Shown here: positions 1 to 64,000 of the stretch, in pieces
How positions within the stretch are numbered: the first letter of the stretch is position 1
How the letters are laid out: each line of letters starts with the position of its first letter
Source of the DNA: Candidatus Omnitrophota bacterium
Lineage (GTDB): Bacteria > Omnitrophota > Gorgyraeia > Tantalellales > Tantalellaceae
Direction of reading: 5' to 3'
Length of the DNA: 64,000 bases
Assembly: GCA_041667545.1 (NCBI GenBank)
Contig: JBAYES010000002.1
Coordinates: 5,035-69,034, forward strand
Made by a program: the position numbers and the translations under genes
The notes under the pieces: generated by a model
Told to the model about the DNA's origin: nothing
What the model saw: the letters and a program-made list of their open reading frames with translations, nothing else
Database searches by the model: none

Positions 1-70
1 CCCGGGATCGGCAAAAATTTATGGATTATGTTTCCAATGAGATAAAAGGATTTCGGGAAGAGGACATCTA

Positions 71-757
71 ATGGAGATTATTGTGTCTTTTGGCACGGCT
101 CTATGGCTCGGTATACTTACATCCATAAGTCCATGTCCGCTTGCCACCAATATCGCGGCGGTTTCTTTTCTTTCCAAAAGGATAGTGCATCCTTTTATGG
201 TGTTTTTATCCGCATTGGCCTACACTCTCGGAAGAATGACAGTTTACATCGTGCTCGGATGGGTGATAATAAATTCTCTTTTAAGCGTTCCGGAGGTGGC
301 GAATTTTCTGCAGAAACATATGCTTGCGGCCTTGGGCCCGCTGCTTATAATTACCGGCGCATTTCTGCTGGAATTCATTACGCTAAAATTACCGGGGTTT
401 ACTTTGTCGCATGAACATCATAGTAGGCTTGTGGAATCGGGCGCGCCGGGCGCTTTTCTTCTTGGCATAATTTTCGCCTTGGCGTTTTGTCCCATTTCAG
501 CGGCGTTGTTTTTCGGGAGTCTTATTCCGATGGCTCTCAACGCGAGAGCCGGAGCTGTTTTGCCGGGTGTTTACGGCGTGGGTACCGCGCTTCCCGTTAT
601 GGGGTTTGCTGTGGCTATAGCCATGGGAGCCACGTCTCTGAGCCGCTGGTTCCATAAGATAACAAAGCTTGAATTTTATACGCGCCGGATAACCGGCTGG
701 GTGTTCATCCTGGTCGGCTTATATTATGCGGGAAGGTATCTTTTTAAGCTTTATTAA
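71..757 (+). CDS. CcdA/DsbD-family (DsbD_2-like) polytopic membrane protein
   Basis: 228 aa, multiple TM helices, conserved SISPCPL cysteine motif in TM1 resembling the LSPCVLP motif of the CcdA at 63190; assignment by motif/topology only. Confidence 0.45.
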   Translation: MEIIVSFGTALWLGILTSISPCPLATNIAAVSFLSKRIVHPFMVFLSALAYTLGRMTVYIVLGWVIINSLLSVPEVANFLQKHMLAALGPLLIITGAFLLEFITLKLPGFTLSHEHHSRLVESGAPGAFLLGIIFALAFCPISAALFFGSLIPMALNARAGAVLPGVYGVGTALPVMGFAVAIAMGATSLSRWFHKITKLEFYTRRITGWVFILVGLYYAGRYLFKLY

Positions 758-774
758 CGGATTGGTAGCATTTC

Positions 775-979
775 ACTTTTCCGTGGAAATGTAGCGTCCC
801 CGTCGTCACAAACCCGCCGAAGGCGAGTGAAGGTAACATTTCAGTCTTCCGCAGTAACTCCGCGTTCCATCGCCCGTCGTTGCAAGGAACGAACGAAGTG
901 AGTGACGACGCCCTTCGTCTCGTGGTTGTAGCTATGGCTCAGGATTTCGGCAGACTTGGCATAGGGCCGAAGCAATCTC
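775..979. repeat. family A-related composite repeat (rearranged variant, copy 1)
   Basis: shares modules CCCCGTCGTCAC...CCGAAGG, GGTAACATTTCAGTC.TCCGCAGTAA and GAACGAACGAAGTGAGTGACGA...GCTATGGCTCAGGATTTCGGCAGACTTGGCATAGGGCCGAAGCAATCTC with 5325-5640 in inverted orientation. Confidence 0.55.
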
Positions 980-1055
980 AAAAAAAAATTGACATTTTCT
1001 AATTTTTAGCTATACTCTACTTATCCAATGGGAATAATGTAAAAAGGAGAAAATT

Positions 1056-1496
1056 GTGAAGATATCTTACAAAGGGGATTATTCGCTGAAGGCTATGCTT
1101 GATCTGTCTGAGCATTACGGAATAGAACTTGTAACGAGCCGTGATATGGCAAGAAGAATAGATGCCCCTGTTAAATTTTTAGAGCAGGTCTTGCTGCAGC
1201 TTAAAAAGGGAGGGTTTATAGAAAGCAGGCGGGGGAAAGAAGGGGGATATATGCTTTCCAAGCCTCCGGGTGAAATCTCGGTTGGAGATGTGGTAAGATA
1301 TGTGGACGGGCCTATAGAACCCATCGCCTGTTTGAATTATGAATATGCGGATTGTACCGATATTAAAAGATGTGTTTTAAGAAAGTTGTGGGAAAAAGTT
1401 CACAAAGCGACGACCGAGATAATTGATAACGTAACATTCGAGGATCTGGCAGTTGAGGCGGGAGCCGGAAGCAAGGTACTGTCGTACTCAATATAG
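1056..1496 (+). CDS. Rrf2-family transcriptional regulator (CymR/IscR-like)
   Basis: 146 aa, GTG start after AAGGAG; N-terminal wHTH 'YSLKAMLDL...ISVGDVV' typical of Rrf2; directly upstream of metY-cysK. Confidence 0.75.
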   Translation: MKISYKGDYSLKAMLDLSEHYGIELVTSRDMARRIDAPVKFLEQVLLQLKKGGFIESRRGKEGGYMLSKPPGEISVGDVVRYVDGPIEPIACLNYEYADCTDIKRCVLRKLWEKVHKATTEIIDNVTFEDLAVEAGAGSKVLSYSI

Positions 1497-1534
1497 GGAA
1501 AACGGATAGAAAATTATTTGAAAATGGGATTTGA

Positions 1535-2866
<1,332 letters not shown>

Positions 2867-2911
2867 AAAAATAAAAGGAATAACACCCCCATTTCCAGAC
2901 AGGAGGTTGAT

Positions 2912-3847
2912 ATGAGCAATATCTACAATGATATCACAAAAACAACGGGTAGAACTCCGCTTGTTAAGATAAATGCCATGGCGGAGGGGCTGGGAGCCAC
3001 TATTCTGGCGAAACTTGAATTTTTCAATCCTCTCTCGAGTGTTAAGGACCGGATCGGCGCCGCCATGATCGAATCGGCGGAAAAAGAAGGTAAGCTGGGT
3101 AAAGGTTCCGTGATAATCGAACCTACAAGCGGGAATACCGGGATAGCTCTGGCTTTTGTGGCCGCCGCTAAAGGGTACAGGCTTGTATTGACCATGCCGG
3201 ATACCATGAGCGTAGAGCGCCGTCAGCTTCTGGGCATATTAGGGGCTGAACTTGTTTTGACCGAAGGAGCGAAAGGGATGAAAGGAGCAGTGGAGAAGGC
3301 CGAGGAATTGACCGCGAATACAGCAAATAGCTACATGCCCCAACAGTTCAATAACCCGGCAAATCCCGAAGTACACAGGCGCACAACGGCGGAAGAGATA
3401 TGGCATGATACCTGTGGAAGCGTAGATATATTCATTGCCGGAATAGGTACGGGCGGAACGATAACAGGTGTGGGAGAGGTTTTAAAGGCGCGAAAGCCTT
3501 CTGTCCGGATTATAGGGCTTGAGCCGGAAGATTCACCGGTCCTTTCCGGCGGAAAACCGGGTTCGCATAAGATACAGGGCCTCGGCGCGGGGTTCATTCC
3601 CCGGGTACTGAATCGTGACATCATAGATGAGATAATAACTGTCAGCCATGAAGATGCCGGGGAGACCACAAGAAAACTCGCTAAAACTGATGGTATTTTA
3701 GGCGGGATTTCAAGCGGTGCTGCCGTATGGGCGGCTCTTGAGGTGGCAAAACGTTCCGACTCCAAAGGGAAAACTATTGTTACCGTGCTTCCGAGTTCCG
3801 GGGAGAGATATCTTTCAACGTGGCTTTTTCAGGGAATGAGCGCTTAA
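2912..3847 (+). CDS. cysK: cysteine synthase A (O-acetylserine sulfhydrylase)
   Basis: 311 aa; '[12 protein letters not shown]' and '[10 protein letters not shown]' PLP-fold type II motifs. Confidence 0.85.
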
Positions 3848-3928
3848 GCCCGGAATTAACGGTATGTTCCGCAAAAGGTCTTGAGAGGGGCTTTCATTTT
3901 AGGGTGTCTTGTGGTAGAACATAACTAA

Positions 3929-4588
3929 ATGCGCGCGCAATGTTCGGAAAATAATGCATGCAGGTTATGCGGAGCTGTAAGAGGTCTCTCATCTATCCGT
4001 GGTATGGATGAGAGGAATTACTATTTCTGTGAAAGCTGTTATCTTATCTTTGTTGACAAAGATCAGTTGCCCGATGAAAATGAGGAAAAAGAAAGATATT
4101 TGACGCATAAGAACGGAATTGAATTCAAGGGTTATGTGGAATTTCTAATGCAGGCGGTGGATCCGGCTCTTGAGTTTATGGAAAAAGGTCAGATAGGCCT
4201 TGATTATGGATGCGGCCCGGGACCTGCTATTTCGGAAATATTGAAAGAAAAAGGATATATCTGCGAAAATTTTGACCCTTTTTTTGCCGGACACAAGCTT
4301 GATAAAAAATTCAATTTCATTTTTTCCACAGAAGTGTTCGAACACTTTTTCCGTCCGGGAAAAGAAATTTCCAAGATAAGCTCATTGCTGGAGCCCGGCG
4401 GAATACTGGTGGCAATGACGGAGAGATGGACCAGTTCCGAGCAATTTTCACGGTGGTACTATACAAGAGATAATTCACATGTCTGTTTTTATCACTCAAG
4501 GACATTCGATCATATTTCCGAAAAATTCTTTTTCGAGAAATTATTTGATGATGGAAAGCGGGTGATGATCTTAAGAAAAATGAACTAA
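3929..4588 (+). CDS. class I SAM-dependent methyltransferase with N-terminal Cys4 zinc-ribbon
   Basis: 219 aa; CxxC...CxxC N-terminus, 'LDYGCGPGP' motif I. Confidence 0.55.
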   Translation: MRAQCSENNACRLCGAVRGLSSIRGMDERNYYFCESCYLIFVDKDQLPDENEEKERYLTHKNGIEFKGYVEFLMQAVDPALEFMEKGQIGLDYGCGPGPAISEILKEKGYICENFDPFFAGHKLDKKFNFIFSTEVFEHFFRPGKEISKISSLLEPGGILVAMTERWTSSEQFSRWYYTRDNSHVCFYHSRTFDHISEKFFFEKLFDDGKRVMILRKMN

Positions 4589-4613
4589 AGCCAGAGCCTG
4601 AGGAGGAGAAAAA

Positions 4614-4793
4614 ATGCCGTACATTAATCTGAAGCTTGTGGGCAAGCTTACAAAAGCGCAAAAGTCCAAGATAGCCCGGGAATTTGCCGGCACTCTTTTA
4701 AAAGTTGCCGGTAAGCCTAAGGAGAGTTTGTATCTTGTTATCGACGAAGTTGACGGAAAGAATTGGGCAAAGGGCGATAAATTTTTCGGATAG
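4614..4793 (+). CDS. 4-oxalocrotonate tautomerase-family protein
   Basis: 59 aa (below ORF-track cutoff), AGGAGGAG RBS 6 nt upstream, N-terminal Met-Pro 'MPYINLKL' typical of tautomerase Pro1 enzymes. Confidence 0.5.
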   Translation: MPYINLKLVGKLTKAQKSKIAREFAGTLLKVAGKPKESLYLVIDEVDGKNWAKGDKFFG

Positions 4794-4811
4794 AAAACGT
4801 TTCCGTTGTCT

Positions 4812-4944
4812 GGGGGGACAGGTGTGGGTTTGGATTTGGGACAGATGTAGGTTTGGAACTGGGACGGGTGTGGGATTGGGAACAGGACAGGTGTGGGATC
4901 AAACGAGGGACGGGTGTAAGATTAAACTGAGAACCGTCCCTGAA
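4812..4944 (+). repeat. tandem direct-repeat array (5 x 22-25 bp GGGACAGGTGTGGGTTTGGATT-like) with terminal conserved hairpin; copy 1
   Basis: seen directly; last unit GAGGGACGGGTGTAAGATTAAACTGAGAACCGTCCCTGAA forms GGGACGG/CCGTCCC hairpin; ends 11 nt before ATG of the 84-aa regulator-like ORF. Confidence 0.8.
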
Positions 4945-4955
4945 AAGGAGGGGGA

Positions 4956-5210
4956 ATGAAAAGGCATATTATGATACTTCTGGTGGGGAAAAGGAAAGAG
5001 TCGGCGGACAGGGTGCAGAAGACCCTTACGGGATGGGGGTGTCTTATTAAGACCAGGGTCGGTCTGCATGAAGGTGTCCTCGATGATTGTACCAATACCG
5101 GGCTTATAATGCTCGAGCTTGTGGGAGATGTTAAAAAACATAAGGAGCTCAAAAGGAAATTGGAACTTCTTCCCGGCGTTAATGTTAAACTGGTTACTGT
5201 ATCTCTGTAA
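4956..5210 (+). CDS. small ACT/NikR-C-like protein resembling the TM1266-type putative iron-only hydrogenase system regulator
   Basis: 84 aa; pattern 'IMILLVGKRKES...VQKTL..WG..IKTRVGL....GLIMLELVGD...ELKRKLELLPGVNVKL' matches my recollection of the TIGR03959 family; strong RBS AAAAGGAGGGGG; preceded by tandem-repeat element. Confidence 0.4.
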   Translation: MKRHIMILLVGKRKESADRVQKTLTGWGCLIKTRVGLHEGVLDDCTNTGLIMLELVGDVKKHKELKRKLELLPGVNVKLVTVSL

Positions 5211-5235
5211 CTCTCCTGCCGTTACTCCTCGGAAT

Positions 5236-5670
5236 CTACGGGGACACACTTAGAAGCATGTGCATTTACCCGGTACGGAAATAAGCTTGTACCGGGTAAG
5301 TATATTTTTAAAGTCCACTCATGGGGGGGTAACATCTCAGTCATCTGCAGTAAATTCCTACCCCGTCGTCACGAGGAGCCCCCGAAGGGGGCGACGAAGT
5401 GATCTCAAAATATGAAAATATCTCAGAGAGGGATTGCTTCGTCACTCACTTCGTTCGTTCCTCGCAACGACGGTCGGAGAGGGATTGATTCGGCCCTATG
5501 CCAAGTCTGCCGAAATCCTGAGCCATAGCATTTATCACGATACGAAGGGCTTCACCCGCCTTCGGCGGGTTCGTAAAGACGGGCGTGGGGACGCTACATT
5601 TCTGCGGAGAACTGAAATGTTACCATGGGGGACACTTACGAGCATAATTTTGCACCCGGTACAAGGGTAA
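5236..5670. repeat. family A-related composite repeat (copy 2), bracketed by direct repeats GGGACAC(AC)TTA..AGCAT...CACCCGGTAC
   Basis: inverted copy of the 775-979 modules; flanking imperfect direct repeats at 5241-5296 and 5628-5670 each containing CCCGGTAC...GTACCGGG-type hairpins. Confidence 0.55.
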
Positions 5671-5672
5671 AG

Positions 5673-5690
5673 TTGTGAAAAAAATCACAA
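5673..5690. promoter_or_regulatory. Rex operator (TTGTGAA-N4-ATCACAA) upstream of rex
   Basis: perfect 18-bp palindrome TTGTGAAAAAAATCACAA 69 bp upstream of rex start codon; matches Rex box consensus TTGTGAAnnnnTTCACAA. Confidence 0.7.
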
Positions 5691-5758
5691 AAAATACTTG
5701 CGTCTTAAAATTTTTATGTTAGAATGTCCCTGTTAATGGGAAAAAAGGGGCAATAAAA

Positions 5759-6409
5759 ATGTTTGAAAGAACAATAAATCGTATTTGCGGGTACAAAAAC
5801 GCGCTTTATAGGTTTAAAAAGCTTGGGTTTGTCAGGGTTTTTTCGGATAATCTGTCAGATGCCGTAGGGGTAACGCCTTCACAGGTGCGCAAAGATTTTT
5901 CCATGTTCGCCATTTCCGGGAATAAACGGGGCGGGTATAAGGTAGACGAGCTTTTGGAGAAAATATGTTTTATCCTGGGGAAAGACGATGTATGTAATGT
6001 GGTCGTGGTCGGCGCGGGGAATATAGGTCTTGCTCTTATGAAATACGGAGGTTTCGAAAAAGAGAACATGACCATAAAAGCGGCTTTTGACATAGATCCG
6101 GCAAAATTTTCCGAAAAAGAAAATATACCTGTTTTGCCGCTTTCAGAACTTGCCGTATATGTGAAAAAGGAAGATATTAAAGTGGGCATAATAGCCGTAC
6201 CCGATATTGCCGCTCAGCATGTGGCCGATCTTATGGTTGCGGCGGGGGTGAGGGGTATATTGAATTTCGCGCCGATACTTTTGAGATGCGGCGGCGAGAC
6301 GGTTGTTAAGAACGTTAATCTTGAGCTTGAGCTTGAGAACATAATATATTTTGTCAACGCGCGCGAAAAAAAAGGGACAGTCCTGGAACATGAAACCAAG
6401 CAGCCTTAA
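5759..6409 (+). CDS. rex: redox-sensing transcriptional repressor Rex
   Basis: 216 aa; N-terminal wHTH 'GVTPSQVRKDFSMF', Rossmann 'VVVVGAGNIGLAL' NADH-binding; typical Rex length. Confidence 0.8.
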   Translation: MFERTINRICGYKNALYRFKKLGFVRVFSDNLSDAVGVTPSQVRKDFSMFAISGNKRGGYKVDELLEKICFILGKDDVCNVVVVGAGNIGLALMKYGGFEKENMTIKAAFDIDPAKFSEKENIPVLPLSELAVYVKKEDIKVGIIAVPDIAAQHVADLMVAAGVRGILNFAPILLRCGGETVVKNVNLELELENIIYFVNAREKKGTVLEHETKQP

Positions 6410-8219
6410 GCGGTCGATGATATATAATTTTCTTATTGTTATACTCTTTATGAGTGTCTCCATAGGGGTTCTCGGGTTCAATGTTATACGTAAAGAGATA
6501 ATCGAAAAAGCCCAGCATCGTGTGGATAGTTATATGAAGTCTGCCCGCATACTTTACGAGACTATGATATCTTCCACCGGTAAAGAGCTGAGCCTTTTGA
6601 CCAAGCTCGATGATGTGGAAGAGATAAGGACGAGGGCGGATCTTGACTATCTTCACATTGTTGATAAACAGGATTTTGATAAGCTTAGAAGCGGGATAGC
6701 CCTAAGTTCATTGGATGGGAGCGAGGCGTCCGGAACAAGAATAATATCTTCCCGTGAACTCGAGAAAATGGGAAGGGGCCTGGATGAAAAGCTGAGAACA
6801 GAGGTAATTTCGACCCCGGGGGAGAAAGACTTTGAACCGTATTATCTGGAAGGTGTAATGGCCATGGAATACGCGAGGCCTGTTCTGGACGGAAACGGGA
6901 ACGTTGAAAAAGTGCTTTACGGCGGCAGGATAATAAACGGAAGAAGCGAAGTAGTGGACACGATGAGAGATATCATGTTCGGAGAAGAAGTATATTCAGG
7001 AAAACCTGTCGGCACGGTAACTATTTTTCAGGGAGATGTGCGAATAGCGACCAATGTCGTTAAGAGATCCGGCGACAGAGCCGTGGGAACAAAAGTTTCC
7101 CGGGAAGTTTATGAACATGTCATCGGCTCCGGCAAGAACTGGTCGGACAGGGCGCTTGTTGTTTCCGACTGGTATCTTACGGCATACGAGCCGATAAGGG
7201 ATATAGAGGGCGACATAATAGGAATGCTCTATGTGGGGATACTTGAACGGCCTTTCTTTGACATGGCAAAAAAAGTGTTTCTAATGTTCTTTGCCATAGT
7301 GACGGGTTCTGTTTTTCTGGCCTTGATCATATCGCTACTGCTCGCGGGGTCTTTTGTCAAGCCTGTTAATAGACTTGTTGAAGGAACGGCAAGGATCTCC
7401 AGGGGAGAGCTTGATCACAGGGTCAATGTGGATACGTCCATTGAGGACCTGAGATGGCTCGAAGTCTCGTTCAATGAAATGGCCGAGAGCCTTGAGTCCC
7501 GGAACAATGACCTTGTTCTGGCAAAGGAAAAAAGGGAGGCCCTGAACAAGAGGTATCTTGACCTGATAAGTTTTGTTTCCCATGAGCTTAAGGGCATATT
7601 AGCCTCGACAATACTCAATGCTTACTCGGTCAGGGATGGTTTTTTGGGGATGGTCAATTTTAAACAGCAGAAGGCGCTGGACTCTATAACACGTAACCTT
7701 GATCATCTCGACGCTACCGTAAAGAATTTTCTCAATCTGAGCCGTATTGAGAAAGGGGATATGGGCGTAATTAAAAAACAGGTTTTTCTAAGAGAAGAGG
7801 TTTTCGCGGTGGCTGTTGAGACTTTTTTGAAACAGATATCCGAAAAAGAAATGGAAATAAGGAACAATATACCTGCCGAACTTTCGGTGCCGGCCGACAG
7901 GGATCTTCTGCAGGTGGTAGCGAACAATCTTGTAAGTAATGCCGTTAAATACGGATCGCGCGGGGGAAAAATAGAGATAAATTTTGAAGACAGAGAAGAT
8001 AAATTTAAAATATCGGTGTATAATGACGGAAGGGTTTTGGGAGAAGGCGAGATCAAGAACCTATTTCACAGGTTTTCGCGGTTGGACGCTCCGGAAACAA
8101 AGAACGCTAAAGGCACTGGACTTGGCCTTTTCATTTCCAGGGAAATAGTGGAGAAACACGGCGGGACTATGTACGTGGAGCCGGGCAAGGACGGTAACTC
8201 GTTCGTATTTGAGATATAG
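6390..8219 (+). CDS. sensor histidine kinase (double-Cache periplasmic domain, HAMP, HisKA, HATPase_c)
   Basis: about 610 aa from ATG 6390 (signal/TM 'MIYNFLIVILFMSVSIGVLGF'); second TM then HAMP; H-box 'SHELKGILAS'; C-terminal G-box 'GTGLGLFISREIV'; stop codon TAG is supplied by the first 3 nt of the MITE TIR. Confidence 0.75.
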   Translation: MKPSSLKRSMIYNFLIVILFMSVSIGVLGFNVIRKEIIEKAQHRVDSYMKSARILYETMISSTGKELSLLTKLDDVEEIRTRADLDYLHIVDKQDFDKLRSGIALSSLDGSEASGTRIISSRELEKMGRGLDEKLRTEVISTPGEKDFEPYYLEGVMAMEYARPVLDGNGNVEKVLYGGRIINGRSEVVDTMRDIMFGEEVYSGKPVGTVTIFQGDVRIATNVVKRSGDRAVGTKVSREVYEHVIGSGKNWSDRALVVSDWYLTAYEPIRDIEGDIIGMLYVGILERPFFDMAKKVFLMFFAIVTGSVFLALIISLLLAGSFVKPVNRLVEGTARISRGELDHRVNVDTSIEDLRWLEVSFNEMAESLESRNNDLVLAKEKREALNKRYLDLISFVSHELKGILASTILNAYSVRDGFLGMVNFKQQKALDSITRNLDHLDATVKNFLNLSRIEKGDMGVIKKQVFLREEVFAVAVETFLKQISEKEMEIRNNIPAELSVPADRDLLQVVANNLVSNAVKYGSRGGKIEINFEDREDKFKISVYNDGRVLGEGEIKNLFHRFSRLDAPETKNAKGTGLGLFISREIVEKHGGTMYVEPGKDGNSFVFEI

Positions 8220-8369
8220 GGTTCTGCAAAATAGCGTTTTCACGTCGTTGCGAGGGAGCGAAGCGACCGAAGCAATCTTATAACTTGTTATATTTATTGA
8301 GATTGCTTCGTCACTCACTTCGTTCGTTCCTCGCAAAGACGGTATAAAAGTCCATTTTGCAGAACCCTA
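8217..8369. repeat. MITE-like inverted-repeat element, family A (copy 3)
   Basis: TIRs TAGGGTTCTGCAAAAT / ATTTTGCAGAACCCTA; imperfect 150-bp palindrome with core CGTCGTTGCGAGGGAGCGAAGCGACCGAAGCAATC; flanked by 10-bp direct repeat ATTTGAGATA (8207-8216 and 8370-8379). Confidence 0.75.
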
Positions 8370-8396
8370 ATTTGAGATATATAAAGGAGGTTAAGA

Positions 8397-8753
8397 GTGC
8401 GCACACCTTTAGAGACCATACGAAAGAAAAGGGCGGAAGCCATCAGCAGAATAGTTGGGAAGGGATATCTGTCCACCAAAAGGGTTTATGTGGGAATGGC
8501 TACCTGTGAAATAGCCGCGGGATCGGATGAAGTGATGAAGGTGTTCCAGGACGCCATAAAAGGCGGGCTTTCAGGAGTGTATCTGAGCCAGAAGGGCTGT
8601 GCCGGAAGATGTAACCTTGAGCCTACCGTAGAAGTAGTGGAAACGGGAAAGATCCCGGTCAAGTATGGAAAGATCGATCCGGTACGGGCAAAAGAAATAA
8701 TAGAAAAGCATTTAAAAAGAGGCGAGGTCATAAAAGAGTGGGTCATAAAATAA
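8397..8753 (+). CDS. thioredoxin-like [2Fe-2S] ferredoxin-domain protein (NuoE/HydB-N-terminal-like fold, only 3 Cys)
   Basis: 118 aa, GTG start after AAAGGAGG; 'GMATCEIAAGS...GCAGRCNLEP' resembles the Trx-like 2Fe-2S domain but has only three cysteines. Confidence 0.45.
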   Translation: MRTPLETIRKKRAEAISRIVGKGYLSTKRVYVGMATCEIAAGSDEVMKVFQDAIKGGLSGVYLSQKGCAGRCNLEPTVEVVETGKIPVKYGKIDPVRAKEIIEKHLKRGEVIKEWVIK

Positions 8754-8765
8754 AAAGAGGATGAA

Positions 8766-10580
8766 ATGCCGGAAAAGACAAAAAAAGAATTCCAAAGAAA
8801 AACAATAACATTTTGTAACGGGACCTCATGCATGCAGAAAGGATCCATTGATCTAAAAAATTTACTGCGGCTTGAACTCGAAAAGAGGGGTTTAACTGAG
8901 GATGATGTGCGTATAAACATATCAGGGTGTCTTGGTATGTGCGACAAGGGCCCCCTGATGATAGTCAATCCCGGGTACACGATATACGCCAATCTTAAAG
9001 AAGAGGATATCCCGATAATATTTAAAGAGCATATAGAGGGAGACAGGCCTGTCGCCGAATTTGTTACAGACGCGGACCATCTTTATAACAGGTTTTTCAG
9101 AGTGTTCGGGGATGTGGGCTTTTTCGGAAAACAGATGCGTATAGCACTTAGGAACTGCGGGATAATAGATCCGGAAAGTATAGATGATTATCTTTCTCTC
9201 AGGGGGTATGAGGCCCTGGCCAAGGTCCTTACGGAAATGTCCCCGGACGAGGTAATATCGGCGGTTACTTCTTCGGGGCTGAGGGGGCGCGGAGGTGCCG
9301 GGTTCCCAACCGGACTTAAATGGAAATTTACCAGGGAGGCTGAAGGCATAGAAAAATATGTTATTTGTAATGCCGATGAAGGCGACCCCGGAGCGTTTAT
9401 GGATAGAAGCGCCATAGAGGGGGATCCGCACACCGTTATAGAGGGCATGATAATAGGAGCTTATGCGATTGGGTCAAGCAAAGGTCTAATTTACATAAGG
9501 GCGGAATATCCCCTGGCGATAAAACGGCTGGAGTCGGCCATAAAAGCGGCAAGAGAGAACGGCATGCTGGGAAAGAACATTCTGGGTTCCGATTTTTGCT
9601 TTGATATCGAGATAAAACTCGGAGCGGGGGCCTTTGTTTGCGGGGAAGAGACAGCCCTCATACATTCAATAGAAGGCTCAAGGGGGATGCCTCGGCCAAG
9701 GCCGCCCTTTCCGTCGGTGTCCGGTCTTTTCGGCTGTCCCACTCTGATAAACAACGTTGAGACCTGGGCGAATATACCCGTGATAATAGTGGACGGGCCC
9801 GAATGGTTCAGTTCGGTGGGAACAGAGAAAAGCAAGGGTACAAAGGTTTTCGCGGTCGCGGGAAAGGTGAACAATACAGGCCTTGTGGAAGTGCCCATGG
9901 GAACAACGCTAAGGGAGATAGTTTATGATATTTGCGGAGGTATCCCTGATGATAAAAAGTTCAAAGCGGTGCAGACCGGAGGACCATCCGGAGGATGTCT
10001 TCCCGAAAAATATCTTGATACAAAAATAGATTATGAGTCACTTGCGGCCGCCGGTTCCATAATGGGCTCGGGGGGAATGATAGTGATAGACGAGGATTCG
10101 TGCATGGTAGGGATATCGAAATTTTTTCTTGAGTTCACACAAAGCGAGTCATGCGGAAAATGTACTCCCTGCCGTGAGGGGACTAAAAGGATGCTTGAGA
10201 TACTTACCAGGATCACCGAAGGGAAGGGGGTAGAGGGAGATATACAAAAGCTCGAAAGATTGGGCAACATGATAAAGAAGGCGTCTCTTTGCGGGCTGGG
10301 TCAATCGGCCCCTAATCCTGTTCTTAGCACAATAAAGAATTTCAGGGAAGAATATGAAGAACATATACGTGACAAAAGGTGCAGAGCGGGAGAGTGTAAG
10401 GACCTTCTCGTGTACGAGATAACAGATAAATGTGTGGGATGTACGGCATGTAAAAAGGTCTGCCCGACGGCCGCGATAACGGGAGACGCAAAAAAAATGC
10501 ATGTAATAGACCCCGAGAAATGTGTGAAATGCGGAAAATGTTTTGAAATATGTAAATTCGGCGCCATAACGAGATCGTGA
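8766..10580 (+). CDS. hydB: [FeFe]-hydrogenase NuoF-like flavoprotein subunit (NADH-binding, FMN, Trx-like 2Fe-2S N-domain, 2x[4Fe-4S] C-domain)
   Basis: 604 aa; FMN/NADH motif 'GLRGRGGAGFPTGLKW'; N3 cluster 'ESCGKCTPCREG'; C-terminal 'CVGCTACKKVCP' and 'CVKCGKCFEICKF' ferredoxin motifs. Confidence 0.8.
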   Translation: MPEKTKKEFQRKTITFCNGTSCMQKGSIDLKNLLRLELEKRGLTEDDVRINISGCLGMCDKGPLMIVNPGYTIYANLKEEDIPIIFKEHIEGDRPVAEFVTDADHLYNRFFRVFGDVGFFGKQMRIALRNCGIIDPESIDDYLSLRGYEALAKVLTEMSPDEVISAVTSSGLRGRGGAGFPTGLKWKFTREAEGIEKYVICNADEGDPGAFMDRSAIEGDPHTVIEGMIIGAYAIGSSKGLIYIRAEYPLAIKRLESAIKAARENGMLGKNILGSDFCFDIEIKLGAGAFVCGEETALIHSIEGSRGMPRPRPPFPSVSGLFGCPTLINNVETWANIPVIIVDGPEWFSSVGTEKSKGTKVFAVAGKVNNTGLVEVPMGTTLREIVYDICGGIPDDKKFKAVQTGGPSGGCLPEKYLDTKIDYESLAAAGSIMGSGGMIVIDEDSCMVGISKFFLEFTQSESCGKCTPCREGTKRMLEILTRITEGKGVEGDIQKLERLGNMIKKASLCGLGQSAPNPVLSTIKNFREEYEEHIRDKRCRAGECKDLLVYEITDKCVGCTACKKVCPTAAITGDAKKMHVIDPEKCVKCGKCFEICKFGAITRS

Positions 10581-10588
10581 GGGGAAAA

Positions 10589-12364
10589 ATGAAAGATAAA
10601 ATAAAGATAAATGTTAACGGAAAAGATTATAAAGCCGGGCAAGGACAGACCATCATGCAGGCCCTGGATGATCTGGGGTTCAAGACGCCACGCCTTTGCT
10701 ATCATCCCAAACTTTCAATAGAAGGGGCGTGCAGGGTGTGTATAGTGGAAGTAGAAGGCATGAAAAACTATGTGGCGTCCTGTTCTTTTCCCGTGTCCGA
10801 GGGAATGAAAATAAGAACGAATACCAAAGAGTTGAGGCAGGCGAGAAGGGACATAGTGGAACTTATACTGGATAACCACCCGGAAGACTGCCACACCTGC
10901 GAAAGGGACGGCATTTGCGAGCTTCAGAGACTGGCTTACGCTATGGGCATAAGAAAAAGGCATTTTGAGGGAGAAAGAAAGCATTATGACGAAGATCTTT
11001 CGTCCCCGGCGGTAATAAGGAACCCCGATAAATGTATTCTTTGCGGGAGATGCGTGAGAATATGTTCTGAAATACAGAAGGTGAACGCGTTAAGGTACGC
11101 CCACAGGGGCTTCGGTACGGTGGTCATGCCGGCATACAACATGCCCTTTTCGGAAAGCGTCTGTACGGCCTGCGGGCAGTGCATAAATGTATGTCCGACG
11201 GCGGCATTTCTTGAAAGGAATTACACGCAGGAGCTTTTCGAAAAGCTTAATGATCCTTCGATAATAAAAGTAGCCCAGGTAGCGCCTTCGGTGAGAGCCG
11301 CCATAGGTGAGGCATTCGGATTTCCCCCCGGCACTTCGCATGAGGGAGAGATGGCCGCAGCTCTCCGGCGGCTTGGTTTCGATTATGTTTTCGATACTCA
11401 GTTCTCGGCAGACCTCACTATTATGGAAGAAGCCCACGAGTTCCTGGAAAGGCTTCAGGGTAAAGGGAAACTTCCCATGATAACTTCATGCTCGAGCGCA
11501 TGGATGAAATATATGGAGCAGTTCACTCCGGAACTTATAGACAACGTGTCTACATGCAAATCACCTATGGCCATGATGGGATCTATACTGAAAACCTATT
11601 TTGCCGAAAAAATGAAGATCGATCCGTCAAAAATTTTTACGGCCGCGGTAATGTGCTGTACGGCCAAAAAATATGAAGCTACGCGGCCTGAGATAATGGT
11701 CAACGGGATGAAGCCGGTGGATATTGTCGTAACTACGCGTGAAGCGGCCTGGATGATAAAGTCAGCGGGTATAGATTTTGTCGGGATAAAACCCGAAAAA
11801 TTCGATAATCCTCTGGGAAATTCATCGGGGGCGGGGGCTATTTTCGGTGTTACCGGAGGAGTTATGGAAGCGGCTATCAGAACCGCTTATGAGCTTTATA
11901 CGGGAGAAACGCTGCTTGATATAGAAATAAGCGATATAAGGGGGCTTAAAGGAATTAAAGAAGGGTCTTTGAAAATGGAAGGGAAAGAGATAAGGGTGGC
12001 GGTAGCGCACGGATTGGGTAATGCCTGCGAACTTCTGGAAGTAGTCAAAAAGGATCCGGAAAGATATCACTTCATCGAGATAATGGGCTGCCCCGGAGGA
12101 TGTATAGGAGGGGGCGGACAGCCGTATGCCGGGTCTAATTCCGTGCCGCTTGACGAGGAAGTGCTTAAGAAACGGGCCGAGGCGTTATACAGCCTTGACA
12201 GGTCAAGGACAATACGAAGAAGCCACGATAATCCGGATATCCAGAGGGTATATAAGGAGTTTTTGGGCAGGCCACTGAGCCCCGTGGCGCATAAGACGCT
12301 TCATACGCATTACGCGGCTAAAAAACCCAGAGGGATAGTGCCGAAAGAGTCTATAGCAAGGTAA
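10589..12364 (+). CDS. hydA: [FeFe]-hydrogenase catalytic subunit (M3-type: 2Fe-2S N-domain, His-ligated 4Fe-4S, 2x[4Fe-4S] F-clusters, H-cluster domain) with non-canonical L1/L2 motifs
   Basis: about 591 aa; L3 'EIMGCPGGCIGGGGQP' canonical; L1 'TSCSSAW' (canonical TSCCPxW) and L2 'VMCCTAKKYE' (canonical MPCxxKxxE); F-cluster motifs 'CILCGRCVRICSE', 'CTACGQCINVCP'; aligns throughout with C. pasteurianum CpI from memory. Confidence 0.85.
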   Translation: MKDKIKINVNGKDYKAGQGQTIMQALDDLGFKTPRLCYHPKLSIEGACRVCIVEVEGMKNYVASCSFPVSEGMKIRTNTKELRQARRDIVELILDNHPEDCHTCERDGICELQRLAYAMGIRKRHFEGERKHYDEDLSSPAVIRNPDKCILCGRCVRICSEIQKVNALRYAHRGFGTVVMPAYNMPFSESVCTACGQCINVCPTAAFLERNYTQELFEKLNDPSIIKVAQVAPSVRAAIGEAFGFPPGTSHEGEMAAALRRLGFDYVFDTQFSADLTIMEEAHEFLERLQGKGKLPMITSCSSAWMKYMEQFTPELIDNVSTCKSPMAMMGSILKTYFAEKMKIDPSKIFTAAVMCCTAKKYEATRPEIMVNGMKPVDIVVTTREAAWMIKSAGIDFVGIKPEKFDNPLGNSSGAGAIFGVTGGVMEAAIRTAYELYTGETLLDIEISDIRGLKGIKEGSLKMEGKEIRVAVAHGLGNACELLEVVKKDPERYHFIEIMGCPGGCIGGGGQPYAGSNSVPLDEEVLKKRAEALYSLDRSRTIRRSHDNPDIQRVYKEFLGRPLSPVAHKTLHTHYAAKKPRGIVPKESIAR

Positions 12365-12376
12365 AAGGAGATTAAC

Positions 12377-12877
12377 ATGCTTATAAAGGAAGATGAGGCG
12401 ATAGCCGAACTCAAAGATTACATAGAAAGCAAAAAGGGAAAAGAACACGAGGAAGCGTACCTTATTGATATACTGCACAAGGCGCAGGACCTTTACGGAT
12501 ATCTTAAAAAGGACATTATGGATTTCATCGCCGATGAGATGAATATTCCCACGGCGCACATATGGGGAGTGGCCACCTTTTACCATTACTTTAATCTGAA
12601 ACCCATAGGGAAATATGTGATATCGGTATGTATGGGGACAGCCTGTTATGTAAAGGGCGCGGGTGATGTTCTCGGCGCGATAAAAAAAGAACTTAACCTG
12701 AAAGTGGGGGATACTACCGAAGACGGATTATTTACACTTCAGGAGGCCAGATGCCTGGGAGCCTGCGGACTGGCTCCGGTGGTAATGGTAAACAATAAGA
12801 TACACGGCGGACTTACCGATAGAAAGGTTGTGGAGCTTATCTCGGATTACAGGAACAAAGAAAAGGGTGTGAAATAA
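12377..12877 (+). CDS. hydC: [FeFe]-hydrogenase NuoE-like [2Fe-2S] subunit
   Basis: 166 aa; 'CMGTACYVKGAGDV...CLGACGLAPVVMVN' thioredoxin-like 2Fe-2S motifs of NuoE/HndA. Confidence 0.75.
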   Translation: MLIKEDEAIAELKDYIESKKGKEHEEAYLIDILHKAQDLYGYLKKDIMDFIADEMNIPTAHIWGVATFYHYFNLKPIGKYVISVCMGTACYVKGAGDVLGAIKKELNLKVGDTTEDGLFTLQEARCLGACGLAPVVMVNNKIHGGLTDRKVVELISDYRNKEKGVK

Positions 12878-12883
12878 GATCTG

Positions 12884-14272
12884 ATGAAATATATAGATGA
12901 AAAGAATATCTTCAGGCTTTTGGATAAAGGAAAAGATCCTCCCGATGGGGCCGTAGATGAGGCAATAGATAAAAGTCTGGCGCTCAAAAGGCTTTCTCTT
13001 GAAGAGACCTCATATCTTCTTAACTCACGAAGCAAGCGGGATGTCAGACGGATACTTGAGGCGGCTTCTCTGGTAAAAAGCAGGATATACGGCAGTAGGG
13101 TCGTTATATTCGCCCCTCTCTATATAAACAATACCTGTGTAAATAATTGTTTGTACTGCGCGTTCAGAAAAGACAATATTCTCATAAACCGCCGCCGGCT
13201 CGACATGGAGGATATTGCTAAGGAAACGGTCTCTCTTCTTAAAAGCGGTCATAAAAGGGTGCTCGCGGTCTCATCAGAAAGCGGGAATGAAGGCCTTGCC
13301 GAAGCCCGGTATTACGTTGAGGCCATAAGAACGATGTACGGTCAGGAATATAAGAATAGCAGGATAAGGCGGATAAACATTAACTGCGCCCCTCTTCCGG
13401 AAGAAGGGTTTAAACTTTTAAAGTCTTCCGGCATAGGCACCTACCAGCTTTTTCAGGAAACATACCATGGTGATACATATAAAAAAGTCCATCCTTCGGG
13501 CCCGAAGAGCGACCCCGATAACCGGCTTGACGCTATTGACCGGGCTTTCCGGGCGGGGATAGACGATGTCGGGATAGGGGCCTTATTCGGGCTTTACGAT
13601 CACAAATTCGAGGTGCTGGCTCTTCTTTCTCATGTGGAACATCTGGAAAGGACTTTCGGAGTGGGGCCCCACACCATTTCCGTTCCGAGAATAGAACCGG
13701 CTTTGGGAACAGATATAAATGAAACATCTCCGTACAAAGTTTCGGACGACGATTTTAAAAAATTGGTGGCTGTTCTGCGGCTGGCCGTGCCGTATACGGG
13801 CATAATATTGTCTACACGTGAAACTCCGGAAATGAGGGACGAGCTTTTTCGTCTGGGTATTTCTCAGGTGAGCGCGGCTTCACGTACTTCTCCCGGAGGG
13901 TACTCCGGAGAAAAGGCCGGATCTGAAGGGGCCCAGTTCTTCCTGAGCGATCATCGCAGTCTTGATGAGGTTATAGCAAGCCTGATCGAAAGGGGCGCCA
14001 TACCCAGTTTCTGCACCGCCTGCTACAGGAAGGAGAGAACGGGAGAAACTTTTATGGGTCTTGCAAGACCCGGAACGATAAAGGGAAAATGCGCTCTCAA
14101 TGCCCTTATTACGCTTAAAGAATATCTCAAGGATTTTGCTTCAGAAGAAGTTAAGGAGAAGGGAAACGCTCTTATAGAAAGACTTAAAGAAGAACTCAGC
14201 GATCAGGAGAAAAAACAGCTTGATGAATTTTTTATTCATATAGAGCGAGGGGTCAGAGACGAGCATGTATAA
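12884..14272 (+). CDS. hydG: [FeFe]-hydrogenase H-cluster maturase HydG (radical SAM tyrosine lyase)
   Basis: 462 aa; radical-SAM 'CVNNCLYCAF'; C-terminal CX2CX22C motif 'CTACYRKERTGETFMGLARPGTIKGKC' diagnostic for HydG versus ThiH. Confidence 0.85.
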   Translation: MKYIDEKNIFRLLDKGKDPPDGAVDEAIDKSLALKRLSLEETSYLLNSRSKRDVRRILEAASLVKSRIYGSRVVIFAPLYINNTCVNNCLYCAFRKDNILINRRRLDMEDIAKETVSLLKSGHKRVLAVSSESGNEGLAEARYYVEAIRTMYGQEYKNSRIRRININCAPLPEEGFKLLKSSGIGTYQLFQETYHGDTYKKVHPSGPKSDPDNRLDAIDRAFRAGIDDVGIGALFGLYDHKFEVLALLSHVEHLERTFGVGPHTISVPRIEPALGTDINETSPYKVSDDDFKKLVAVLRLAVPYTGIILSTRETPEMRDELFRLGISQVSAASRTSPGGYSGEKAGSEGAQFFLSDHRSLDEVIASLIERGAIPSFCTACYRKERTGETFMGLARPGTIKGKCALNALITLKEYLKDFASEEVKEKGNALIERLKEELSDQEKKQLDEFFIHIERGVRDEHV

Positions 14273-14310
14273 AAAACGCCGATAGTTCCTGGATTTCCCG
14301 GAACGCTAAA

Positions 14311-14427
14311 GCAGAGCTCTGCGAAACGGATTTTTATCCCGTCGTTGCGAGGGAGCGAAGCGACCGAAGCAATCTCATAATTTGTTATGTATATGAAGAT
14401 GGCTGAACAAATCATATTGCGCAGAAC
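14311..14427. repeat. MITE-like element family A, variant copy 4a
   Basis: contains core CCCGTCGTTGCGAGGGAGCGAAGCGACCGAAGCAATCTCATAATTTGTTATGTATATGAAGATG; ends ...TTGCGCAGAAC. Confidence 0.55.
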
Positions 14428-14443
14428 TTTAGGAACTCTAAAG

Positions 14444-14556
14444 TAGGGTTCTGGGAAATAGCGTTTTCACGTCGTTGCGAGGGAGCGAAGCGACCGAAGC
14501 AATCTCATAATTTGTTATGTTATGTATATGAAGATGACAGAACAAATCGATATTTT
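14444..14556. repeat. MITE-like element family A, variant copy 4b (tandem to 4a)
   Basis: starts TAGGGTTCTGGGAAATAGCGTTTTCACGTCGTTGCGAGGGAGCGAAGCGACCGAAGCAATCTCATAATTTGTTATG...; right end degenerate. Confidence 0.55.
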
Positions 14557-14596
14557 ACATAACCATCGGAATTCTAAAGTTTAAAGGAGGAAGTTG

Positions 14597-14986
14597 ATGC
14601 CTGGAAAAATATTGATAGTTGATGACGATCCCGATTTCCGAGAAGCCATGGCTACCCTGCTTGAAGCGAAAGGATATGATGTTGGAACGGCTTCGGACGG
14701 TGAAGCGGGCCTTGCCAAAGCAAGGGAAATATTGCCCGATATTATTTTGCTGGATGTTATGATGTCGGGTACGACCGAGGGGTTTGATGTGGCCAGAAAA
14801 CTTCATGCCGAAGACAAACTTAAGGACATTCCGGTCGTTATGACGACCGGAATAAGAAAAGATATGAACCTTCCTTTCGGGTTTGAGCCCGACAACGACA
14901 CTTTGCCCGTAAAAGAGGTGCTTGAAAAACCGGTTAAGCCCGAAACCCTTCTCTCAGCGGTAGCAAAACACATAAGAACGGGATGA
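14597..14986 (+). CDS. stand-alone response-regulator receiver (CheY-like REC) protein
   Basis: about 129 aa; 'KILIVDDDPDFREAMATLLEAKGYDV...ILLDVMM' with phospho-acceptor Asp context; no output domain; stop overlaps next start (ATGA). Confidence 0.7.
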   Translation: MPGKILIVDDDPDFREAMATLLEAKGYDVGTASDGEAGLAKAREILPDIILLDVMMSGTTEGFDVARKLHAEDKLKDIPVVMTTGIRKDMNLPFGFEPDNDTLPVKEVLEKPVKPETLLSAVAKHIRTG

Positions 14987-17220
14987 GAAGATACATGCGG
15001 GTAGTTTTAATCTGGTTTTTCTCGGTGTTTTCAGTGTTTTTTGGTTTTCTGTCCGCGGAAGCGCTGGAACTGGTCTCTTTTTCGCAGGAAACAGAGAAAT
15101 ACGGCCTTTTTACCGCTAAATTCCGGACTTCTTATGTAAAGGAAGATCCCGATGATCCCCGGAATATAGATCTTACGGTGGTGTTTGTTTCACCGTCGGG
15201 GGAAGTATCGGAAGTACCCGCTTTCTGCCTGAGTAACAGCAGATCCGAAAAAGTTTCTCTTTGGGAAGTAAGATTTACTCCGGAAGAAGAAGGCGAATTC
15301 TCTTTTTCGGCTAATGCGGCATTGCGCCGCCGGAATGTTTTCAGGGAGTTTTCAGGCGCGCGGTTCAACGTTAAATCTTCCACGATCAAGGGCTTTCTTG
15401 AAAAAAGTCCAAATAATCCCAATTATCTTAAGTTCTCCTCGGGAGAGCCGTTTTTCGGCATAGGCCACAATGTTGCCTGGGTATACAACTCAAATCCTGA
15501 GATATTCGGAAGATATTTTTCTCTTTTGAAAGAAGCCGGCTGTAATATCACGCGTGTATGGATATGTGATTGGTCTTTGCCTCTTGAGTCCGGGAAAACG
15601 GGCAACTATAACCGATCGTCATCTGAAAAAATTGACAGGATACTGGAACTGGCGGAACGTAACGGTATATACATAATGCTCTGCCTTGATACTTACGGAA
15701 GTCTTATGGAAGAATCCGGTATGTGGCGAGAGGGGAAATGGGGCCTGAACCCGTATAATGTGAAGAACGGAGGGCCATGTAAAAAGCCGGAAGATTTTTT
15801 TACAAATAAAGAAGCTGTCCGGCTGTACAAGAACAAACTGAGGTATGTGCTATCGAGATGGGGTTATTCCCCTAACATACTCGCTTTTGAGATATGGAAC
15901 GAATACAATTCTCCTCCTGAATGGACAAAAGAGATGGCCTCTTACCTGAAATCCATGGGAAGAAGCCGAAAACTTGTGACAACAAGTCTCGGATATCCCC
16001 GGGAAAAGGTCTTTGATGAGTCCTCAATATGGAAAATAGACGAAATTGACATTGTAACGCATCATTTTTACGGTAACGGCACGGAGCCGCAACTTGTGAA
16101 TAATCTTTTTCAAAAAAGCCGGGAATTAAAGAGCGGGTACGAAAAACCGTTCATAATATCGGAATTTGGAATAGATTTTTCCAGGAACGACAAGGATTAT
16201 GACATTCGCGGGGAAGGTAAGGCGCTTCACAACAGCATATGGGCATCTGTTTTTTCTGGTGCCGCGGCATCGGCAATGAACTGGTGGCATGATACATATA
16301 TAAGGCCGAAAGATCTTTACCGGCACTATTCGGCGCTTTCTAAGTTCCTTGAAGGCGTAAACTGGGATTCCGGAAAGATAATGTTCCCCGAAGTGAGTCT
16401 TGTGTTTTATCGCGCGGGAGACCTTAAAGGCGGCAAGGCCAGGGATGTTGTTATCCGCCCTTTGGATATATGGACAGTTTCGGGAACGTCGGAATTCGAA
16501 GTTCTGGGGAACGGAGATCTTTCCAAAGGAGGCCTGCCGTTCAAATATCTTCATGGGTCGGAAAAGAAGGATATGATAATAGACCAGATATACAAAGTCG
16601 AATACCCGGAGGAAGGCGGTTTTGTTATAAGGGTAGGCACGGTCAGCCAGGGCGGACATCTTAATGTGTTTGTTAACGACGTAAAGGTTTTAGATAGGGT
16701 ATGTCCGGCGGGGCCGGGTAAAGGCCCCTGGAAAAGAAGCAGGTTCCTGGAAAAGTATAATGTGTACCAGTGCGTATACGACGAGGATATTTTTGTTCCT
16801 GTCCCCGCGGGGAAACACGCCATTCGACTTTCGAATACGGGAGAGGATTGGATAGGGATAGATAAAATAACTCTGAAGAACTATGCCGCTCCGGACATAG
16901 CTGATGCGAGATGCTTGTCCATTAACATAGGCGGGACGCTGATGTTCTGGGTGCAGAACAGAGATTCCAACTGGATGACGGCCTATGAAGGCAGAAAACC
17001 ACATTCTATAAAAGGCGCGTATTTCGAGGTTTATGATCTTTCAGAGAACAGCTATATCCTGGAGATATGGGATACTTATTCGGGAAAAATAATATCTTCG
17101 AAAAAAGCGGAACCATCTTTCGGTAAATTAAGAGTGACCCTCCCCGAATTCCACACCGACCTCGCTTTGAAGCTTACTCCCTCTAAAAAAAGGCTTGACA
17201 GAAATGGCGGGAAGATGTAG
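14983..17220 (+). CDS. secreted glycoside hydrolase family 5-like protein with extra N- and C-terminal beta-sandwich domains
   Basis: 745 aa; signal peptide; TIM-barrel hallmarks 'IWNEYN' (acid/base NE-P-like) and 'FIISEFG' (nucleophile SEFG) typical of GH5/DUF4038. Confidence 0.45.
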   Translation: MRRYMRVVLIWFFSVFSVFFGFLSAEALELVSFSQETEKYGLFTAKFRTSYVKEDPDDPRNIDLTVVFVSPSGEVSEVPAFCLSNSRSEKVSLWEVRFTPEEEGEFSFSANAALRRRNVFREFSGARFNVKSSTIKGFLEKSPNNPNYLKFSSGEPFFGIGHNVAWVYNSNPEIFGRYFSLLKEAGCNITRVWICDWSLPLESGKTGNYNRSSSEKIDRILELAERNGIYIMLCLDTYGSLMEESGMWREGKWGLNPYNVKNGGPCKKPEDFFTNKEAVRLYKNKLRYVLSRWGYSPNILAFEIWNEYNSPPEWTKEMASYLKSMGRSRKLVTTSLGYPREKVFDESSIWKIDEIDIVTHHFYGNGTEPQLVNNLFQKSRELKSGYEKPFIISEFGIDFSRNDKDYDIRGEGKALHNSIWASVFSGAAASAMNWWHDTYIRPKDLYRHYSALSKFLEGVNWDSGKIMFPEVSLVFYRAGDLKGGKARDVVIRPLDIWTVSGTSEFEVLGNGDLSKGGLPFKYLHGSEKKDMIIDQIYKVEYPEEGGFVIRVGTVSQGGHLNVFVNDVKVLDRVCPAGPGKGPWKRSRFLEKYNVYQCVYDEDIFVPVPAGKHAIRLSNTGEDWIGIDKITLKNYAAPDIADARCLSINIGGTLMFWVQNRDSNWMTAYEGRKPHSIKGAYFEVYDLSENSYILEIWDTYSGKIISSKKAEPSFGKLRVTLPEFHTDLALKLTPSKKRLDRNGGKM

Positions 17221-17254
17221 AATTCTTCTTGTAACACACAATGAAGTGTAAAAG

Positions 17255-17290
17255 GGCAGCGGCGTCTCGGCGAGACGCCTTTTTTATTTT
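17255..17290 (+). terminator. rho-independent terminator after GH5-like gene
   Basis: GGCGTCTCggcGAGACGCC stem followed by TTTTTTATTTT. Confidence 0.6.
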
Positions 17291-17379
17291 ACGGGTTTTG
17301 GGATAACGAAGTCCTCGGTCAGGCAAGGTATGCTTGAAAGAGGGCTTTTTTTTTGGATCTTACAGAGATACGGTTTTTA

Positions 17380-17407
17380 TTGATTTACGGTCAGAGAATG
17401 TTAGAAT
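17380..17407 (+). promoter_or_regulatory. candidate sigma70 promoter for glnN
   Basis: TTGATT (17380-85) - 16 nt - TAGAAT (17402-07), 34 nt upstream of glnN ATG. Confidence 0.35.
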
Positions 17408-17440
17408 GGTCTATGTGAAACGATCAAAAGGAGAGTAAAA

Positions 17441-19540
17441 ATGAAAAACTCAGAAAAGAACGGGACATCTTCCATAGCTGATATTTACGGTGTGAATGTT
17501 TTTGGAATAAAGAATATGCGGAATTATCTATCGGATAAAGCGTATAAGTCGCTTCTATCTACGATACGAGAGGCAAAATCCATAGATCCCGGGATAGCCG
17601 ATGAAGTAGCCGACGCGATGAAGTCATGGGCGACGGCAAAAGGGGCTACCCATTTCACCCATTGGTTCCAGCCGCTTACGGGAACAACGGCGGAAAAGCA
17701 CGATTCTTTCATAGATCCCGACAATGACGGCGGAGTGATTTTGAAATTCTCCGGCAGAGAACTCATTAAAGGAGAGCCCGACGCTTCCAGTTTTCCGTCA
17801 GGCGGGTTAAGAGCAACTTTTGAGGCCCGCGGATATACGGCATGGGACCCTACGTCCCCGGCCTTTATTAAGGAAGCAAGTAACGGGGCTACGCTTTGTA
17901 TTCCCACGGCTTTTTATTCTTACCATGGGGACGCTCTTGACAAAAAAACCCCTCTACTAAGATCCATGTCGGCTCTTTCCAGGCAGGTATGCCGTCTTGC
18001 AAAACTTTTTGGGATACCTACTGAAGGTAAGAGGGCTTATCCAACGCTTGGCGCGGAACAGGAGTATTTTCTTATAGATAAGTCGTTCTATGAAGGCAGG
18101 CTTGATCTCATACAGACGGGCAGGACCCTTTTTGGGAGCGCTCCGGCAAAACATCAACAGCTTGAAGACCATTATTTCGGGGCCATAAAACCCCGGATCG
18201 TGGATTTTATGGATGAGGTTGATAGAGAATTATGGAAACTCGGCATACCTGCGAAGACACGCCACAACGAAGTTTGTCCCGCGCAGTTCGAGATCGCTCC
18301 GGTGTACGAGGAACTGAACCTCGCGGTAGACCATAATATGATGACTATGCAGGTGCTCAGGGAAGTTTCCGAACGGCACGGGCTGGTATGCCTTTTGCAT
18401 GAGAAACCTTATGCCGGTGTTAATGGTTCGGGTAAGCACAATAACTGGGCGCTTCTGGGGCCTGACGGAAAGAACTGGCTTACCCCGGGAGATAATCCGC
18501 ATGAGAATGCCATATTCCTTACGATGATATGCGCTCTGATGAAAGGAATAGACACACATGCCGAGATGTTGAGAGCGACGGTAGCTTCCGCCGGGAACGA
18601 CCACAGGCTCGGAGCCAACGAGGCGCCGCCGGCAATAATGTCGATATTTCTCGGCGACCAGCTTAACGATGTGATCGAACAGCTTGAAAAAGGCGCCGCG
18701 AAAAGTTCTAAAAAAGCCGACGCCATAGAAATAGGCGTTGATTCTCTTCCTCCGCTTCCTCGCGATGTTACCGACAGGAACCGCACAAGCCCGTTCGCTT
18801 TTACGGGTAATAAGTTCGAATTCCGGGCGGTAGGATCCAGTCAGAATTGTGCCGGAGCGAACGTCGTGCTGAACACCATAGTGGCCGAGGCCTTGGATGA
18901 TATATGTTCTGAGCTTGAAGCCAAAGTAAAGAACAAAAAAGATTTTAATAAAGTGCTTCAGAGGATCCTTTCGGGTATTGTGAAAAAACACAAGCGGATA
19001 ATCTTTAACGGTGATAATTATACAAAAGAATGGCACCGGGAGGCCAAGAAACGCGGACTTCCCAATCTGAAGAACACTCCTGAATCTTTGTCTAAGGTGA
19101 AAGACAAGAAGAACGTGGAAATGTTCGGGAAATACAAGGTCCTTTCCCGGACGGAACTTTTTTCACGTTATGATATTTACACCGAACAGTATGAGAAAGC
19201 TATTAAAATAGAGGGGGACGTGGCGCTTGCCATGGCAAGAACAATGATAGTTCCCGCGGCCGTAAGATATCAGGGGGAGCTTGCCTCGTCGGTAAAGGGA
19301 ACAGAGAGTCTCGGATGTAAGAACTCAGGAGCTAAAAAACTTTTGAAAAAAGTTTGCGCGCTTTCCGAGGATATACTTGAAGGCATAGACAGGCTTGAAA
19401 AAGCTCTGGGAGGACATTCTTCGGGCGTGATCATAAAGGAAATGAATTTTTTGAGAGAAGCAGTTGACGAGCTTGAGACGGTAATACCTGAAAGCTTGTG
19501 GCCGCTTCCGTCATACGCGGAGATGCTTTTTCTTCTTTAG
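17441..19540 (+). CDS. glnN: glutamine synthetase type III
   Basis: 699 aa, the size of GSIII (GlnN) proteins; catalytic-domain similarity across the protein; nitrogen-gene neighbourhood. Confidence 0.8.
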   Translation: MKNSEKNGTSSIADIYGVNVFGIKNMRNYLSDKAYKSLLSTIREAKSIDPGIADEVADAMKSWATAKGATHFTHWFQPLTGTTAEKHDSFIDPDNDGGVILKFSGRELIKGEPDASSFPSGGLRATFEARGYTAWDPTSPAFIKEASNGATLCIPTAFYSYHGDALDKKTPLLRSMSALSRQVCRLAKLFGIPTEGKRAYPTLGAEQEYFLIDKSFYEGRLDLIQTGRTLFGSAPAKHQQLEDHYFGAIKPRIVDFMDEVDRELWKLGIPAKTRHNEVCPAQFEIAPVYEELNLAVDHNMMTMQVLREVSERHGLVCLLHEKPYAGVNGSGKHNNWALLGPDGKNWLTPGDNPHENAIFLTMICALMKGIDTHAEMLRATVASAGNDHRLGANEAPPAIMSIFLGDQLNDVIEQLEKGAAKSSKKADAIEIGVDSLPPLPRDVTDRNRTSPFAFTGNKFEFRAVGSSQNCAGANVVLNTIVAEALDDICSELEAKVKNKKDFNKVLQRILSGIVKKHKRIIFNGDNYTKEWHREAKKRGLPNLKNTPESLSKVKDKKNVEMFGKYKVLSRTELFSRYDIYTEQYEKAIKIEGDVALAMARTMIVPAAVRYQGELASSVKGTESLGCKNSGAKKLLKKVCALSEDILEGIDRLEKALGGHSSGVIIKEMNFLREAVDELETVIPESLWPLPSYAEMLFLL

Positions 19541-19577
19541 ATAAAGTATTTTAAAAGTTCTGATATAGGAGATCGAA

Positions 19578-20279
19578 ATGCCGGGTTCAACGGAAAAAGA
19601 ATATCTTGCTACACTTACTAAGATAAGCAAGGCCATTACGAGCGATCTTTATCTGGAGGACATACTTAAGCTCCTGGTAAATTTGACGGCCGGGGTAATG
19701 GCGGCCGAAATATGCGCCATATGGCTTATAGACGAAGACACTAAGGAACTTAAAATAAGAGCTACGCAGGCAATGAGTCAGGAGTACCTTAAGGAAAGAT
19801 CCCTCAAAGTAGGTGAAGGGATAGTGGGGCTTGTGGCCGAGGAAAAAAAACCCATAATAATTTCCAATGTTCTTAAGGATGAGAGATATAAAGAGAAGAA
19901 ACTGGCTAAAAAAGAGAACCTTGTGTCCATGTTAAGTGTGCCTATGATGGTCAAAGAAAAGGTGGCAGGTGTGATCAATGTTTATACTACCGAGACATAC
20001 AAATTTTCTAAAAGCGATGTGAACCTTCTCAGCACGGTGGCAAATCAGGCGGCGGCGGCAATACAGAACACGGAGCTTTTGGTGAAGACAAAGGTAATAC
20101 AGGAAGAACTTGAGACGCGGAAAAGGGTGGAAAAGGCCAAAGGGATACTGATGAGGGAACAGGGTATATCCGAAGAAGAGGCCTATAGTCTTATCAGGAA
20201 ATCCAGCATGAACAAGCGTATGTCCATGAAAGAGATAGCGGAAGCGATAATCTTATCTCAGGAAATACGTAAGTGGTAG
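19578..20279 (+). CDS. GAF-ANTAR RNA-binding antitermination regulator
   Basis: 233 aa; N-terminal GAF; C-terminal ANTAR 'ELETRKRVEKAKGILMREQGISEEEAYSLIRKSSMNKRMSMKEIAEAII'. Confidence 0.7.
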   Translation: MPGSTEKEYLATLTKISKAITSDLYLEDILKLLVNLTAGVMAAEICAIWLIDEDTKELKIRATQAMSQEYLKERSLKVGEGIVGLVAEEKKPIIISNVLKDERYKEKKLAKKENLVSMLSVPMMVKEKVAGVINVYTTETYKFSKSDVNLLSTVANQAAAAIQNTELLVKTKVIQEELETRKRVEKAKGILMREQGISEEEAYSLIRKSSMNKRMSMKEIAEAIILSQEIRKW

Positions 20280-20293
20280 AAGCGGAAGGGAAA

Positions 20294-20450
20294 GGCCCGG
20301 CCATGATGCCGGGGAAGCGTAGATGCTTTATTGTGCGAGGTAATGACCGGCGAAGAAGATATCGGGCCGGATAGATCAAAAAAGATCAAATAGTTCAGGG
20401 CTATGACGCCCTTCTTGAGCAGAGGAATGCCAGGGAGGGCGTTTCTTTTT
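20294..20450 (+). promoter_or_regulatory. candidate ANTAR-type leader: two NAUGAN hexaloop hairpins, the second overlapping an intrinsic terminator
   Basis: hairpin 1 CCCGGC-CAUGAU-GCCGGG (20296-20313); hairpin 2 AGGGC-UAUGAC-GCCCU (20398-20413) whose 3' half GACGCCCT is the 5' arm of terminator stem (pairs with AGGGCGT 20436-42) followed by TTCTTTTT. Confidence 0.35.
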
Positions 20451-20541
20451 GCGAGCGGAGAGGGAAGGGGTAAGAGGTAAGAGGCAAGGGGGAAGAGGTA
20501 AGGGGGGAGCGGGATGTGTTATAAAAAACGAGGAGGGAGAT

Positions 20542-21405
20542 ATGAAAAAAGTGAAGATAAGAAAGACGGCGTTGATGGTGGTTTTTATAATGGCGGCGGC
20601 AGGGTTATTTGCCGTTCCATCTTTCGCGTTATTTGACGTAGAAGGCGGATGGCTCCCGGAAAAGGCGGAAGATATGCCCGAGATCTCGGCAAGCCAGGCT
20701 TTTTTCACCAAGTATATCTGGAGAGGATGGAATTTAGGGGATGAGCCGGTCATGCAGAACGATGTAACTTTATCATGGTATGGCCTGAGTTTTAACTTCT
20801 GGACGAATTACAGCCTTAATAACGATAAGGAAAAAGATTCCGGAAGATATCAGGAATTCACCGAGATAGATTACACGATAAGTTACGGTTTTAACGTGGG
20901 AGAGGCGGCGGAATTCTTTTCAGTCGATATGCCTGAAGCACTGCGTCCGATCGGGATCTCGGGAGGCTACATTTACTATACCTTCCCTAATGTGGACTGG
21001 AACGATAAATTCTTTGACAGCCACGAGATCTTTCTGGGCGTTTCGTACGACACTTTTCTCTCGCCCGAGTTCACGTGGTACTGGGACGTGGGAAGAGGTA
21101 AAGGCAACTCTGACGGAGGCGGGAATGGGTCATACTTTGAGTTCGGTATAAGCCATACGGTCGATCTTGGCGAAACCGGCGCATCCGCCACCTTAGGCAT
21201 GACAACGGGAATAATAAACGAACAGTGGACAGACAAAACGGGGTTGGGGGATATGGTGTTCTCTCTGGGCGTGGATATTCCTTTACTGAACTATTTTACG
21301 GTAACTCCAAGCGTTGCTTATTCCGTTGTCCCGGACAGAGATGTTTACAACGATAACTCGTCCAATGAATTTTTCGGCGGGATAACTGTAAGTTTCAGCT
21401 ATTAA
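20542..21405 (+). CDS. outer-membrane beta-barrel protein (porin-like), first gene of amtB-glnK cluster
   Basis: about 288 aa from ATG 20542 (RBS AGGAGGGAG); signal peptide 'MKKVKIRKTALMVVFIMAAAGLFAVPSFA'; alternating amphipathic strands; C-terminal 'VSFSY' aromatic terminus. Confidence 0.45.
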   Translation: MKKVKIRKTALMVVFIMAAAGLFAVPSFALFDVEGGWLPEKAEDMPEISASQAFFTKYIWRGWNLGDEPVMQNDVTLSWYGLSFNFWTNYSLNNDKEKDSGRYQEFTEIDYTISYGFNVGEAAEFFSVDMPEALRPIGISGGYIYYTFPNVDWNDKFFDSHEIFLGVSYDTFLSPEFTWYWDVGRGKGNSDGGGNGSYFEFGISHTVDLGETGASATLGMTTGIINEQWTDKTGLGDMVFSLGVDIPLLNYFTVTPSVAYSVVPDRDVYNDNSSNEFFGGITVSFSY

Positions 21406-21427
21406 GGACCGGATCTAACGATAAGAG

Positions 21428-21580
21428 TAGAGTTCTGCAAAATAGCTGTTTCACGTCGTTGCGAGGGAGCGAAGCGACCAAAGCAATCCTATATCTTATT
21501 GTATTTATTGAGATTGTTTTGTCACTCACTTTGTTCGTTCCTCGTAAAGACGGAATAAAAGTCTATTTTGCAGAACCCTA
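21428..21580. repeat. MITE-like inverted-repeat element, family A (copy 5)
   Basis: TIRs TAGAGTTCTGCAAAAT / ATTTTGCAGAACCCTA; flanked by perfect 10-bp direct repeat ACGATAAGAG (21418-27 and 21581-90). Confidence 0.75.
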
Positions 21581-21606
21581 ACGATAAGAGAACAAAGGAG
21601 GTCAAA

Positions 21607-22944
21607 ATGAGAATCATTATAAGAGCGTTAAAGATCCTCCCGCTGATATTTTTGTCAACCGCTATGACTGTTTCGGCAGAAGAGCCTACGGCGGCTACGA
21701 ATGCCGTGGCTATCGACACGATCTGGATACTGATGGCGGCTTTTCTGGTGTTTTTCATGCAAGCGGGATTTGCAATGGTCGAAACGGGATTTACGAGAGC
21801 GAAGAATGCCTGCAACATAATGATGAAGAATCTTATGGATTTCGCCGTGGGTTCGGTAGCGTTTTGGGCGGTGGGCTTCGGCATTATGTTCGGGGCTTCG
21901 GCTTTCGGTGTTTTCGGAACGAGCGGTTTCTTCCTGTCCACCGGAGATCCTTCCACAAGCGAGGGTTTGTGGCAGTACGCCTTCTGGATGTTCCAGGCGG
22001 TTTTCGCGGCAACCGCCGCTACAATAGTTTCCGGAGCTATGGCTGAAAGGACAAAGTTCAAATCCTATATGGCATATAGCGCCGTCATAACGGCCTTGAT
22101 ATATCCTGTGGTTGGACATTGGATATGGGGAGATGGTTGGCTGTCCGCAAAAGGAATGATAGATTTCGCGGGTTCTACAGTAGTTCATTCAACAGGGGGT
22201 TGGGCGGCTTTGGCCGGAGCCATACTTTTGGGGCCTCGTATAGGAAAATATTCTCCCGACGGTTCCTCGAACGCTATTACGGGCCATAATATTCCGCTTG
22301 CCTCATTGGGTGTATTCATATTGTGGTTCGGCTGGTTCGGTTTTAATGCCGGAAGTACAACTTCCGGAACGGATCTAAGTATCGCGACAATAGCCGTGAC
22401 GACTAATCTCGCGGCCGCCGCGGGATCCATCAGCGCGATGATATTCGTATGGTTCAAATTCGGGAAACCGGACATAAGTATGTCTTTGAACGGGGCTCTT
22501 GCCGGCCTTGTGGGTATAACCGCGGGATGCGCCAATGTTTCCCCTTCGAGCGCTCTCATGATAGGAGCGGTATCCGGGATACTTGTTGTTATAAGCGTTG
22601 AGTTCCTTGACAAGGTACTAAAGATAGATGATCCCGTTGGCGCTGTTTCGGTTCATGGGGTCTGCGGAGCCTGGGGAACTCTTGCTGTGGGACTTTTCGC
22701 CCAGGAAACATTCGGCGGAGTGAACGGCCTCTTTCACGGGGGAGGGATGACACAGTTCATTACCCAGCTTACCGGTGTGGTAAGTGTTTTCGCGTGGGTG
22801 TTCACTTCCGCGTTTATCGTCTTCTATGTTATCAAGGTTGTCATGGGACTCAGGGCCTCCGATGAAGAACAGCTCAAGGGGCTCGATATATGCGAGCATG
22901 GTATGGAGGCGTATTCCGGGTTCCAGACCTTTATGACACAGTAG
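21607..22944 (+). CDS. amtB: ammonium transporter
   Basis: about 445 aa from ATG 21607 with signal peptide; Amt signature 'DFAGSTVVHSTGGWAALAGAILLGPRIGKY', 11 TM helices. Confidence 0.85.
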   Translation: MRIIIRALKILPLIFLSTAMTVSAEEPTAATNAVAIDTIWILMAAFLVFFMQAGFAMVETGFTRAKNACNIMMKNLMDFAVGSVAFWAVGFGIMFGASAFGVFGTSGFFLSTGDPSTSEGLWQYAFWMFQAVFAATAATIVSGAMAERTKFKSYMAYSAVITALIYPVVGHWIWGDGWLSAKGMIDFAGSTVVHSTGGWAALAGAILLGPRIGKYSPDGSSNAITGHNIPLASLGVFILWFGWFGFNAGSTTSGTDLSIATIAVTTNLAAAAGSISAMIFVWFKFGKPDISMSLNGALAGLVGITAGCANVSPSSALMIGAVSGILVVISVEFLDKVLKIDDPVGAVSVHGVCGAWGTLAVGLFAQETFGGVNGLFHGGGMTQFITQLTGVVSVFAWVFTSAFIVFYVIKVVMGLRASDEEQLKGLDICEHGMEAYSGFQTFMTQ

Positions 22945-23118
22945 GATTGGCGCCGCGTTTTACATTGGCGTCGAGAACGAAAAGTAATAAGTAAAAGTAG
23001 AAAGAAGAAAAGCGGAAGATATATGAGGAGAACGAGAAATGACGTTTTGAAGTCGTCCTGAGGGTCCTGCCAAACCTGAGAGGCAGCTAAGGGAGGGGCC
23101 GATGGCTAAGGAAAAACT

Positions 23119-23316
23119 TAGGGTTATGCAAAATAGCGTTTTCACGTCGTTGCGAGGGAGCGAAGCGACCGAAGCAATCTTGTAACTTGTTATATTTATT
23201 GAGATTGCTTCGGCCTTCAACCATGCTCAGGACGAAATCCTGAGCGAAGCGAAGGGCTTCGTTACTCACTTCGTTCCTCGCAAAGACGTTATAAAAGTCC
23301 ATTTTGAAGAACTCTA
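23119..23316. repeat. MITE-like inverted-repeat element, family A (long variant, copy 6)
   Basis: TAGGGTTATGCAAAAT...CCATTTTGAAGAACTCTA; flanking direct repeat AGGAAAAACT (23109-18 and 23318-27, 1-nt offset). Confidence 0.65.
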
Positions 23317-23343
23317 AAGGAAAAACTAAAAAAGGAGGTTGAG

Positions 23344-24696
23344 ATGTACGTTCTTAAATGGTTTAGGAGGATGGTGATCGGTTTGCCGGCGGCTATACTG
23401 GCTATGTCGGGGTCTTTGGCGCAAGCCAGTCCCGCCGCTGATGTGGGCGGTTATGCATTGATTTCCGGTATAGATACCATGTGGGTGCTTATAGCGGCTT
23501 TTATGGTCTTTATAATGCAGGCCGGTTTCGGTATGCTGGAGGCAGGCCTTATAAGGACCAAGAATACCTGTAATGTGCTTATGAACAATTTTCTGGATTT
23601 CTGTATGGCATCGATGGGATTTTTTATTTTCGGATATGCCATAATGTTCGGTACGGGAAACGGGTTCATGGGGTTTACGGGATTTATGCTCATAGGCGCC
23701 GCGCATGAAGGGAGTATCCCTCTTGAGGCGGCATGGCTTTTTCATGCCGTTTTCTGCGGAGCGGCCGCGACCATCGTAGCGGGAGGAATAGCAGAGAGAA
23801 TGAAGTTCAAATGTTATCTTATATATTCTTTTCTGATATCCGCTACGATATATCCTATAGTAGGACATTGGGTTTGGGGAGGAGGATGGCTTGCCGAGAT
23901 GGGGTTCGGTGATTTCGCAGGATCTACAGTTGTCCACGCTGTCGGCGGTACGGCCGCACTTGTGGGCACGGCCATTTTGGGGCCGAGAATAGGTAAGTTC
24001 AACAAGGACGGCTCAGCTAATGCCATAGAAGGGCATTCAATGGCGCTTGCCTCGCTTGGGGCACTTATACTATGGTTCGCGTGGTTCGGATTCAATCCCG
24101 GATCAACTTTGGCGGTAGGTGACGGTAGTTTGATAGCGAAAGTCGCTGTTAACACAAATCTCGCGGCGGCCGCGGGAGGGCTTGTAGCTATGTTCTTCGC
24201 GTGGAAAAAGTTCGGGAAACCGGATCTTTCAATGACTATGAACGGGGCTCTTGCGGGGCTTGTGGCCGTAACAGCTCCCTGCGCGTTCGTTCTTCCGTAC
24301 GAATCGATAATAATAGGAGGAGTAGGCGGAATAATAGTTGTTCTGGGAACCGTGTTCCTCGATAAGATACACATCGATGATCCTGTGGGAGCGGTTCCGG
24401 TACATATGATGAACGGTATATGGGGGACGCTTGCTGTGGGGCTTTTCGGGCAAGAAGCATTAGGGCTTGCACGAGACGGCCTCTTTCATGGCGGCGGGTT
24501 TACTCAGCTTGGGGTTCAGGCCTTGGGAGCCTTGGCCGTAGTGCTTTTTGTCGGAGCGGGTATGACCGTCATATTCAAAACAATAGACCTGGCTATGGGG
24601 CTGAGAGTGTCCAGGGAAGAAGAGCTTAAGGGGTTGGATATAAGCGAACATGGTATGGAAGCTTATGCGGGATTCCAGATATTCACTACAAAGTAG
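23344..24696 (+). CDS. amtB: ammonium transporter (second paralogue)
   Basis: 450 aa; 'DFAGSTVVHAVGGTAALVGTAILGPRIGKF'; RBS AAAAGGAGG. Confidence 0.85.
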   Translation: MYVLKWFRRMVIGLPAAILAMSGSLAQASPAADVGGYALISGIDTMWVLIAAFMVFIMQAGFGMLEAGLIRTKNTCNVLMNNFLDFCMASMGFFIFGYAIMFGTGNGFMGFTGFMLIGAAHEGSIPLEAAWLFHAVFCGAAATIVAGGIAERMKFKCYLIYSFLISATIYPIVGHWVWGGGWLAEMGFGDFAGSTVVHAVGGTAALVGTAILGPRIGKFNKDGSANAIEGHSMALASLGALILWFAWFGFNPGSTLAVGDGSLIAKVAVNTNLAAAAGGLVAMFFAWKKFGKPDLSMTMNGALAGLVAVTAPCAFVLPYESIIIGGVGGIIVVLGTVFLDKIHIDDPVGAVPVHMMNGIWGTLAVGLFGQEALGLARDGLFHGGGFTQLGVQALGALAVVLFVGAGMTVIFKTIDLAMGLRVSREEELKGLDISEHGMEAYAGFQIFTTK

Positions 24697-24748
24697 ATCC
24701 CGGGGGTTTAGTGTATAAGTGAAAGAGGGTAATGCGATGAAGGATATG

Positions 24749-24900
24749 AGAGTTCTGCAAAATAGTTGGTTCACGTCGTTGCGAGGGAGCGAAGCGACCG
24801 AAGCAATCCTATATCTTATTGTATTTATTGAGATTGCTTCGTCACTCACTTTGTTCGTTCCTCGCAAAGACGGAATAAAAGTCTATTTCTCATAGCCCTA
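24749..24900. repeat. MITE-like element family A (copy 7, degenerate right TIR)
   Basis: AGAGTTCTGCAAAATAGTTGGTTCACGTCGTTGCGAGGGAGCGAAGCGACCGAAGCAATC...GTCTATTTCTCATAGCCCTA. Confidence 0.6.
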
Positions 24901-24927
24901 TAAAAGGACATAAATAAGGAGGGGAAA

Positions 24928-25269
24928 ATGAAACTTATAGTAGCCATGATACAGCCGCATAAACTGCCGGATGTAAAAGAGGCCCTTTTCGCGGCGGATG
25001 TTCACAAAATGACCGTTACTAACGCTCTTGGATGCGGACAGCAGAAAGGTTTCACGGAGACATACAGAGGAGTAATACACGAAGTGAACCTGCTAAAGAA
25101 GATACGCATAGAGATAGCTGTGAACGAAGATTTTGTGAGGCCGACGGTAGACGCTATAATAAAAGGCGCTCGCACCGGGAAGATAGGCGATGGGAAAATA
25201 CTCGTGATGGATCTTGCCGAGTGCATCAGGATCCGAACCGGAGAAACCGGCAGAGAAGCCATAGGGTGA
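24928..25269 (+). CDS. glnK: nitrogen regulatory protein P-II
   Basis: 113 aa; T-loop '[14 protein letters not shown]' with conserved Tyr; immediately downstream of amtB. Confidence 0.85.
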
Positions 25270-25312
25270 GGCGCCATGCGGGTGTATTTGTCTTCGATTT
25301 TCGAATATCAGT

Positions 25313-25466
25313 AAGGACGGGTTCTTTTGTATGCTTTCTCGCTTGTTTTAACCGCCTCTTCGGGGGCGAAAAAGCTGGCTTTAAGACGGAAAACGGCACG
25401 AACAAGCGAACTTTTTCTCGGTTAAAAAGGCTTCAAAAACATGCAAAAGACCCCGTCCTGAGAGCA
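25313..25466 (+). other. about 150-nt extended imperfect hairpin (long-range inverted repeat AGGACGGGTTCTTTTG / CAAAAGACCCCGTCCT) in glnK-carA intergenic region
   Basis: outer stem about 15 bp, inner pairings CTCGCTTGTT/AACAAGCGAA and CGCC-tcttcg-GGGGCG seen directly in sequence; no coding potential. Confidence 0.3.
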
Positions 25467-25678
25467 TCAACGCCAACTCGTAAAGAATACATCCGAATTG
25501 TGGGCAAAAAGTGATTAAAAAGTCTTGAATTTTTACTGGAACGAGTATATTATGGAAATGGCTCTAATGAGAGAAAAACCGGCTCAGCGCCGAACCGGGG
25601 ACGACAAAGAAGTTGTTATCGAGGGCAGTCTATTTTTTTGTCAGGTAAGGCAAAGTTATTTGGGAGAGGTTTTTTATC

Positions 25679-26767
25679 ATGAAAGCCGCGGTGGTTCTTG
25701 AAGACGGAAAGATATTTGAGGGCAAACTTTTCGGAGACATTAGGAGGAAATGTGTTTCCGGGGAAGTGGTGTTCAATACAAGTATCTCGGGTTATCAGGA
25801 AATAATCACCGATCCTTCCTATAGAGGTCAGATAGTAACAATGACCTATCCTCTCATCGGAAATTACGGCATTAATACTGAAGACGCGGAATCCAACAGA
25901 GCTCATGTGGAAGGCCTTATTATCAGGGAACTTTGCGACGTTCCCAGTAATTACAGGGCAACGGATTCTCTGGACGGTTACTTTAAAAAGAACGGTATAT
26001 TAGGCATAACCGGAGTTGACACACGCGCTCTTACAAGGCATATACGTTTGAGCGGTTCCATGAAAGGTGTAATAACCGGGGATATATCTTCACTTGAGAC
26101 CATTGGGGGAGAAGCCCGCAAAGTGCCCGATATATCCGGCAGGGATATTGTCAAAGAGGTCACATCAAAAGAAAGATCCGTATGGAATGACCGGGGGCAT
26201 CTTCATATCTCCGTTCTGGATTGCGGGGTTAAGTATAATATCCTGAGGAATCTCTCGGAACGGGGATGCAGGCTGACGGTTCTGCCCGCTAAGACGGGAT
26301 CCCGGGAAATTCTTGAGCTCGATCCGGATGGAGTGCTTCTTTCCAACGGCCCCGGTGATCCCGAAGGGGCGGGGTATGTTCATAGGACAGTACGGGGCAT
26401 TCTTGGCAAAGTGCCTATATTCGGGATATGTCTCGGGCATCAGATGATGGGACTTGCTTTGGGCGGAAAAACATACAAGCTTAAGTTCGGACATCATGGC
26501 GGGAACCATCCCGTAAAAGATCTGAAGACGGGCAGAGTCAGTATAACAAGTCAGAACCACTGTTTTTGCGTAGACCACGATTCATTGAGCGGCAAGGGAG
26601 CGGAGATAACCCATATGAACCTTAACGATAATACCGTTGAGGGAATGGAGAATGAGGAACTGAAATTTTTCAGCGTACAGTTCCATCCCGAAGCGGGCCC
26701 CGGCCCTTATGACGCTGAATATCTGTTCGATAAATTCGTCCAAATGGCCGGAGATCATAAAAAATAA
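25679..26767 (+). CDS. carA: carbamoyl-phosphate synthase small (glutaminase) subunit
   Basis: 362 aa; '[10 protein letters not shown]' start typical of CarA; class-I GATase 'GICLGHQ' catalytic Cys. Confidence 0.85.
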
Positions 26768-26774
26768 AGGAAAC

Positions 26775-29700
26775 ATGCCGAAACGAAACGATATAAAAAG
26801 CATTCTGATAATAGGGGCGGGCCCGATAGTAATAAGTCAGGCCTGTGAATTTGATTACTCGGGCAGTCAGGCCTGCAAGGTCCTAAGGCAGGAAGGGTTC
26901 AGGGTAATACTTGTAAATTCTAACCCGGCCACTATAATGACCGATCCCGAAATGGCCGACAGGACCTATATTGAACCGGTGACCCCGGAAACCGTGGCTA
27001 AAGTAATAGAAAAAGAACGTCCTGACGCTTTACTGCCTACGCTTGGCGGGCAGACCGGGCTTAATACGGCAATGAAATTGTATGAAACGAAAGTGCTCGA
27101 AAAATTCAATGTTAAGATGATAGGGGCAGATTACGACGTTATAAAAAAAGCGGAAGACCGGGAGATTTTTAAAGAGGCCATGGTGAAGATAGGCCTGGAT
27201 GTGCCGCTGAGCCGTATAGCGCGCAGTATGTCTGAAGCCATGGCCGCGTCATCGGAAATGGGTTTTCCCGTTATCGTGAGGCCAAGCTTTACGCTTGGAG
27301 GGACAGGCGGAGGGATAGCCCGTAACGAAAAAGAGTTCAGGGATATAGTGTCGGTGGGACTTCGTAACAGTATGACAAGCGAGGTGCTTATAGAAGAATC
27401 CATCCTGGGCTGGAAGGAATATGAGCTCGAACTTATGCGCGATGAGAAAGATAATGTGGTAGTCGTATGTTCCATAGAGAATCTCGATCCCATGGGAGTT
27501 CATACGGGAGACAGCATAACGGTAGCCCCTCAGCAAACGCTTTCCGACAGAGAATACCAGAAAATGCGCACAGCAAGCATAGAAGTAATGAGGGAAATAG
27601 GGGTAAGGACGGGAGGGTCCAACGTGCAATTTGCCGTTGACCCCGCGAGCGGCAGAATGGTGGTAATAGAAATGAACCCGAGGGTTTCGCGTTCATCGGC
27701 ACTTGCCAGCAAAGCTACGGGATTCCCCATAGCGAAGTTTGCCGCCAAGCTCGCCGTGGGATATACGCTTGATGAAATATCCAACGATATAACAAGGACC
27801 ACCCCGGCTTGTTTTGAGCCTACGCTCGATTATTGCGTGGTGAAGATACCGAGGTTCACTTTCGAGAAATTTAAACTTGCCGATACAACTCTGGGGATCT
27901 CCATGAAATCTGTCGGTGAGACCATGGCCATAGGAAGGACATTCAAAGAAGCGCTTCAAAAAGGTTTGAGAGGCCTTGAAACGGGAAAAGCCGGGCTGGA
28001 CTGGTCGCCAAAAGATATGCCGCGGGGAGAGGACGATCTTGACAAATTCCTGGAGCGTCCCAATGCCGAGAGGATCTATCATTTGAAAGAAGCTTTTAAC
28101 AGAGGTTACACCGTTGAAAAGGTATTCGCGCTCTCGAAAATAGATCCGTGGTTTCTGAGGAATATAAGAGATATGGCCGTTTTTGAGAAAGAACTCCGCA
28201 ATTTTTTGAAACCCGGATCCCTTGAAGATATTACAAAAGGCGATGAGATATCTGAAATGGTCCGTGAAGCAAAAAGGCATGGGTTTAGCGATAAACAGCT
28301 CTCGATAATGGCGGGAGTTCAAGAAAATGTGTTCAGAGAGGCCCGTAAGGAAGCGGGCATAATTCCCGTTTATAAGCTTGTCGATACGTGTTCTGCGGAA
28401 TTCGAGTCCTATACTCCGTATTTTTATTCCTGTTACGATGATGAATGCGAGGCTCTGCGGTCGGATAGGAAAAAGATAATGATACTCGGAGGGGGGCCTA
28501 ACAGGATAGGGCAGGGAATAGAGTTCGATTACTGCTGCTGCCACGCTTCTTTCGCGCTTAAAGAAATGGGTTTTGAGACAATAATGGTGAACTCGAACCC
28601 CGAGACTGTATCAACCGATTACGATACGTCCGATAAACTGTATTTTGAGCCGCTTACATTTGAAGACGTAATGAACATAATAGACGCCGAAAGGCCCGAT
28701 GGGGTTATAGTTCAGTTCGGAGGGCAGACACCTTTGAACCTCGCCCAGAAACTTATGGACCATGGTGTCCCCATAATAGGCACTTCGGTTAAGTCTATCG
28801 CTCTCGCCGAAGACAGGGAAAAATTCAAGGCATTGCTGAATACACTGAAGCTTAAACAGCCGGCTAACGATACGGCGAATTCCCCGGAAGAAGCGGCCGG
28901 GAAGGCCGGGACTATCGGGTATCCGGTTGTGGTAAGGCCGTCTTATGTTCTTGGCGGAAGAGCCATGAGAATAGTTTATGATGAAGGCTCTCTTGAGGAA
29001 TTCATGCGGGAAGCCGTGGATGTTTCTCCGGGGCATCCGGTACTGCTCGATAAATTCCTCCAGAACGCCATAGAGGTGGATGTTGACGCTGTTTCAGACG
29101 GCAAAAAGGTTATTGTAGCCGGCATAATGGAACATATAGAAGAAGCCGGGATACATTCGGGGGATTCGGCCTGTGTGCTTCCGCCGCATACCATATCCGA
29201 TGAGGTGGTCGCGGAAATAAAACGGCAGACGGAGCTTTTGGCCACGGGCCTTGAGATCAAGGGCCTGATGAATGTCCAATTCGCCGTTCAGGGCCGGGAA
29301 GTATACATTCTTGAGGTTAACCCCAGGGCTTCACGAACCGTGCCTTTCGTTTCAAAGACCCTGGGCATTCCTCTCGCCAAAGTTGCGGCTAAAATAATGG
29401 CCGGAGCTTTCCTTGAAGACATTTCTGTCCCTGAAGATCCGATGAGAGGAGTAACGTATACAAGCGTAAAAGAATCGGTCCTGCCGTTCTCGAGATTTTC
29501 AGGCGTAGACATACTTTTGGGCCCCGAGATGATGTCTACGGGAGAGGTCATGGGTATATCGGAAGGTTTTGGTACTGCCTTCGCCAAGGCCCAGTCGGGA
29601 GCGGGCTGTATTCTTCCGGCCCGTGGAAAGGTCTTTATTTCAGTACAGGATGCCGATAAGAGAAATATAGTTTTTATAGCGAAGAAACTTAAAGACATGG

Positions 29701-30032
29701 GTTTTAAAATAGTAGCTACCAGCGGGACCGCAAAAATATTGAAAAATAACAATATAAGCGTTGAGGTCCTGCAAAAAATGCACGAAGGGTCTCCTAACGT
29801 GCTTGACGCGATCGAGAACGGAGATATAGCGCTTATAGTCAATACTACCTGCGGAAAGGAACCGCATAAAGACGGGGCGGTGATACGTTCCACCGCCGTG
29901 ACAAGGGGAATACCGTGCATTACTACTTTGGCGGGGGCGCAGGCTTCCATAAACGGAATGGAATCAATGATATCCGGAGAGGAAACAGTTAAGTCCATAC
30001 AGGAATATTATGAAACTATCTCGGGGAGATAA
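26775..30032 (+). CDS. carB: carbamoyl-phosphate synthase large subunit
   Basis: about 1085 aa; two ATP-grasp repeats, oligomerisation and MGS-like domains; '[21 protein letters not shown]' start. Confidence 0.9.
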
Positions 30033-31404
30033 AAAAGAATATTGCGGGATCTTCGGAATATCAGGACATGATATGGCCGTTGATCTTACTTATCTCGGCC
30101 TGTATTCCCTCCAGCACCGCGGGGAGGAGTCATGCGGTATAGCGGTTTCATCCGGGAGGAATATTAAGCAGATAACGGGGATGGGTCTGGTCCCGGAAGT
30201 TCTCGCCCCTAAGAAGCTGAAGGGGCTCAAGGGTCGTACAGCAATAGGGCATGTAAGATATTCAACTACAGGTTCGAGCATATTACGTAATGCCCAACCC
30301 TTTCTCATAAACCACAGCAAGTTCTCCGTATCCATCGCCCATAATGGGAACCTTACAAACGCTGAAAAATTGCGGCGCTGCATGGAAAAAGACGGGTCTA
30401 TTTTTCAAAGTACCATGGATTCAGAGATAATACTCCACCTCATGGTAAGATCCGAAAAAAAGACTTTCGAAGACAGGATCATTGATGCCATATCGCAATG
30501 CGAGGGGGCTTTCAGTTTACTTTTTCTTTGTGAAGGGAAGATCGTGGGGGTAAGGGACCCTTACGGATTCAGGCCGCTTTGTATAGGAAGGAAAGGTTCT
30601 TCATATGTGCTGGCCAGCGAAACATGTTCTTTGGACATTATTGACGCTGAATATTTAAGGGACGTAGAGCCGGGAGAAATAGTGGTGATAGACCCATCCG
30701 GGATAAAGAGCATAAAGCCTTTCGATAAAAAAAGACCCGCCCAATGCGTTTTCGAATTCATATATTTTTCAAGGCCCGACAGTATTATCTTTGGCGACAG
30801 TGTGTACAGGGTGAGAAAGGACCTGGGAAGGCAGCTGGCTCGTGAGTTTCCCGTTCCCGCTGATATGGTCATATCTATTCCGGATTCCGGGAATTACGCG
30901 GCTTTAGGTTATTCCGAAGAGAGCGGGCTGCCTTTTGAGTTCGGAATTGTCAGGAACCATTATATCGGGCGCACATTTATACAGCCGTCACCCGAGATGA
31001 GAAGGCATGGTGTTAAAATAAAGCTCAACCCGATAAGGTCTGTCCTTAAAGGAAAACGAGTTGTGGTAGTGGAAGATTCCATAGTAAGAGGAACGACTAC
31101 AAGCGGACGTGTGAAAGAGATACGTGAGGCGGGAGCCAGCGAGATACATATGCGCATAAGCTGCCCGCCCATAAAATACCCTTGTTTCTACGGCATAGAT
31201 TTTCCGTCGCGAAAAGAGCTCATAGCTAATGAGTTCGGGGACATCGACGAAATAGCCCGGGAAATAGGAGTAGACAGTCTAAAATATTTGAGCATGGAGG
31301 GGATGTTGTCGGCTATAGGGGACGATATCTTCTGCGCGGCTTGTTTTAACGGGGTTTATCCGTCAAAAATAAAAAAGAAAGCGATGAAACAGGCATTTGA
31401 GTGA
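30010..31404 (+). CDS. purF: amidophosphoribosyltransferase (glutamine PRPP amidotransferase) with 11-residue propeptide
   Basis: 464 aa; 'CGIFGI' N-terminal nucleophile Cys preceded by 11 aa '[11 protein letters not shown]' (same propeptide length as B. subtilis PurF); C-terminal PRTase motif. Confidence 0.85.
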
Positions 31405-31428
31405 GATCTCATCGCGCGGAAGGTGAAA

Positions 31429-33033
31429 ATGGCAAAGTACATATACGTTACGGGAGGGGTTGTATCAAGCCTGGGAAAGGGTATAGCGTCGGCCTCCATA
31501 GGAAAGATATTGGAATGGGCGGGGTACAGCGTTTCAATAGTTAAATGCGATCCGTATATAAACGTGGATCCCGGGACCATGAACCCATATCAGCATGGGG
31601 AGGTCTATGTAACTGATGACGGCGCAGAGACCGATCTTGATCTAGGGCATTATTATCGCTACACGCGTTCGCTCCTTTCTAAAATAAACAATGTGACCAC
31701 GGGTAAGGTGTATCAAAACGTCATAAACAAAGAGCGACGGGGAGATTTTTTAGGGGATACGGTCCAGGTCATACCGCATATTACCAATGAGATAAAATCT
31801 CAGATACGCCAAGTTGAGAGGGAACACAAGTCGGATATTATCCTTGTTGAGATCGGAGGGACCGCGGGAGATATCGAAAGCCTTCCTTTTCTGGAAGCCA
31901 TAAGGCAGATGAAGAACGAGCTCCCATCGGATGGTTCGGTGAATATACACCTCACGCTTCTGCCCTTTATAAGATCCGCCGGAGAGGTAAAAACCAAGCC
32001 CACACAGCATTCCGTAGGAAAGTTGAGAGAAATAGGAATACAACCCGAGATACTAATGGTCAGGACTGAAAAACCGCTTGATAGGTCTTCACGATCGAAA
32101 ATATCCCTTTTCTGTAACGTCAGAGAGAGATGTGTTATAGAGGCAAGGGATGTCGATGATATATACGAGATACCGCTGAAATTCAAAGAAAGCGGTCTTG
32201 ACGGCATAATAATGAAGTTCCTGAACATCAAGAAAAAAAGGTCTTATAGTGATCCAAAATGGCGCAAAATTGTAAGCGTCTCGAAACAGGTAAAGAAAAA
32301 GGTAAAGATCGGCATAGTCGGAAAATACATAACTTTGCAGGACGCGTATAAGTCCATAGACGAGTCCCTCAGGCATGCCGCTATAGCGAACGGTTTAAAG
32401 CTTGATCTTGTAAAGATAGAATCGGATGACCTTGATAAAGCGGGCAATAGCCGCTTGAAAAAGATATTTTCCGGAGTTTCCGGAATACTTGTTCCGGGTG
32501 GTTTTGGAACGAGGGGAATAGAGGGTAAAATGGCCGCGGTGAGATACGCCAGGGAGAATGCCGTGCCGTATTTTGGTATATGTCTCGGAATGCAGGTAGC
32601 CGTAATAGAATTCGCCAGGAACGTATGCGGACTTAAAGGAGCGTACTCTACCGAGTTTGACGATAAAACTCCTTATCCTGTGATCTCTCTTCTTTCGGAG
32701 CAGAAAGATGTTGAGGATATGGGAGGAACAATGAGGCTGGGAGCGTACAGATGCGATCTTGCCGGAGGAAGCCGGGCGAGAAGGGCGTATAAGTCCGGCT
32801 TTGTCATGGAAAGACATAGGCATCGTTATGAGTTTAACGGAAAGTACAAAGAAATTTTCAAAGATAAAGGTATGCGATTTAGCGGGATACACCCTAAGGG
32901 TAAACTTGTAGAGATAGTTGAAATTGAGGAGCACCCCTGGTTCGTAGCCGTACAATTTCACCCCGAGTTCAGATCCCGCCCCGATGAACCACATCCCTTA
33001 TTCAGGGACTTTATCGCCGCCGCGGGAAAATGA
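31429..33033 (+). CDS. pyrG: CTP synthase
   Basis: 534 aa; 'KYIFVTGGVVSSLGKGI' start; C-terminal GATase 'GICLGMQ'. Confidence 0.9.
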   Translation: MAKYIYVTGGVVSSLGKGIASASIGKILEWAGYSVSIVKCDPYINVDPGTMNPYQHGEVYVTDDGAETDLDLGHYYRYTRSLLSKINNVTTGKVYQNVINKERRGDFLGDTVQVIPHITNEIKSQIRQVEREHKSDIILVEIGGTAGDIESLPFLEAIRQMKNELPSDGSVNIHLTLLPFIRSAGEVKTKPTQHSVGKLREIGIQPEILMVRTEKPLDRSSRSKISLFCNVRERCVIEARDVDDIYEIPLKFKESGLDGIIMKFLNIKKKRSYSDPKWRKIVSVSKQVKKKVKIGIVGKYITLQDAYKSIDESLRHAAIANGLKLDLVKIESDDLDKAGNSRLKKIFSGVSGILVPGGFGTRGIEGKMAAVRYARENAVPYFGICLGMQVAVIEFARNVCGLKGAYSTEFDDKTPYPVISLLSEQKDVEDMGGTMRLGAYRCDLAGGSRARRAYKSGFVMERHRHRYEFNGKYKEIFKDKGMRFSGIHPKGKLVEIVEIEEHPWFVAVQFHPEFRSRPDEPHPLFRDFIAAAGK

Positions 33034-33133
33034 CATTAAAGTAGACCCGAGCATGTTGCTAAAATTTTCATTGACAGAATGTGCTCGAGGGTGTTAAAAT
33101 TATTTAGACAAAGAAGTTGATCGAAGGCTATGA

Positions 33134-33167
33134 GGCCCCCGGATTTGTAGAAGGGGGCTTTTATTTT
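33134..33167 (+). terminator. rho-independent terminator after pyrG
   Basis: GCCCCC-ggatttgtagaa-GGGGGC followed by TTTTATTTT. Confidence 0.6.
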
Positions 33168-33330
33168 GTGGCCGATCTATAACAGGCAAAGATGCCCTTT
33201 CAGGATCGAAAGATTTCTGTGAGGGCGTTTTTTTTGAGATAAGATGCACATTTTGGAGGCAAAAACTGCACAAGCAGGGGTTATTGTTCGATAAGATACC
33301 AGATATAGTGAACCCCTCCGGAGAGTTGTA

Positions 33331-33543
33331 ATGGAAAAACTGGACAGGATGCTCCTTACTATCGGGAGAGGCAAAGTGTATAATAGGATAATTGCTGAAA
33401 CAGAAAAAGAACTTATAGAGGCAGCTCTGATGAAGGCATTCGGGAACCAGTCAATAGCATCAAAAATACTCGGGATTAACAGGAATACCATGAGGGCAAA
33501 GATAAGGAAACTAAATATAGATCCCGCGAACTTCAGGATATAG
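33331..33543 (+). CDS. small Fis-type helix-turn-helix DNA-binding protein
   Basis: 70 aa; C-terminal 'NQSIASKILGINRNTMRAKIRKL' matches Fis/NtrC-C-terminal HTH; sits directly upstream of the tandem-repeat element and gltB. Confidence 0.5.
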   Translation: MEKLDRMLLTIGRGKVYNRIIAETEKELIEAALMKAFGNQSIASKILGINRNTMRAKIRKLNIDPANFRI

Positions 33544-33550
33544 GGATCCA

Positions 33551-33725
33551 GGGACGGTTCTCATTTTGAACCTACACCTGTCCCTATGTTTTGGGGGACA
33601 GGTGTAGGTTCAAGGAAAGGACAGGTGTAGGTTCAAGGAAAGGACAGGTGTAGGTTCAAGTTGGGGACAGGTGTAGGTTCAAATCGAGGGACGGGTGTAG
33701 GATTAGATTCAGAACCGTCCCTGAA
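33551..33725 (+). repeat. tandem direct-repeat array (5 x about 23 bp GGACAGGTGTAGGTTCAAGGAAA-like) with terminal conserved hairpin, bounded by inverted repeat GGGACGGTTC...GAACCGTCCC; copy 2
   Basis: seen directly; left arm AACCTACACCTGTCCC (33569-84) is exact reverse complement of the repeat-unit core; final unit GGGACGGGTGTAGGATTAGATTCAGAACCGTCCCTGAA about 90% identical to 4905-4944; ends 10 nt before gltB ATG. Confidence 0.8.
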
Positions 33726-33735
33726 CCGGAGTGAT

Positions 33736-36700
33736 ATGAGAGGACATTTTCCTGAAAAACAAGGTTTGTATGATCCGGCTTTTGAGAAAGATAGCTGCGG
33801 GGTGGGGTTTGTCTGCGATATGAAGGGCAGAAAGTCCCATGATGTTATCAGTAAGGGGCTGGAAGTGCTTGAAAGGATGGGCCACAGGGGCGCGGTAGGG
33901 GCCGACCCGAGAACCGGTGACGGCGCCGGCATTCTTATTCAAATACCACACGGGTTTTTTGTAAAGAGGTTACGGGAGCAAGGACTGTCTCTCCCCGACC
34001 CCGGAGAATATGGCGCGGGGCTTATTTTTATGCCGCGGGATCCGGATTGCAGAAAAAGATGTGAGACCATTCTGCAGGACGAGATACTTAGGGAAGGGCA
34101 GATCTTTCTTGGGTGGAGAGATGTTCCCGTGGATGAATCCATGATAGGGGAAGTTGCGAAGAGCAAGCAGCCGGTAATTAAACAGATCTTTATAGGCAGG
34201 GGAGGATCTTGCCGCGACCAGGGATCTTTTGAACGTAAACTTTATGTCATAAGGAAAGTGGCGGAAAAAAAGGTGAGTTCTTCCGACATCCCCGGAAAAG
34301 ATTTCTTCTATATAACGGATCTTTCCTCGAAAAAGATAACTTATAAAGGGCTGCTCATGCCGGAACAAGTTCCGGAATATTTTCCGGATCTTAAGGATGA
34401 GGACACGGTAAGCGCTCTTGCTCTTGTACATTCCAGGTATAGTACCAACACTTTTCCCACCTGGGATCTTGCCCAGCCATTCAGGTATCTTGCCCATAAC
34501 GGGGAGATAAATACACTTAGAGGTAACATAAACTGGTTTCGTTCGGGAGAGAGGCTTCTGGCTTCTTCCCTTTTTGGGAACGATATCGCCAAAATAAAAC
34601 CTGTAATAGTAGAAGGCGGAAGCGATTCGGCATCCATAGATAATGTGCTGGAACTCCTGGTGCTGGGGGGAAGGTCTTTGCCGCATGCTTTGATGATGCT
34701 TGTTCCGGAAGCGTGGGAACATAATGCCGGGATGAAAAAAGAGATCCGGGATTTTTATGCCTATCACGCTTGTATTATGGAGCCATGGGATGGACCGGCG
34801 GCCATAGCCTTTACAGACGGGACAGATATCGGCGCTCTTCTCGACAGGAACGGTCTAAGGCCCGCCAGATATCTTATAACCCGAGATGATCTTGTTGTGA
34901 TGTCTTCAGAAGTGGGAGTTCTTGACCTGGATCCTGCCGAAATAAAATATTCGAGCAGGCTTGAGCCCGGAAAGATATTGTTCATAGATACTGCCAGGCA
35001 AAGGGTAGTTAGCGATGATGAGATAAAAAATGAGCTTTCCGCGAAGAAACCTTATGGCGAATGGCTGAATGAAAACCTTGTGGGATTAGAGGATCTGCCT
35101 TCGGCCGTGGTCACGTCAAAGAGAACATCTGATGTTTTTAAAATGCTCAGATGTTTCGGATATTCCAGGGAAGATCTTAATGCTATCCTCAAGCCCATGG
35201 CCGAGGAGGGCAAGGAACCTGTGGGGTCGATGGGGAATGATTCTCCGCATGCTTTTCTTTCAAAAAGGCCGCAGCTTGTTTTCGATCATTTCAAACAACT
35301 TTTCGCGCAGGTGACCAACCCGGCCATAGATCCCATAAGAGAAGACATTGTCATGAGTATGGAAACATTTGCCGGAACAGGAAGTAATATCCTGACGGAA
35401 AGTCCGGATCATTGCCGTAAGCTGAGTATCCCGGACCCCATATTGACCAATAGCGGCCTTGACAAAATAAAATATGTTAACACCGAAGGGTTTAAGACTA
35501 AGACCGTTCATATGTTCTTTGACCCCGTGCGTGAAGGTGATTTTGTAAAAGCTCTGGAGCGAATATGTTATGAGGGAGCTTATGCCGTTGAGGAGGGATA
35601 TAACTTTCTTGTGCTGAGCGACAGGGGCGTAAACTCGGAGAAAGCCGTGCTGCCTTCTCTTCTTGCGTTAAGCGCTCTTCACCAGCATCTTGTCTCAATG
35701 TCCATACGTACACAGATAAGCATAATTGTGGAAAGCGCCGAACCCAGAGAAGTAAATCACTTTGCTCTTCTTCTGGCTTATGGAGCTGACGCGATCAATC
35801 CCTATCTTGCTTATGAAGCCATAGAAGAAATGACCCGGAGCGGTAAGTTATCTTGCGGTAAGGAGAAAGCGGTAGAGAATTATCGTAAGGCGGTGGGGGG
35901 AGGTATACTAAAAATACTTTCAAAGATGGGAATATCTACTCTGCGCAGTTACAAGGGCGCGCAGATATTCGAGGCATTAGGGCTCGGGAAAGAGTTGGTG
36001 GATGCCTATTTCACAAATACCGTATCCCGTATAGGGGGAGTAGGCCTGGAGGGAATAAGAAAAGACGCGGTCTTACGGCACGAAGCCGCTTTTTCCGGGT
36101 TTGCGGACGGAGGCTACACGGCTTTAGATACCGGAGGGATATATCAGTGGAAACGCGACGGTGAGTTCCATTTGTGGAATCCCGAAAGCATAGCTCTTTT
36201 GCAGGATTCCGTAAGAAAAGGCAGCTACGATGTATACAAAAAATTTGCCGCTCTCATAGACGATCAGTCTGAAAATCCCACAACTATAAGAAGTCTTTTC
36301 AGTTTTGTGGAAAGAAGATCGATACCCATAGAAGAAGTGGAGCCTGTGGAAAATATACTCAGAAGATTTGCCACAGGAGCCATGAGTTACGGATCCATAA
36401 GCCGGAACGCCCATGAGACCATAGCTATCGCCATGAACCGCATAAAGGGGAAGTCAAATACAGGAGAAGGGGGAGAGGATCCCGCGAGGTTCGTTCCTCT
36501 TCCTAACGGGGATTCCCGGAAAAGCGCGATAAAACAGGTTGCCTCCGGAAGGTTCGGAGTTACGGCTAATTATCTGATAAACGCCGACGAGATACAGATA
36601 AAAATATCGCAGGGAGCGAAGCCGGGAGAGGGAGGCCAGCTTCCCGGGCATAAAGTAAGCGCTATTATAGCGAGAACAAGGTATACCACGCAGGGAGTTA

Positions 36701-38265
36701 CGCTTATTTCGCCGCCCCCTCATCACGACATCTATTCCATCGAAGATCTCGCCCAGCTCATATTCGATCTTAAAAGCGTTAATCCAAAGGCCAGGGTGAG
36801 TGTAAAACTTGTTTCAGAAGTGGGAGTGGGGACCATAGCGGCAGGCGTGGCAAAAGGGCACGCGGATATGATACTTATATCGGGCGCCGATGGGGGAACG
36901 GGCGCTTCGCCGCGTACATCAATACGTCATGCCGGCCTCCCGTGGGAACTTGGCCTTTCCGAAACTCACCAGACCCTTGCGCTTAATAATTTAAGGGACA
37001 GGGTGAAACTTCAGACAGACGGCCAGATGAGAACCGGCAGGGACGTGGCCTTGGCCGCCATTCTTGGAGCGGAAGAATTCGGGTTCTGCACGGCGGTTCT
37101 TATAACACTTGGCTGTGTGATGCTTAGGCATTGCCATCTCAACAACTGTTCTGTGGGTGTGGCCACGCAGGATGAACTTTTGGAAAAAAGGTTCACGGGC
37201 AGGCCGGAATATGTGGTTAATTATATGAATTTTGTAGCAATGCATCTAAGGGAAATAATGGCGTCTCTGGGGGTCAGGAAACTGGACGACATGGTGGGAA
37301 TGACGGACCTTATCGGGATAAATAAAGGGATCCTGCCGGAAAAAGCGGAAAATACCGATCTTTCCGGAATACTTTACCGCCCTGATGTGACTGTGGACTT
37401 TTCAGGCTCCCGCAAAACAGAAGTTGAGAATGATAACAGAAACAGGCTGGATCAAGAGATCATCAGGGTTTCGGAAGACGCGATAGATAGAGGCACTCCC
37501 GTGTCCGCGCAGTATCACATACGTAATTATGACAGGGCGGTCGGAGCGCGTTTAAGCGGCCGGGTGTGCGCGGATAGGGGAGAGCAAGGGTTGTCCGAAG
37601 ATACTATAAAGTGCCGTTTTGACGGATTCGCCGGACAGAGTTTCGGGGCTTTTCTGGCGAGAGGGATAACTTTCGAGCTTGCGGGCATGGCAAACGATTA
37701 TGTGGGTAAGAGCCTTTCCGGAGGGAAGATCATCATCTTTCCCGGCAAGGGCGCGACATATGTTCCGGAAGATAATGTGATAATCGGGAACACCTGTTTT
37801 TACGGGGCTGTGGCGGGAGAGGCGTATATAAGAGGCAGGGCCGGAGAAAGATTCTGCGTGAGGAATTCAGGGCTTTACGCGGTTGTTGAGGGAGTGGGAG
37901 ACCATGGCTGCGAGTACATGACGGGAGGAAGAGTAGTTGTTCTTGGAAAGACCGGAAGGAATTTCGCGGCCGGGATGTCCGGAGGGATAGCCTACATATA
38001 CGATAAAGATCACGATTTTTCCGAAAAATGCAACAGAAGCATGGTAGAGATAGAGACCCTTACCGATGAAGACAGGAACCTCGTATCCGAACTTGTGGGA
38101 AATCATCATCGAAACACGCTTAGCAAAGTCGCCGAAAGAATACTTGAGAATTTTAGTGAAGAGATAACAAGATTCATCAAAGTTATGCCCATAGAATATA
38201 AGAGAGTTCTGGGAGCCAAAGAGATGGAAGAAAAAATGGGTCTCGGGGAGGTGTCGGATGGGTGA
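33736..38265 (+). CDS. gltB: glutamate synthase large subunit
   Basis: about 1509 aa; N-terminal amidotransferase 'CGVGFV' nucleophile, FMN/3Fe-4S central domains, C-terminal GXXG repeats. Confidence 0.9.
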   Translation: MRGHFPEKQGLYDPAFEKDSCGVGFVCDMKGRKSHDVISKGLEVLERMGHRGAVGADPRTGDGAGILIQIPHGFFVKRLREQGLSLPDPGEYGAGLIFMPRDPDCRKRCETILQDEILREGQIFLGWRDVPVDESMIGEVAKSKQPVIKQIFIGRGGSCRDQGSFERKLYVIRKVAEKKVSSSDIPGKDFFYITDLSSKKITYKGLLMPEQVPEYFPDLKDEDTVSALALVHSRYSTNTFPTWDLAQPFRYLAHNGEINTLRGNINWFRSGERLLASSLFGNDIAKIKPVIVEGGSDSASIDNVLELLVLGGRSLPHALMMLVPEAWEHNAGMKKEIRDFYAYHACIMEPWDGPAAIAFTDGTDIGALLDRNGLRPARYLITRDDLVVMSSEVGVLDLDPAEIKYSSRLEPGKILFIDTARQRVVSDDEIKNELSAKKPYGEWLNENLVGLEDLPSAVVTSKRTSDVFKMLRCFGYSREDLNAILKPMAEEGKEPVGSMGNDSPHAFLSKRPQLVFDHFKQLFAQVTNPAIDPIREDIVMSMETFAGTGSNILTESPDHCRKLSIPDPILTNSGLDKIKYVNTEGFKTKTVHMFFDPVREGDFVKALERICYEGAYAVEEGYNFLVLSDRGVNSEKAVLPSLLALSALHQHLVSMSIRTQISIIVESAEPREVNHFALLLAYGADAINPYLAYEAIEEMTRSGKLSCGKEKAVENYRKAVGGGILKILSKMGISTLRSYKGAQIFEALGLGKELVDAYFTNTVSRIGGVGLEGIRKDAVLRHEAAFSGFADGGYTALDTGGIYQWKRDGEFHLWNPESIALLQDSVRKGSYDVYKKFAALIDDQSENPTTIRSLFSFVERRSIPIEEVEPVENILRRFATGAMSYGSISRNAHETIAIAMNRIKGKSNTGEGGEDPARFVPLPNGDSRKSAIKQVASGRFGVTANYLINADEIQIKISQGAKPGEGGQLPGHKVSAIIARTRYTTQGVTLISPPPHHDIYSIEDLAQLIFDLKSVNPKARVSVKLVSEVGVGTIAAGVAKGHADMILISGADGGTGASPRTSIRHAGLPWELGLSETHQTLALNNLRDRVKLQTDGQMRTGRDVALAAILGAEEFGFCTAVLITLGCVMLRHCHLNNCSVGVATQDELLEKRFTGRPEYVVNYMNFVAMHLREIMASLGVRKLDDMVGMTDLIGINKGILPEKAENTDLSGILYRPDVTVDFSGSRKTEVENDNRNRLDQEIIRVSEDAIDRGTPVSAQYHIRNYDRAVGARLSGRVCADRGEQGLSEDTIKCRFDGFAGQSFGAFLARGITFELAGMANDYVGKSLSGGKIIIFPGKGATYVPEDNVIIGNTCFYGAVAGEAYIRGRAGERFCVRNSGLYAVVEGVGDHGCEYMTGGRVVVLGKTGRNFAAGMSGGIAYIYDKDHDFSEKCNRSMVEIETLTDEDRNLVSELVGNHHRNTLSKVAERILENFSEEITRFIKVMPIEYKRVLGAKEMEEKMGLGEVSDG

Positions 38266-39703
38266 TGTAAGAGGATTCCTGAAGGTAAGAAGAAAAGAAG
38301 CGGCTTACCGGCCCGTCTGCGAAAGGGTGAAAGATTTCGAGGAGGTTGCCGTGCCCACTCCGCCGAAGGATGCGGAGTATCAGGCATCGAGATGCATGGA
38401 TTGCGGAGTGCCCTTCTGCCACTGGGGATGCCCCATAGGCAACTATATTCCCGAATGGAATGATATGATGTTCAAACAAGACTGGGAAAACGCTTTCAAA
38501 ATGCTTGCCTCTACGAATAATTTCCCCGAAATAACAGGCCGTATATGCCCGGCCGCGTGCGAACAGGCGTGTGTATTGGGAATAAACGATGAGCCCGTGA
38601 CGATAAGGGAGAACGAGCTTTCCATAATAGAGAAAGCGTTCGGTTCTGGTATGGTCAAGCCGAATATTCCCGAAAGGCGGACCGGAAAAAAGATAAGCAT
38701 TATAGGTTCGGGCCCGGCCGGGCTGGCTTGCGCTGACCAACTTAACAGGGCGGGACACAGCGTAACTGTTTACGAAAAAGACGACCGCCCCGGGGGTCTT
38801 TTAAGGTACGGGATACCCAATTTTAAGCTGGATAAAAAAATCCTTAATAGACGCATAGACCTTATGGCCGCCGAAGAGGTAAAATTCATTTCCGGTGTTG
38901 AGGTGGGAAAAGACATGACGTTGGACGATATCATGCGTAAAAGCGATGCCGTATGCCTTGCTCCGGGCTCAGGCCGCCCCAGGGACATAGATATAGAGGG
39001 CCGTGAGCTCGAAGGCATACATTTCGCGATGGATTATCTTACGCAGGGCAACAGGATAGCGGCGGGAGAGGCTATAGACCCGCGGGAAGCCATATCGGCT
39101 AAAGGCAAGAAAGTGGTGGTCATAGGCGGAGGCGATACGGGTTCTGACTGTGTGGGTACCGCTAACAGACAGAACGCCGAATGCGTAGTCCAGATAGAAC
39201 TTATGCCAAAGCCGGGCGAATGCCGCAGTGAGGATCATCCCTGGCCCATGTACCCCACTCTTTTAAAGACATCATCAAGTCATGAAGAGGGCGTTACCCG
39301 GGACTGGTCGGTATTTACTAAGAGATTTACGGGTTCGGAAGGGAAAATAGAAAAACTTGAATGTGCCAGGATCGAGTTTTCGCGGGAAGGCAAAGATAAA
39401 TGCCCGGTCATGAAAGAAGTGAAAAATAGCGGCTTTTGTATAGACGCGGACCTTGTTATAATAGCGGCGGGTTTTTTGTGCCCGATCACGGAAAAACTTT
39501 TATCAGGGGTAAGGGTTGACCTTGATAACAGGGGGAATATAAAGACCGATGCCAATATGATGACGGGCGCTGAGAGAGTTTTTTCCGCCGGGGACGGGCG
39601 ACGCGGACAGTCTTTGGTAGTATGGGCTATTTCCGAGGGCAGGAGATGCGCTCATAGCATAGATAAGTTCTTGATGGGAAAAAGTTTTTTGCCTGTTATG
39701 TAA
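38258..39703 (+). CDS. gltD: glutamate synthase small (NADPH) subunit
   Basis: 481 aa; N-terminal Cys-rich Fe-S 'CMDCGVPFCHWGCP', two Rossmann dinucleotide motifs 'IIGSGPAGLACA', 'VVVIGGGDTGSDC'. Confidence 0.85.
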   Translation: MGDVRGFLKVRRKEAAYRPVCERVKDFEEVAVPTPPKDAEYQASRCMDCGVPFCHWGCPIGNYIPEWNDMMFKQDWENAFKMLASTNNFPEITGRICPAACEQACVLGINDEPVTIRENELSIIEKAFGSGMVKPNIPERRTGKKISIIGSGPAGLACADQLNRAGHSVTVYEKDDRPGGLLRYGIPNFKLDKKILNRRIDLMAAEEVKFISGVEVGKDMTLDDIMRKSDAVCLAPGSGRPRDIDIEGRELEGIHFAMDYLTQGNRIAAGEAIDPREAISAKGKKVVVIGGGDTGSDCVGTANRQNAECVVQIELMPKPGECRSEDHPWPMYPTLLKTSSSHEEGVTRDWSVFTKRFTGSEGKIEKLECARIEFSREGKDKCPVMKEVKNSGFCIDADLVIIAAGFLCPITEKLLSGVRVDLDNRGNIKTDANMMTGAERVFSAGDGRRGQSLVVWAISEGRRCAHSIDKFLMGKSFLPVM

Positions 39704-39767
39704 AAAGGCGGGATGTTTTATAAATTTTATCAGAACCCTATTTAAAAGAGCTTTCAGGAGGGAATAA

Positions 39768-42359
39768 ATGGTAAGTACGGGATTTAAGAAACTCGACGAT
39801 GTTCTAACGGGATTGCGAATAGGGGATAATGTTGTCTGGCAGGTGGACGATATAAAAGAATACATGGAGTACGTTACTGCTTTTGTGACTGAATCACTCG
39901 CTGCCGGGAAGAAGGTGGTGTACATGAGGTTTGCCGCGCATCCGCAGCTCGTGAAACCCGCCCCGGGAGTTTCAGTTTATGAACTCGATTCGAACGAAGG
40001 GTTCGAAAGTTTTTCCACCGAGGTGAATGCCATAATAACACGGGAAGGAATAGGCGCGCATTATGTTTTTGATAGTCTTTCGGACCTTCTGCCGGCATGG
40101 GCTACGGATCTGATGATAGGTAACTTTTTTATGGTGACATGCCCTTACCTTTACGAACTTGACACTATAGCTTATTTTGCGCTGATTCGTAATTACCATT
40201 CATATAAGACCATAGCCAGGATACGCGAGACTACCCAGCTTTTGATAGATGTCTACGATTGTAACGGCGAATATTATGTGCATCCGCTAAAGGTGTGGAA
40301 CAGGTATTCCCCGACCATGTTCCTGCCCCATCTAAAGCAAGGGGATAAGTTCACGCCTATTACCGACAGCGTAGAGGCCACAAAAGCTCTTTGTTACATG
40401 AAAAATCCCGTAGCCGAAGGCGGTAAAAGGAATCTTGATTACTGGGACAGGCTTTTCATGAAAGGAGAAGAACTTTTATCTTCTAATGCTCCTATGGCGG
40501 AACGCAGGAACATGGTGGAGTTATTTTCGAATGTAATGATCTCAAAAGACCCTAAAATACTGGCCCTTGTAGAAGAGAATTTCTCTCTCGAGGACCTGGT
40601 TGAGGTGAAATCCCGTATGATAGGAACGGGTATAATAGGCGGGAAAGCGGTTGGTATGCTTCTTGCCAGAAAACTCTTATCGAAAAACAGGGAATTGAAG
40701 TGGGAAGAATGGTCCGAGCCTCACGATTCTTTTTATATAGGTTCGGATGTTTTTTACAGTTACATAGTGCAGAACGGGTGGTGGAAATTAAGGATCGAGC
40801 AAAAAACGGAACAAGGTTATTTTGACGCGGCGAAAGTTTTGGGGGAGAAAATGCTTCACGGAAAATTCCCCGAGGAAATAAGAGAACAGTTCCAGAGGAT
40901 AATGGAGTATTTTGGACAGTCGCCCATTATTGTAAGGTCGTCAAGCTTACTTGAGGACGGTTTCGGCAACGCTTTTGCCGGTAAATACGACAGTTTTTTT
41001 CTGTCGAATCAGGGGTCTCCGGAAGAAAGGTTCATTAAATTCATCGAGGCCGTAAGACGGATATATGCCAGTACGATGAGCGAGGACGCTCTGGTTTACA
41101 GAAGACAAAGGGGTTTAGATAATCTGGATGAACAAATGGCCCTTCTGGTACAGAGAGTTTCGGGGGCTTATCACGGGAATTATTTTTTCCCGGATATAGC
41201 GGGGGTAGGTATTTCTTACAATACCTACGTGTGGAACAAGGACATGTCTCCGGAGGCCGGTATGGTGCGTGTAGTCGCGGGGCTCGGCACAAGAGCGGTT
41301 AACAGGGTAGAAGGAGATTACCCCAGAATTGCGGCTCTTGACAGGCCTCTTCTGAGGCCGAATAGCGGGAGAGACGACATCGTGAAATATTCACAGCGTG
41401 AAGTGGATGTTATTAATATAAGCAAGAACGAGTTCGAGACCATATCCCTTGAGGAAGCCTCTTCCCAGGATGTAGATTACCTCATGGATGAGGTGGCAAT
41501 ACGAGATCATGAGGGAATGCGGCTTTTATCCGAAAGAGGCATAGAACGAAATGAAGCTCCGTGGGTGATAACTTTCGACAAGTTTTTTTCCGAAGGTGAT
41601 TTTATCGGCAACATTAAAAAATTGATGAAGACATTGGAAAAAGGCTATAGCTATCCCGTAGACATAGAATTTACGATCAATTTCTCAGATCATGGAAAGT
41701 ATAGGGTAAATCTGCTGCAATGCAGGCCGCTGCAAACCAGAGGGCTTGGTAAAAAAGTTTCCATTCCTGCAGATATAAAGAAAGAAAATATTATGTTTTC
41801 ATCCGCCGGCTGTTTTTTAGGTGGAAATGTGTCGCAGAACATATATAGGATCATATATGTGGATCCCGAAAAATATGTAGCTCTCAACGAAAGCGATAAA
41901 TACGATGTGGCTCGCGCCGTTGGGAAGCTCAACAGAAAAATACAGGACAGGAACAAGACCCCAACTCTTCTTCTTGGGCCCGGAAGGTGGGGTACGTCAA
42001 CTCCGTCTCTAGGTGTTCCCGTGAGTTTTTCAGAGATAAACAACATGGCCGTTCTGGGAGAGATATCTTTTGCTGGCGGGAACCTTGTTCCGGAACTATC
42101 GTTCGGCACTCATTTTTTTCAGGATCTTGTGGAAACAGAGATATTTTATGTGGCGATATTTCCCGAGAGATCTGAAAGTTATTATAATAAAACGTGGACG
42201 GGGGAGCTGAAAGATACTTTCTCCGAGGAACTTCCGGATTATTCCAAGTACAGCGGGATCATAAGTGTTTACGATGTAAAAGAGCGCGGGCTAAAAATAC
42301 TTTCCGACATGATGGCGCAGAAGATGGTGTGTTACAATTCCGTCGGAACAAAATCTTGA
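39768..42359 (+). CDS. PEP-synthase/PPDK N-terminal-like ATP-grasp (PPDK_N) domain protein with degenerate KaiC/RecA-like N-domain and uncharacterised C-domain
   Basis: 863 aa; central 'IIVRSSSLLEDGFGNAFAGKYDSFF' matches the PPDK_N nucleotide-binding signature; N-terminus 'TGFKKLDDVLTGLRIGDNVVWQVD' resembles KaiC/RadA fold without Walker A; no phospho-His or PEP-utilising domains. Confidence 0.45.
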   Translation: MVSTGFKKLDDVLTGLRIGDNVVWQVDDIKEYMEYVTAFVTESLAAGKKVVYMRFAAHPQLVKPAPGVSVYELDSNEGFESFSTEVNAIITREGIGAHYVFDSLSDLLPAWATDLMIGNFFMVTCPYLYELDTIAYFALIRNYHSYKTIARIRETTQLLIDVYDCNGEYYVHPLKVWNRYSPTMFLPHLKQGDKFTPITDSVEATKALCYMKNPVAEGGKRNLDYWDRLFMKGEELLSSNAPMAERRNMVELFSNVMISKDPKILALVEENFSLEDLVEVKSRMIGTGIIGGKAVGMLLARKLLSKNRELKWEEWSEPHDSFYIGSDVFYSYIVQNGWWKLRIEQKTEQGYFDAAKVLGEKMLHGKFPEEIREQFQRIMEYFGQSPIIVRSSSLLEDGFGNAFAGKYDSFFLSNQGSPEERFIKFIEAVRRIYASTMSEDALVYRRQRGLDNLDEQMALLVQRVSGAYHGNYFFPDIAGVGISYNTYVWNKDMSPEAGMVRVVAGLGTRAVNRVEGDYPRIAALDRPLLRPNSGRDDIVKYSQREVDVINISKNEFETISLEEASSQDVDYLMDEVAIRDHEGMRLLSERGIERNEAPWVITFDKFFSEGDFIGNIKKLMKTLEKGYSYPVDIEFTINFSDHGKYRVNLLQCRPLQTRGLGKKVSIPADIKKENIMFSSAGCFLGGNVSQNIYRIIYVDPEKYVALNESDKYDVARAVGKLNRKIQDRNKTPTLLLGPGRWGTSTPSLGVPVSFSEINNMAVLGEISFAGGNLVPELSFGTHFFQDLVETEIFYVAIFPERSESYYNKTWTGELKDTFSEELPDYSKYSGIISVYDVKERGLKILSDMMAQKMVCYNSVGTKS

Positions 42360-42509
42360 ACTATGTAATACAGTTGGCGTGCGGGGCGGAGCTTCTCTTA
42401 TAGAGTGCGGCCGGCTTTAGGATTATCAAATTCTCTTGCCTTATATGTATGTTTTGGTAAAATATGTCTGTTAGGATTGGCTTTTAAAACGGGAAAACAG
42501 GGAGGGATA

Positions 42510-42935
42510 ATGAAAAAAAACTTTAAATCGGCAGTACTTCTATTATCTGCTCTTACGTTCCTTTCCGGGTGCGCGTCAACCGGTTCCAAAGAAACAGGCA
42601 TTTTAAAAAATCGTATGAGCGCCTTAGAAGAAAGACAGGACGCTCTTGAGGCAAGAACAAGGGCTGTTTCAACGGATACAACATATGTTTCTGCTATTGA
42701 GAGGCCGGCGCTCACGGCGGCAACCTCGACTTCCCGGAAATCCGCGCCTGAAATGACAAAGCGAGAACTTCAGACAGCTTTAAAGAACGCGGGTTATTAT
42801 GACGGCGCAATAGACGGCAAGATCGGGCCAAAAACGCGCAAGGCCATAACCGATTTTCAGGCGGCTAATAAGCTGAAAGTTGACGGAATAGTGGGGCTCG
42901 AAACACGCTCGGAATTGTCGAGATATCTGAAATAA
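42510..42935 (+). CDS. lipoprotein with C-terminal peptidoglycan-binding (PG_binding_1) domain
   Basis: about 141 aa from ATG 42510; lipobox 'LSGCAS'; 'LQTALKNAGYYDGAIDGKIGPKTRKAITDFQAANKLKVDGIVGLETRSEL'. Confidence 0.5.
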   Translation: MKKNFKSAVLLLSALTFLSGCASTGSKETGILKNRMSALEERQDALEARTRAVSTDTTYVSAIERPALTAATSTSRKSAPEMTKRELQTALKNAGYYDGAIDGKIGPKTRKAITDFQAANKLKVDGIVGLETRSELSRYLK

Positions 42936-43002
42936 CAAGGGTTGAACCTTTGTGTTGGAAAAGCAATAAAGAGATAGTTTTACATGTTTCCGGCACTTTC
43001 GC

Positions 43003-43056
43003 GGGTCGTTGCGAGGAGCCCTGCACCGGAGCGAAGCGACTGGTACAGGGCGACGC
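43003..43056. repeat. fragment related to family A core (CGTTGCGAGGAGCC...GAGCGAAGCGAC)
   Basis: partial match to core CGTCGTTGCGAGGGAGCGAAGCGACC with an inserted hairpin GCCCTGCACC...; no TIRs. Confidence 0.3.
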
Positions 43057-43080
43057 GGCAATATAGAGAAAGATTTTTTC

Positions 43081-43109
43081 TTGACTCCCGGGTAATAAAG
43101 TAAGATAAT
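43081..43109 (+). promoter_or_regulatory. candidate sigma70 promoter upstream of nfnAB
   Basis: TTGACT - 17 nt - GATAAT. Confidence 0.4.
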
Positions 43110-43300
43110 CGTTCAAGGTCGGAAATGAACAAAGACGTTCATCCTCGCTGTAATACTATGGGAGGGGAACGCCTTTTTTTTTATCTGGATTGATAGATAT
43201 TAAGGCATTTTTTGGCCGCTGTTTAATCAGCTGAGAATGGCATAGATGATAATAATGAGATCAGTGGACTTAAGGACATAACAAAAAAGTGAGATGCGAA

Positions 43301-44143
43301 ATGCACAGGATAGTATTAAAAAAACAATTAAACTCCGAGATATCACTCGTGGAATTTGAGGCCCGGGACCTTGCTCTGGCCGCTGAGCCGGGTCAATTCG
43401 TTATATTGAGGGTCGACGAGAAGGGCGAACGTTTCCCCCTTACGATATATGACTTTGACCGGGCGAAGGGAACGATAACGGTGGTATGCCAGGCAGTCGG
43501 CGTAAGTACAAAAAAATTATGCGCTTTGAAAGAGGGAGAAGCCATACTTGATGCGGCTGGTCCGCTGGGACATGCTTCAAATGTAAAGGATATCGGCAAG
43601 GTCATCTGTATAGGAGGAGGAGTAGGGACAGCAGAGGCGTATCCTATAGCCCGCGCCATGAAGCGATCAGGCAATGATGTCACGGTAATAATAGGCGCCA
43701 GAAATGAGGAACTTGTTATCTGCGAAAAAGAGATCAGAGAGTTTTGCGATAAGGTCCATGTCACTACCGATGACGGGTCTTACGGCAGGAAAGGTTTTGT
43801 TACCGATGTGCTTAAAGAACTGATAGAGAAGGAAAAGTATGACCTGGTATTTGCCATAGGCCCGGTTCCCATGATGAAAAAGGTAGCGGAGGTAACCCGC
43901 GAGAAAGACATAAAAACCATGGTTTCACTGAACTCTATAATGATAGACGGAACCGGCATGTGCGGCGGATGCAGGCTTAAGTACGGGGGAAAATCAAGCT
44001 TTGCGTGTGTGGACGGTCCGGAATTTGACGCGAGTTTAGTGGATTTTGACGATCTTATGAAAAGAGGGGTCCGCTACAAGGACAAAGAAAAAAAAGCGAT
44101 GGATCATTACGGCGAAAGATGCCGTATCGGCCTTGACAATTAA
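43301..44143 (+). CDS. nfnA: NfnA / sulfide dehydrogenase beta-like subunit (FAD/NAD ferredoxin-NADP reductase fold with 2Fe-2S)
   Basis: about 280 aa from ATG 43301 (ORF track begins at GTG 43289); 'PGQFVILR' FAD-binding, C-terminal 'GTGMCGGCRL' 2Fe-2S motif characteristic of PyrK/NfnA family. Confidence 0.7.
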   Translation: MHRIVLKKQLNSEISLVEFEARDLALAAEPGQFVILRVDEKGERFPLTIYDFDRAKGTITVVCQAVGVSTKKLCALKEGEAILDAAGPLGHASNVKDIGKVICIGGGVGTAEAYPIARAMKRSGNDVTVIIGARNEELVICEKEIREFCDKVHVTTDDGSYGRKGFVTDVLKELIEKEKYDLVFAIGPVPMMKKVAEVTREKDIKTMVSLNSIMIDGTGMCGGCRLKYGGKSSFACVDGPEFDASLVDFDDLMKRGVRYKDKEKKAMDHYGERCRIGLDN

Positions 44144-45573
44144 TGTTTACGGAGAAAATGAAAATGACTGAAAAGGTAAAAATGAGAGAACGACCGGCTG
44201 GAAAAAGGACAAAAGATTTCGGCGAAGTGCCGTATGGCTATAGCGAAGAAGAAGCCGTGGCAGAAGCTTCAAGATGCCTGGGGTGTAAGACAGCTCCCTG
44301 CGTAAGCGGTTGTCCGGCCGAGGTAGACATTCCCGCGTTTATAAGGCTTATAAAGGAAAGAAAGTTTGATGAAGCGATAGCGGTCATAAAAAAGACCAAC
44401 ACTCTTCCTGCGGTCTGCGGAAGGGTATGTCCCCAGGAAGACCAATGCGAAAAGAAATGTGTTCTTGCGAAAACCGGGAACCCCATAGATATAGGGTCTC
44501 TTGAAAGATTTGCAGCCGATCATGAAGCCCGAGAGACCGGGGTTTCATCCGAGGGGGCAGCGGCAAATTCCAAAACCAAGGGAGTAAAAGTGGCTGTTAT
44601 CGGATCAGGACCGGCCGGACTTACGGCGGCGGCTGATCTGGCGGGAATGGGATACAGCGTTACGGTATTCGAGGGTCTGCACGCGCCCGGGGGAGTCCTT
44701 ACGTACGGTATTCCCGAATTCAGGCTTCCAAAAGAAATAGTAATGCGTGAGGTGGACGACATAAAGGCTCTCGGAGTGGATATAAAGTATAATTACGTCA
44801 TAGGTAAGATCAAGACCATAGAAGGCCTTAGAAAAGAGGGCTTTAAGGCATTTTTTATCTGTACCGGCGCGGGCCTTCCGAATTTTATGGGTATTGAAGG
44901 CGAGAATCTCTCGGGCGTCTATTCGGCCAATGAGTTTTTGACCCGGGTTAATCTCATGAAAGCGTATGATTTTCCAAGATATGATACTCCCGTAAATGTA
45001 GGATCCAAGGTGGCGGTCATAGGCGCCGGTAATGTGGCTTTGGATTCGGCCAGATGCGCTCTTCGTCTCGGAGCGGAAAAGGTTTATATAGTATACCGCA
45101 GGACCGAACAGGAAATGCCCGCGAGGCTGGATGAAATACATCATGCAAAGGAAGAAGGGATAGAGTTCCATCTTCTTACGACGCCCGTGGAAATAAAAGG
45201 CGACGAAAAAGGGGATATAACCGGCATGATCTGCATTAAAAATTCTCTGGGAGAGCCTGACGATAGCGGAAGAAGAAGGCCTGTTCCCATTAAATCTTCG
45301 GAATTCGAGATGGATGTCGACACCGTAATAGTAGCTATCGGCAACGGGCCGAACCCTCTTCTTCTTAAGACCGTCGAAGGGTTGGAGTTGAACAAATGGG
45401 GAAACATTAAGGCCGATGAGGAAGGCAGAACATCGGTTAAAGATATTTTCGCCGGGGGCGACATAGTGACGGGAGCCGCAACCGTAATAGCGGCCATGGG
45501 AGCGGGTAAAAAAGCGGCCCGTGTCATAGACAAGTATCTTTCAGCGGAAGATGCAAAAAACAAGACAGTTTAA
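44143..45573 (+). CDS. nfnB: NfnB / GltD-like NADPH oxidoreductase subunit (2x[4Fe-4S], FAD, NADPH)
   Basis: 476 aa (start ambiguous among four in-frame ATGs 44143-44182); 'CLGCKTAPCVSGCPAEVDIP', 'VAVIGSGPAGLTAA', 'VAVIGAGNVALD'. Confidence 0.75.
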   Translation: MFTEKMKMTEKVKMRERPAGKRTKDFGEVPYGYSEEEAVAEASRCLGCKTAPCVSGCPAEVDIPAFIRLIKERKFDEAIAVIKKTNTLPAVCGRVCPQEDQCEKKCVLAKTGNPIDIGSLERFAADHEARETGVSSEGAAANSKTKGVKVAVIGSGPAGLTAAADLAGMGYSVTVFEGLHAPGGVLTYGIPEFRLPKEIVMREVDDIKALGVDIKYNYVIGKIKTIEGLRKEGFKAFFICTGAGLPNFMGIEGENLSGVYSANEFLTRVNLMKAYDFPRYDTPVNVGSKVAVIGAGNVALDSARCALRLGAEKVYIVYRRTEQEMPARLDEIHHAKEEGIEFHLLTTPVEIKGDEKGDITGMICIKNSLGEPDDSGRRRPVPIKSSEFEMDVDTVIVAIGNGPNPLLLKTVEGLELNKWGNIKADEEGRTSVKDIFAGGDIVTGAATVIAAMGAGKKAARVIDKYLSAEDAKNKTV

Positions 45574-45590
45574 AAAACCGGAGGTGTTAG

Positions 45591-46928
<1,338 letters not shown>

Positions 46929-46952
46929 TCTGACCGTACAATAGACGAGTAA

Positions 46953-47004
46953 CCGGCGCGAATACCGATACAATGGTTTTGAAAACATGCGGTATTCGCG
47001 CCGG
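46953..47004 (+). terminator. long hairpin after gdhA (possible terminator, weak U-tract)
   Basis: 15-bp perfect stem CCGGCGCGAATACCG...CGGTATTCGCGCCGG followed by GTTTCAT. Confidence 0.4.
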
Positions 47005-47044
47005 GTTTCATGAAATAAGTTTAGCTTTGTATTTACACATCCCG

Positions 47045-47073
47045 ATTGACAGGCTGCTTGCCATGTGGTGTAA
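47045..47073 (+). promoter_or_regulatory. sigma70 promoter of thi operon
   Basis: TTGACA - 17 nt - TGgTGTAAT (extended -10). Confidence 0.6.
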
Positions 47074-47084
47074 TGTAAACGTAC

Positions 47085-47232
47085 ATCCGGGGAGGGCGTA
47101 GGACGCTCTGAGAGTTCCGCCGGCAAGCGGATTACCCGTATGACCTGAACTGTCCCGATGTTCCGGGGCAGGCCGAGACGACTGTAAGTACGTTTCGGAC
47201 TGGGTAATGCCAGCGTAGGGAGAGTGGGAAAA
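47085..47232 (+). ncRNA. TPP (thiamine pyrophosphate) riboswitch, THI-box
   Basis: CUGAGA...UACCCGUAUGACCUGA...GGGUAAUGCCAGCGUAGGGA conserved THI-element segments; followed by terminator; precedes thiE-thiS-thiG-thiH-thiF. Confidence 0.75.
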
Positions 47233-47237
47233 ACTTT

Positions 47238-47272
47238 TAAAACCTCATGCGCTTGCATGAGGTTTTTTGTTG
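47238..47272 (+). terminator. riboswitch expression-platform terminator
   Basis: CCTCATGC-gctt-GCATGAGG followed by TTTTTTGTT. Confidence 0.7.
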
Positions 47273-47372
47273 GAACGGCGGACGCGGGGACAAGATCTCA
47301 ACATTCGCCTTGGGAACGTTAAGATCTTGTCCTGAAGATGCGGGTGAAGCAAGAAATATGTAATATCCGCGT

Positions 47373-48239
47373 ATGAGGTGTGAGTTGAAGAGGAAAGTAT
47401 TTAAAGAAAATAGTCTGTATCTTGTTACGGGAGAGGAGTGTTCGGCAGGGAGGACGACTTTGGAGGTTGTCGGGGCGGCTATACGCGGCGGGGTCGACGT
47501 TGTTCAGATGAGGGAGAAGCATCTTTCGCCGAAAGAACTAAGGGAACTTGGTACGCGTCTTTCTGAGTTATGCGCGAAGAACGATGTTATGTTCATAGTA
47601 AATGACGATCCCTGTATAGCGAAAGAAGTGGGCGCGGATGGCGTGCATCTGGGGCAGGAAGATATTAAGAACTGGAGCCTGTCCTCGGCGCGGGAATTTG
47701 TTGGGCAGGACGGTATTATAGGCATTTCCACGCATTCTGTAGAGGAAGCCGCCGCCGCGTCTTCGGGCGACTCGGATTATATAGCTTTCGGGCCGGTGTT
47801 TCCCACAAAGACAAAAGATTATTTCATAGGTACGCGCGGTATTCCCGAGGTATTACGCATAAGCAGTAAGCCGGTTGTCTTTATCGGAGGCATATGTTCG
47901 GACAATATTGACGAGCTTTTTTCTCTGGGCGCCCGGAATATAGCCATGATAAGGCACATAACAGCCGCACCCGACATTGAATCAAGAGTAAGAGGGATAA
48001 AGCAGCGAATGATCTTGTCGGGCGGGACGAAAGCGCGGGCAAATGTGAGTATAAACGGAAAAACCGAGATCCTCGAGGGAAGGATAAGCATAGAAAAATT
48101 TATCGGAATAAAAGGGCTTATCCCAGAGCATGTAGTTATTGAACATAACAGCGCGATAGTCCCGAGAGAAAAATGGAATGAAGTTTTTTTGTCAGGCGGG
48201 GATAATGTTGAAATAGTCAGTTTTGTAGGCGGAGGTTAA
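47373..48239 (+). CDS. thiE: thiamine-phosphate synthase fused in frame to sulfur-carrier ThiS (ends -GG)
   Basis: 288 aa; N-terminal about 215 aa ThiE TIM barrel; last about 68 aa '[10 protein letters not shown]...[27 protein letters not shown]' is a ThiS/MoaD fold with C-terminal Gly-Gly; no stop between them (an internal GTG at about 48043 could also initiate a separate ThiS). Confidence 0.7.
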
Positions 48240-48240
48240 A

Positions 48241-49029
48241 GTGGAAGATATTCTTGAAATAGGCGGCGCCAGGCTTGAAAGCAGGTTCTTTCTTGGTACG
48301 GGAAAATTCCCGAGAAAGTCAATGGTACGCGAGGTCATAGACCGGTCCGGCGCCCAGGTAGTGACCGTGGCTTTGCGGAGAGTTGACATCGGGTCCGAGG
48401 ATGAGAACATATTGGACTATATACCCGAAAACCGCGTGATAATGGCTAATACTTCAGGTGCAAGAACAGCTGAAGAGGCCATAAGGATAGCGCGTCTTGC
48501 CAGGGCTTCAGGATGCGGCAACTGGATAAAGATAGAGGTCATCCCGGATAACAAATACCTGCTTCCAGATAATTCCGAAACTCTTAAGGCCACAGAAGCG
48601 CTTGTGAAAGAAGGATTCACGGTACTGCCGTACATGAACCCTGACCTTATTTATGCTGTTAAAATGGCCAAAGCCGGAGCCGCGGCGGTCATGCCTTTAG
48701 GGGCTCTTATCGGAAGTAACAGGGGGTTCAGGACGCAGGAAATAGTAAGAGTGATGATAAAGGAACTGGAAGTCCCCGTGATAGTAGATGCCGGAATAGG
48801 GCGGCCATCCGACGCGGCAAAATGCATGGAACTTGGAGCCGGCGCGGTTCTTGTGAATACGGCGCTTGTAACATCGCAAGATCCGGTAGTTATGGCCGAA
48901 GCTTTCGCTCTGGCAGTAAGAGCAGGGAGGCTTTCATATCTTTCAGGACGGCCTGAAGCGGTGTATACGGCCTCCGCGTCCTCTCCGTTCACGGGCCTTC
49001 TCAGAAAAATAGCCAATGAAGAAAAGTGA
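48241..49029 (+). CDS. thiG: thiazole synthase
   Basis: 262 aa; 'GTGKFPRK...VTVALRRVD' ThiG TIM-barrel, Lys Schiff-base region. Confidence 0.8.
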
Positions 49030-50131
49030 AACCTTTTATCAGTTCTTAGCAAAGCATAAGCATAGTTTTTTCGCTCCGCCGCGAGAGGGAGACTTTGACG
49101 GGGCCGCGGTTTCCGCCGTTATGTCGGAAGACATTGATCTCGGGGGATTTTGGGCTCTCGTCAATTCCACCTCAGATGATGTTGTGGAAAAAGCGGCTTT
49201 AAGGGCACATGAACTTACCATACGGAATTTCGGCAGAGTTATCCATTTATATACCCCTATGTATCTTTCAAATTTCTGTGATAATGAATGTGTATATTGC
49301 GGGTTCAAAAAAGGTAATACTATCCAAAGAAAAACTCTCACTATGGATGAAGTGAGGCGTGAGTCTGAATACATATATTCCAAGGGATTCAGAAACATAC
49401 TGATATTGACTGGCGGGGCAAGAGGCGCGGCTCCCATAGATTACATAAAGTCCTGTGTGAAGATCCTCAGGGAGAGGTTCAGCTCTATTTCTATTGAGGT
49501 ATACGAGCTTACTACGGACGAGTATCGCGAACTTATAGACGAAGGGGTCGATGGGCTTGTTATATATCAGGAGGTTTATGATGAGGATATATACCGGAAG
49601 GTCCATCTTTCGGGAGCCAAGCAGAATTATGAGTTCAGGCTATCCGCTCCCGAAAGAGCTCTTTCCGCGGGAATGCGGACAGTCAGCATAGGGGCATTGC
49701 TTGGTTTGGGAGAGTGGAAAAGCGAGGGTTTTTTTACGGCCCTTCATGCTTCTTATCTTGAGAAAATGTTCCCTTCCGCGGAAATAAGTATTTCAGTTCC
49801 CAGGATAAGACCGCAGGTTTCTTCCTTTAAACCGTATTCGGAAGTGTCAGACAAAGATCTTGTAAGGATAGTAACATCTTTAAGGGTATTCCTGCCCAGG
49901 GTAGGGATAACGCTTTCTACGCGTGAGAGGGCGTATCTCAGGGATATTCTTCTTTCTGTAGGCGTAACGCGAATGTCCGCCGGATCGACTACGTGCGTGG
50001 GAGGGCATACGGTTAAAAAAGAGGAATGCCGGGCGGAACAATTTGAGATATCGGACATAAGAGACCTTAATGAGATAAAGGACATGCTTAGAAATAAGGG
50101 GTATCAGCCCGTTCTCAAGGATTGGACATAG
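49016..50131 (+). CDS. thiH: 2-iminoacetate synthase (radical SAM tyrosine lyase)
   Basis: 371 aa; '[12 protein letters not shown]' radical-SAM motif; no HydG-type C-terminal CX2CX22C; thi operon context. Confidence 0.75.
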
Positions 50132-50156
50132 TTCTCGGTAATAAAATCGGAGTAAT

Positions 50157-50777
50157 ATGAATTTATTCGAGATGGAACTGGAAATAAAATTCGGCAAGAC
50201 ATATCTTGAGAAACTTTGCGGTGTAAAGGTCGGTATCGCCGGCGCCGGTGGATTGGGGTCTAACTGCGCCGCGAATCTTGTAAGATGCGGTTTTAAGAGA
50301 TTTGTAATAGCGGATTTCGATGTCGTGGAGTTCTCAAATATGAACAGGCAGTTCTATTTTTATGATCAGGCCGGCCAAAAAAAAGTGGAAGCGCTTAAAA
50401 CCAACCTTCTTAAGATAAATCCTGATCTTGAAATAGATGTTCTGCATACATTAATCACCGGCGAAAATGTCCGAGAGATATTTTTGGAATGTGAAGTGGT
50501 GGTAGAGGCTTTTGATAAAGCGGGATCTAAAAAAATGATAGTCGAGGCCTTCATGGGACGGGAAAAATTTGTTGTTTCGGCATCGGGCCTTGGCGGGATA
50601 GGCAGGACCGACGAGATAAGGAGCCGGAGGGTGGGGAATAACCTGGTTATTGTAGGGGACCTTGTTTCGGATTCCGCGAACAGTCTTCCGGTATCTCCCA
50701 GAGTGAACATCGCCGCCGCGAAACAGGCGGATGCGGTGCTCGAATACGTTCTTGCCCGGCCCGATGCGAAGGCCTGA
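50157..50777 (+). CDS. thiF: ThiS/MoaD adenylyltransferase (E1-like)
   Basis: 206 aa; 'VGIAGAGGLGSNCAANLVRCG' nucleotide-binding motif of ThiF/MoeB. Confidence 0.7.
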   Translation: MNLFEMELEIKFGKTYLEKLCGVKVGIAGAGGLGSNCAANLVRCGFKRFVIADFDVVEFSNMNRQFYFYDQAGQKKVEALKTNLLKINPDLEIDVLHTLITGENVREIFLECEVVVEAFDKAGSKKMIVEAFMGREKFVVSASGLGGIGRTDEIRSRRVGNNLVIVGDLVSDSANSLPVSPRVNIAAAKQADAVLEYVLARPDAKA

Positions 50778-50798
50778 AAGTGACAGGGGAGTTTATTT

Positions 50799-51794
50799 AT
50801 GAAAGCCATATGTTCCTTTTCCGGAGGGCTCGACAGCATGCTCGCAGCGAAGATCATCCTTAATGAAGGCATTGAAGTGGAGGGGGTATACTTCAGGACC
50901 GGGTTCGGAGGATGCGGAGAAAAGGAAAGCGCTCTTCCAGTAAAGAAAAGGGCGGAAAGTATAGGCATTAAACTTACCGTGGCGGATGTCGGGCAGGACC
51001 TTCTTAAAATAATCAGATCTCCCCGTTTCGGGTTCGGCAGGAACATGAACCCCTGCATGGACTGCCATGCTTTATTTTTTAAAAAGTGCGCGGAATATAT
51101 GAAAAAGCTCGGCGGGTCCTTTGTAATTACGGGCGAGGTACTGGGAGAAAGGCCGATGTCTCAGCGTAAACGGGCCATGCGTGAAATAGATGAGTTCACG
51201 GGGCTCGGAGGGCTTGTCTTAAGGCCTCTTTCCGCGAAGCTTCTGGAAGAGACCGTTCCCGAAAAAAAGAAATGGGTAAAAAGAGAAAAACTTTTCGGGA
51301 TAAGCGGCCGGTCCCGTAAGCCCCAGAGGATGCTTGCCGAAAAGCTTGGGATAGGATCCTATCCCAATTCCGCCGGTGGATGCCTGCTTACTCAAAAAGA
51401 TTTCTCCAGAAAGCTTAAGGACCTTATGGAGAATAAAACCAAAATAACGGTCGGGGATATATCCGCGTTAAGATCGGGGCGTCATTTCAGGCTGTCCGGC
51501 GGAGCCAAGTTCGTCGCGGGCCGTGACAAAAAAGAGAATTCAAACATCCTTGAAAACGCCTCTAAAGGCGACGTGTGTTTTATGACCGTTGATATCCCCG
51601 GACCCGCCGGTGTCCTTTCGGGCAAGGCGGGGAAAAGCGATAAGAAAGCGGCGGCGGATATAATCGCGGCATATAGTGACGCATACGAAGGCGATATAGT
51701 AAAAATGCGGGAAAGAAAAGGGGGTCGCGGAGCCTGGCGGGAGTTACATGTCGAAGCCGGTCCGAAAAGAAAAGTCAGGCAGTTCCTGGTTTGA
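50799..51794 (+). CDS. PP-loop ATP pyrophosphatase family protein (ThiI/LarE-like sulfur-transfer enzyme)
   Basis: 331 aa; 'CSFSGGLDS' PP-loop; 'NPCMDCH' Cys motif; downstream of thiF. Confidence 0.45.
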   Translation: MKAICSFSGGLDSMLAAKIILNEGIEVEGVYFRTGFGGCGEKESALPVKKRAESIGIKLTVADVGQDLLKIIRSPRFGFGRNMNPCMDCHALFFKKCAEYMKKLGGSFVITGEVLGERPMSQRKRAMREIDEFTGLGGLVLRPLSAKLLEETVPEKKKWVKREKLFGISGRSRKPQRMLAEKLGIGSYPNSAGGCLLTQKDFSRKLKDLMENKTKITVGDISALRSGRHFRLSGGAKFVAGRDKKENSNILENASKGDVCFMTVDIPGPAGVLSGKAGKSDKKAAADIIAAYSDAYEGDIVKMRERKGGRGAWRELHVEAGPKRKVRQFLV

Positions 51795-51990
51795 GGGGGG
51801 GGGAATAAGTACTTACTCCCAGCAGGAGGGCTTGTGTATTTTTTCGCTGGTTTTACCCTGGATTTTGCAGAGGCAAAATCCACCCGAAGGGCCGTGAAAC
51901 GGGGGATCCCAAAATTTTTCAAAATTTTGGGGAACATACCTCTGGCATCGGACGGGGACACAAAAGTTGGCTCTAAGGCAGTTGATATAT

Positions 51991-52103
51991 GCGGACGAGC
52001 GAGCGGGCATGGTCCCCTATGGCACGGGCCATAGGGGGAGCGAGCGAGTCCGTCGAGCGCAAGCGTCCCTCGCAGGGAATATCGGACCCTTGCGCTCAGG
52101 GGT
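51991..52103. repeat. family B repeat, short copy
   Basis: GACGAGCGAGCGGGCATGGTCC...GGGAGCGAGCGAGTCCGTCGAGCGCAAGCGTCCCTCGCAGGGAA shared with 53520-53660. Confidence 0.6.
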
Positions 52104-52177
52104 GCTTTTTGTGTGGATAAAGTCTTTATTTTTGGAAGTCATTAAGCTATTTGTTGTTGGAGAGGAATAGATCAAAG

Positions 52178-53239
52178 ATGGATATTGAGCGTATTTTTGA
52201 CAAAATAGACAAAGATTCCGGGCTTACGGCCGGCGAGGTGGAGTTTCTGCTTACGGCCGACGGAGATGAAGTTGAAGCGCTTTACGGTAAAGCCGACAGT
52301 GTGCGGCGGGATAACATGGGAGATGATGTATATCTCAGAGGAATAGTGGAGTTCTCTAATTTCTGCGTTAAAAATTGTTTCTATTGCGGGATATATTCCT
52401 CTAATAAGAAGGTTAAGAGATATCGCATTCCGGATGAAGAGATACTGGATGTCTGCCGTGAGATGGAAAAAAGAGGCCAGACCACGGTTGTTCTGCAGTC
52501 GGGAGAAGACCCCTTCTACACGAAAGAAAAAATGGGAAAACTGATACGGACTATAAAAAGTGAAACAACTCTTGCCGTTACGCTGTCCGTGGGAGAAAGG
52601 GACAGAGAAACGTACGGTTACTGGAAAGATAGCGGTATGGATAGATACCTTTTACGGTTCGAGACATCGGACGAGACATTGTTCAAGGCCTGTCACCCCG
52701 ATGCCGATCTTGCCGGGAGGTTAACATGTCTCAAAGATCTCAAAGAACTTGGAGTTCAGACAGGTTCGGGTTTTCTTATAGGCCTGCCTGATGCGACCAT
52801 CGCGCAGCTTGCCCGCGATATCCTTTTTTGCACGGAACTTGAGCTCGACATGATCGGCGTCGGGCCATTCATCCCTCATGGGGATACAAGATTTAATTCT
52901 CTTCACAACACTTTCGGTAAAGATATATTTTTCAAGACGGTCGCGATACTGCGGCTTTTGAATAAAACGGCTCATATTCCGGCGACAACGGCTTTTGACG
53001 CAGTGGATCCCGAAGGAAGGAACCTTCTTCTTTTAAGGGGATGTAATGTTTTTATGCCGAACTCAACACCGGTAAAATACAGGGAACATTACCTGCTTTA
53101 TCCGGGTAAACCTTGTGTCGACGAGAGCGCCGAAGACTGTTCCGCCTGTGTTCTTGGAAGGATATCCGCGCTCGGTAGAAAGATAGGCAAAGGCCCGGGC
53201 CATTCGATCCGCGCCGGTCACAGTTCGTCTCTCGAATAG
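52178..53239 (+). CDS. hydE: [FeFe]-hydrogenase H-cluster maturase HydE (radical SAM)
   Basis: about 353 aa; near-collinear match to T. maritima HydE from memory: 'IVEFSNFCVKNCFYCG', 'YRIP', 'VLQSGEDP', 'AVTLSVGE', 'YLLRFET', 'DMIGVGPFIPH', 'IPATTAF', 'YPGKPCV', 'LGRK'. Confidence 0.8.
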   Translation: MDIERIFDKIDKDSGLTAGEVEFLLTADGDEVEALYGKADSVRRDNMGDDVYLRGIVEFSNFCVKNCFYCGIYSSNKKVKRYRIPDEEILDVCREMEKRGQTTVVLQSGEDPFYTKEKMGKLIRTIKSETTLAVTLSVGERDRETYGYWKDSGMDRYLLRFETSDETLFKACHPDADLAGRLTCLKDLKELGVQTGSGFLIGLPDATIAQLARDILFCTELELDMIGVGPFIPHGDTRFNSLHNTFGKDIFFKTVAILRLLNKTAHIPATTAFDAVDPEGRNLLLLRGCNVFMPNSTPVKYREHYLLYPGKPCVDESAEDCSACVLGRISALGRKIGKGPGHSIRAGHSSSLE

Positions 53240-53271
53240 ACAGGGTACTTAATATTCCAGGTGCCGCTATT

Positions 53272-53675
53272 CGCCGCAAGGACCTGGGCTTCCCTGCGAA
53301 ACGACACGATGGGTCTGATATGTCCCTTCCGGGGACGTTCGCCCGGCTCCAGCGGCCGGGCTCACTCCACGTTGAGCTGTTTTACCCCTCGCTCTTTCTC
53401 TGTAAGCTTGCTAAAGGTTCGCTCGGGGACCGATCTAAAACAAGCTCACCGAGGCCCCGTCCGGGACATATCAGCCCCATCGTTCGCCGCAAGGGCCTGG
53501 GATTCCCGGAGAGGGCGTTGGACGAGCGAGCGGGCATGGTCCACGCTGTGTCCTGAGCGAAACCGAGCGAAGGGAGGGCACGGGCCCTCGTGGGAGCGAG
53601 CGAGTCCGTCGAGCGCAGATTTTCTCGCTGGGAAAATCAAGCGTCCCTCGCAGGGAAGCCCAGGTCCTTGCGGCG
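53272..53675. repeat. family B composite nested inverted-repeat element
   Basis: perfect 28-bp TIRs CGCCGCAAGGACCTGGGCTTCCCTGCGA (53272-99) / TCGCAGGGAAGCCCAGGTCCTTGCGGCG (53648-75); inner 15-16-bp inverted repeat GGGTCTGATATGTCCC (53311-26) / GGGACATATCAGCCCC (53463-78); internal duplication of the left TIR region at 53482-53515. Confidence 0.7.
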
Positions 53676-53779
53676 GGGTGGGTTACAAAAATTTGTTCGT
53701 AGGGATGTTTGTGTTATAATGTTTTTAGGGGAAAGTGAATTTTAGGGTCACTGTTCCGGAAATGAAAGGTCGTTAGAAT

Positions 53780-54985
53780 ATGGAAAAGAAGAACATATAT
53801 ATGGATTACAATGCCACAACCCCTCTTCATCCCGAGGTGAAGAAGGCAATGGCGGAAGCTATGGATGTGTACGGCAACCCGTCGAGTCTTCACTGGTTCG
53901 GGAGGAAGGCCAAGGGGATGATAGAATCGGCTCGCAGAAAGGTGGCCGACCTTATAGGCGCATCGCATGATGAGATAATTTTTGTAGGAAGCGGTTCCGA
54001 AGCGAACAATACGGTGCTTTCCATCTTTTCCTGCCATCCTAAAGGATGTGACGGATGCAGGCAGGGCCGTAATGAGATAGTTACTACGTCCATAGAACAC
54101 CCATGCATAATGGAAACGTCTAAATGTTTGGAGATAAAGGGCACTCCCGTTAAATATCTCAGGGTAGACTCGTACGGTAAAGTTGATATGAACGATCTTG
54201 CCGGTTCCATAGGCAACAGGACGGGCCTTGTTTCCGTGATGATGGCCAACAATGAAATAGGCACTTTGCAGGATATAAAGGCAATAGCCGAAGTGGCGCA
54301 TGACAGGGGAGCGCTTTTTCATACGGATGCTGTCCAGGCCGTAGGTAAGATACCCGTTAATGTAAAGGAACTTGACGTGGATTTTCTGACCATATCAGCG
54401 CATAAGATATACGGCCCTAAGGGGGTCGGAGCGCTTTATGTAAGAAAAGGGGTTCCTTTCTGCCCGATGATCCGCGGCGGGCATCAAGAAATGGGAAGAA
54501 GAGCGGGAACAGAGAACACACTGGGAATACTGGGCCTTGGCGCGGCTTCCGATCTGAGAATAAGGGAGATGGCCGAAGAGGAGAAACGGCTTTTAAAACT
54601 GAAAGCCATAATAAGGAAAGGGATAGAAAATAATGTGCCGGATGTTGTTTTCAATGGTCACCCGGAAGACTGTCTTCCGGGTACTTTAAATGTTTCTTTT
54701 GTGGGAGCGGAAGGCGAGTCGGTGCTTCTGGCTCTGGATCTTGAGGGGATATCCGTTTCTACCGGGTCGGCTTGCGCGTCCGGAGCGCTTGATCCGTCGC
54801 ATGTCCTTCTGGCAACGGGGCTTGATGTGGCGCTTGCGCATGACTCTATAAGGGTCAGCCTCGGCAGGGAAAATACAGAGGAAGATGCTGAAAAGTTCGT
54901 GGGCACTATTGCTTCTTGTGTGGGAAGAATAAGGGACATTTCGACAGCGTACGGAAAAAAAGGTCAAAATAAGCTGGAAACTTAA
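53780..54985 (+). CDS. nifS: cysteine desulfurase (NifS/IscS)
   Basis: 401 aa; 'MDYNATTPLHPEV', PLP-Lys 'SAHKIYGPKGVGALY', 'GSACASG' active-site Cys. Confidence 0.85.
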   Translation: MEKKNIYMDYNATTPLHPEVKKAMAEAMDVYGNPSSLHWFGRKAKGMIESARRKVADLIGASHDEIIFVGSGSEANNTVLSIFSCHPKGCDGCRQGRNEIVTTSIEHPCIMETSKCLEIKGTPVKYLRVDSYGKVDMNDLAGSIGNRTGLVSVMMANNEIGTLQDIKAIAEVAHDRGALFHTDAVQAVGKIPVNVKELDVDFLTISAHKIYGPKGVGALYVRKGVPFCPMIRGGHQEMGRRAGTENTLGILGLGAASDLRIREMAEEEKRLLKLKAIIRKGIENNVPDVVFNGHPEDCLPGTLNVSFVGAEGESVLLALDLEGISVSTGSACASGALDPSHVLLATGLDVALAHDSIRVSLGRENTEEDAEKFVGTIASCVGRIRDISTAYGKKGQNKLET

Positions 54986-55002
54986 AGGGAAGGGCGAGTT
55001 CT

Positions 55003-55614
55003 ATGGACTGGGCTTATACGGAAAAAGTGAAAGATCATTTTATGAACCCGAGGAACATACTTGGGGACGAAAACCCCGACGGATATGACGGAAAAGGGAT
55101 GGTAGGGAATATTAAATGCGGAGATCAAATGCTCATGGTAATAAAGGTAGATCCGGCGGAGGGAACGATCTCGGAGTGCAAATGGAAAACATACGGATGC
55201 GCCAGCGCGATAGCGTCTACATCTGTACTTTCCGAAATGGTAATAGGAATGAAGCTCGAGGATGCCTATCACATATCGCCCAAAGAGATAACTTCTGAGC
55301 TTGGAGAACTTCCCGAGCATAAGATACACTGTTCGGTCCTGGGTGATAAAGCCCTCAGAGAAGCCATAAACGATTATTACAGAAGAAGCGGAAAAAGTGA
55401 AAAGATAGAAGAAGAAAAAGCGCGGATAATATGCCAGTGTATGAGTGTTACAGATCATGAAATAGAAGAAGCGGTCCTGGAAGGAGCCCGGACATATCTG
55501 GAACTTCAGGAGCATACAAAGCTTGGTACCGTGTGCGGGCAGTGCAAGGAAGAAGCGCAAAAACTTTTGGCTGAGTATTCGCAAAAGCATTTCGGTAAAC
55601 AGGGAGATATCTGA
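55003..55614 (+). CDS. nifU: NifU (IscU-like scaffold N-domain plus BFD-like [2Fe-2S] domain)
   Basis: 203 aa; 'GNIKCGD', 'YGCASAIAS', 'HCSVLG' scaffold cysteines; 'CQCMSVTDHEIEEAV...CGQCKEE' BFD-like domain. Confidence 0.8.
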   Translation: MDWAYTEKVKDHFMNPRNILGDENPDGYDGKGMVGNIKCGDQMLMVIKVDPAEGTISECKWKTYGCASAIASTSVLSEMVIGMKLEDAYHISPKEITSELGELPEHKIHCSVLGDKALREAINDYYRRSGKSEKIEEEKARIICQCMSVTDHEIEEAVLEGARTYLELQEHTKLGTVCGQCKEEAQKLLAEYSQKHFGKQGDI

Positions 55615-55616
55615 GA

Positions 55617-56075
55617 ATGAAAATACAGCTCTTTACGGTATGGCTTCTTCCGTTAATAGTTCTTGGAGGAATGTTCTTTCCGCCTCTCGGATACCTGGTA
55701 TTTTTCATGATGCTTTTTTTTCTGCCGTTCTCTTATTTCAGGGGCAGGCAATGGTGCGGAAAGATCTGTCCGAGAGGAGCTTTCCTTGACATTTTATTAT
55801 CCCGGTTAAGCGGAAAAGCTAAAGTGCCAGGCTTCATGCATAAGAACTGGTTCAAGTTAACCGTGTTTTGTTCGTTCATGATATTCTTCATCTCCCAATT
55901 TGTAGTTTCCGAGAAAAATTTTAATTCTTTTGGATTTGTTTTTGTAAGGATGTGCCTTCTTTCCACTCTTGTTGCTGTTACCCTTGGAATCCCTTTTCAC
56001 CAGAGGACCTGGTGCGTTTTTTGCCCTATGGGATTTCTGCAGTCAAAGATAAGGGCGCTTAATAAAAGGAAGTGA
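55617..56075 (+). CDS. small polytopic membrane protein with CGKICP and CVFCPMG motifs
   Basis: 152 aa; about 4 TM helices; two CxxCP motifs; function unknown. Confidence 0.35.
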   Translation: MKIQLFTVWLLPLIVLGGMFFPPLGYLVFFMMLFFLPFSYFRGRQWCGKICPRGAFLDILLSRLSGKAKVPGFMHKNWFKLTVFCSFMIFFISQFVVSEKNFNSFGFVFVRMCLLSTLVAVTLGIPFHQRTWCVFCPMGFLQSKIRALNKRK

Positions 56076-56099
56076 TCATTGTTCTGATAACAAAAGAAC

Positions 56100-56127
56100 T
56101 TGACAAATGAGATAGAAATGGTATCAT
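56100..56127 (+). promoter_or_regulatory. candidate sigma70 promoter for small Cys-rich ORF
   Basis: TTGACA - 16 nt - TATCAT. Confidence 0.4.
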
Positions 56128-56182
56128 TATAGAAAGTCAGGTGGAAAATACAAAAAAGGAACGACAACCAGAAGGAGGCGGT

Positions 56183-56266
56183 ATGAATATTGTTGTAAGA
56201 TATATGCTGCGTCCGGTGGCCCATTGTAAAGAAGGCTGCTGTACGTGGTCCCGGGCAAGACGGTAA
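56183..56266 (+). CDS. 27-aa cysteine-rich small ORF with own RBS, promoter and terminator
   Basis: GAAGGAGG 6 nt upstream of ATG; 'MNIVVRYMLRPVAHCKEGCCTWSRARR'; followed by 13-bp perfect hairpin terminator. Confidence 0.3.
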   Translation: MNIVVRYMLRPVAHCKEGCCTWSRARR

Positions 56267-56281
56267 ACTGCCTGTCGCCAA

Positions 56282-56325
56282 AGTACCGCCGGGGCGGCGG
56301 GAAAGAGCCCCGGCGGTACTTTTGG
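56282..56325 (+). terminator. hairpin terminator after small ORF
   Basis: AGTACCGCCGGGG-cggcgggaaagag-CCCCGGCGGTACT followed by TTTGG. Confidence 0.5.
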
Positions 56326-56373
56326 AGCAACGGATACCGGAAAAGATGAAGATAATACTTAGTGGATGATTTT

Positions 56374-56587
56374 TAGAGTTCTGCAGAATGGACTTTTATA
56401 ACGTTTTTACGAGGAATGAACGAAGTGAGTGACGAAGCCCTTCGTATCGTGATAAATGCTATGGCTCAGGATTTAGGCAGAGTTAGTAAATAGCCGAAGC
56501 AATTTCAATAAAGATGACAAGTTATAAGATTGCTTCGGGCGCTTCGCTCCCTCGCAACGACGTAAAAACGATATTTCGCAGAACCCA
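56374..56587. repeat. MITE-like element family A (long variant, copy 8)
   Basis: TAGAGTTCTGCAGAAT...ATATTTCGCAGAACCCA; flanking direct repeat GGATGATTTT / GGATGGTTTT (1 mismatch). Confidence 0.7.
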
Positions 56588-56614
56588 GGATGGTTTTAAA
56601 AAAGGAGAAGAATA

Positions 56615-56752
56615 ATGGATAAATATGTTTGCCTGGTGTGCGGTTATATTTATGATCCCGCCCAAAACGACGGAGTTTCCTTCCAGGATCTTCCGGAAAA
56701 CTGGGTTTGTCCGGAGTGCGGTGTTGGGAAAGACCAGTTTGAAAAAGCATGA
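56615..56752 (+). CDS. rubredoxin
   Basis: 45 aa (below ORF-track cutoff); 'CLVCGYIYD...[14 protein letters not shown]' two CxxCG knuckles; RBS AAAGGAG. Confidence 0.75.
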
Positions 56753-56777
56753 AGACGCGTGAAAGCAAAAAGGGGAG

Positions 56778-57287
56778 ATGGATATGATAGATAAGAAGAT
56801 GGTGAAGGGGATAACAAGACAGATAAACAGAGAAATATATTCGGGATATTTTTATCTCGCTATGGCTTCTTATGCCCAGGACGCGGGGCTTGCAGGTGTA
56901 GCCAATTGGTTCAATATACAGCTTCAGGAAGAGCTTGGACACGCGAGAAAGTTGTACGCCTATCTTCAGCAGCGGAACGTGAGGGTCATGCTGGAAGGTA
57001 TAGAGAGCCCTCCTCAGGATTTCTCTTCAATTACGGATCTTTTCAAGCAAACGCTTGAGCATGAGAAAAAAGTTACGGCCATGATAACCGATCTTATAAA
57101 TATGGCCATAGAACAAAAGGACAGGGCTACGGAGATAATGCTGCAGTGGTTCGTTACAGAACAGGTAGAAGAAGAAGCCAGCGTTCAGGAGATACTTCAA
57201 AAACTGAAAGTTTTCGGGGAAAAGGGAGATGCTCTTCTTATGATAGACAGGGAACTTGCCGGAAGAACTTCTTCATCTTCGGCGTAG
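56778..57287 (+). CDS. ftnA: non-heme ferritin
   Basis: 169 aa (start may be ATG 56784); ferroxidase residues 'REIYSGYFYLAMASY...EELGHARKLYAYLQ'. Confidence 0.75.
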   Translation: MDMIDKKMVKGITRQINREIYSGYFYLAMASYAQDAGLAGVANWFNIQLQEELGHARKLYAYLQQRNVRVMLEGIESPPQDFSSITDLFKQTLEHEKKVTAMITDLINMAIEQKDRATEIMLQWFVTEQVEEEASVQEILQKLKVFGEKGDALLMIDRELAGRTSSSSA

Positions 57288-57311
57288 GAATAGCGTATAA
57301 GGGAGCGCAAA

Positions 57312-58472
57312 ATGAGACAGGTAAAGTTAAAGGAAGACATATACTGGGTAGGGGGTATAGACTGGGATCTCAGGAATTTTCATGGGTATTCAACTGAAAG
57401 AGGGTCTACATACAACTCGTATCTCATTATTGACGAAAAAAAAGTTCTTGTAGATACCGTGAAAAGCCATTTTTTCGCGGAGATGGCGGAGAGAGCGGGA
57501 AAGATAGCGGACCTTTCGGAAATAGATTATGTTGTTTCAAGCCACACAGAGATGGACCATTCCGGGAGCCTTCCCGAGATAATGAAGCTTTGTCCCGGTG
57601 CTACGATCATAACTTCGCCTAACGGAGAGAAAGCGCTCAAAAAACATTACCGCCACAGTTGGAAAACTAAGGTCGTTAATACCGGAGACAAGGTAAACAT
57701 AGGGAAGAGAGACCTTCAGTTCATTCTTATGCCTATGGTACATTGGCCCGATTCGATGGCGACTTATATTGAGAAAGACAAACTTCTTTTCCCCAACGAC
57801 GCTTTTGGACAGCACATCGCGTCTACGGAAAGATTCGATTCGGAAATGGAATGGGATGTTATAAGGAGTGAGGCGGCGAAGTATTATGCGAATATTGTAA
57901 TGCCTTACGGGGCTCAGGTAACTAAGGCCCTGGATGCTGTGTCAAAGCTTGATGTCGATACGATAGCTCCAAGCCATGGAATAATATGGCGGGAGCATAT
58001 AGGTAAAATAATAGAGCTGTACAGGGAATGGTCTGCAAATATAACACAGAAAAAAGCGGTTATAGTTTACGATACAATGTGGCATTCCACAGAGAAGATC
58101 GCCGGGGCCGTGTTCCGAGCTTTTGATGAGAGCGGCATAAAAGCGATTCCCATGAATCTCGCTTCAAATCATATATCGGATATTATCACGGAAATACTTA
58201 CGGCAAGATATATATGCGTAGGGTCTTCTACTCTGAATAACGGTCTATTGCCGCAGGCCGCGGCTTTTTTAACTTACATGAAGGGACTCGCGCCGAAGAA
58301 CAGGAAGGCTCTTGCTTTCGGATCTTACGGCTGGGGAGGGCAGAGTATCGATCAGATAGACGAGGTACTTAAATCCTGCGGGTTTGAGACATTTGAAAAA
58401 ATAAAGATACAATGGGTGCCGTCCGGGGAAGAACTTGCAGATATAAAACAGCGTGTAACTTCGTATATATAG
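57312..58472 (+). CDS. fprA: flavodiiron protein (A-type flavoprotein; rubredoxin:oxygen/NO oxidoreductase)
   Basis: 386 aa; metallo-beta-lactamase di-iron motif 'SHTEMDHSG', C-terminal flavodoxin domain. Confidence 0.8.
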   Translation: MRQVKLKEDIYWVGGIDWDLRNFHGYSTERGSTYNSYLIIDEKKVLVDTVKSHFFAEMAERAGKIADLSEIDYVVSSHTEMDHSGSLPEIMKLCPGATIITSPNGEKALKKHYRHSWKTKVVNTGDKVNIGKRDLQFILMPMVHWPDSMATYIEKDKLLFPNDAFGQHIASTERFDSEMEWDVIRSEAAKYYANIVMPYGAQVTKALDAVSKLDVDTIAPSHGIIWREHIGKIIELYREWSANITQKKAVIVYDTMWHSTEKIAGAVFRAFDESGIKAIPMNLASNHISDIITEILTARYICVGSSTLNNGLLPQAAAFLTYMKGLAPKNRKALAFGSYGWGGQSIDQIDEVLKSCGFETFEKIKIQWVPSGEELADIKQRVTSYI

Positions 58473-58684
58473 AGTTCTGCGAAATGAATTTTTATACCGT
58501 CTTTGCGAGGAACGAACGAAGTGAGTGACGAAGCCCTTCGTATCGTGATAAAGGCTATGACTCAGGATTCCGCCAGACGTAATAAAAGGGCGGAGCAATC
58601 TTAAAATATATAATAAGTTATGAGGTTGCTTCGGTCGCTTCGCTCCCTCGCAATGACGTGGAATCGCTCTTTCGCAGAACCCTA
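58470..58684. repeat. MITE-like element family A (long variant, copy 9)
   Basis: TAGAGTTCTGCGAAAT...CTTTCGCAGAACCCTA; flanking CGTATAT(A/C) partial direct repeat. Confidence 0.7.
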
Positions 58685-58709
58685 CGTATATCAAAAAAGG
58701 AGGGGAATT

Positions 58710-59087
58710 ATGACTAAATTAAGACAGCTTTACAGATGCAATGTATGCGGGAATGTGGTAGAGGTGCTTAACGAAGGGGCGCCTGATCTTCATTGCTGCG
58801 GAGAGGCTATGAAGGAACTTGAGGCCAGAACCCGGGATGAGGGGCTCGAAAAGCATGTGCCGGTCGTGGAAGAGAAGGGAAACGGAATAATCGTCAAGGT
58901 CGGAAGCGTAGCGCACCCTATGGAAGAAAAACACTATATAAAATTTATAGAGGTAATGACGAAAGATAAGGTAATGAAGGCCGAACTCAAGCCGGGAGAT
59001 AGCCCCGAAGCGGAATTCCCGGTAGGAAAACAGGATCTCACTGGTGTTAGAGAGTTCTGTAATATTCATATGCTCTGGAAAGCGTAG
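58710..59087 (+). CDS. dfx: desulfoferrodoxin (2Fe superoxide reductase)
   Basis: about 125 aa from ATG 58710 (RBS AAAGGAGGGG); N-terminal desulforedoxin 'CNVCGNVV...LHCCGE', centre II 'HVPV' and 'CNIHMLW'. Confidence 0.75.
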   Translation: MTKLRQLYRCNVCGNVVEVLNEGAPDLHCCGEAMKELEARTRDEGLEKHVPVVEEKGNGIIVKVGSVAHPMEEKHYIKFIEVMTKDKVMKAELKPGDSPEAEFPVGKQDLTGVREFCNIHMLWKA

Positions 59088-59152
59088 ACAGGGCAAGTTA
59101 TTAACAGCGAGAAGATCACAAAAAACACAGGATCAAACCGAAAGGAGAAGAG

Positions 59153-59728
59153 ATGGCAAGTTTAAAAGGAACAAGGACAGAAAAGAACCTTCTTGCGGCT
59201 TTCGCGGGAGAATCTCAGGCGAGGAACAGGTATACGTATTTTGCCGGAGTGGCCAAAAAGGCGGGGTATGAACAAATAGCCGCGGTATTTCTTGAGACCG
59301 CCGATAACGAAAAAGAACATGCCAAAATGTTCTTCAAACATCTTGAGGGAGGAGAAGTTGAGATAACCGCGAGCTATCCGGCGGGTAAAATCGGCGATAC
59401 CTCAGAAAATCTTCTCGCGGCGGCCGACGGTGAAAAAATGGAATGGACTTCCATCTATAAGGATTTTGAAGCCGTTGCCAAAGAGGAAGGATTTGACAAC
59501 GTGGCCGAGACCTTCCATGAAATAGCCGAAGTAGAAGAGGAACATGAAAAGAGGTACAGGACTCTTCTAAAGAACCTGAAAGAGGGGAAAGTATTTGTAA
59601 GAGACAATGACGTTAAATGGCATTGCCGCAATTGCGGTTATGTGCATGAGGGCAAGGAGGCTCCTAAGGTGTGCCCGGCATGCAAGCACCCGCAGGCGCA
59701 TTACGAAATACTCGCTGAAAACTATTGA
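59153..59728 (+). CDS. rbr: rubrerythrin
   Basis: 191 aa; di-iron ferritin-like 'EKNLLAAFAGESQARNRY', C-terminal rubredoxin-like 'CRNCGYVHEG...CPACKH'. Confidence 0.8.
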   Translation: MASLKGTRTEKNLLAAFAGESQARNRYTYFAGVAKKAGYEQIAAVFLETADNEKEHAKMFFKHLEGGEVEITASYPAGKIGDTSENLLAAADGEKMEWTSIYKDFEAVAKEEGFDNVAETFHEIAEVEEEHEKRYRTLLKNLKEGKVFVRDNDVKWHCRNCGYVHEGKEAPKVCPACKHPQAHYEILAENY

Positions 59729-59767
59729 TAGTCGATATGGTATCGTAAAGTTTTGAGGAAGGTGAAT

Positions 59768-60247
59768 ATGGCAAAAATATTTTCGGCATGTGAAATAATA
59801 GAAATGGGGATACAGATAGAAAAGAACGGCAAGAGGTTTTACGAAAAACTGGCGGAACTGGCCGAAGATGAGCATGCGGAAAAGGCATTACGGTCTCTGG
59901 CAGCCGCGGAGGAAGATCATGTAAAAGTTTTCAGGGATATTTTTAAAGCTTCATGCGCTTATGATCCCGAAGGGGCGTATCCGGAAGAATATTTCTCTTA
60001 CATGAGAAGCCTTGCGTCGCAATACGTATTCACAAAAGAAGGGGAGGGAGAAAAGGCCGCTTCGCTTCTTAAAACGTACAGCCAGGGTATTTTCCTGGGG
60101 ATATCTTTTGAAAAGGATTCGATACTTTTCTACGAGGAAATGAAAAAATTCGTTCCTGCATCAGAAAGGGAAAAGATAGATATTCTCATAGAGAATGAAA
60201 AGGAGCATCTAAATGTTCTTGTAAGAATGAAGGAGGATCAAAAATGA
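59768..60247 (+). CDS. ferritin-like/rubrerythrin-like di-iron domain protein
   Basis: about 159 aa from ATG 59768; E-x-x-H motifs 'EDEHAEKALRSLAAAEEDH'; start refined to ATG after GAGGAAGGTG. Confidence 0.4.
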   Translation: MAKIFSACEIIEMGIQIEKNGKRFYEKLAELAEDEHAEKALRSLAAAEEDHVKVFRDIFKASCAYDPEGAYPEEYFSYMRSLASQYVFTKEGEGEKAASLLKTYSQGIFLGISFEKDSILFYEEMKKFVPASEREKIDILIENEKEHLNVLVRMKEDQK

Positions 60248-60477
60248 AAAATGTGAAGGTATATTCCACGCCCACCTGCCCCTATTGTATAAAGGTAAAA
60301 AGGTTTCTTGAAGAATCCGGGGTGGAGTATGAGGAAAAGGACGTGGCTTCCGATAAGGATGCAGCGGATGAAGCCGTTAAAAAATCCGGGCAGATGGGGG
60401 TTCCGGTTATCGATATCGAAGGCGAGATAATTGTGGGTTTTGATAAAGATGCCATCACCTCGGCCTTAGGGCTATAA
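60244..60477 (+). CDS. glutaredoxin-like small redox protein (CPYC active site)
   Basis: 77 aa; 'VKVYSTPTCPYCIKVKRFLEESGVEYEEKDV'. Confidence 0.6.
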   Translation: MKNVKVYSTPTCPYCIKVKRFLEESGVEYEEKDVASDKDAADEAVKKSGQMGVPVIDIEGEIIVGFDKDAITSALGL

Positions 60478-60501
60478 AAGCTATAGCGGGGGAACGATTA
60501 A

Positions 60502-61422
60502 GTGGACAAGCTTTATGATCTCATAATAGTGGGCGCGGGGCCGGCGGGGATAACGGCAAGTGTTTATGCCGCCAGAAAGAGAATGGCCTTGAAGGTGCTT
60601 ACAGAGGACATAGGCGGCCAGACTGTGTGGAGCGGGGACATAGAGAATTATACCGGATACCAGTTCATAAGCGGTGTGGATCTCGCTGGGAAGTTCGAAG
60701 AACATATTAAACAGTATTCCATAGAAGTGGGAGAGGAAGAGCCGGTAGTAGCCATAAAGAAGAAAGGTACGAAGATACATACTTTTACGGACAAGGGTGA
60801 GTATGTCTCGAAAACATTGATAGTAGCTTCCGGGAAAAGGTCTAAGGAGCTGAATGTACCGGGAGAAAAAGAGTTCAGACAGAGGGGCCTTGCGTATTGC
60901 GCCACATGCGACGGCCCTCTTTTTTCAGATAAAGATGTAGCTGTTATAGGAGGCGGTAATTCGGCTCTTGAGTCGGCAATACAGCTCTCGCGCATAGCTA
61001 AGACCGTGCACATAATAAATATAGCTCCCAAGCTTACAGGGGATGCCATAATGGTAGAAAAACTGGAAAAAGACCCTAAAGTGTCTATAATGAACGAAAG
61101 CAGGGTAACGGCCGTAAAAGGCGACAAGTTCGTGTCCGGCATCGATATAGAGAGTTCCGGAGAAAGTCAGGTTTTACGGGTTCAAGGGGTTTTTGTGGAA
61201 ATCGGCCTTTCCCCTAACACGAAGTTTGAAAGCGAGATCGAGCTGAATGATCTGGGAGAAATAAAGGTAAATAACCGCAACGAGACCAATATTCCCGGGG
61301 TGTTCGCGTCGGGCGATGTTACCGACGTTCCGGAGAAACAGATAATAATTGCCGCCGGGGAAGGGGCAAAAGCCGCTTTAAGCGCGTTTAACTACATATC
61401 GAGGGCCGTAGAATGGTCCTGA
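60502..61422 (+). CDS. trxB: thioredoxin-disulfide reductase-like FAD/NAD(P)H oxidoreductase
   Basis: 306 aa; 'YDLIIVGAGPAGITASVYAARK', redox 'CATCDG', second Rossmann 'VAVIGGGNSALE'. Confidence 0.75.
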   Translation: MDKLYDLIIVGAGPAGITASVYAARKRMALKVLTEDIGGQTVWSGDIENYTGYQFISGVDLAGKFEEHIKQYSIEVGEEEPVVAIKKKGTKIHTFTDKGEYVSKTLIVASGKRSKELNVPGEKEFRQRGLAYCATCDGPLFSDKDVAVIGGGNSALESAIQLSRIAKTVHIINIAPKLTGDAIMVEKLEKDPKVSIMNESRVTAVKGDKFVSGIDIESSGESQVLRVQGVFVEIGLSPNTKFESEIELNDLGEIKVNNRNETNIPGVFASGDVTDVPEKQIIIAAGEGAKAALSAFNYISRAVEWS

Positions 61423-62090
61423 CCGCGGCTAAAAATGAAAAGATCTTCTATGTGTCCGGGATAAAAAATCTTGTCAGGGAATATGCTGAACGAGGGCCGG
61501 CCATAAGGAAAAGATTACGTGATTTTGTAAAGGTATGGGACCTGCCAGATGAAAAGATCTTTTCGGAACTGTGTTTTTGCATATGTACCCCGCAGTCTAA
61601 AGCCGTGTATTGCGACAAGGCCGTTAAGGGCCTCGAAAAAAGCGGCCAGCTTTTTACAGGCGGTATCGAAGAAATACGGAACGGCCTTACTGCTGTGCGG
61701 TTCCCCAACAACAAAGCGCGTTACATATTTTCTGCCAGAGAATCTTTTTCCGTATCCGGACGCGTTGAGATAAAGAAAACGATAAATACCGCTGATATTC
61801 CCGGGACACGGGATGATCTTGTAAGGAAAGTAAAAGGTATAGGATATAAAGAGGCAAGTCACTTTCTTCGGAATATCGGTCATGGCGGGGATCTTGCTAT
61901 TCTTGATGTTCACATAATAAAGAACATGGTACGCTACGGACTTCTTGATAGAACGCCTTCATGTATATCAAAGTCCTGTTATCTGGAAATGGAAGAGAGC
62001 CTGAAAAGGTTTTCCGTGAAAGTCGGGATACCCATGGGTGAGCTTGATATACTTTTCTGGTCCATAGAGACCGGAGTGATATTCAAGTAA
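61413..62090 (+). CDS. 8-oxoguanine DNA glycosylase/AP lyase (Ogg2-type HhH-GPD)
   Basis: 225 aa; HhH 'VKGIGYKEASHFLRNIGHGGDLAILDVHI' with catalytic Lys/Asp spacing. Confidence 0.55.
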   Translation: MVLTAAKNEKIFYVSGIKNLVREYAERGPAIRKRLRDFVKVWDLPDEKIFSELCFCICTPQSKAVYCDKAVKGLEKSGQLFTGGIEEIRNGLTAVRFPNNKARYIFSARESFSVSGRVEIKKTINTADIPGTRDDLVRKVKGIGYKEASHFLRNIGHGGDLAILDVHIIKNMVRYGLLDRTPSCISKSCYLEMEESLKRFSVKVGIPMGELDILFWSIETGVIFK

Positions 62091-62104
62091 GCGGGGAGAA
62101 AAAA

Positions 62105-63175
62105 GTGGGGATTATAACCGGAATCTTTGAAGCTTCATATGATCTTTTCAGAAGGATGGCGCCGTTCCTTCTCTTCGGGTATTTTTTTGCCGGCATGCTG
62201 CATGTTTTTCTGAAAAAAGGCGCGATTTTCTCGCATTTGGGGAAGAATGATCTAAAGTCCGTTATTAAGGCGTCGCTTTTCGGGGTTCCTCTTCCTCTTT
62301 GTTCCTGCGCTGTCATTCCGGCGGCAATGTCCTTGAGAAAAGAAGGGGCTTCCAAAGGTGCGGTTCTGTCTTTTCTTATCTCTACTCCTACTACCGGGGT
62401 GGATTCTATATTTGCCACTTATTCCCTTCTCGGGGCTTTTTTCGCTGTTTATAGAGTTATCGCGTCTTTTATCACGGGGATATTTTCAGGCACTCTTGCG
62501 AACTTATTTTTAAAAAAGGACGATGGGGGGCAATTATCGGCCGACGTTAAATGCGGGGCATGCGGGAGCGATATCGAAAAAAAGACCGCCAAGAGCGTTA
62601 CTGGACGTATAAAAGAGGTTTTCAGATATGCGTATATTGACCTTCTGAAAGACACGGGCCCGTCCTTATTGCTGGGAATATTTCTGGGAGGAGCCATATC
62701 TTTTCTTATGCCCAAAGAACTTGTAGAGACGCATCTGGGATCCGGTATTCTGCCCATGGCGGTAATGCTGGCCGCAGGACTTCCCATGTATGTGTGCGCA
62801 ACGGCCTCCATTCCCATAGCAGCCGCACTTGTGGCTAAAGGGCTTGCTCCCGGAGCCGCATTCGTGTTCCTGGTGGCGGGTCCGGCTACAAATATCGTTA
62901 CGATGTCCGTTGTAGCTAAAAGCATGGGGAAGAAAGCCCTTGCAATATATTTGGTTTCAATTATTTTTTGCGCGGTCTCCATGGGGGCGGGGCTTGATAT
63001 GTTCTGGGAGCATTCAGGACTTAACGAGGCCTTCTTTCTTCCGCATCATGAGGCGGGATCTTCCCCCGGATGGACGGGTTCAGCGGCGGGTCTTATACTA
63101 TTTGCTCTCATCGCAAAAGATCTTTTAAACCGTTTATTTTCGTTTCTAAGAGCGCATATAAAAACACAGGAATAG
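62105..63175 (+). CDS. predicted permease (DUF318/ArsP-like) with cytoplasmic CxxC loop
   Basis: 356 aa; about 8 TM; 'PLPLCSCAVIPAAMSL' and 'CGACGS'. Confidence 0.45.
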   Translation: MGIITGIFEASYDLFRRMAPFLLFGYFFAGMLHVFLKKGAIFSHLGKNDLKSVIKASLFGVPLPLCSCAVIPAAMSLRKEGASKGAVLSFLISTPTTGVDSIFATYSLLGAFFAVYRVIASFITGIFSGTLANLFLKKDDGGQLSADVKCGACGSDIEKKTAKSVTGRIKEVFRYAYIDLLKDTGPSLLLGIFLGGAISFLMPKELVETHLGSGILPMAVMLAAGLPMYVCATASIPIAAALVAKGLAPGAAFVFLVAGPATNIVTMSVVAKSMGKKALAIYLVSIIFCAVSMGAGLDMFWEHSGLNEAFFLPHHEAGSSPGWTGSAAGLILFALIAKDLLNRLFSFLRAHIKTQE

Positions 63176-63189
63176 AAGGGAGATAAAAT

Positions 63190-63909
63190 ATGCAGGATCT
63201 GTCGTTCGGGGTAGCGTTCCTTGCCGGGATTTTCTCTTTTCTCTCGCCTTGCGTTCTGCCTCTTGTCCCCGGCTACATTTCTTTTGTTTCCGGGGTATCT
63301 TTTGATGAACTGAAAGGCAGTCTATCCGGAAGAAGAACAATGTGGCGCTCGGTCACGATGTCCGTTTTTTTCGTATTAGGCTTTTCTATGGTCTTCGTGG
63401 CGCTTGGCGCTACGGCAACATCTTTGGGGCAGGTGCTCACGCGGCATATACATATTTTTACCAGGGCCGCTGGAATACTCATAATAGTTCTGGGAGTACA
63501 TCTTTCGGGAATAGTCCGCATTCCCATTCTGGAACATTATAAGAAAATGGAAGTTTCTCCTCGGCGCCGCGGGATTCTGGGAGCTCTTTTTGTGGGGTTT
63601 GCCTTTGCTTTCGGGTGGTCGCCCTGTGTCGGGCCCCTTCTCGGCGGCATTCTCGCTGTCGCGGCCACAGAGAATACCGTTATACGTGGAATAATGCTTC
63701 TTTCGGCATATTCCCTGGGTCTCGGGATACCGTTCATTCTTACAGCTTTTGCCATAGGCACTTTTATGCGGTTTTTTGAGAAATACAGGAGATTCATAAG
63801 GCGGGGCGAGATCGTCGCGGGTATATTTTTGATCGTGGTTGGGGCGCTTATCTTTTTAGACAAGCTAAGCGCGGTGACATATTCAATACAGAGCCTTTTC
63901 ACGGGATAA
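63190..63909 (+). CDS. ccdA: cytochrome c-type biogenesis protein CcdA (DsbD transmembrane domain)
   Basis: 239 aa; 'FLSPCVLPLVPGYISF' and second 'SPCVGPLLG' cysteine motifs. Confidence 0.7.
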   Translation: MQDLSFGVAFLAGIFSFLSPCVLPLVPGYISFVSGVSFDELKGSLSGRRTMWRSVTMSVFFVLGFSMVFVALGATATSLGQVLTRHIHIFTRAAGILIIVLGVHLSGIVRIPILEHYKKMEVSPRRRGILGALFVGFAFAFGWSPCVGPLLGGILAVAATENTVIRGIMLLSAYSLGLGIPFILTAFAIGTFMRFFEKYRRFIRRGEIVAGIFLIVVGALIFLDKLSAVTYSIQSLFTG

Positions 63910-63930
63910 GTTGTTTGGGTTTCATCATAA

Positions 63931-64000
63931 TAGGGTTCTGAAAAATGTCGTTTTCACGTCGTTGCGAGGGAGCGAAGCGACCTAAGTCCTTCGTCCCGCG
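63931..64000. repeat. MITE-like element family A (copy 10, truncated by window end)
   Basis: TAGGGTTCTGAAAAATGTCGTTTTCACGTCGTTGCGAGGGAGCGAAGCGACC... Confidence 0.6.

What the first reader, a model, noticed from the sequence alone, without database searches (positions are those of the whole stretch)
20294..20450. ANTAR-style leader (two NAUGAN hexaloop hairpins, the second mutually exclusive with a terminator) between the GAF-ANTAR gene and the OMP-amtB-amtB-glnK operon
Hairpin 1 is CCCGGC-CAUGAU-GCCGGG. Hairpin 2 is AGGGC-UAUGAC-GCCCU. The 3' half of hairpin 2 (GACGCCCU) is also the 5' arm of an intrinsic terminator (…AGGGCGU followed by UUCUUUUU). This is the architecture ANTAR proteins use for antitermination (dual hexaloops with G at loop position 4, second stem competing with the terminator). 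The cognate-looking GAF-ANTAR regulator is encoded immediately upstream, next to glnN. This would be an RNA-level nitrogen switch for ammonium uptake, with the GAF domain possibly sensing 2-oxoglutarate or glutamine, or interacting with P-II. Caveats: loop position 1 is C or U rather than the usual A, and the two hairpins are about 85 nt apart.
Basis: partly seen in the sequence, partly recalled or inferred. Interest (0 to 1): 0.6.

Follow-up and report, generated by a model that had tools for sequence, protein, structure and literature searches.

The report
ANTAR antiterminator leader of ammonium-uptake operon
The RNA leader before the ammonium-transporter operon of this uncultured Omnitrophota bacterium is a protein-controlled stop/go switch of a known type (ANTAR antitermination), and it is one of several such switches that place most of the cell's nitrogen-assimilation genes under a still-uncharacterised GAF-ANTAR regulator.

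Summary
The hairpins and terminator are in the sequence as described. Hairpin 2 (20397-20412, loop UAUGAC) shares its 3' arm with a strong intrinsic terminator (20405-20443 plus U tract, -26 kcal/mol).

A covariance model built only from relatives, without the window or its closest kin, puts its best hit in the 64 kb here (30.9 bits, E about 1e-4). Hairpin 1 is a separate conserved element at the 3' end of the GAF-ANTAR gene.

The same module recurs 58 times in 81 loci, 56 on the regulator's strand. P2 loop position 4 is G in 53 of 53, 97% of stem cells pair, and 47 of 52 hits overlap a terminator. It lies upstream of amtB/glnK, glnN, gltBD, gdhA, carA and pyrG. The window has further modules before glnN, gltBD and a gdhA operon.

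The GAF domain is closest to those of PtsP and NifA. ANTAR leaders before amtB/P-II genes were already predicted in other phyla in 2012, so this is a new member of a known kind. No GAF-ANTAR protein appears to have been characterised. Binding, antitermination and the signal are untested.

The parts
19578..20279 (+). GAF-ANTAR one-component regulator gene (233 aa), 38 nt after glnN
   Evidence: Pfam GAF_2 8e-24 and ANTAR 6e-21. The ANTAR region matches EutV 6wsh at 3e-12; the GAF region matches PtsP GAF 3ci6 at 1e-19. NCBIfam partial matches are PtsP 2e-22 and NifA 4e-18. It is 100% identical to a protein of a Candidatus Omnitrophota MAG.
20296..20313 (+). It is a conserved hexaloop hairpin at the 3' end of the regulator gene, not the P1 of the module. 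Its role is unknown.
   Evidence: Orthologues are CUGAC-CAUGAU-GUCAG (L002), CUGAC-CAUGAG-GUCAG (L001/L083), CUGAC-GCGGAA-GUCAG (L006/L086) and CUGAC-CCUGAA-GUCAG (L085, no amtB leader downstream). It has no U tract and is not hit by models R1 or R2.
20314..20329 (+). Adjacent weak hairpin GAAGC-GUAGAU-GCUUU; not conserved
   Evidence: Present in the fold. The alignment with L001, L002 and L006 shows no conservation.
20374..20387 (+). P1 (recruitment-hairpin position): GAUC-AAAAAA-GAUC, 4 bp, hexaloop with A1 but A instead of G at position 4
   Evidence: R1 and R2 alignments. It is conserved as GGUC-AAAAAA-GAUC in L001 and GAUC-AAAAAA-GAUC in L002. Energy -3.7 kcal/mol.
20397..20412 (+). P2 (antiterminator hairpin): AGGGC-UAUGAC-GCCCU, hexaloop with G4 but U at position 1
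   Evidence: Energy -8.2 kcal/mol. Family P2 loops have G4 in 53 of 53.
20405..20451 (+). Intrinsic terminator: 13+3 bp stem 20405-20443 plus U tract; its 5' arm overlaps the P2 3' arm by 8 nt
   Evidence: Minimum-free-energy fold, -26.0 kcal/mol. Conserved in L001, L002 and L006.
20542..25269 (+). Controlled operon: OMP-like gene 20542-21405, amtB 21568-22944, amtB 23344-24696, glnK 24928-25269
   Evidence: Pfam. The synteny glnN-ANTAR-OMP-amtB-glnK is seen in about 20 related loci.
17195..17354 (+). glnN leader. Sigma-70 promoter 17195-17223. Module A: P1 17236-17249, P2 17254-17267, terminator 17261-17290. Module B (P2 only): GGGAU-AACGAA-GUCCU 17300-17315, terminator 17311-17354.
   Evidence: Promoter matches 11 of 12 positions. 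R2 hit at 17234-17282, E 5e-3. Fold. Both modules are conserved in L002 (2631-2666 and 2708-2746).
33071..33235 (+). Leader of the fis-like/gltB/gltD operon. Promoter 33071-33100. Module A: P1 33107-33118, P2 33126-33137, terminator 33134-33167. Module B (P2 only): 33185-33196, terminator 33192-33235.
   Evidence: Promoter matches 11 of 12 positions. R2 hits with E 7e-4 and 0.039. Fold. Downstream genes: HTH_8, then GOGAT large and small subunits.
43081..43182 (+). Leader of the nfnA-like/gltD-like/gdhA operon (43289-46928). Promoter 43081-43109. A single hexaloop hairpin AUGAAC-AAAGAC-GUUCAU 43125-43142 overlaps terminator 43134-43182.
   Evidence: Promoter matches 10 of 12 positions. Weak R2 hit, E 0.37. 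Fold. Pfam.
25600..25617 (+). carA leader: consensus P1-like hairpin GACGAC-AAAGAA-GUUGUU with no clear competing terminator (weak, uncertain)
   Evidence: R1 E 0.057, R2 E 1.5. Conserved in L001 and L081. carA has full modules in L025 and L026.

Best explanation
The 20374-20451 segment is a transcription attenuator of the ANTAR type.

How it most likely works:
- By default the nascent RNA folds into a -26 kcal/mol intrinsic terminator (20405-20451). This stops transcripts before the OMP-amtB-amtB-glnK operon. No sigma-70 promoter lies between the regulator gene and P1, so these transcripts probably read through from glnN/GAF-ANTAR.
- When the GAF-ANTAR protein encoded just upstream is active, its dimer binds the hexaloop hairpins. 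It may first bind the P1 position (GAUC-AAAAAA-GAUC, 20374-20387). It then binds P2 (AGGGC-UAUGAC-GCCCU, 20397-20412), contacting the G at loop position 4.
- This holds the 5' arm of the terminator in P2, so RNA polymerase reads on.

The same protein is inferred to control tandem or single modules before glnN and its own gene, fis-like/gltBD, a gdhA operon and possibly carAB. These leaders sit behind near-consensus sigma-70 promoters, so together they would form a nitrogen-assimilation regulon governed after transcription initiation.

The GAF domain resembles the nitrogen-status-sensing GAF domains of PtsP and NifA. The likely signal is therefore low glutamine and/or high 2-oxoglutarate switching the protein on.

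Shown: the structures, the mutual exclusivity, conservation and covariation, gene context, and domain homology.
Inferred: RNA binding by this protein, the direction of the response, and the ligand.

Model-based detection:
- The independent model R2 has its top hit in the window at 20372-20413 (E 1.3e-4). Its next hits fall in the gltB and glnN leaders.
- There are 58 hits with E <= 1 in 81 sources, and 56 are on the strand of the regulator gene.
- 47 of 52 hits are immediately followed by a terminator that overlaps P2.

Family features:
- P1 loops have A1 in 42/54 and G4 in 46/54. P2 loops have A1 in 38/53 and G4 in 53/53. The linker is mostly 4-5 nt.
- 97% of stem cells pair. There are 78 double-sided changes against 23.7 in shuffles (0 of 500 shuffles reach this), and slid controls fall to 26-45% paired.

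Context:
- Downstream genes are amtB/OMP, glnK, glnN, GS-like, gltB, archaeal-type GOGAT, gdhA, carA, pyrG and a fis-like gene.
- The GAF-ANTAR gene is adjacent in the window and in all related loci.

Domain homology:
- The ANTAR domain is homologous to EutV, Rv1626, NasR and AmiR.
- The GAF domain is closest to those of PtsP and NifA.

Literature:
- The defining RNA features and linker limits are in PMC3369931.
- G4 is the only base-specific contact, and a single hexaloop is the minimal site (PMC8934654).
- The PtsP GAF domain binds glutamine (PMC4848567).
Against: - In this particular leader both loops deviate from the A1/G4 rule. P1 is AAAAAA (no G4, the base needed by EutV) and P2 starts with U. 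These deviations are shared with the closest relatives L001 and L002.
- No promoter was found directly upstream of P1 in the window. A possible extended -10 (TGTTATAAA, about 20518-20526) lies downstream of the terminator, so part of amtB expression might bypass the switch.
- Alignment A2 was fitted to the model, so its pair counts lean towards the structure.
- All loci were chosen because they carry the regulator gene, so specificity to genomes with this protein is untested.
- No binding, termination or ligand data exist.
Confidence: 0.8

Rival explanations
1. One reading: hairpin 1 (20296-20313) and hairpin 2 (20397-20412), 83 nt apart, are the two hairpins of one ANTAR dual-hexaloop site.
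For: - Both hairpins have hexaloops with G4 (CAUGAU, UAUGAC).
- Hairpin 1 is conserved in close relatives, with stem covariation and NNNGAN loops.
- The nearer hairpin, P1, lacks G4.
Against: - The family linker is mostly 4-5 nt.
- In EutV a 14-nt linker or a 20-nt extension abolishes antitermination (PMC3369931, PMC8934654).
- Hairpin 1 orthologues persist where no amtB leader follows (L085) and are absent from many loci with full modules (L004, L005, L081).
- R1 and R2 align GAUC-AAAAAA-GAUC as P1.
Confidence: 0.06
2. Single-hexaloop mode. Only P2 is a functional protein site in this leader. The AAAAAA hairpin is a degenerate remnant, and the module works like the P2-only second modules of tandem arrays.
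For: - P1 lacks G4, the only base-specific contact in EutV-RNA (PMC8934654).
- P2-only modules exist at 17300-17354 and 33185-33235, and a single-hairpin module at 43125-43182.
- Second modules in L051 and L007 have no clear P1.
Against: - The AAAAAA hairpin is strictly conserved in sequence and position in L001 and L002, while the flanking sequence drifts. This suggests selection.
- P1 is present in most promoter-proximal modules.
Confidence: 0.2
3. An ordinary operon terminator. 20405-20451 simply ends the glnN/GAF-ANTAR transcript, amtB has its own promoter downstream, and the overlapping hexaloop hairpin is coincidental.
For: - No promoter was found between the regulator gene and P1.
- A possible extended -10 lies at about 20518-20526 (read).
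- The pattern GGCNNNGNNGCCC is not enriched overall.
Against: - The independent model's top hit in the window falls here.
- The same P1-P2-terminator unit follows clear promoters and directly precedes the OMP or amtB gene in L007, L021, L050 and L051.
- There is covariation, G4 is invariant in P2, and hits are biased 56:2 to one strand.
Confidence: 0.05
4. The attenuators are real, but they are controlled by another factor, such as a REC-ANTAR response regulator encoded elsewhere, and not by the adjacent GAF-ANTAR protein.
For: - Known nitrogen ANTAR systems use REC-ANTAR (GnfR, PMC2995071) or NIT-ANTAR proteins.
- Some loci carry ANTAR paralogues nearby (L023, L060, L064, L071, L078).
- Only 64 kb of the genome was seen.
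Against: - Modules sit immediately downstream of the GAF-ANTAR gene in at least 27 loci, whatever gene follows. They also sit upstream of glnN/GAF-ANTAR, which suggests autoregulation.
- The pairing of protein and motif persists from Omnitrophota to Thermodesulfobacteriota at 60% protein identity.
Confidence: 0.1

Closest known systems
EutV and the eutP/eutG/eutS/eutA leaders of Enterococcus faecalis (REC-ANTAR; PMC3369931, PMC8934654; PDB 6WSH/6WW6)
   Same: - Two short hairpins with hexaloops and a short linker.
- The P2 3' arm is shared with an intrinsic terminator.
- Several attenuators fall under one regulator.
- The ANTAR domain is homologous (3e-12).
   Different: - The sensor is a GAF domain, not a phosphorylated receiver.
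- The regulon is nitrogen assimilation, not ethanolamine use.
- In this leader P1 has A4 and P2 has U1.
- P2-only modules occur in tandem arrays.
Predicted ANTAR nitrogen regulons of Ramesh et al. 2012 (for example Desulfotomaculum acetoxidans with 13 attenuators in 6 units; amtB/P-II leaders in Clostridium thermocellum; Table S2)
   Same: - The same RNA motif overlaps terminators upstream of ammonium transporter/P-II, glutamine synthetase and glutamate synthase genes.
- Attenuators occur in multiples and in tandem.
   Different: - The phyla differ (Omnitrophota and Thermodesulfobacteriota here).
- Here the cognate candidate is a GAF-ANTAR gene fused into the glnN operon.
- Those earlier predictions were not tied to a GAF-type regulator and were not tested.
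GnfK/GnfR of Geobacter sulfurreducens (REC-ANTAR; PMC2995071)
   Same: Antitermination at terminator-containing leaders of nitrogen genes, including a hypothetical-gene/glnK/amtB operon.
   Different: - It is a two-component system under a sigma-54 master regulator.
- It mainly controls nif genes.
- Here there is a one-component GAF sensor and sigma-70-type promoters.
NasR and the nasF leader of Klebsiella oxytoca (NIT-ANTAR; PMC7496416)
   Same: A one-component ANTAR protein whose ligand-binding domain gates RNA binding to a hexaloop antiterminator that competes with a terminator.
   Different: - The sensor is a nitrate-binding NIT domain.
- It controls a single operon.
GAF domains of PtsP (EI-Ntr) and NifA
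   Same: These are the best sequence matches of the sensor domain (3ci6 at 1e-19; NCBIfam PtsP 2e-22 and NifA 4e-18). The PtsP GAF domain binds glutamine (PMC4848567).
   Different: - The output is an RNA-binding ANTAR domain, not a PEP-phosphotransferase or sigma-54 activator domain.
- The ligand is not tested here.

Membership tests
ANTAR-target dual-hexaloop antiterminator RNA (as defined in PMC3369931) | Two hairpins, each with at least 3 bp and a six-nucleotide loop | tested here: met
   P1 has 4 bp and loop AAAAAA (20374-20387). P2 has 5 bp and loop UAUGAC (20397-20412).
ANTAR-target dual-hexaloop antiterminator RNA (as defined in PMC3369931) | G at loop position 4 of P2, the antiterminator hairpin | tested here: met
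   The loop UAUGAC has G4. Family-wide it is 53 of 53.
ANTAR-target dual-hexaloop antiterminator RNA (as defined in PMC3369931) | G at loop position 4 of P1, and A at position 1 of both loops | tested here: not met
   In this leader the P1 loop is AAAAAA (A1 yes, G4 no) and the P2 loop begins with U. The same holds in L001 and L002. Across the family the rule mostly holds: P1 has A1 in 42/54 and G4 in 46/54, and P2 has A1 in 38/53. This leader is therefore a deviant instance of a conforming family.
ANTAR-target dual-hexaloop antiterminator RNA (as defined in PMC3369931) | Short linker between hairpins (5-12 nt in eut; 3 or 14 nt is inactive) | tested here: met
The linker is 9 nt between 20387 and 20397, or 11 nt to the 3-bp P2 core. 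The family mode is 4-5 nt.
ANTAR-target dual-hexaloop antiterminator RNA (as defined in PMC3369931) | The P2 3' arm overlaps the 5' arm of an intrinsic terminator | tested here: met
   The overlap is 8 nt (20405-20412). The terminator is -26 kcal/mol with a U tract. 47 of 52 family hits show the same arrangement.
ANTAR-target dual-hexaloop antiterminator RNA (as defined in PMC3369931) | An ANTAR-domain protein is encoded in the genome | tested here: met
   The gene at 19578-20279 has an ANTAR domain at 6e-21.
ANTAR-target dual-hexaloop antiterminator RNA (as defined in PMC3369931) | Protein binding to the hairpins and protein-dependent read-through | not testable with these tools
   This needs EMSA or SPR and in vitro transcription.
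Any curated Rfam family (riboswitch, leader, sRNA) | Match at or near the gathering score | tested here: not met
   There were no matches at gathering score in the whole window. Only chance-level hits (E about 8-9) fell in 20100-20700. No Rfam family matching this leader was returned.
GAF-ANTAR one-component regulators | An N-terminal GAF domain joined by a helical linker to a C-terminal ANTAR domain | tested here: met
   GAF covers residues 26-163 and ANTAR covers 175-225. The match to EutV covers 150-228 and includes the linker helix.
GAF-ANTAR one-component regulators | Ligand-dependent control of RNA binding | not testable with these tools
   There is only homology to the GAF domains of PtsP and NifA.

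The most novel reading that the evidence does not exclude
The GAF-ANTAR protein is the master nitrogen regulator of Omnitrophota and of related Thermodesulfobacteriota lineages. It would be a one-component sensor of glutamine or 2-oxoglutarate with a PtsP/NifA-like GAF domain, and it would take the place of NtrC, GlnR or NtcA. Near-consensus constitutive sigma-70 promoters would drive GS, GOGAT, GDH, Amt/P-II and CarAB, and expression would be decided entirely by single or tandem ANTAR attenuators. The regulator would feed back on its own glnN/GAF-ANTAR transcript. The conserved G4 hexaloop hairpin at the 3' end of its gene (20296-20313) would be an additional autoregulatory or titrating site.
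Probability: 0.4. Interest if true: 0.55.

Novelty: new member of a known kind. Interest (0 to 1): 0.4.

Why it matters
Reviews up to 2020 list no characterised GAF-ANTAR protein (PMC3369931, PMC7496416), and a 2025 review mentions GAF only as a domain architecture (PMC12591593). My full-text search for 'GAF-ANTAR' found only one passing mention.

This family is large: 6233 clusters match at E <= 1e-10. It is very conserved, at 75% identity or more across more than 100 clusters, mostly labelled Omnitrophota. It comes with a clearly defined set of RNA targets.

That makes it a ready system for working out how a small-molecule-sensing GAF domain gates ANTAR RNA binding. It also gives a way to read nitrogen regulation in an uncultured phylum straight from sequence.

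The concept itself, ANTAR attenuators governing amtB/P-II and GS/GOGAT genes, was already predicted in other phyla in 2012, so the advance is incremental.

Tried and rejected
- **Rfam.** Neither the leader at E <= 10 nor the whole window at gathering score gave a meaningful family.
- **Hairpin 1 as P1.** Rejected on spacing and on comparative grounds.
- **Terminator tips as a third G4 hexaloop site** (GCA-GAGGAA-UGC here, AAGGAA in L001). Only 8 of 47 attached terminators have hexaloop tips and 4 have G4. The background is 25 of 228 with 5 having G4. Rejected.
- **Bare pattern counts.** GGCNNNGNNGCCC occurs 3 times against 2.0 expected, so it is not enriched; only the positions are informative. 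The P1 core ACAAAGANGT occurs 3 times against 0.35 expected, with 0 of 100 shuffles reaching 3.
- **Sigma-70 promoter for the amtB leader.** The scan found none between 20280 and 20374. Candidates I read by eye there were poor.
- **My own terminator finder.** It is permissive and gives many hits inside genes. I used it only to check the positions next to model hits.
- **Literature search 'Omnitrophota' + 'ANTAR'.** It returned only 'Antarctic' noise.
- **Hairpin 1 plus hairpin 1b as their own dual site.** There is no model hit, the linker is 0-1 nt, and hairpin 1b is not conserved.

Full report
**1. The observation**

- Hairpin 1, CCCGGC-CAUGAU-GCCGGG, is at 20296-20313.
- Hairpin 2, AGGGC-UAUGAC-GCCCU, is at 20397-20412.
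- A long hairpin has a 5' arm (20405-20417) that begins with the 3' arm of hairpin 2. Its 3' arm ends at 20443, and UUUCUUUUU follows.

RNAfold places this terminator in the minimum-free-energy structure of the leader (z = -4.0). Energies are -26.0 kcal/mol for the terminator and -8.2 for hairpin 2. On its own the RNA should therefore terminate. This is the expected default for an antiterminator that needs a protein to stabilise it.

The flanking genes are as stated: GS type III (glnN), a 233-aa GAF+ANTAR protein, a signal-peptide protein without a Pfam hit, two amtB genes and a P-II gene. The GAF-ANTAR protein is 100% identical to one from a Candidatus Omnitrophota MAG.

**2. Comparative evidence**

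I fetched 80 loci that encode relatives of the regulator at 59-94% identity. They come from Omnitrophota and Thermodesulfobacteriota. About 20 keep the order glnN, GAF-ANTAR, OMP, amtB, glnK.

Every syntenic leader has a 3-5 bp hairpin, usually GGC-N6-GCC, whose 3' arm starts a terminator. Most also have a second hexaloop hairpin a few nucleotides upstream, for example UAAC-AAAGAA-GUUA.

- A covariance model from ten such units (R1) found 58 matches with E <= 1 in 716 kb. Of these, 56 are on the strand of the regulator gene.
- 47 of 52 matches are directly followed by a terminator that overlaps P2.
- Loop composition follows the published ANTAR rule. P1 has A1 in 42/54 and G4 in 46/54. P2 has A1 in 38/53 and G4 in 53/53. 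The linker is mostly 4-5 nt.
- Stems pair in 97% of cells. There are 78 double-sided changes against 23.7 in shuffles, and sliding the partner columns drops pairing to 26-45%. The caveat is that this alignment was fitted to the model.
- The P2 stem switches between GGC/GCC, GAC/GUC and AGC/GCU. The deltaproteobacterial loci use CAAUAC-AAAGNN-GUAUUG, then AA, then GAC-AAAGGC-GUC.

**3. Independence from the window**

A second model, R2, was trained only on 29 matches from L004-L080. I ran it over the window with filters off.
- Its best hit in 128 kb is 20372-20413 (30.9 bits, E 1.3e-4).
- The next hits are 33104-33140 (E 7e-4), 17234-17282 (E 5e-3) and 33159-33199 (E 0.039).
- All are on the + strand, in intergenic leaders, and overlap terminators.

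**4. Which hairpin is P1**

Both models align GAUC-AAAAAA-GAUC (20374-20387) as P1, 9 nt before P2. This hairpin is conserved as GGUC-AAAAAA-GAUC in L001 and GAUC-AAAAAA-GAUC in L002, within the only block of the leader that is strongly conserved.

In EutV, lengthening the linker to 14 nt, or by 20 nt, abolishes antitermination (PMC3369931; PMC8934654).

Hairpin 1 is nevertheless real and conserved among close relatives, with a covarying stem and NNNGAN loops. The versions are CUGAC-CAUGAU-GUCAG, CUGAC-CAUGAG-GUCAG, CUGAC-GCGGAA-GUCAG and CUGAC-CCUGAA-GUCAG. It stays with the 3' end of the regulator gene even in L085, where no amtB leader follows, and it is missing from L004, L005 and L081. 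I treat it as a separate element of unknown role, possibly a single-hexaloop site for the same protein.

**5. Deviations in this leader**

The P1 loop lacks G4 and the P2 loop starts with U. In the EutV-RNA structure, G4 is the only base-specific contact, and a single hexaloop is the minimal site (PMC8934654). P2 should therefore be competent, while P1 may be a weak recruiter. A P2-only mode is a live alternative. The window also has P2-only second modules (17300-17354, 33185-33235) and a single-hairpin module (43125-43182).

**6. The regulon in the window**

Near-consensus sigma-70 promoters sit a few nucleotides before P1 in three leaders.
- 17195-17223 (11 of 12 positions), before two tandem modules and glnN/GAF-ANTAR.
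- 33071-33100 (11 of 12 positions), before two tandem modules, a 70-aa Fis-family HTH gene, gltB and gltD.
- 43081-43109 (10 of 12 positions), before one module and an nfnA-like/gltD-like/gdhA operon.

The carA leader keeps a consensus hexaloop hairpin (25600-17), and carA has full modules in L025 and L026.

No promoter was found between the regulator gene and the amtB module. In this genome the amtB operon is therefore probably reached by read-through from glnN/GAF-ANTAR, through a third gate.

In other loci the module precedes pyrG, a GS-I-like gene, archaeal-type glutamate synthase, DUF1846, DUF2490 and a small sigma-70-like protein.

**7. The regulator**

The ANTAR part matches EutV (6wsh, 3e-12), Rv1626, NasR and AmiR. 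The GAF part matches the GAF domains of PtsP/EI-Ntr best (3ci6 at 1e-19, 3trc). In NCBIfam it matches PtsP (2e-22) and NifA (4e-18). The PtsP GAF domain binds glutamine, which inhibits EI-Ntr (PMC4848567). From my own knowledge, the NifA GAF domain responds to 2-oxoglutarate or P-II. This supports a nitrogen-status ligand but does not prove one.

**8. Relation to what is known**

Ramesh et al. 2012 defined this RNA motif. They predicted it upstream of P-II, ammonium transporter, GS and GOGAT genes in many bacteria, including 13 attenuators in six units in Desulfotomaculum acetoxidans. Geobacter GnfR (REC-ANTAR) antiterminates leaders that include a hypothetical-gene/glnK/amtB operon. The mechanism and the theme are therefore known.

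What is new is the lineage, the tight pairing with a GAF-type one-component regulator embedded in the glnN operon, and the breadth of the regulon behind consensus promoters. GAF-ANTAR proteins were described as uncharacterised in 2012 and 2020. A full-text search for 'GAF-ANTAR' found one passing mention.

**9. Verdict**

- This is a new member of a known kind, of moderate interest.

Noticed in passing
window 21429-21580, 23120-23271, 24749-24900; core also at 8243, 14340, 14470, 56537(-), 58633(-), 63957: A dispersed repeat of about 152 nt has terminal inverted repeats (GAGTTCTGCAAAATAG...CTATTTTGCAGAAC) and the core CGTCGTTGCGAGGGAGCGAAGCGACC. It occurs nine times in 64 kb, with 0 expected. 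Three copies fill the intergenic gaps inside the amtB operon. The same gaps are only 180, 108 and 49 nt in the relative L001, so these look like MITE-like insertions.
   Followed up: partly
window 33596-33682: A 23-nt tandem repeat (GGACAGGTGTAGGTTCAAGGAAA, 3.8 copies, 93% match) lies between the small Fis-family HTH gene (33331-33543) and gltB. It could be an array of binding sites for that protein.
   Followed up: no
window 33331-33543; L027 about 9614, L039 about 8867, L005 about 8610: A conserved 70-79-aa Fis/NtrC-C-terminal-type HTH_8 protein is the first gene after the tandem ANTAR modules, ahead of glutamate synthase. It may form a second, DNA-level tier of the nitrogen regulon.
   Followed up: partly
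L016 about 5928, L023 about 6608, L045 about 5820, L056 about 5495: In several relatives the gene directly after the ANTAR module downstream of the regulator is a protein of about 175 aa with sigma-70 region 2 and region 4 matches. OMP-amtB lies further downstream, which suggests an attenuator-controlled sigma factor.
   Followed up: partly
window 20455-20512: A purine-only stretch with GGTAAGAGG-like near-repeats lies between the terminator and the OMP start codon. It is only loosely conserved in L001. A possible extended -10 (TGTTATAAA) follows at about 20518-20526.
   Followed up: no
window 17380-17407: A second, weaker sigma-70-like promoter (9 of 12 positions, with TG) lies downstream of both glnN attenuators. 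It could give attenuator-independent basal expression of glnN and the regulator.
   Followed up: no
window 20542-21405: The first gene of the amtB operon encodes a 287-aa signal-peptide protein with no Pfam or NCBIfam match. It is conserved in this position before amtB across Omnitrophota at 30-79% identity. In L030 a DUF2490 protein is the first gene after the module.
   Followed up: partly

What the first reader, a model, noticed from the sequence alone, without database searches (positions are those of the whole stretch)
53272..53675. Second repeat family (B): 404-bp nested inverted-repeat element with perfect 28-bp TIRs between hydE and nifS, plus a related 110-bp copy at 51991
Outer TIRs CGCCGCAAGGACCTGGGCTTCCCTGCGA / reverse complement are perfect. 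Inside there is an inner element bounded by GGGTCTGATATGTCCC / GGGACATATCAGCCCC, a duplicated copy of the left-TIR region, and a GC-rich module (GACGAGCGAGCGGGCATGGTCC … GGGAGCGAGCGAGTCCGTCGAGCGCAAGCGTCCCTCGCAGGGAA). That module recurs at 51991-52103 between the PP-loop gene and hydE. The pattern looks like nested MITE insertions unrelated to family A. The 5' end of the inner element on the reverse strand (GGGGCUGAUAUGUCCCGGACGGGG) superficially resembles a tmRNA 5' end.
Basis: seen in the sequence. Interest (0 to 1): 0.5.

Follow-up and report, generated by a model that had tools for sequence, protein, structure and literature searches.

The report
Composite structured palindromic intergenic repeat
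The 404-bp stretch between hydE and nifS is real: it holds two head-to-head copies of an undescribed hairpin-forming intergenic repeat shared by Omnitrophota and one Planctomycetia genome, and it is neither a tmRNA, nor a catalogued RNA, nor a classical MITE.

Summary
The 28-nt inverted repeat is perfect, and the inner inverted repeat, the duplicated left arm and the related copy at 51985-52100 are all present. The same sequence appears in independent assemblies.

ARAGORN and Rfam find nothing here, although Rfam's TPP riboswitch control worked.

The basic unit is about 150-190 nt. It has a long closing stem, a GGAC/GUCC helix that continues through alternating tandem G.A and G-C pairs to a variable tip, and a 7-bp hairpin with a (U)CGCNGG loop. 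Across 8 copies 13 of 25 pairs covary. These copies come from the window, a relative with 85% HydE identity, and one Planctomycetia MAG with at least 5 dispersed copies.

Copies lie between unrelated housekeeping genes in either orientation. They have no target-site duplications and no shared termini.

The inner 185 nt is probably a diverged inverted unit. It sits between two copies of the left arm.

The "empty" allele in a relative is a deletion between those arm copies, not a pre-insertion site.

The inner unit is 95-98% conserved and the core about 96%, against 67% at hydE third codon positions.

Best reading: a new REP/BIME-like structured repeat family. The nesting is confirmed, but the classical-MITE reading is not supported.

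The parts
53272..53299 (+). Outer-left arm. This is an extra copy of the unit's left arm, and here it is the perfect 28-nt complement of the right arm.
   Evidence: I1 100% complementary; D3 direct repeat with 53483-53512, 87%. The relatives L012 and L048 carry the same duplication with their own host-specific arm sequence.
53300..53484 (-). Inner 185-nt unit. It is a long hairpin with closing stem 53306-53334 / 53455-53483. Read on the minus strand it has the same three-way topology as the core, including a 7-bp/7-nt-loop hairpin GCCCGGC-CGCUGGA-GCCGGGC at 53341-53361.
   Evidence: The core model gives a weak hit at 53329-53461(-): 17.5 bits, E 5e-4 in 2 kb, though this is at noise level in 0.83 Mb of unrelated DNA. 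It is 97.8% and 95.1% identical to the copies in L012 and L048. The minus strand folds 10-15 kcal/mol better than the plus strand in all three orthologues. Substitutions that keep pairing through G.U do so on the minus strand.
53485..53512 (+). Native left arm of the basic unit. It pairs with the right arm at 87% and keeps the conserved GGAGA internal-loop side.
   Evidence: I2. It is orthologous to the single arm of L010. Six compensated double changes occur in the 23-bp stem between the two species.
53509..53650 (+). Conserved core of the family-B unit. Components: P1 proximal GGGCG/CGUCCC; P2 GGAC(53520-53523)/GUCC with the GAGCGAGCG (53524-53532) / GAGCGAGCGA (53594-53603) tandem-G.A helix; hairpin 1 tip 53575-53593; linker GUCGAGCGCA 53608-53617; hairpin 2 53618-53638 (GAUUUUC-UCGCUGG-GAAAAUC).
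   Evidence: Covariance model R1 scores 97.3 bits, E 2e-23.
53546..53574 (+). Lineage-specific 29-nt insertion in the 5' strand of hairpin 1 (CTGTGTCCTGAGCGAAACCGAGCGAAGGG).
   Evidence: It is absent from L010 and L012, where hairpin 1 is a perfect 10-bp stem with loop ACGG. It shares TCCTGAGCGAA with a family-A module at 23238.
53648..53675 (+). Right arm of the unit. It can pair with either left-arm copy.
   Evidence: I1, I2. The MFE fold uses the outer copy.
51985..52100 (+). Truncated second unit. It has the core without hairpin 2 and without a left arm. Its 3' part forms its own hairpin at 52055-52097, presenting CUCGCAGGG in the loop, and is followed by a T-run (terminator-like, 52086-52116).
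   Evidence: R1 scores 51.2 bits, E 4e-11. This spacer is 383 nt in the window but only 22-78 nt, with no element, in relatives L010, L050, L015 and L016.

Best explanation
**What it is.** The 404-bp feature is a composite of two head-to-head members of an undescribed family of structured palindromic intergenic repeats, called family B here.

**The basic unit.** It is about 150-190 nt, and one strand folds into a three-way junction with these parts:
- a 21-34-bp closing stem formed by the arms;
- a helix that starts GGAC/GUCC, continues through alternating tandem G.A and G-C pairs, and ends in a variable tip;
- a 7-bp hairpin that displays a (U)CGCNGG loop.

**How the window's version is built.** A basic unit occupies the hydE 3' end, where a more distant relative has an ordinary terminator hairpin. 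A second, diverged unit in the opposite orientation lies between two copies of the first unit's left arm. Either arm copy can pair with the single right arm.

**How it most likely works (inferred).** The family behaves like REP/REPIN/BIME-type elements.
- It is copied to new intergenic sites on evolutionary time scales. Recognition is by hairpin shape rather than terminal sequence, and the trans-acting enzyme is unidentified.
- Resident copies are retained because the folded single strand does something useful at gene boundaries. The most likely role is a 3'-end barrier or processing structure in the hydE transcript, upstream of nifS's own promoter.

**Shown:** the anatomy, covariation, dispersal, gain and loss between relatives, strong conservation at the orthologous site, and absence from the libraries of known RNA families.

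**Inferred:** the mode of copying and the role in transcripts.
For: **Structure**
- 95.9% of cells are paired and 13 of 25 pairs changed on both sides across 8 copies. No shuffle out of 500 reached this, and pairing collapses when partners are slid (6-sequence version).
- The copy L010 1266-1377(-) covaries inside the G.A helix: GC->CG and CG->UA. Both L010 copies replace the first tandem G.A by Watson-Crick GA/UC.
- The outer stems of the orthologous window and L010 copies differ by 6 compensated double changes in 23 bp.
- The purine-rich strand folds better than its complement in 11 of 11 units.

**Dispersal and turnover**
- At least 5 copies in Planctomycetia MAG CAYJVR01 lie between unrelated housekeeping genes. 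Three of them share 246-320 nt at 92-95%.
- Lineage-specific copies are found at the PP-loop/hydE spacer in the window only, and at the gdh/thiE spacer in L010 only.
- L049 has a plain terminator at the hydE-nifS site.
- Metagenome contigs break inside the element (L002, L013, L014).

**Head-to-head pairing**
- Weak opposite-strand model hits lie directly beside bona fide units in the window, in L004/L007 and in L006.
- A hairpin of the same 7-bp/7-nt geometry occurs in the inner unit.

**Retention**
- The inner unit is 97.8% and 95.1% identical between lineages and the core about 96%, against 67.5% at hydE third codon positions and 61% in the adjacent spacer.
- The nifS promoter-like TTGTTC-N16-TGTGTTATAAT lies downstream of the element and is conserved.
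Against: - No enzyme is identified. There is no transposase, RAYT or integrase among the window's genes or next to the five MAG copies.
- No recent insertion was caught. The only within-population polymorphism is a deletion.
- Copy number in the source genome is unknown. Only 64 kb was available, and the source species was not among the genome-collection matches.
- Conservation of the inner unit about 15 times tighter than synonymous sites is unusual for a selfish repeat. It fits a dedicated functional RNA better.
- No T-run follows the composite hairpin, so intrinsic termination is not evident.
- Homology of the inner unit to the core rests on a 17.5-bit hit. That score is matched by chance hits in 0.83 Mb of unrelated DNA.
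Confidence: 0.5

Rival explanations
1. It is a family of functional structured RNAs, either a trans-acting small RNA or a protein-binding RNA. The inner unit (minus strand) and the core (plus strand) would each be RNA genes or domains kept by purifying selection, and dispersal would be secondary.
For: - Covariation occurs in every helix.
- Loops are conserved: (U)CGCNGG and ACGG.
- The tandem-G.A helix is exchangeable with Watson-Crick pairs.
- One strand folds consistently better than the other.
- The inner unit is 95-98% identical against 67% at synonymous positions.
- Substitutions that keep G.U pairing do so only on the minus strand.
- The core is almost identical between two phyla.
Against: - No sigma-70-like promoter lies in front of either unit on its sense strand.
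- Units are about equally often co-oriented with and opposed to flanking genes.
- Units are gained and lost between close relatives.
- One relative (L048) has lost the whole core and right arm.
- There is no match in Rfam 15.
Confidence: 0.25
2. These are classical nested MITEs. Cut-and-paste elements defined by terminal inverted repeats would have inserted into one another, each mobilised by a transposase that binds the TIRs.
For: - The inverted-repeat architecture is nested.
- The units have no coding capacity and are 130-190 nt long.
- Copies are dispersed.
- The inner unit is flanked by a 28-29-nt direct duplication of host sequence.
Against: - Termini are not conserved between copies, and no target-site duplication flanks any unit.
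- The duplication around the inner unit coincides exactly with a structural module, the whole left arm. It is far longer than usual target duplications.
- The two arm copies differ by 3-7 positions while the inner unit differs by only 2-5% between lineages.
- The 'empty' allele L010 carries a chimeric arm inside flanks that are 100% identical. It is therefore a deletion product.
- No IS with matching ends is seen.
Confidence: 0.1
3. The palindromes have no selected function. Arm-to-arm templated repair (gene conversion within hairpins or cruciforms) keeps the arms complementary and mimics covariation. The region is a hotspot of structural mutation.
For: - In the window the outer-left arm has become the exact complement of the right arm. 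This includes three positions where every other arm keeps GGAGA.
- Arm copies within a lineage resemble each other more than their orthologues do.
- There are frequent deletions and insertions at the locus.
Against: - This does not explain the unpaired but invariant core segments: GGGCA, GUCGAGCGCA and the loop CGCNGG.
- It does not explain the G.A positions that stay G.A or change to Watson-Crick together.
- It does not explain the near identity of the core across two phyla.
Confidence: 0.1
4. It is a known RNA gene (tmRNA or another catalogued family), or a protein-coding gene: the 152-codon ORF at 53261-53719 that gene callers annotate.
For: - The 5' end of the inner unit on the minus strand reads GGGGCUGAUAUGUCCCGGACGGGG, which resembles a tmRNA 5' end.
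- The ORF is called as a gene in two assemblies.
Against: - ARAGORN finds no tmRNA or tRNA in the window.
- Rfam finds nothing at E<=10 on the 424-nt region, while its TPP control works.
- The terminal stem is a 21-29-bp inverted repeat, not an acceptor/T-arm.
- The open frame through the core falls in frames 0, 1 and 2 in different copies.
- The 29-nt indel shifts the frame between orthologues.
- The ORF has no Pfam match. Only one homologue, 99% identical, exists among 5.8 billion clusters.
Confidence: 0.02

Closest known systems
REP / REPIN / BIME elements (repetitive extragenic palindromes, REP doublets forming hairpins, bacterial interspersed mosaic elements), including the GTAG- and CGTC-tagged superfamilies of Di Nocera et al. 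2013 (PMC3733652)
   Same: - Both are intergenic, mostly just after coding regions, and occur in both orientations.
- Both are imperfect palindromes whose pairing, rather than sequence, is kept.
- Both often occur as head-to-head pairs that fold into larger hairpins, and are sometimes embedded in longer palindromes (PMC3733652).
- Neither has a target-site duplication.
- Both are mosaics with other repeats.
- A CGTC/CGTT tetranucleotide sits just 5' of the GGAC helix.
   Different: - Units are 130-190 nt rather than 20-40 nt.
- They fold as a three-way junction with a conserved 100-nt core and a tandem-G.A helix.
- The CGTC is partly paired, not a free terminal tag.
- No RAYT gene was seen.
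- Copy number is known only as at least 5 in one MAG.
BOX elements of Streptococcus pneumoniae and ERIC/Correia-type MITEs (comparison from my own knowledge)
   Same: - All are modular, 100-300 nt, non-coding and strongly folding.
- All are inserted at gene boundaries and co-transcribed with neighbours.
- Modules are present or absent in different combinations.
   Different: - There is no sequence similarity.
- Family B lacks conserved terminal inverted repeats and TA or other short duplications.
- Its conserved part is internal.
Folded single-strand recombination substrates: IS200/IS605 ends and PATEs, and integron attC sites (comparison from my own knowledge)
   Same: - Recognition would be of hairpin shape, with conserved unpaired bases and strand asymmetry.
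- Stem sequence varies freely.
- There is no target duplication.
   Different: - There are no attC R'/R'' boxes (GTTRRRY/RYYYAAC).
- No integrase, TnpA or TnpB gene is nearby.
- The units are much larger and branched.
tmRNA
   Same: Only the first 9 nt (GGGGCUGAU) and a GGACGGGG motif on the minus strand of the inner unit resemble it.
   Different: There is no tRNA-like domain, no tag reading frame, no ARAGORN call and no Rfam hit.

Membership tests
Classical MITE | Terminal inverted repeats whose sequence is shared by the copies of a family (the transposase binding sites) | tested here: not met
   Termini differ: CGCCGCAAGG (window, L010a), ATACAAGGGG (L010b), GGCGTTCGGC (L005), GGGGGGTGTC (L006), GTCCCCCGCG (L004). 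The conserved part is the internal core.
Classical MITE | Short target-site duplication flanking each copy | tested here: not met
   There is no adjacent direct repeat of 2-8 nt at any of 7 unit boundaries. The inner unit is flanked by a 28-29-nt duplicated arm, which is atypical. The two copies have diverged by 3-7 positions.
Classical MITE | Several dispersed non-coding copies of 70-300 bp | tested here: met
   There are at least 5 copies in MAG CAYJVR01, 2 in L010 and 2 (plus the inner unit) in the window. The open frames are not conserved.
Classical MITE | A parent IS with matching ends in the same genome | not testable with these tools
   Only 64 kb of the source MAG and 8-kb pieces of the other MAG are held. 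No transposase is present in them.
REP / REPIN | Unit is a 20-40-nt stem-loop | tested here: not met
   Units are 127-191 nt with a branched fold.
REP / REPIN | Unpaired GTAG or CGTC tag at one end (PMC3733652) | tested here: inconclusive
   CGTC (Planctomycetia copies) or CGTT (Omnitrophota copies and L006) lies at the P1/P2 junction, with its CG paired in P1. It is not at the end of the element.
REP / REPIN | Head-to-head dimers that form a larger hairpin | tested here: inconclusive
   Opposite-strand weak model hits of 17.5-22.3 bits lie directly next to strong hits in three independent composites. Scores of 16-17 bits also occur by chance in 0.83 Mb.
REP / REPIN | A RAYT gene flanked by the repeats | not testable with these tools
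   The whole genomes are not available here, and none is seen in the held DNA.
tmRNA | tRNA-like acceptor/T-arm domain plus tag reading frame | tested here: not met
   ARAGORN finds 0 genes in the window. There is no Rfam hit at E<=10.
Any Rfam 15 family | Covariance-model score at or near the family threshold | tested here: not met
   There are 0 matches for the window, the element and 9 related loci. The positive control is TPP at 66.8 bits in L015 and 40.6 bits in the window.
Integron attC | R''/R' boxes RYYYAAC...GTTRRRY at the foot of the hairpin, in cassette arrays near intI | tested here: not met
   Arm ends are CGCCGCAAGG/CCTTGCGGCG and the like. Neighbours are housekeeping genes, with no integrase.
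Cis-regulatory RNA of Fe-S / hydrogenase maturation genes | Consistent association with, and orientation relative to, functionally related genes | tested here: not met
   The MAG copies flank acs, a GDSL lipase gene, trpF, an M48 peptidase gene, cca, cstA, POR and an O-methyltransferase gene. Orientation is mixed.

The most novel reading that the evidence does not exclude
Family B could be a new class of structured nucleic acid: a three-way junction with a tandem-G.A helix and a (U)CGCNGG display loop. It would be kept by host-level purifying selection and shared between Omnitrophota and Planctomycetota. One possibility is a functional non-coding RNA. Another is the recognition or guide module of a still unknown mobile or recombination system that reads hairpin shape. 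The two alternative left arms would act as a structural switch.
Probability: 0.2. Interest if true: 0.7.

Novelty: new variant of a known kind. Interest (0 to 1): 0.4.

Why it matters
If the reading is right, uncultivated PVC bacteria carry a large, branched relative of REP/BIME-type repeats. Its fold is defined well enough to be searched for with a covariance model. One orthologous copy evolves about 15 times more slowly than synonymous sites.

That gives a concrete handle on two open questions. The first is how structured intergenic repeats without a dedicated transposase are copied. The second is whether hosts retain them for a function at gene boundaries.

There are also practical consequences:
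- The element breaks metagenome assemblies.
- It is annotated as a 152-aa hypothetical protein, and that annotation should be removed.

Tried and rejected
**Searches that found nothing useful**
1. **Metagenome scan.** GAGCGAGCNNGTCCGTCGAGC gave 31 loci, all chance matches inside GC-rich coding DNA.
2. **Viral contigs.** Five pattern scans gave 0-68 loci each. None contained a unit when searched with model R1: the best was 16.8 bits, E 0.35.
3. **Plasmid and phage BLAST** of the 404 bp gave no match.
4. **Pseudo-ORF searches.** Translations of the pseudo-ORFs were used to look for other copies among 5.8 billion proteins. Only one near-identical hit (P0121) turned up, and nothing was found for the MAG copy. 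The contig of P0121 is not on record.
5. **Literature search** for the repeat sequences found 0 papers. A search for Omnitrophota plus palindromic repeats found nothing relevant.

**Ideas rejected**
6. **A riboswitch or leader of Fe-S genes,** suggested because both window copies precede hydE and nifS on the sense strand. The MAG copies flank unrelated genes in both orientations, and nifS has its own promoter downstream of the element.
7. **L010 as a pre-insertion empty site.** Flanks are 100% identical over 5.1 kb. L010's arm is a chimera of the two L012 arm copies.
8. **tmRNA, 6S, ribozymes and other Rfam families**.
9. **Coding potential**.

Full report
**1. Observation**

- The arms 53272-53299 and 53648-53675 are 28 nt and perfectly complementary.
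- An inner inverted repeat lies at 53306-53334 / 53455-53483 (29 nt, 86% complementary).
- The left arm recurs as a direct repeat at 53483-53512 (87% identical).
- The GC-rich part shares exact blocks of 23, 26 and 18 nt with 51993-52094.
- No chance match to the arm is expected in the window.
- The region folds far better than shuffles: -236.8 kcal/mol, z = -9.6.

It is not an assembly artefact.
- An independent ENA contig is 99.995% identical over 20.2 kb including the element.
- A Logan contig is 100% identical from 53566 onward.

The window comes from a MAG labelled Candidatus Omnitrophota bacterium. All neighbouring genes are on the plus strand: thiE-thiS, thiG, thiH, thiF, a PP-loop ThiI-like gene, hydE (52178-53239), nifS (53780-54985), nifU and a ferredoxin-like gene.

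**2. Known RNAs are excluded**

- ARAGORN finds no tRNA or tmRNA in the window.
- Rfam 15 finds nothing at gathering thresholds.
- Rfam also finds nothing relevant at E<=10 on 2 kb, and nothing at all on the 424-nt element alone.
- The tool works. It finds the TPP riboswitch in a relative at 66.8 bits, and in the window at 40.6 bits, where a P3 insertion keeps it under threshold.

The tmRNA-like 5' end therefore belongs to a plain 21-29-bp inverted repeat.

**3. Related copies elsewhere**

A 20-mer from the module was scanned against one genome per GTDB species. It matched five places in one Planctomycetia MAG (CAYJVR01), plus two chance hits.

The five copies share a core with the window: GGACGA(C)GCGAGCGGGCA - variable hairpin 1 - GAGCGAGCGAGUCCGUCGAGCGCA - hairpin 2 - AAGCG(A/U)CCC. 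This core is enclosed by long stems that differ in sequence between copies but stay paired.

In that MAG the repeat is layered.
- Two copies share 320 nt at 94.7%.
- A third shares 246 nt.
- The other two share only the 108-130-nt core.

All five lie between unrelated housekeeping genes: acs, a GDSL lipase gene, trpF, an M48 peptidase gene, cca, cstA, POR, a CBS-domain gene and an O-methyltransferase gene. Two are antisense to both neighbours.

Further searches found nothing. The metagenome word scan gave only chance hits. Viral contigs, plasmids and phages hold none.

**4. The fold**

A six-sequence alignment supports five helices: 96% of cells paired and 8 pairs changed on both sides, with no shuffle out of 500 reaching these values.

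A covariance model built from it (R1) recovers all known copies at 97-118 bits and the truncated copy at 51985-52084 at 51 bits. It also finds a new full copy in a relative, L010 1266-1377(-), at 82.5 bits.

That new copy is informative.
- It changes GC->CG and CG->UA in the two short Watson-Crick steps that separate the purine-purine steps of the GAGCGAGCG / GAGCGAGCGA region.
- Both L010 copies replace the first G.A/A.G step by GA/UC.
- The two direct repeats of GAGCGAGCG therefore pair antiparallel, as a helix of alternating tandem G.A and G-C pairs.

With eight copies, 13 of 25 pairs have changes on both sides and 95.9% of cells are paired. Sliding the partners by one column drops pairing to 38-48%. 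That alignment was fitted to the model, which favours the structure somewhat.

Other structural points:
- Hairpin 2 always has a 7-bp stem and a 7-nt loop, UCGCUGG, UCGCCGG, UCGCAGG or ACGCCGG.
- The purine-rich strand folds better than its complement in 11 of 11 units, by 3-20 kcal/mol. A G-rich composition contributes to that.

**5. The same locus in relatives**

Four versions of the hydE-nifS spacer were recovered.
- **L010, L011, L014 (HydE 85% identical).** The hydE-nifS spacer holds one simple unit: left arm, core, right arm. Its outer stem differs from the window's by six compensated double changes in 23 bp. Hairpin 2 also carries a compensated change.
- **L012.** This contig is from the same population, with flanks 100% identical over 5.1 kb. 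It carries 213 extra nt: the same 184-nt inner unit plus a second copy of the 29-nt left arm. The two arm copies in L012 differ at three positions. The single arm of L010 is a chimera of them, so L010 is a deletion by recombination between the direct repeats, not an empty target.
- **L048 (HydE 92%).** It has both arm copies and the inner unit but has lost the core and right arm.
- **L049 (79%).** It has no element, only a plain terminator hairpin with a T-run in front of the conserved nifS promoter.

The insertion of the inner unit therefore predates the split of three lineages.

Conservation over that time is strong.

| Segment compared with the window | Identity |
|---|---|
| Inner unit, L012 | 97.8% |
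| Inner unit, L048 | 95.1% |
| Core | about 96% |
| hydE third codon positions | 67.5% |
| Spacer upstream of the element | 61% |

The arms are only about 71% identical but remain paired.

The window's outer-left arm is special. It alone reads CCCTGCGA instead of the CCCGGAGA found in every other arm copy, which makes it the exact complement of the right arm.

**6. The inner unit**

On the minus strand the inner unit has the same layout as the core:
- a closing stem;
- a long hairpin containing CCCC-GAGCG...GAGCGA-GGGG;
- a linker;
- a 7-bp/7-nt-loop hairpin, GCCCGGC-CGCUGGA-GCCGGGC;
- then GAACGUCCCC.

R1 aligns it end to end at 17.5 bits (E 5e-4 within 2 kb). Similar weak opposite-strand hits lie directly beside strong units in L004/L007 and L006. 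Scores of 16-17 bits also arise by chance in 0.83 Mb of unrelated DNA. The homology is therefore suggestive, supported mainly by position and by the shared hairpin geometry.

Among the three orthologues, four substitutions keep pairs through G.U or G-C on the minus strand. Three create G.A, A.G or U.C in the closing stem, and there are no double changes.

**7. Gain and loss**

- The copy at 51985-52100 sits in a 383-nt PP-loop/hydE spacer. That spacer is 22-78 nt, with no element, in L010, L050, L015 and L016.
- The L010 copy between gdh and thiE is absent from the window, which has a simple terminator-like hairpin there.
- A more distant Omnitrophota relative (L051/L052) has both hydE-flanking spacers filled by a different palindromic family.
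- No unit has a target-site duplication, and termini are not conserved between copies.
- No transposase-like gene occurs in the window or next to the MAG copies.

**8. Interpretation**

The element is best described as a composite of two head-to-head members of a new family of large, branched palindromic intergenic repeats.

In biology it resembles REP/REPIN/BIME-type elements. These are intergenic, lie in both orientations and keep pairing rather than sequence. They form head-to-head dimers, are embedded in longer palindromes and have no target duplication (Di Nocera et al. 2013, PMC3733652).

It fails the formal definitions of the nearest classes.
- **REP:** the size and the free terminal tag do not fit.
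- **MITE:** shared terminal repeats and target duplications are absent.

Copying by a shape-reading enzyme, and a role of the folded transcript at the hydE 3' end, are inferences.

The strongest rival is a dedicated functional RNA. The very slow evolution of the inner unit and core, and the conserved unpaired positions, favour that reading.

The ORF 53261-53719 that gene callers annotate is not a gene.
- Its frame through the core differs between copies.
- A 29-nt indel shifts it between orthologues.
- It has no family match and only one near-identical database homologue.

**9. Verdict**

The nested repeat is real and it is not a tmRNA. It is not a classical MITE, and the 'TIR' is a duplicated, homogenised arm.
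- Novelty: a new variant of a known kind.
- Interest is moderate at 0.4. The 0.7 given for the novel case would apply only if the units prove to be functional RNAs or substrates of an unknown recombination system.

Noticed in passing
window 47078-47239 (+): A TPP riboswitch lies upstream of thiE. It scores only 40.6 bits, below Rfam's 54.3 threshold, because of an insertion of about 55 nt in P3. It is therefore invisible in a gathering-threshold scan. L010 has the same insertion, while L015 has the plain form at 66.8 bits.
   Followed up: partly
window 4816-4950 and 33596-33731 (+), with an inverted copy at about 33551-33585: Four to five tandem copies of a unit of about 23 nt (GGGACAGGTGTAGGTTCAA) are followed by a hairpin GGGACGG...CCGTCCC. 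They lie immediately upstream of a Shine-Dalgarno sequence and start codon at two loci, the second before the 1534-aa ORF at 33661-38265. A GAF-ANTAR regulator gene lies at 19578-20279. This is possibly a shared leader or protein-binding array.
   Followed up: no
window 8216-8391, 14313-14548, 21427-21602, 23118-23338, 24747-24922, 5426-5553, 871-985, 56369-56586, 58465-58692, 63930-63986: Family A is at least 10 nested palindromes. The outer layer is TAGGGTTCTGCAAAAT...ATTTTGCAGAACCCTA and the inner layer is CGTCGTTGCGAGGGAGCGAAGCGACCGAAGCAATC...GATTGCTTCG...CCTCGCAACGACG. Some copies carry an extra nested module. The CGTC start suggests a link to the CGTC-tagged REP superfamily (PMC3733652).
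   Followed up: partly
window 53551-53561 and 23238-23248: The 11-mer TCCTGAGCGAA, followed by GCGAAGGG, is shared between the 29-nt insertion in family B hairpin 1 and a nested module of a family A copy. It hints that short modules are exchanged between the repeat families.
   Followed up: partly
L010 about 1490-1640 and L015 about 780-930: A conserved block of about 130 nt (GGGCATATTCTGCGCGCTTC...CTAGTGCTCGAATAC) lies between gdh and the TPP riboswitch in two relatives. It is absent from the window and has no Rfam match. It may be a structured RNA or another repeat.
   Followed up: no
L051 660-955 and 1995-2278 (same in L052): In a more distant Omnitrophota relative (HydE 75%), both spacers flanking hydE are filled by CATTGTCATCCTGAGG...GAAGGATC palindromes. 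The same gene boundaries attract different repeat families in different lineages.
   Followed up: no
window 53261-53719 (+) and 51834-52034 (+): Gene callers annotate ORFs of 152 and 66 codons across the repeats (L001 genes 9482-9940 and 8055-8255; JGI protein P0121). These are spurious open frames in purine-rich, T-poor DNA.
   Followed up: yes
window 53693-53720 (+): A promoter-like TTGTTC-N16-TGTGTTATAAT for nifS lies just downstream of the element and is conserved in L010, L012, L048 and L049. Its reverse complement (TTCACT-N15-TATAAC) could drive antisense transcription through the element.
   Followed up: no
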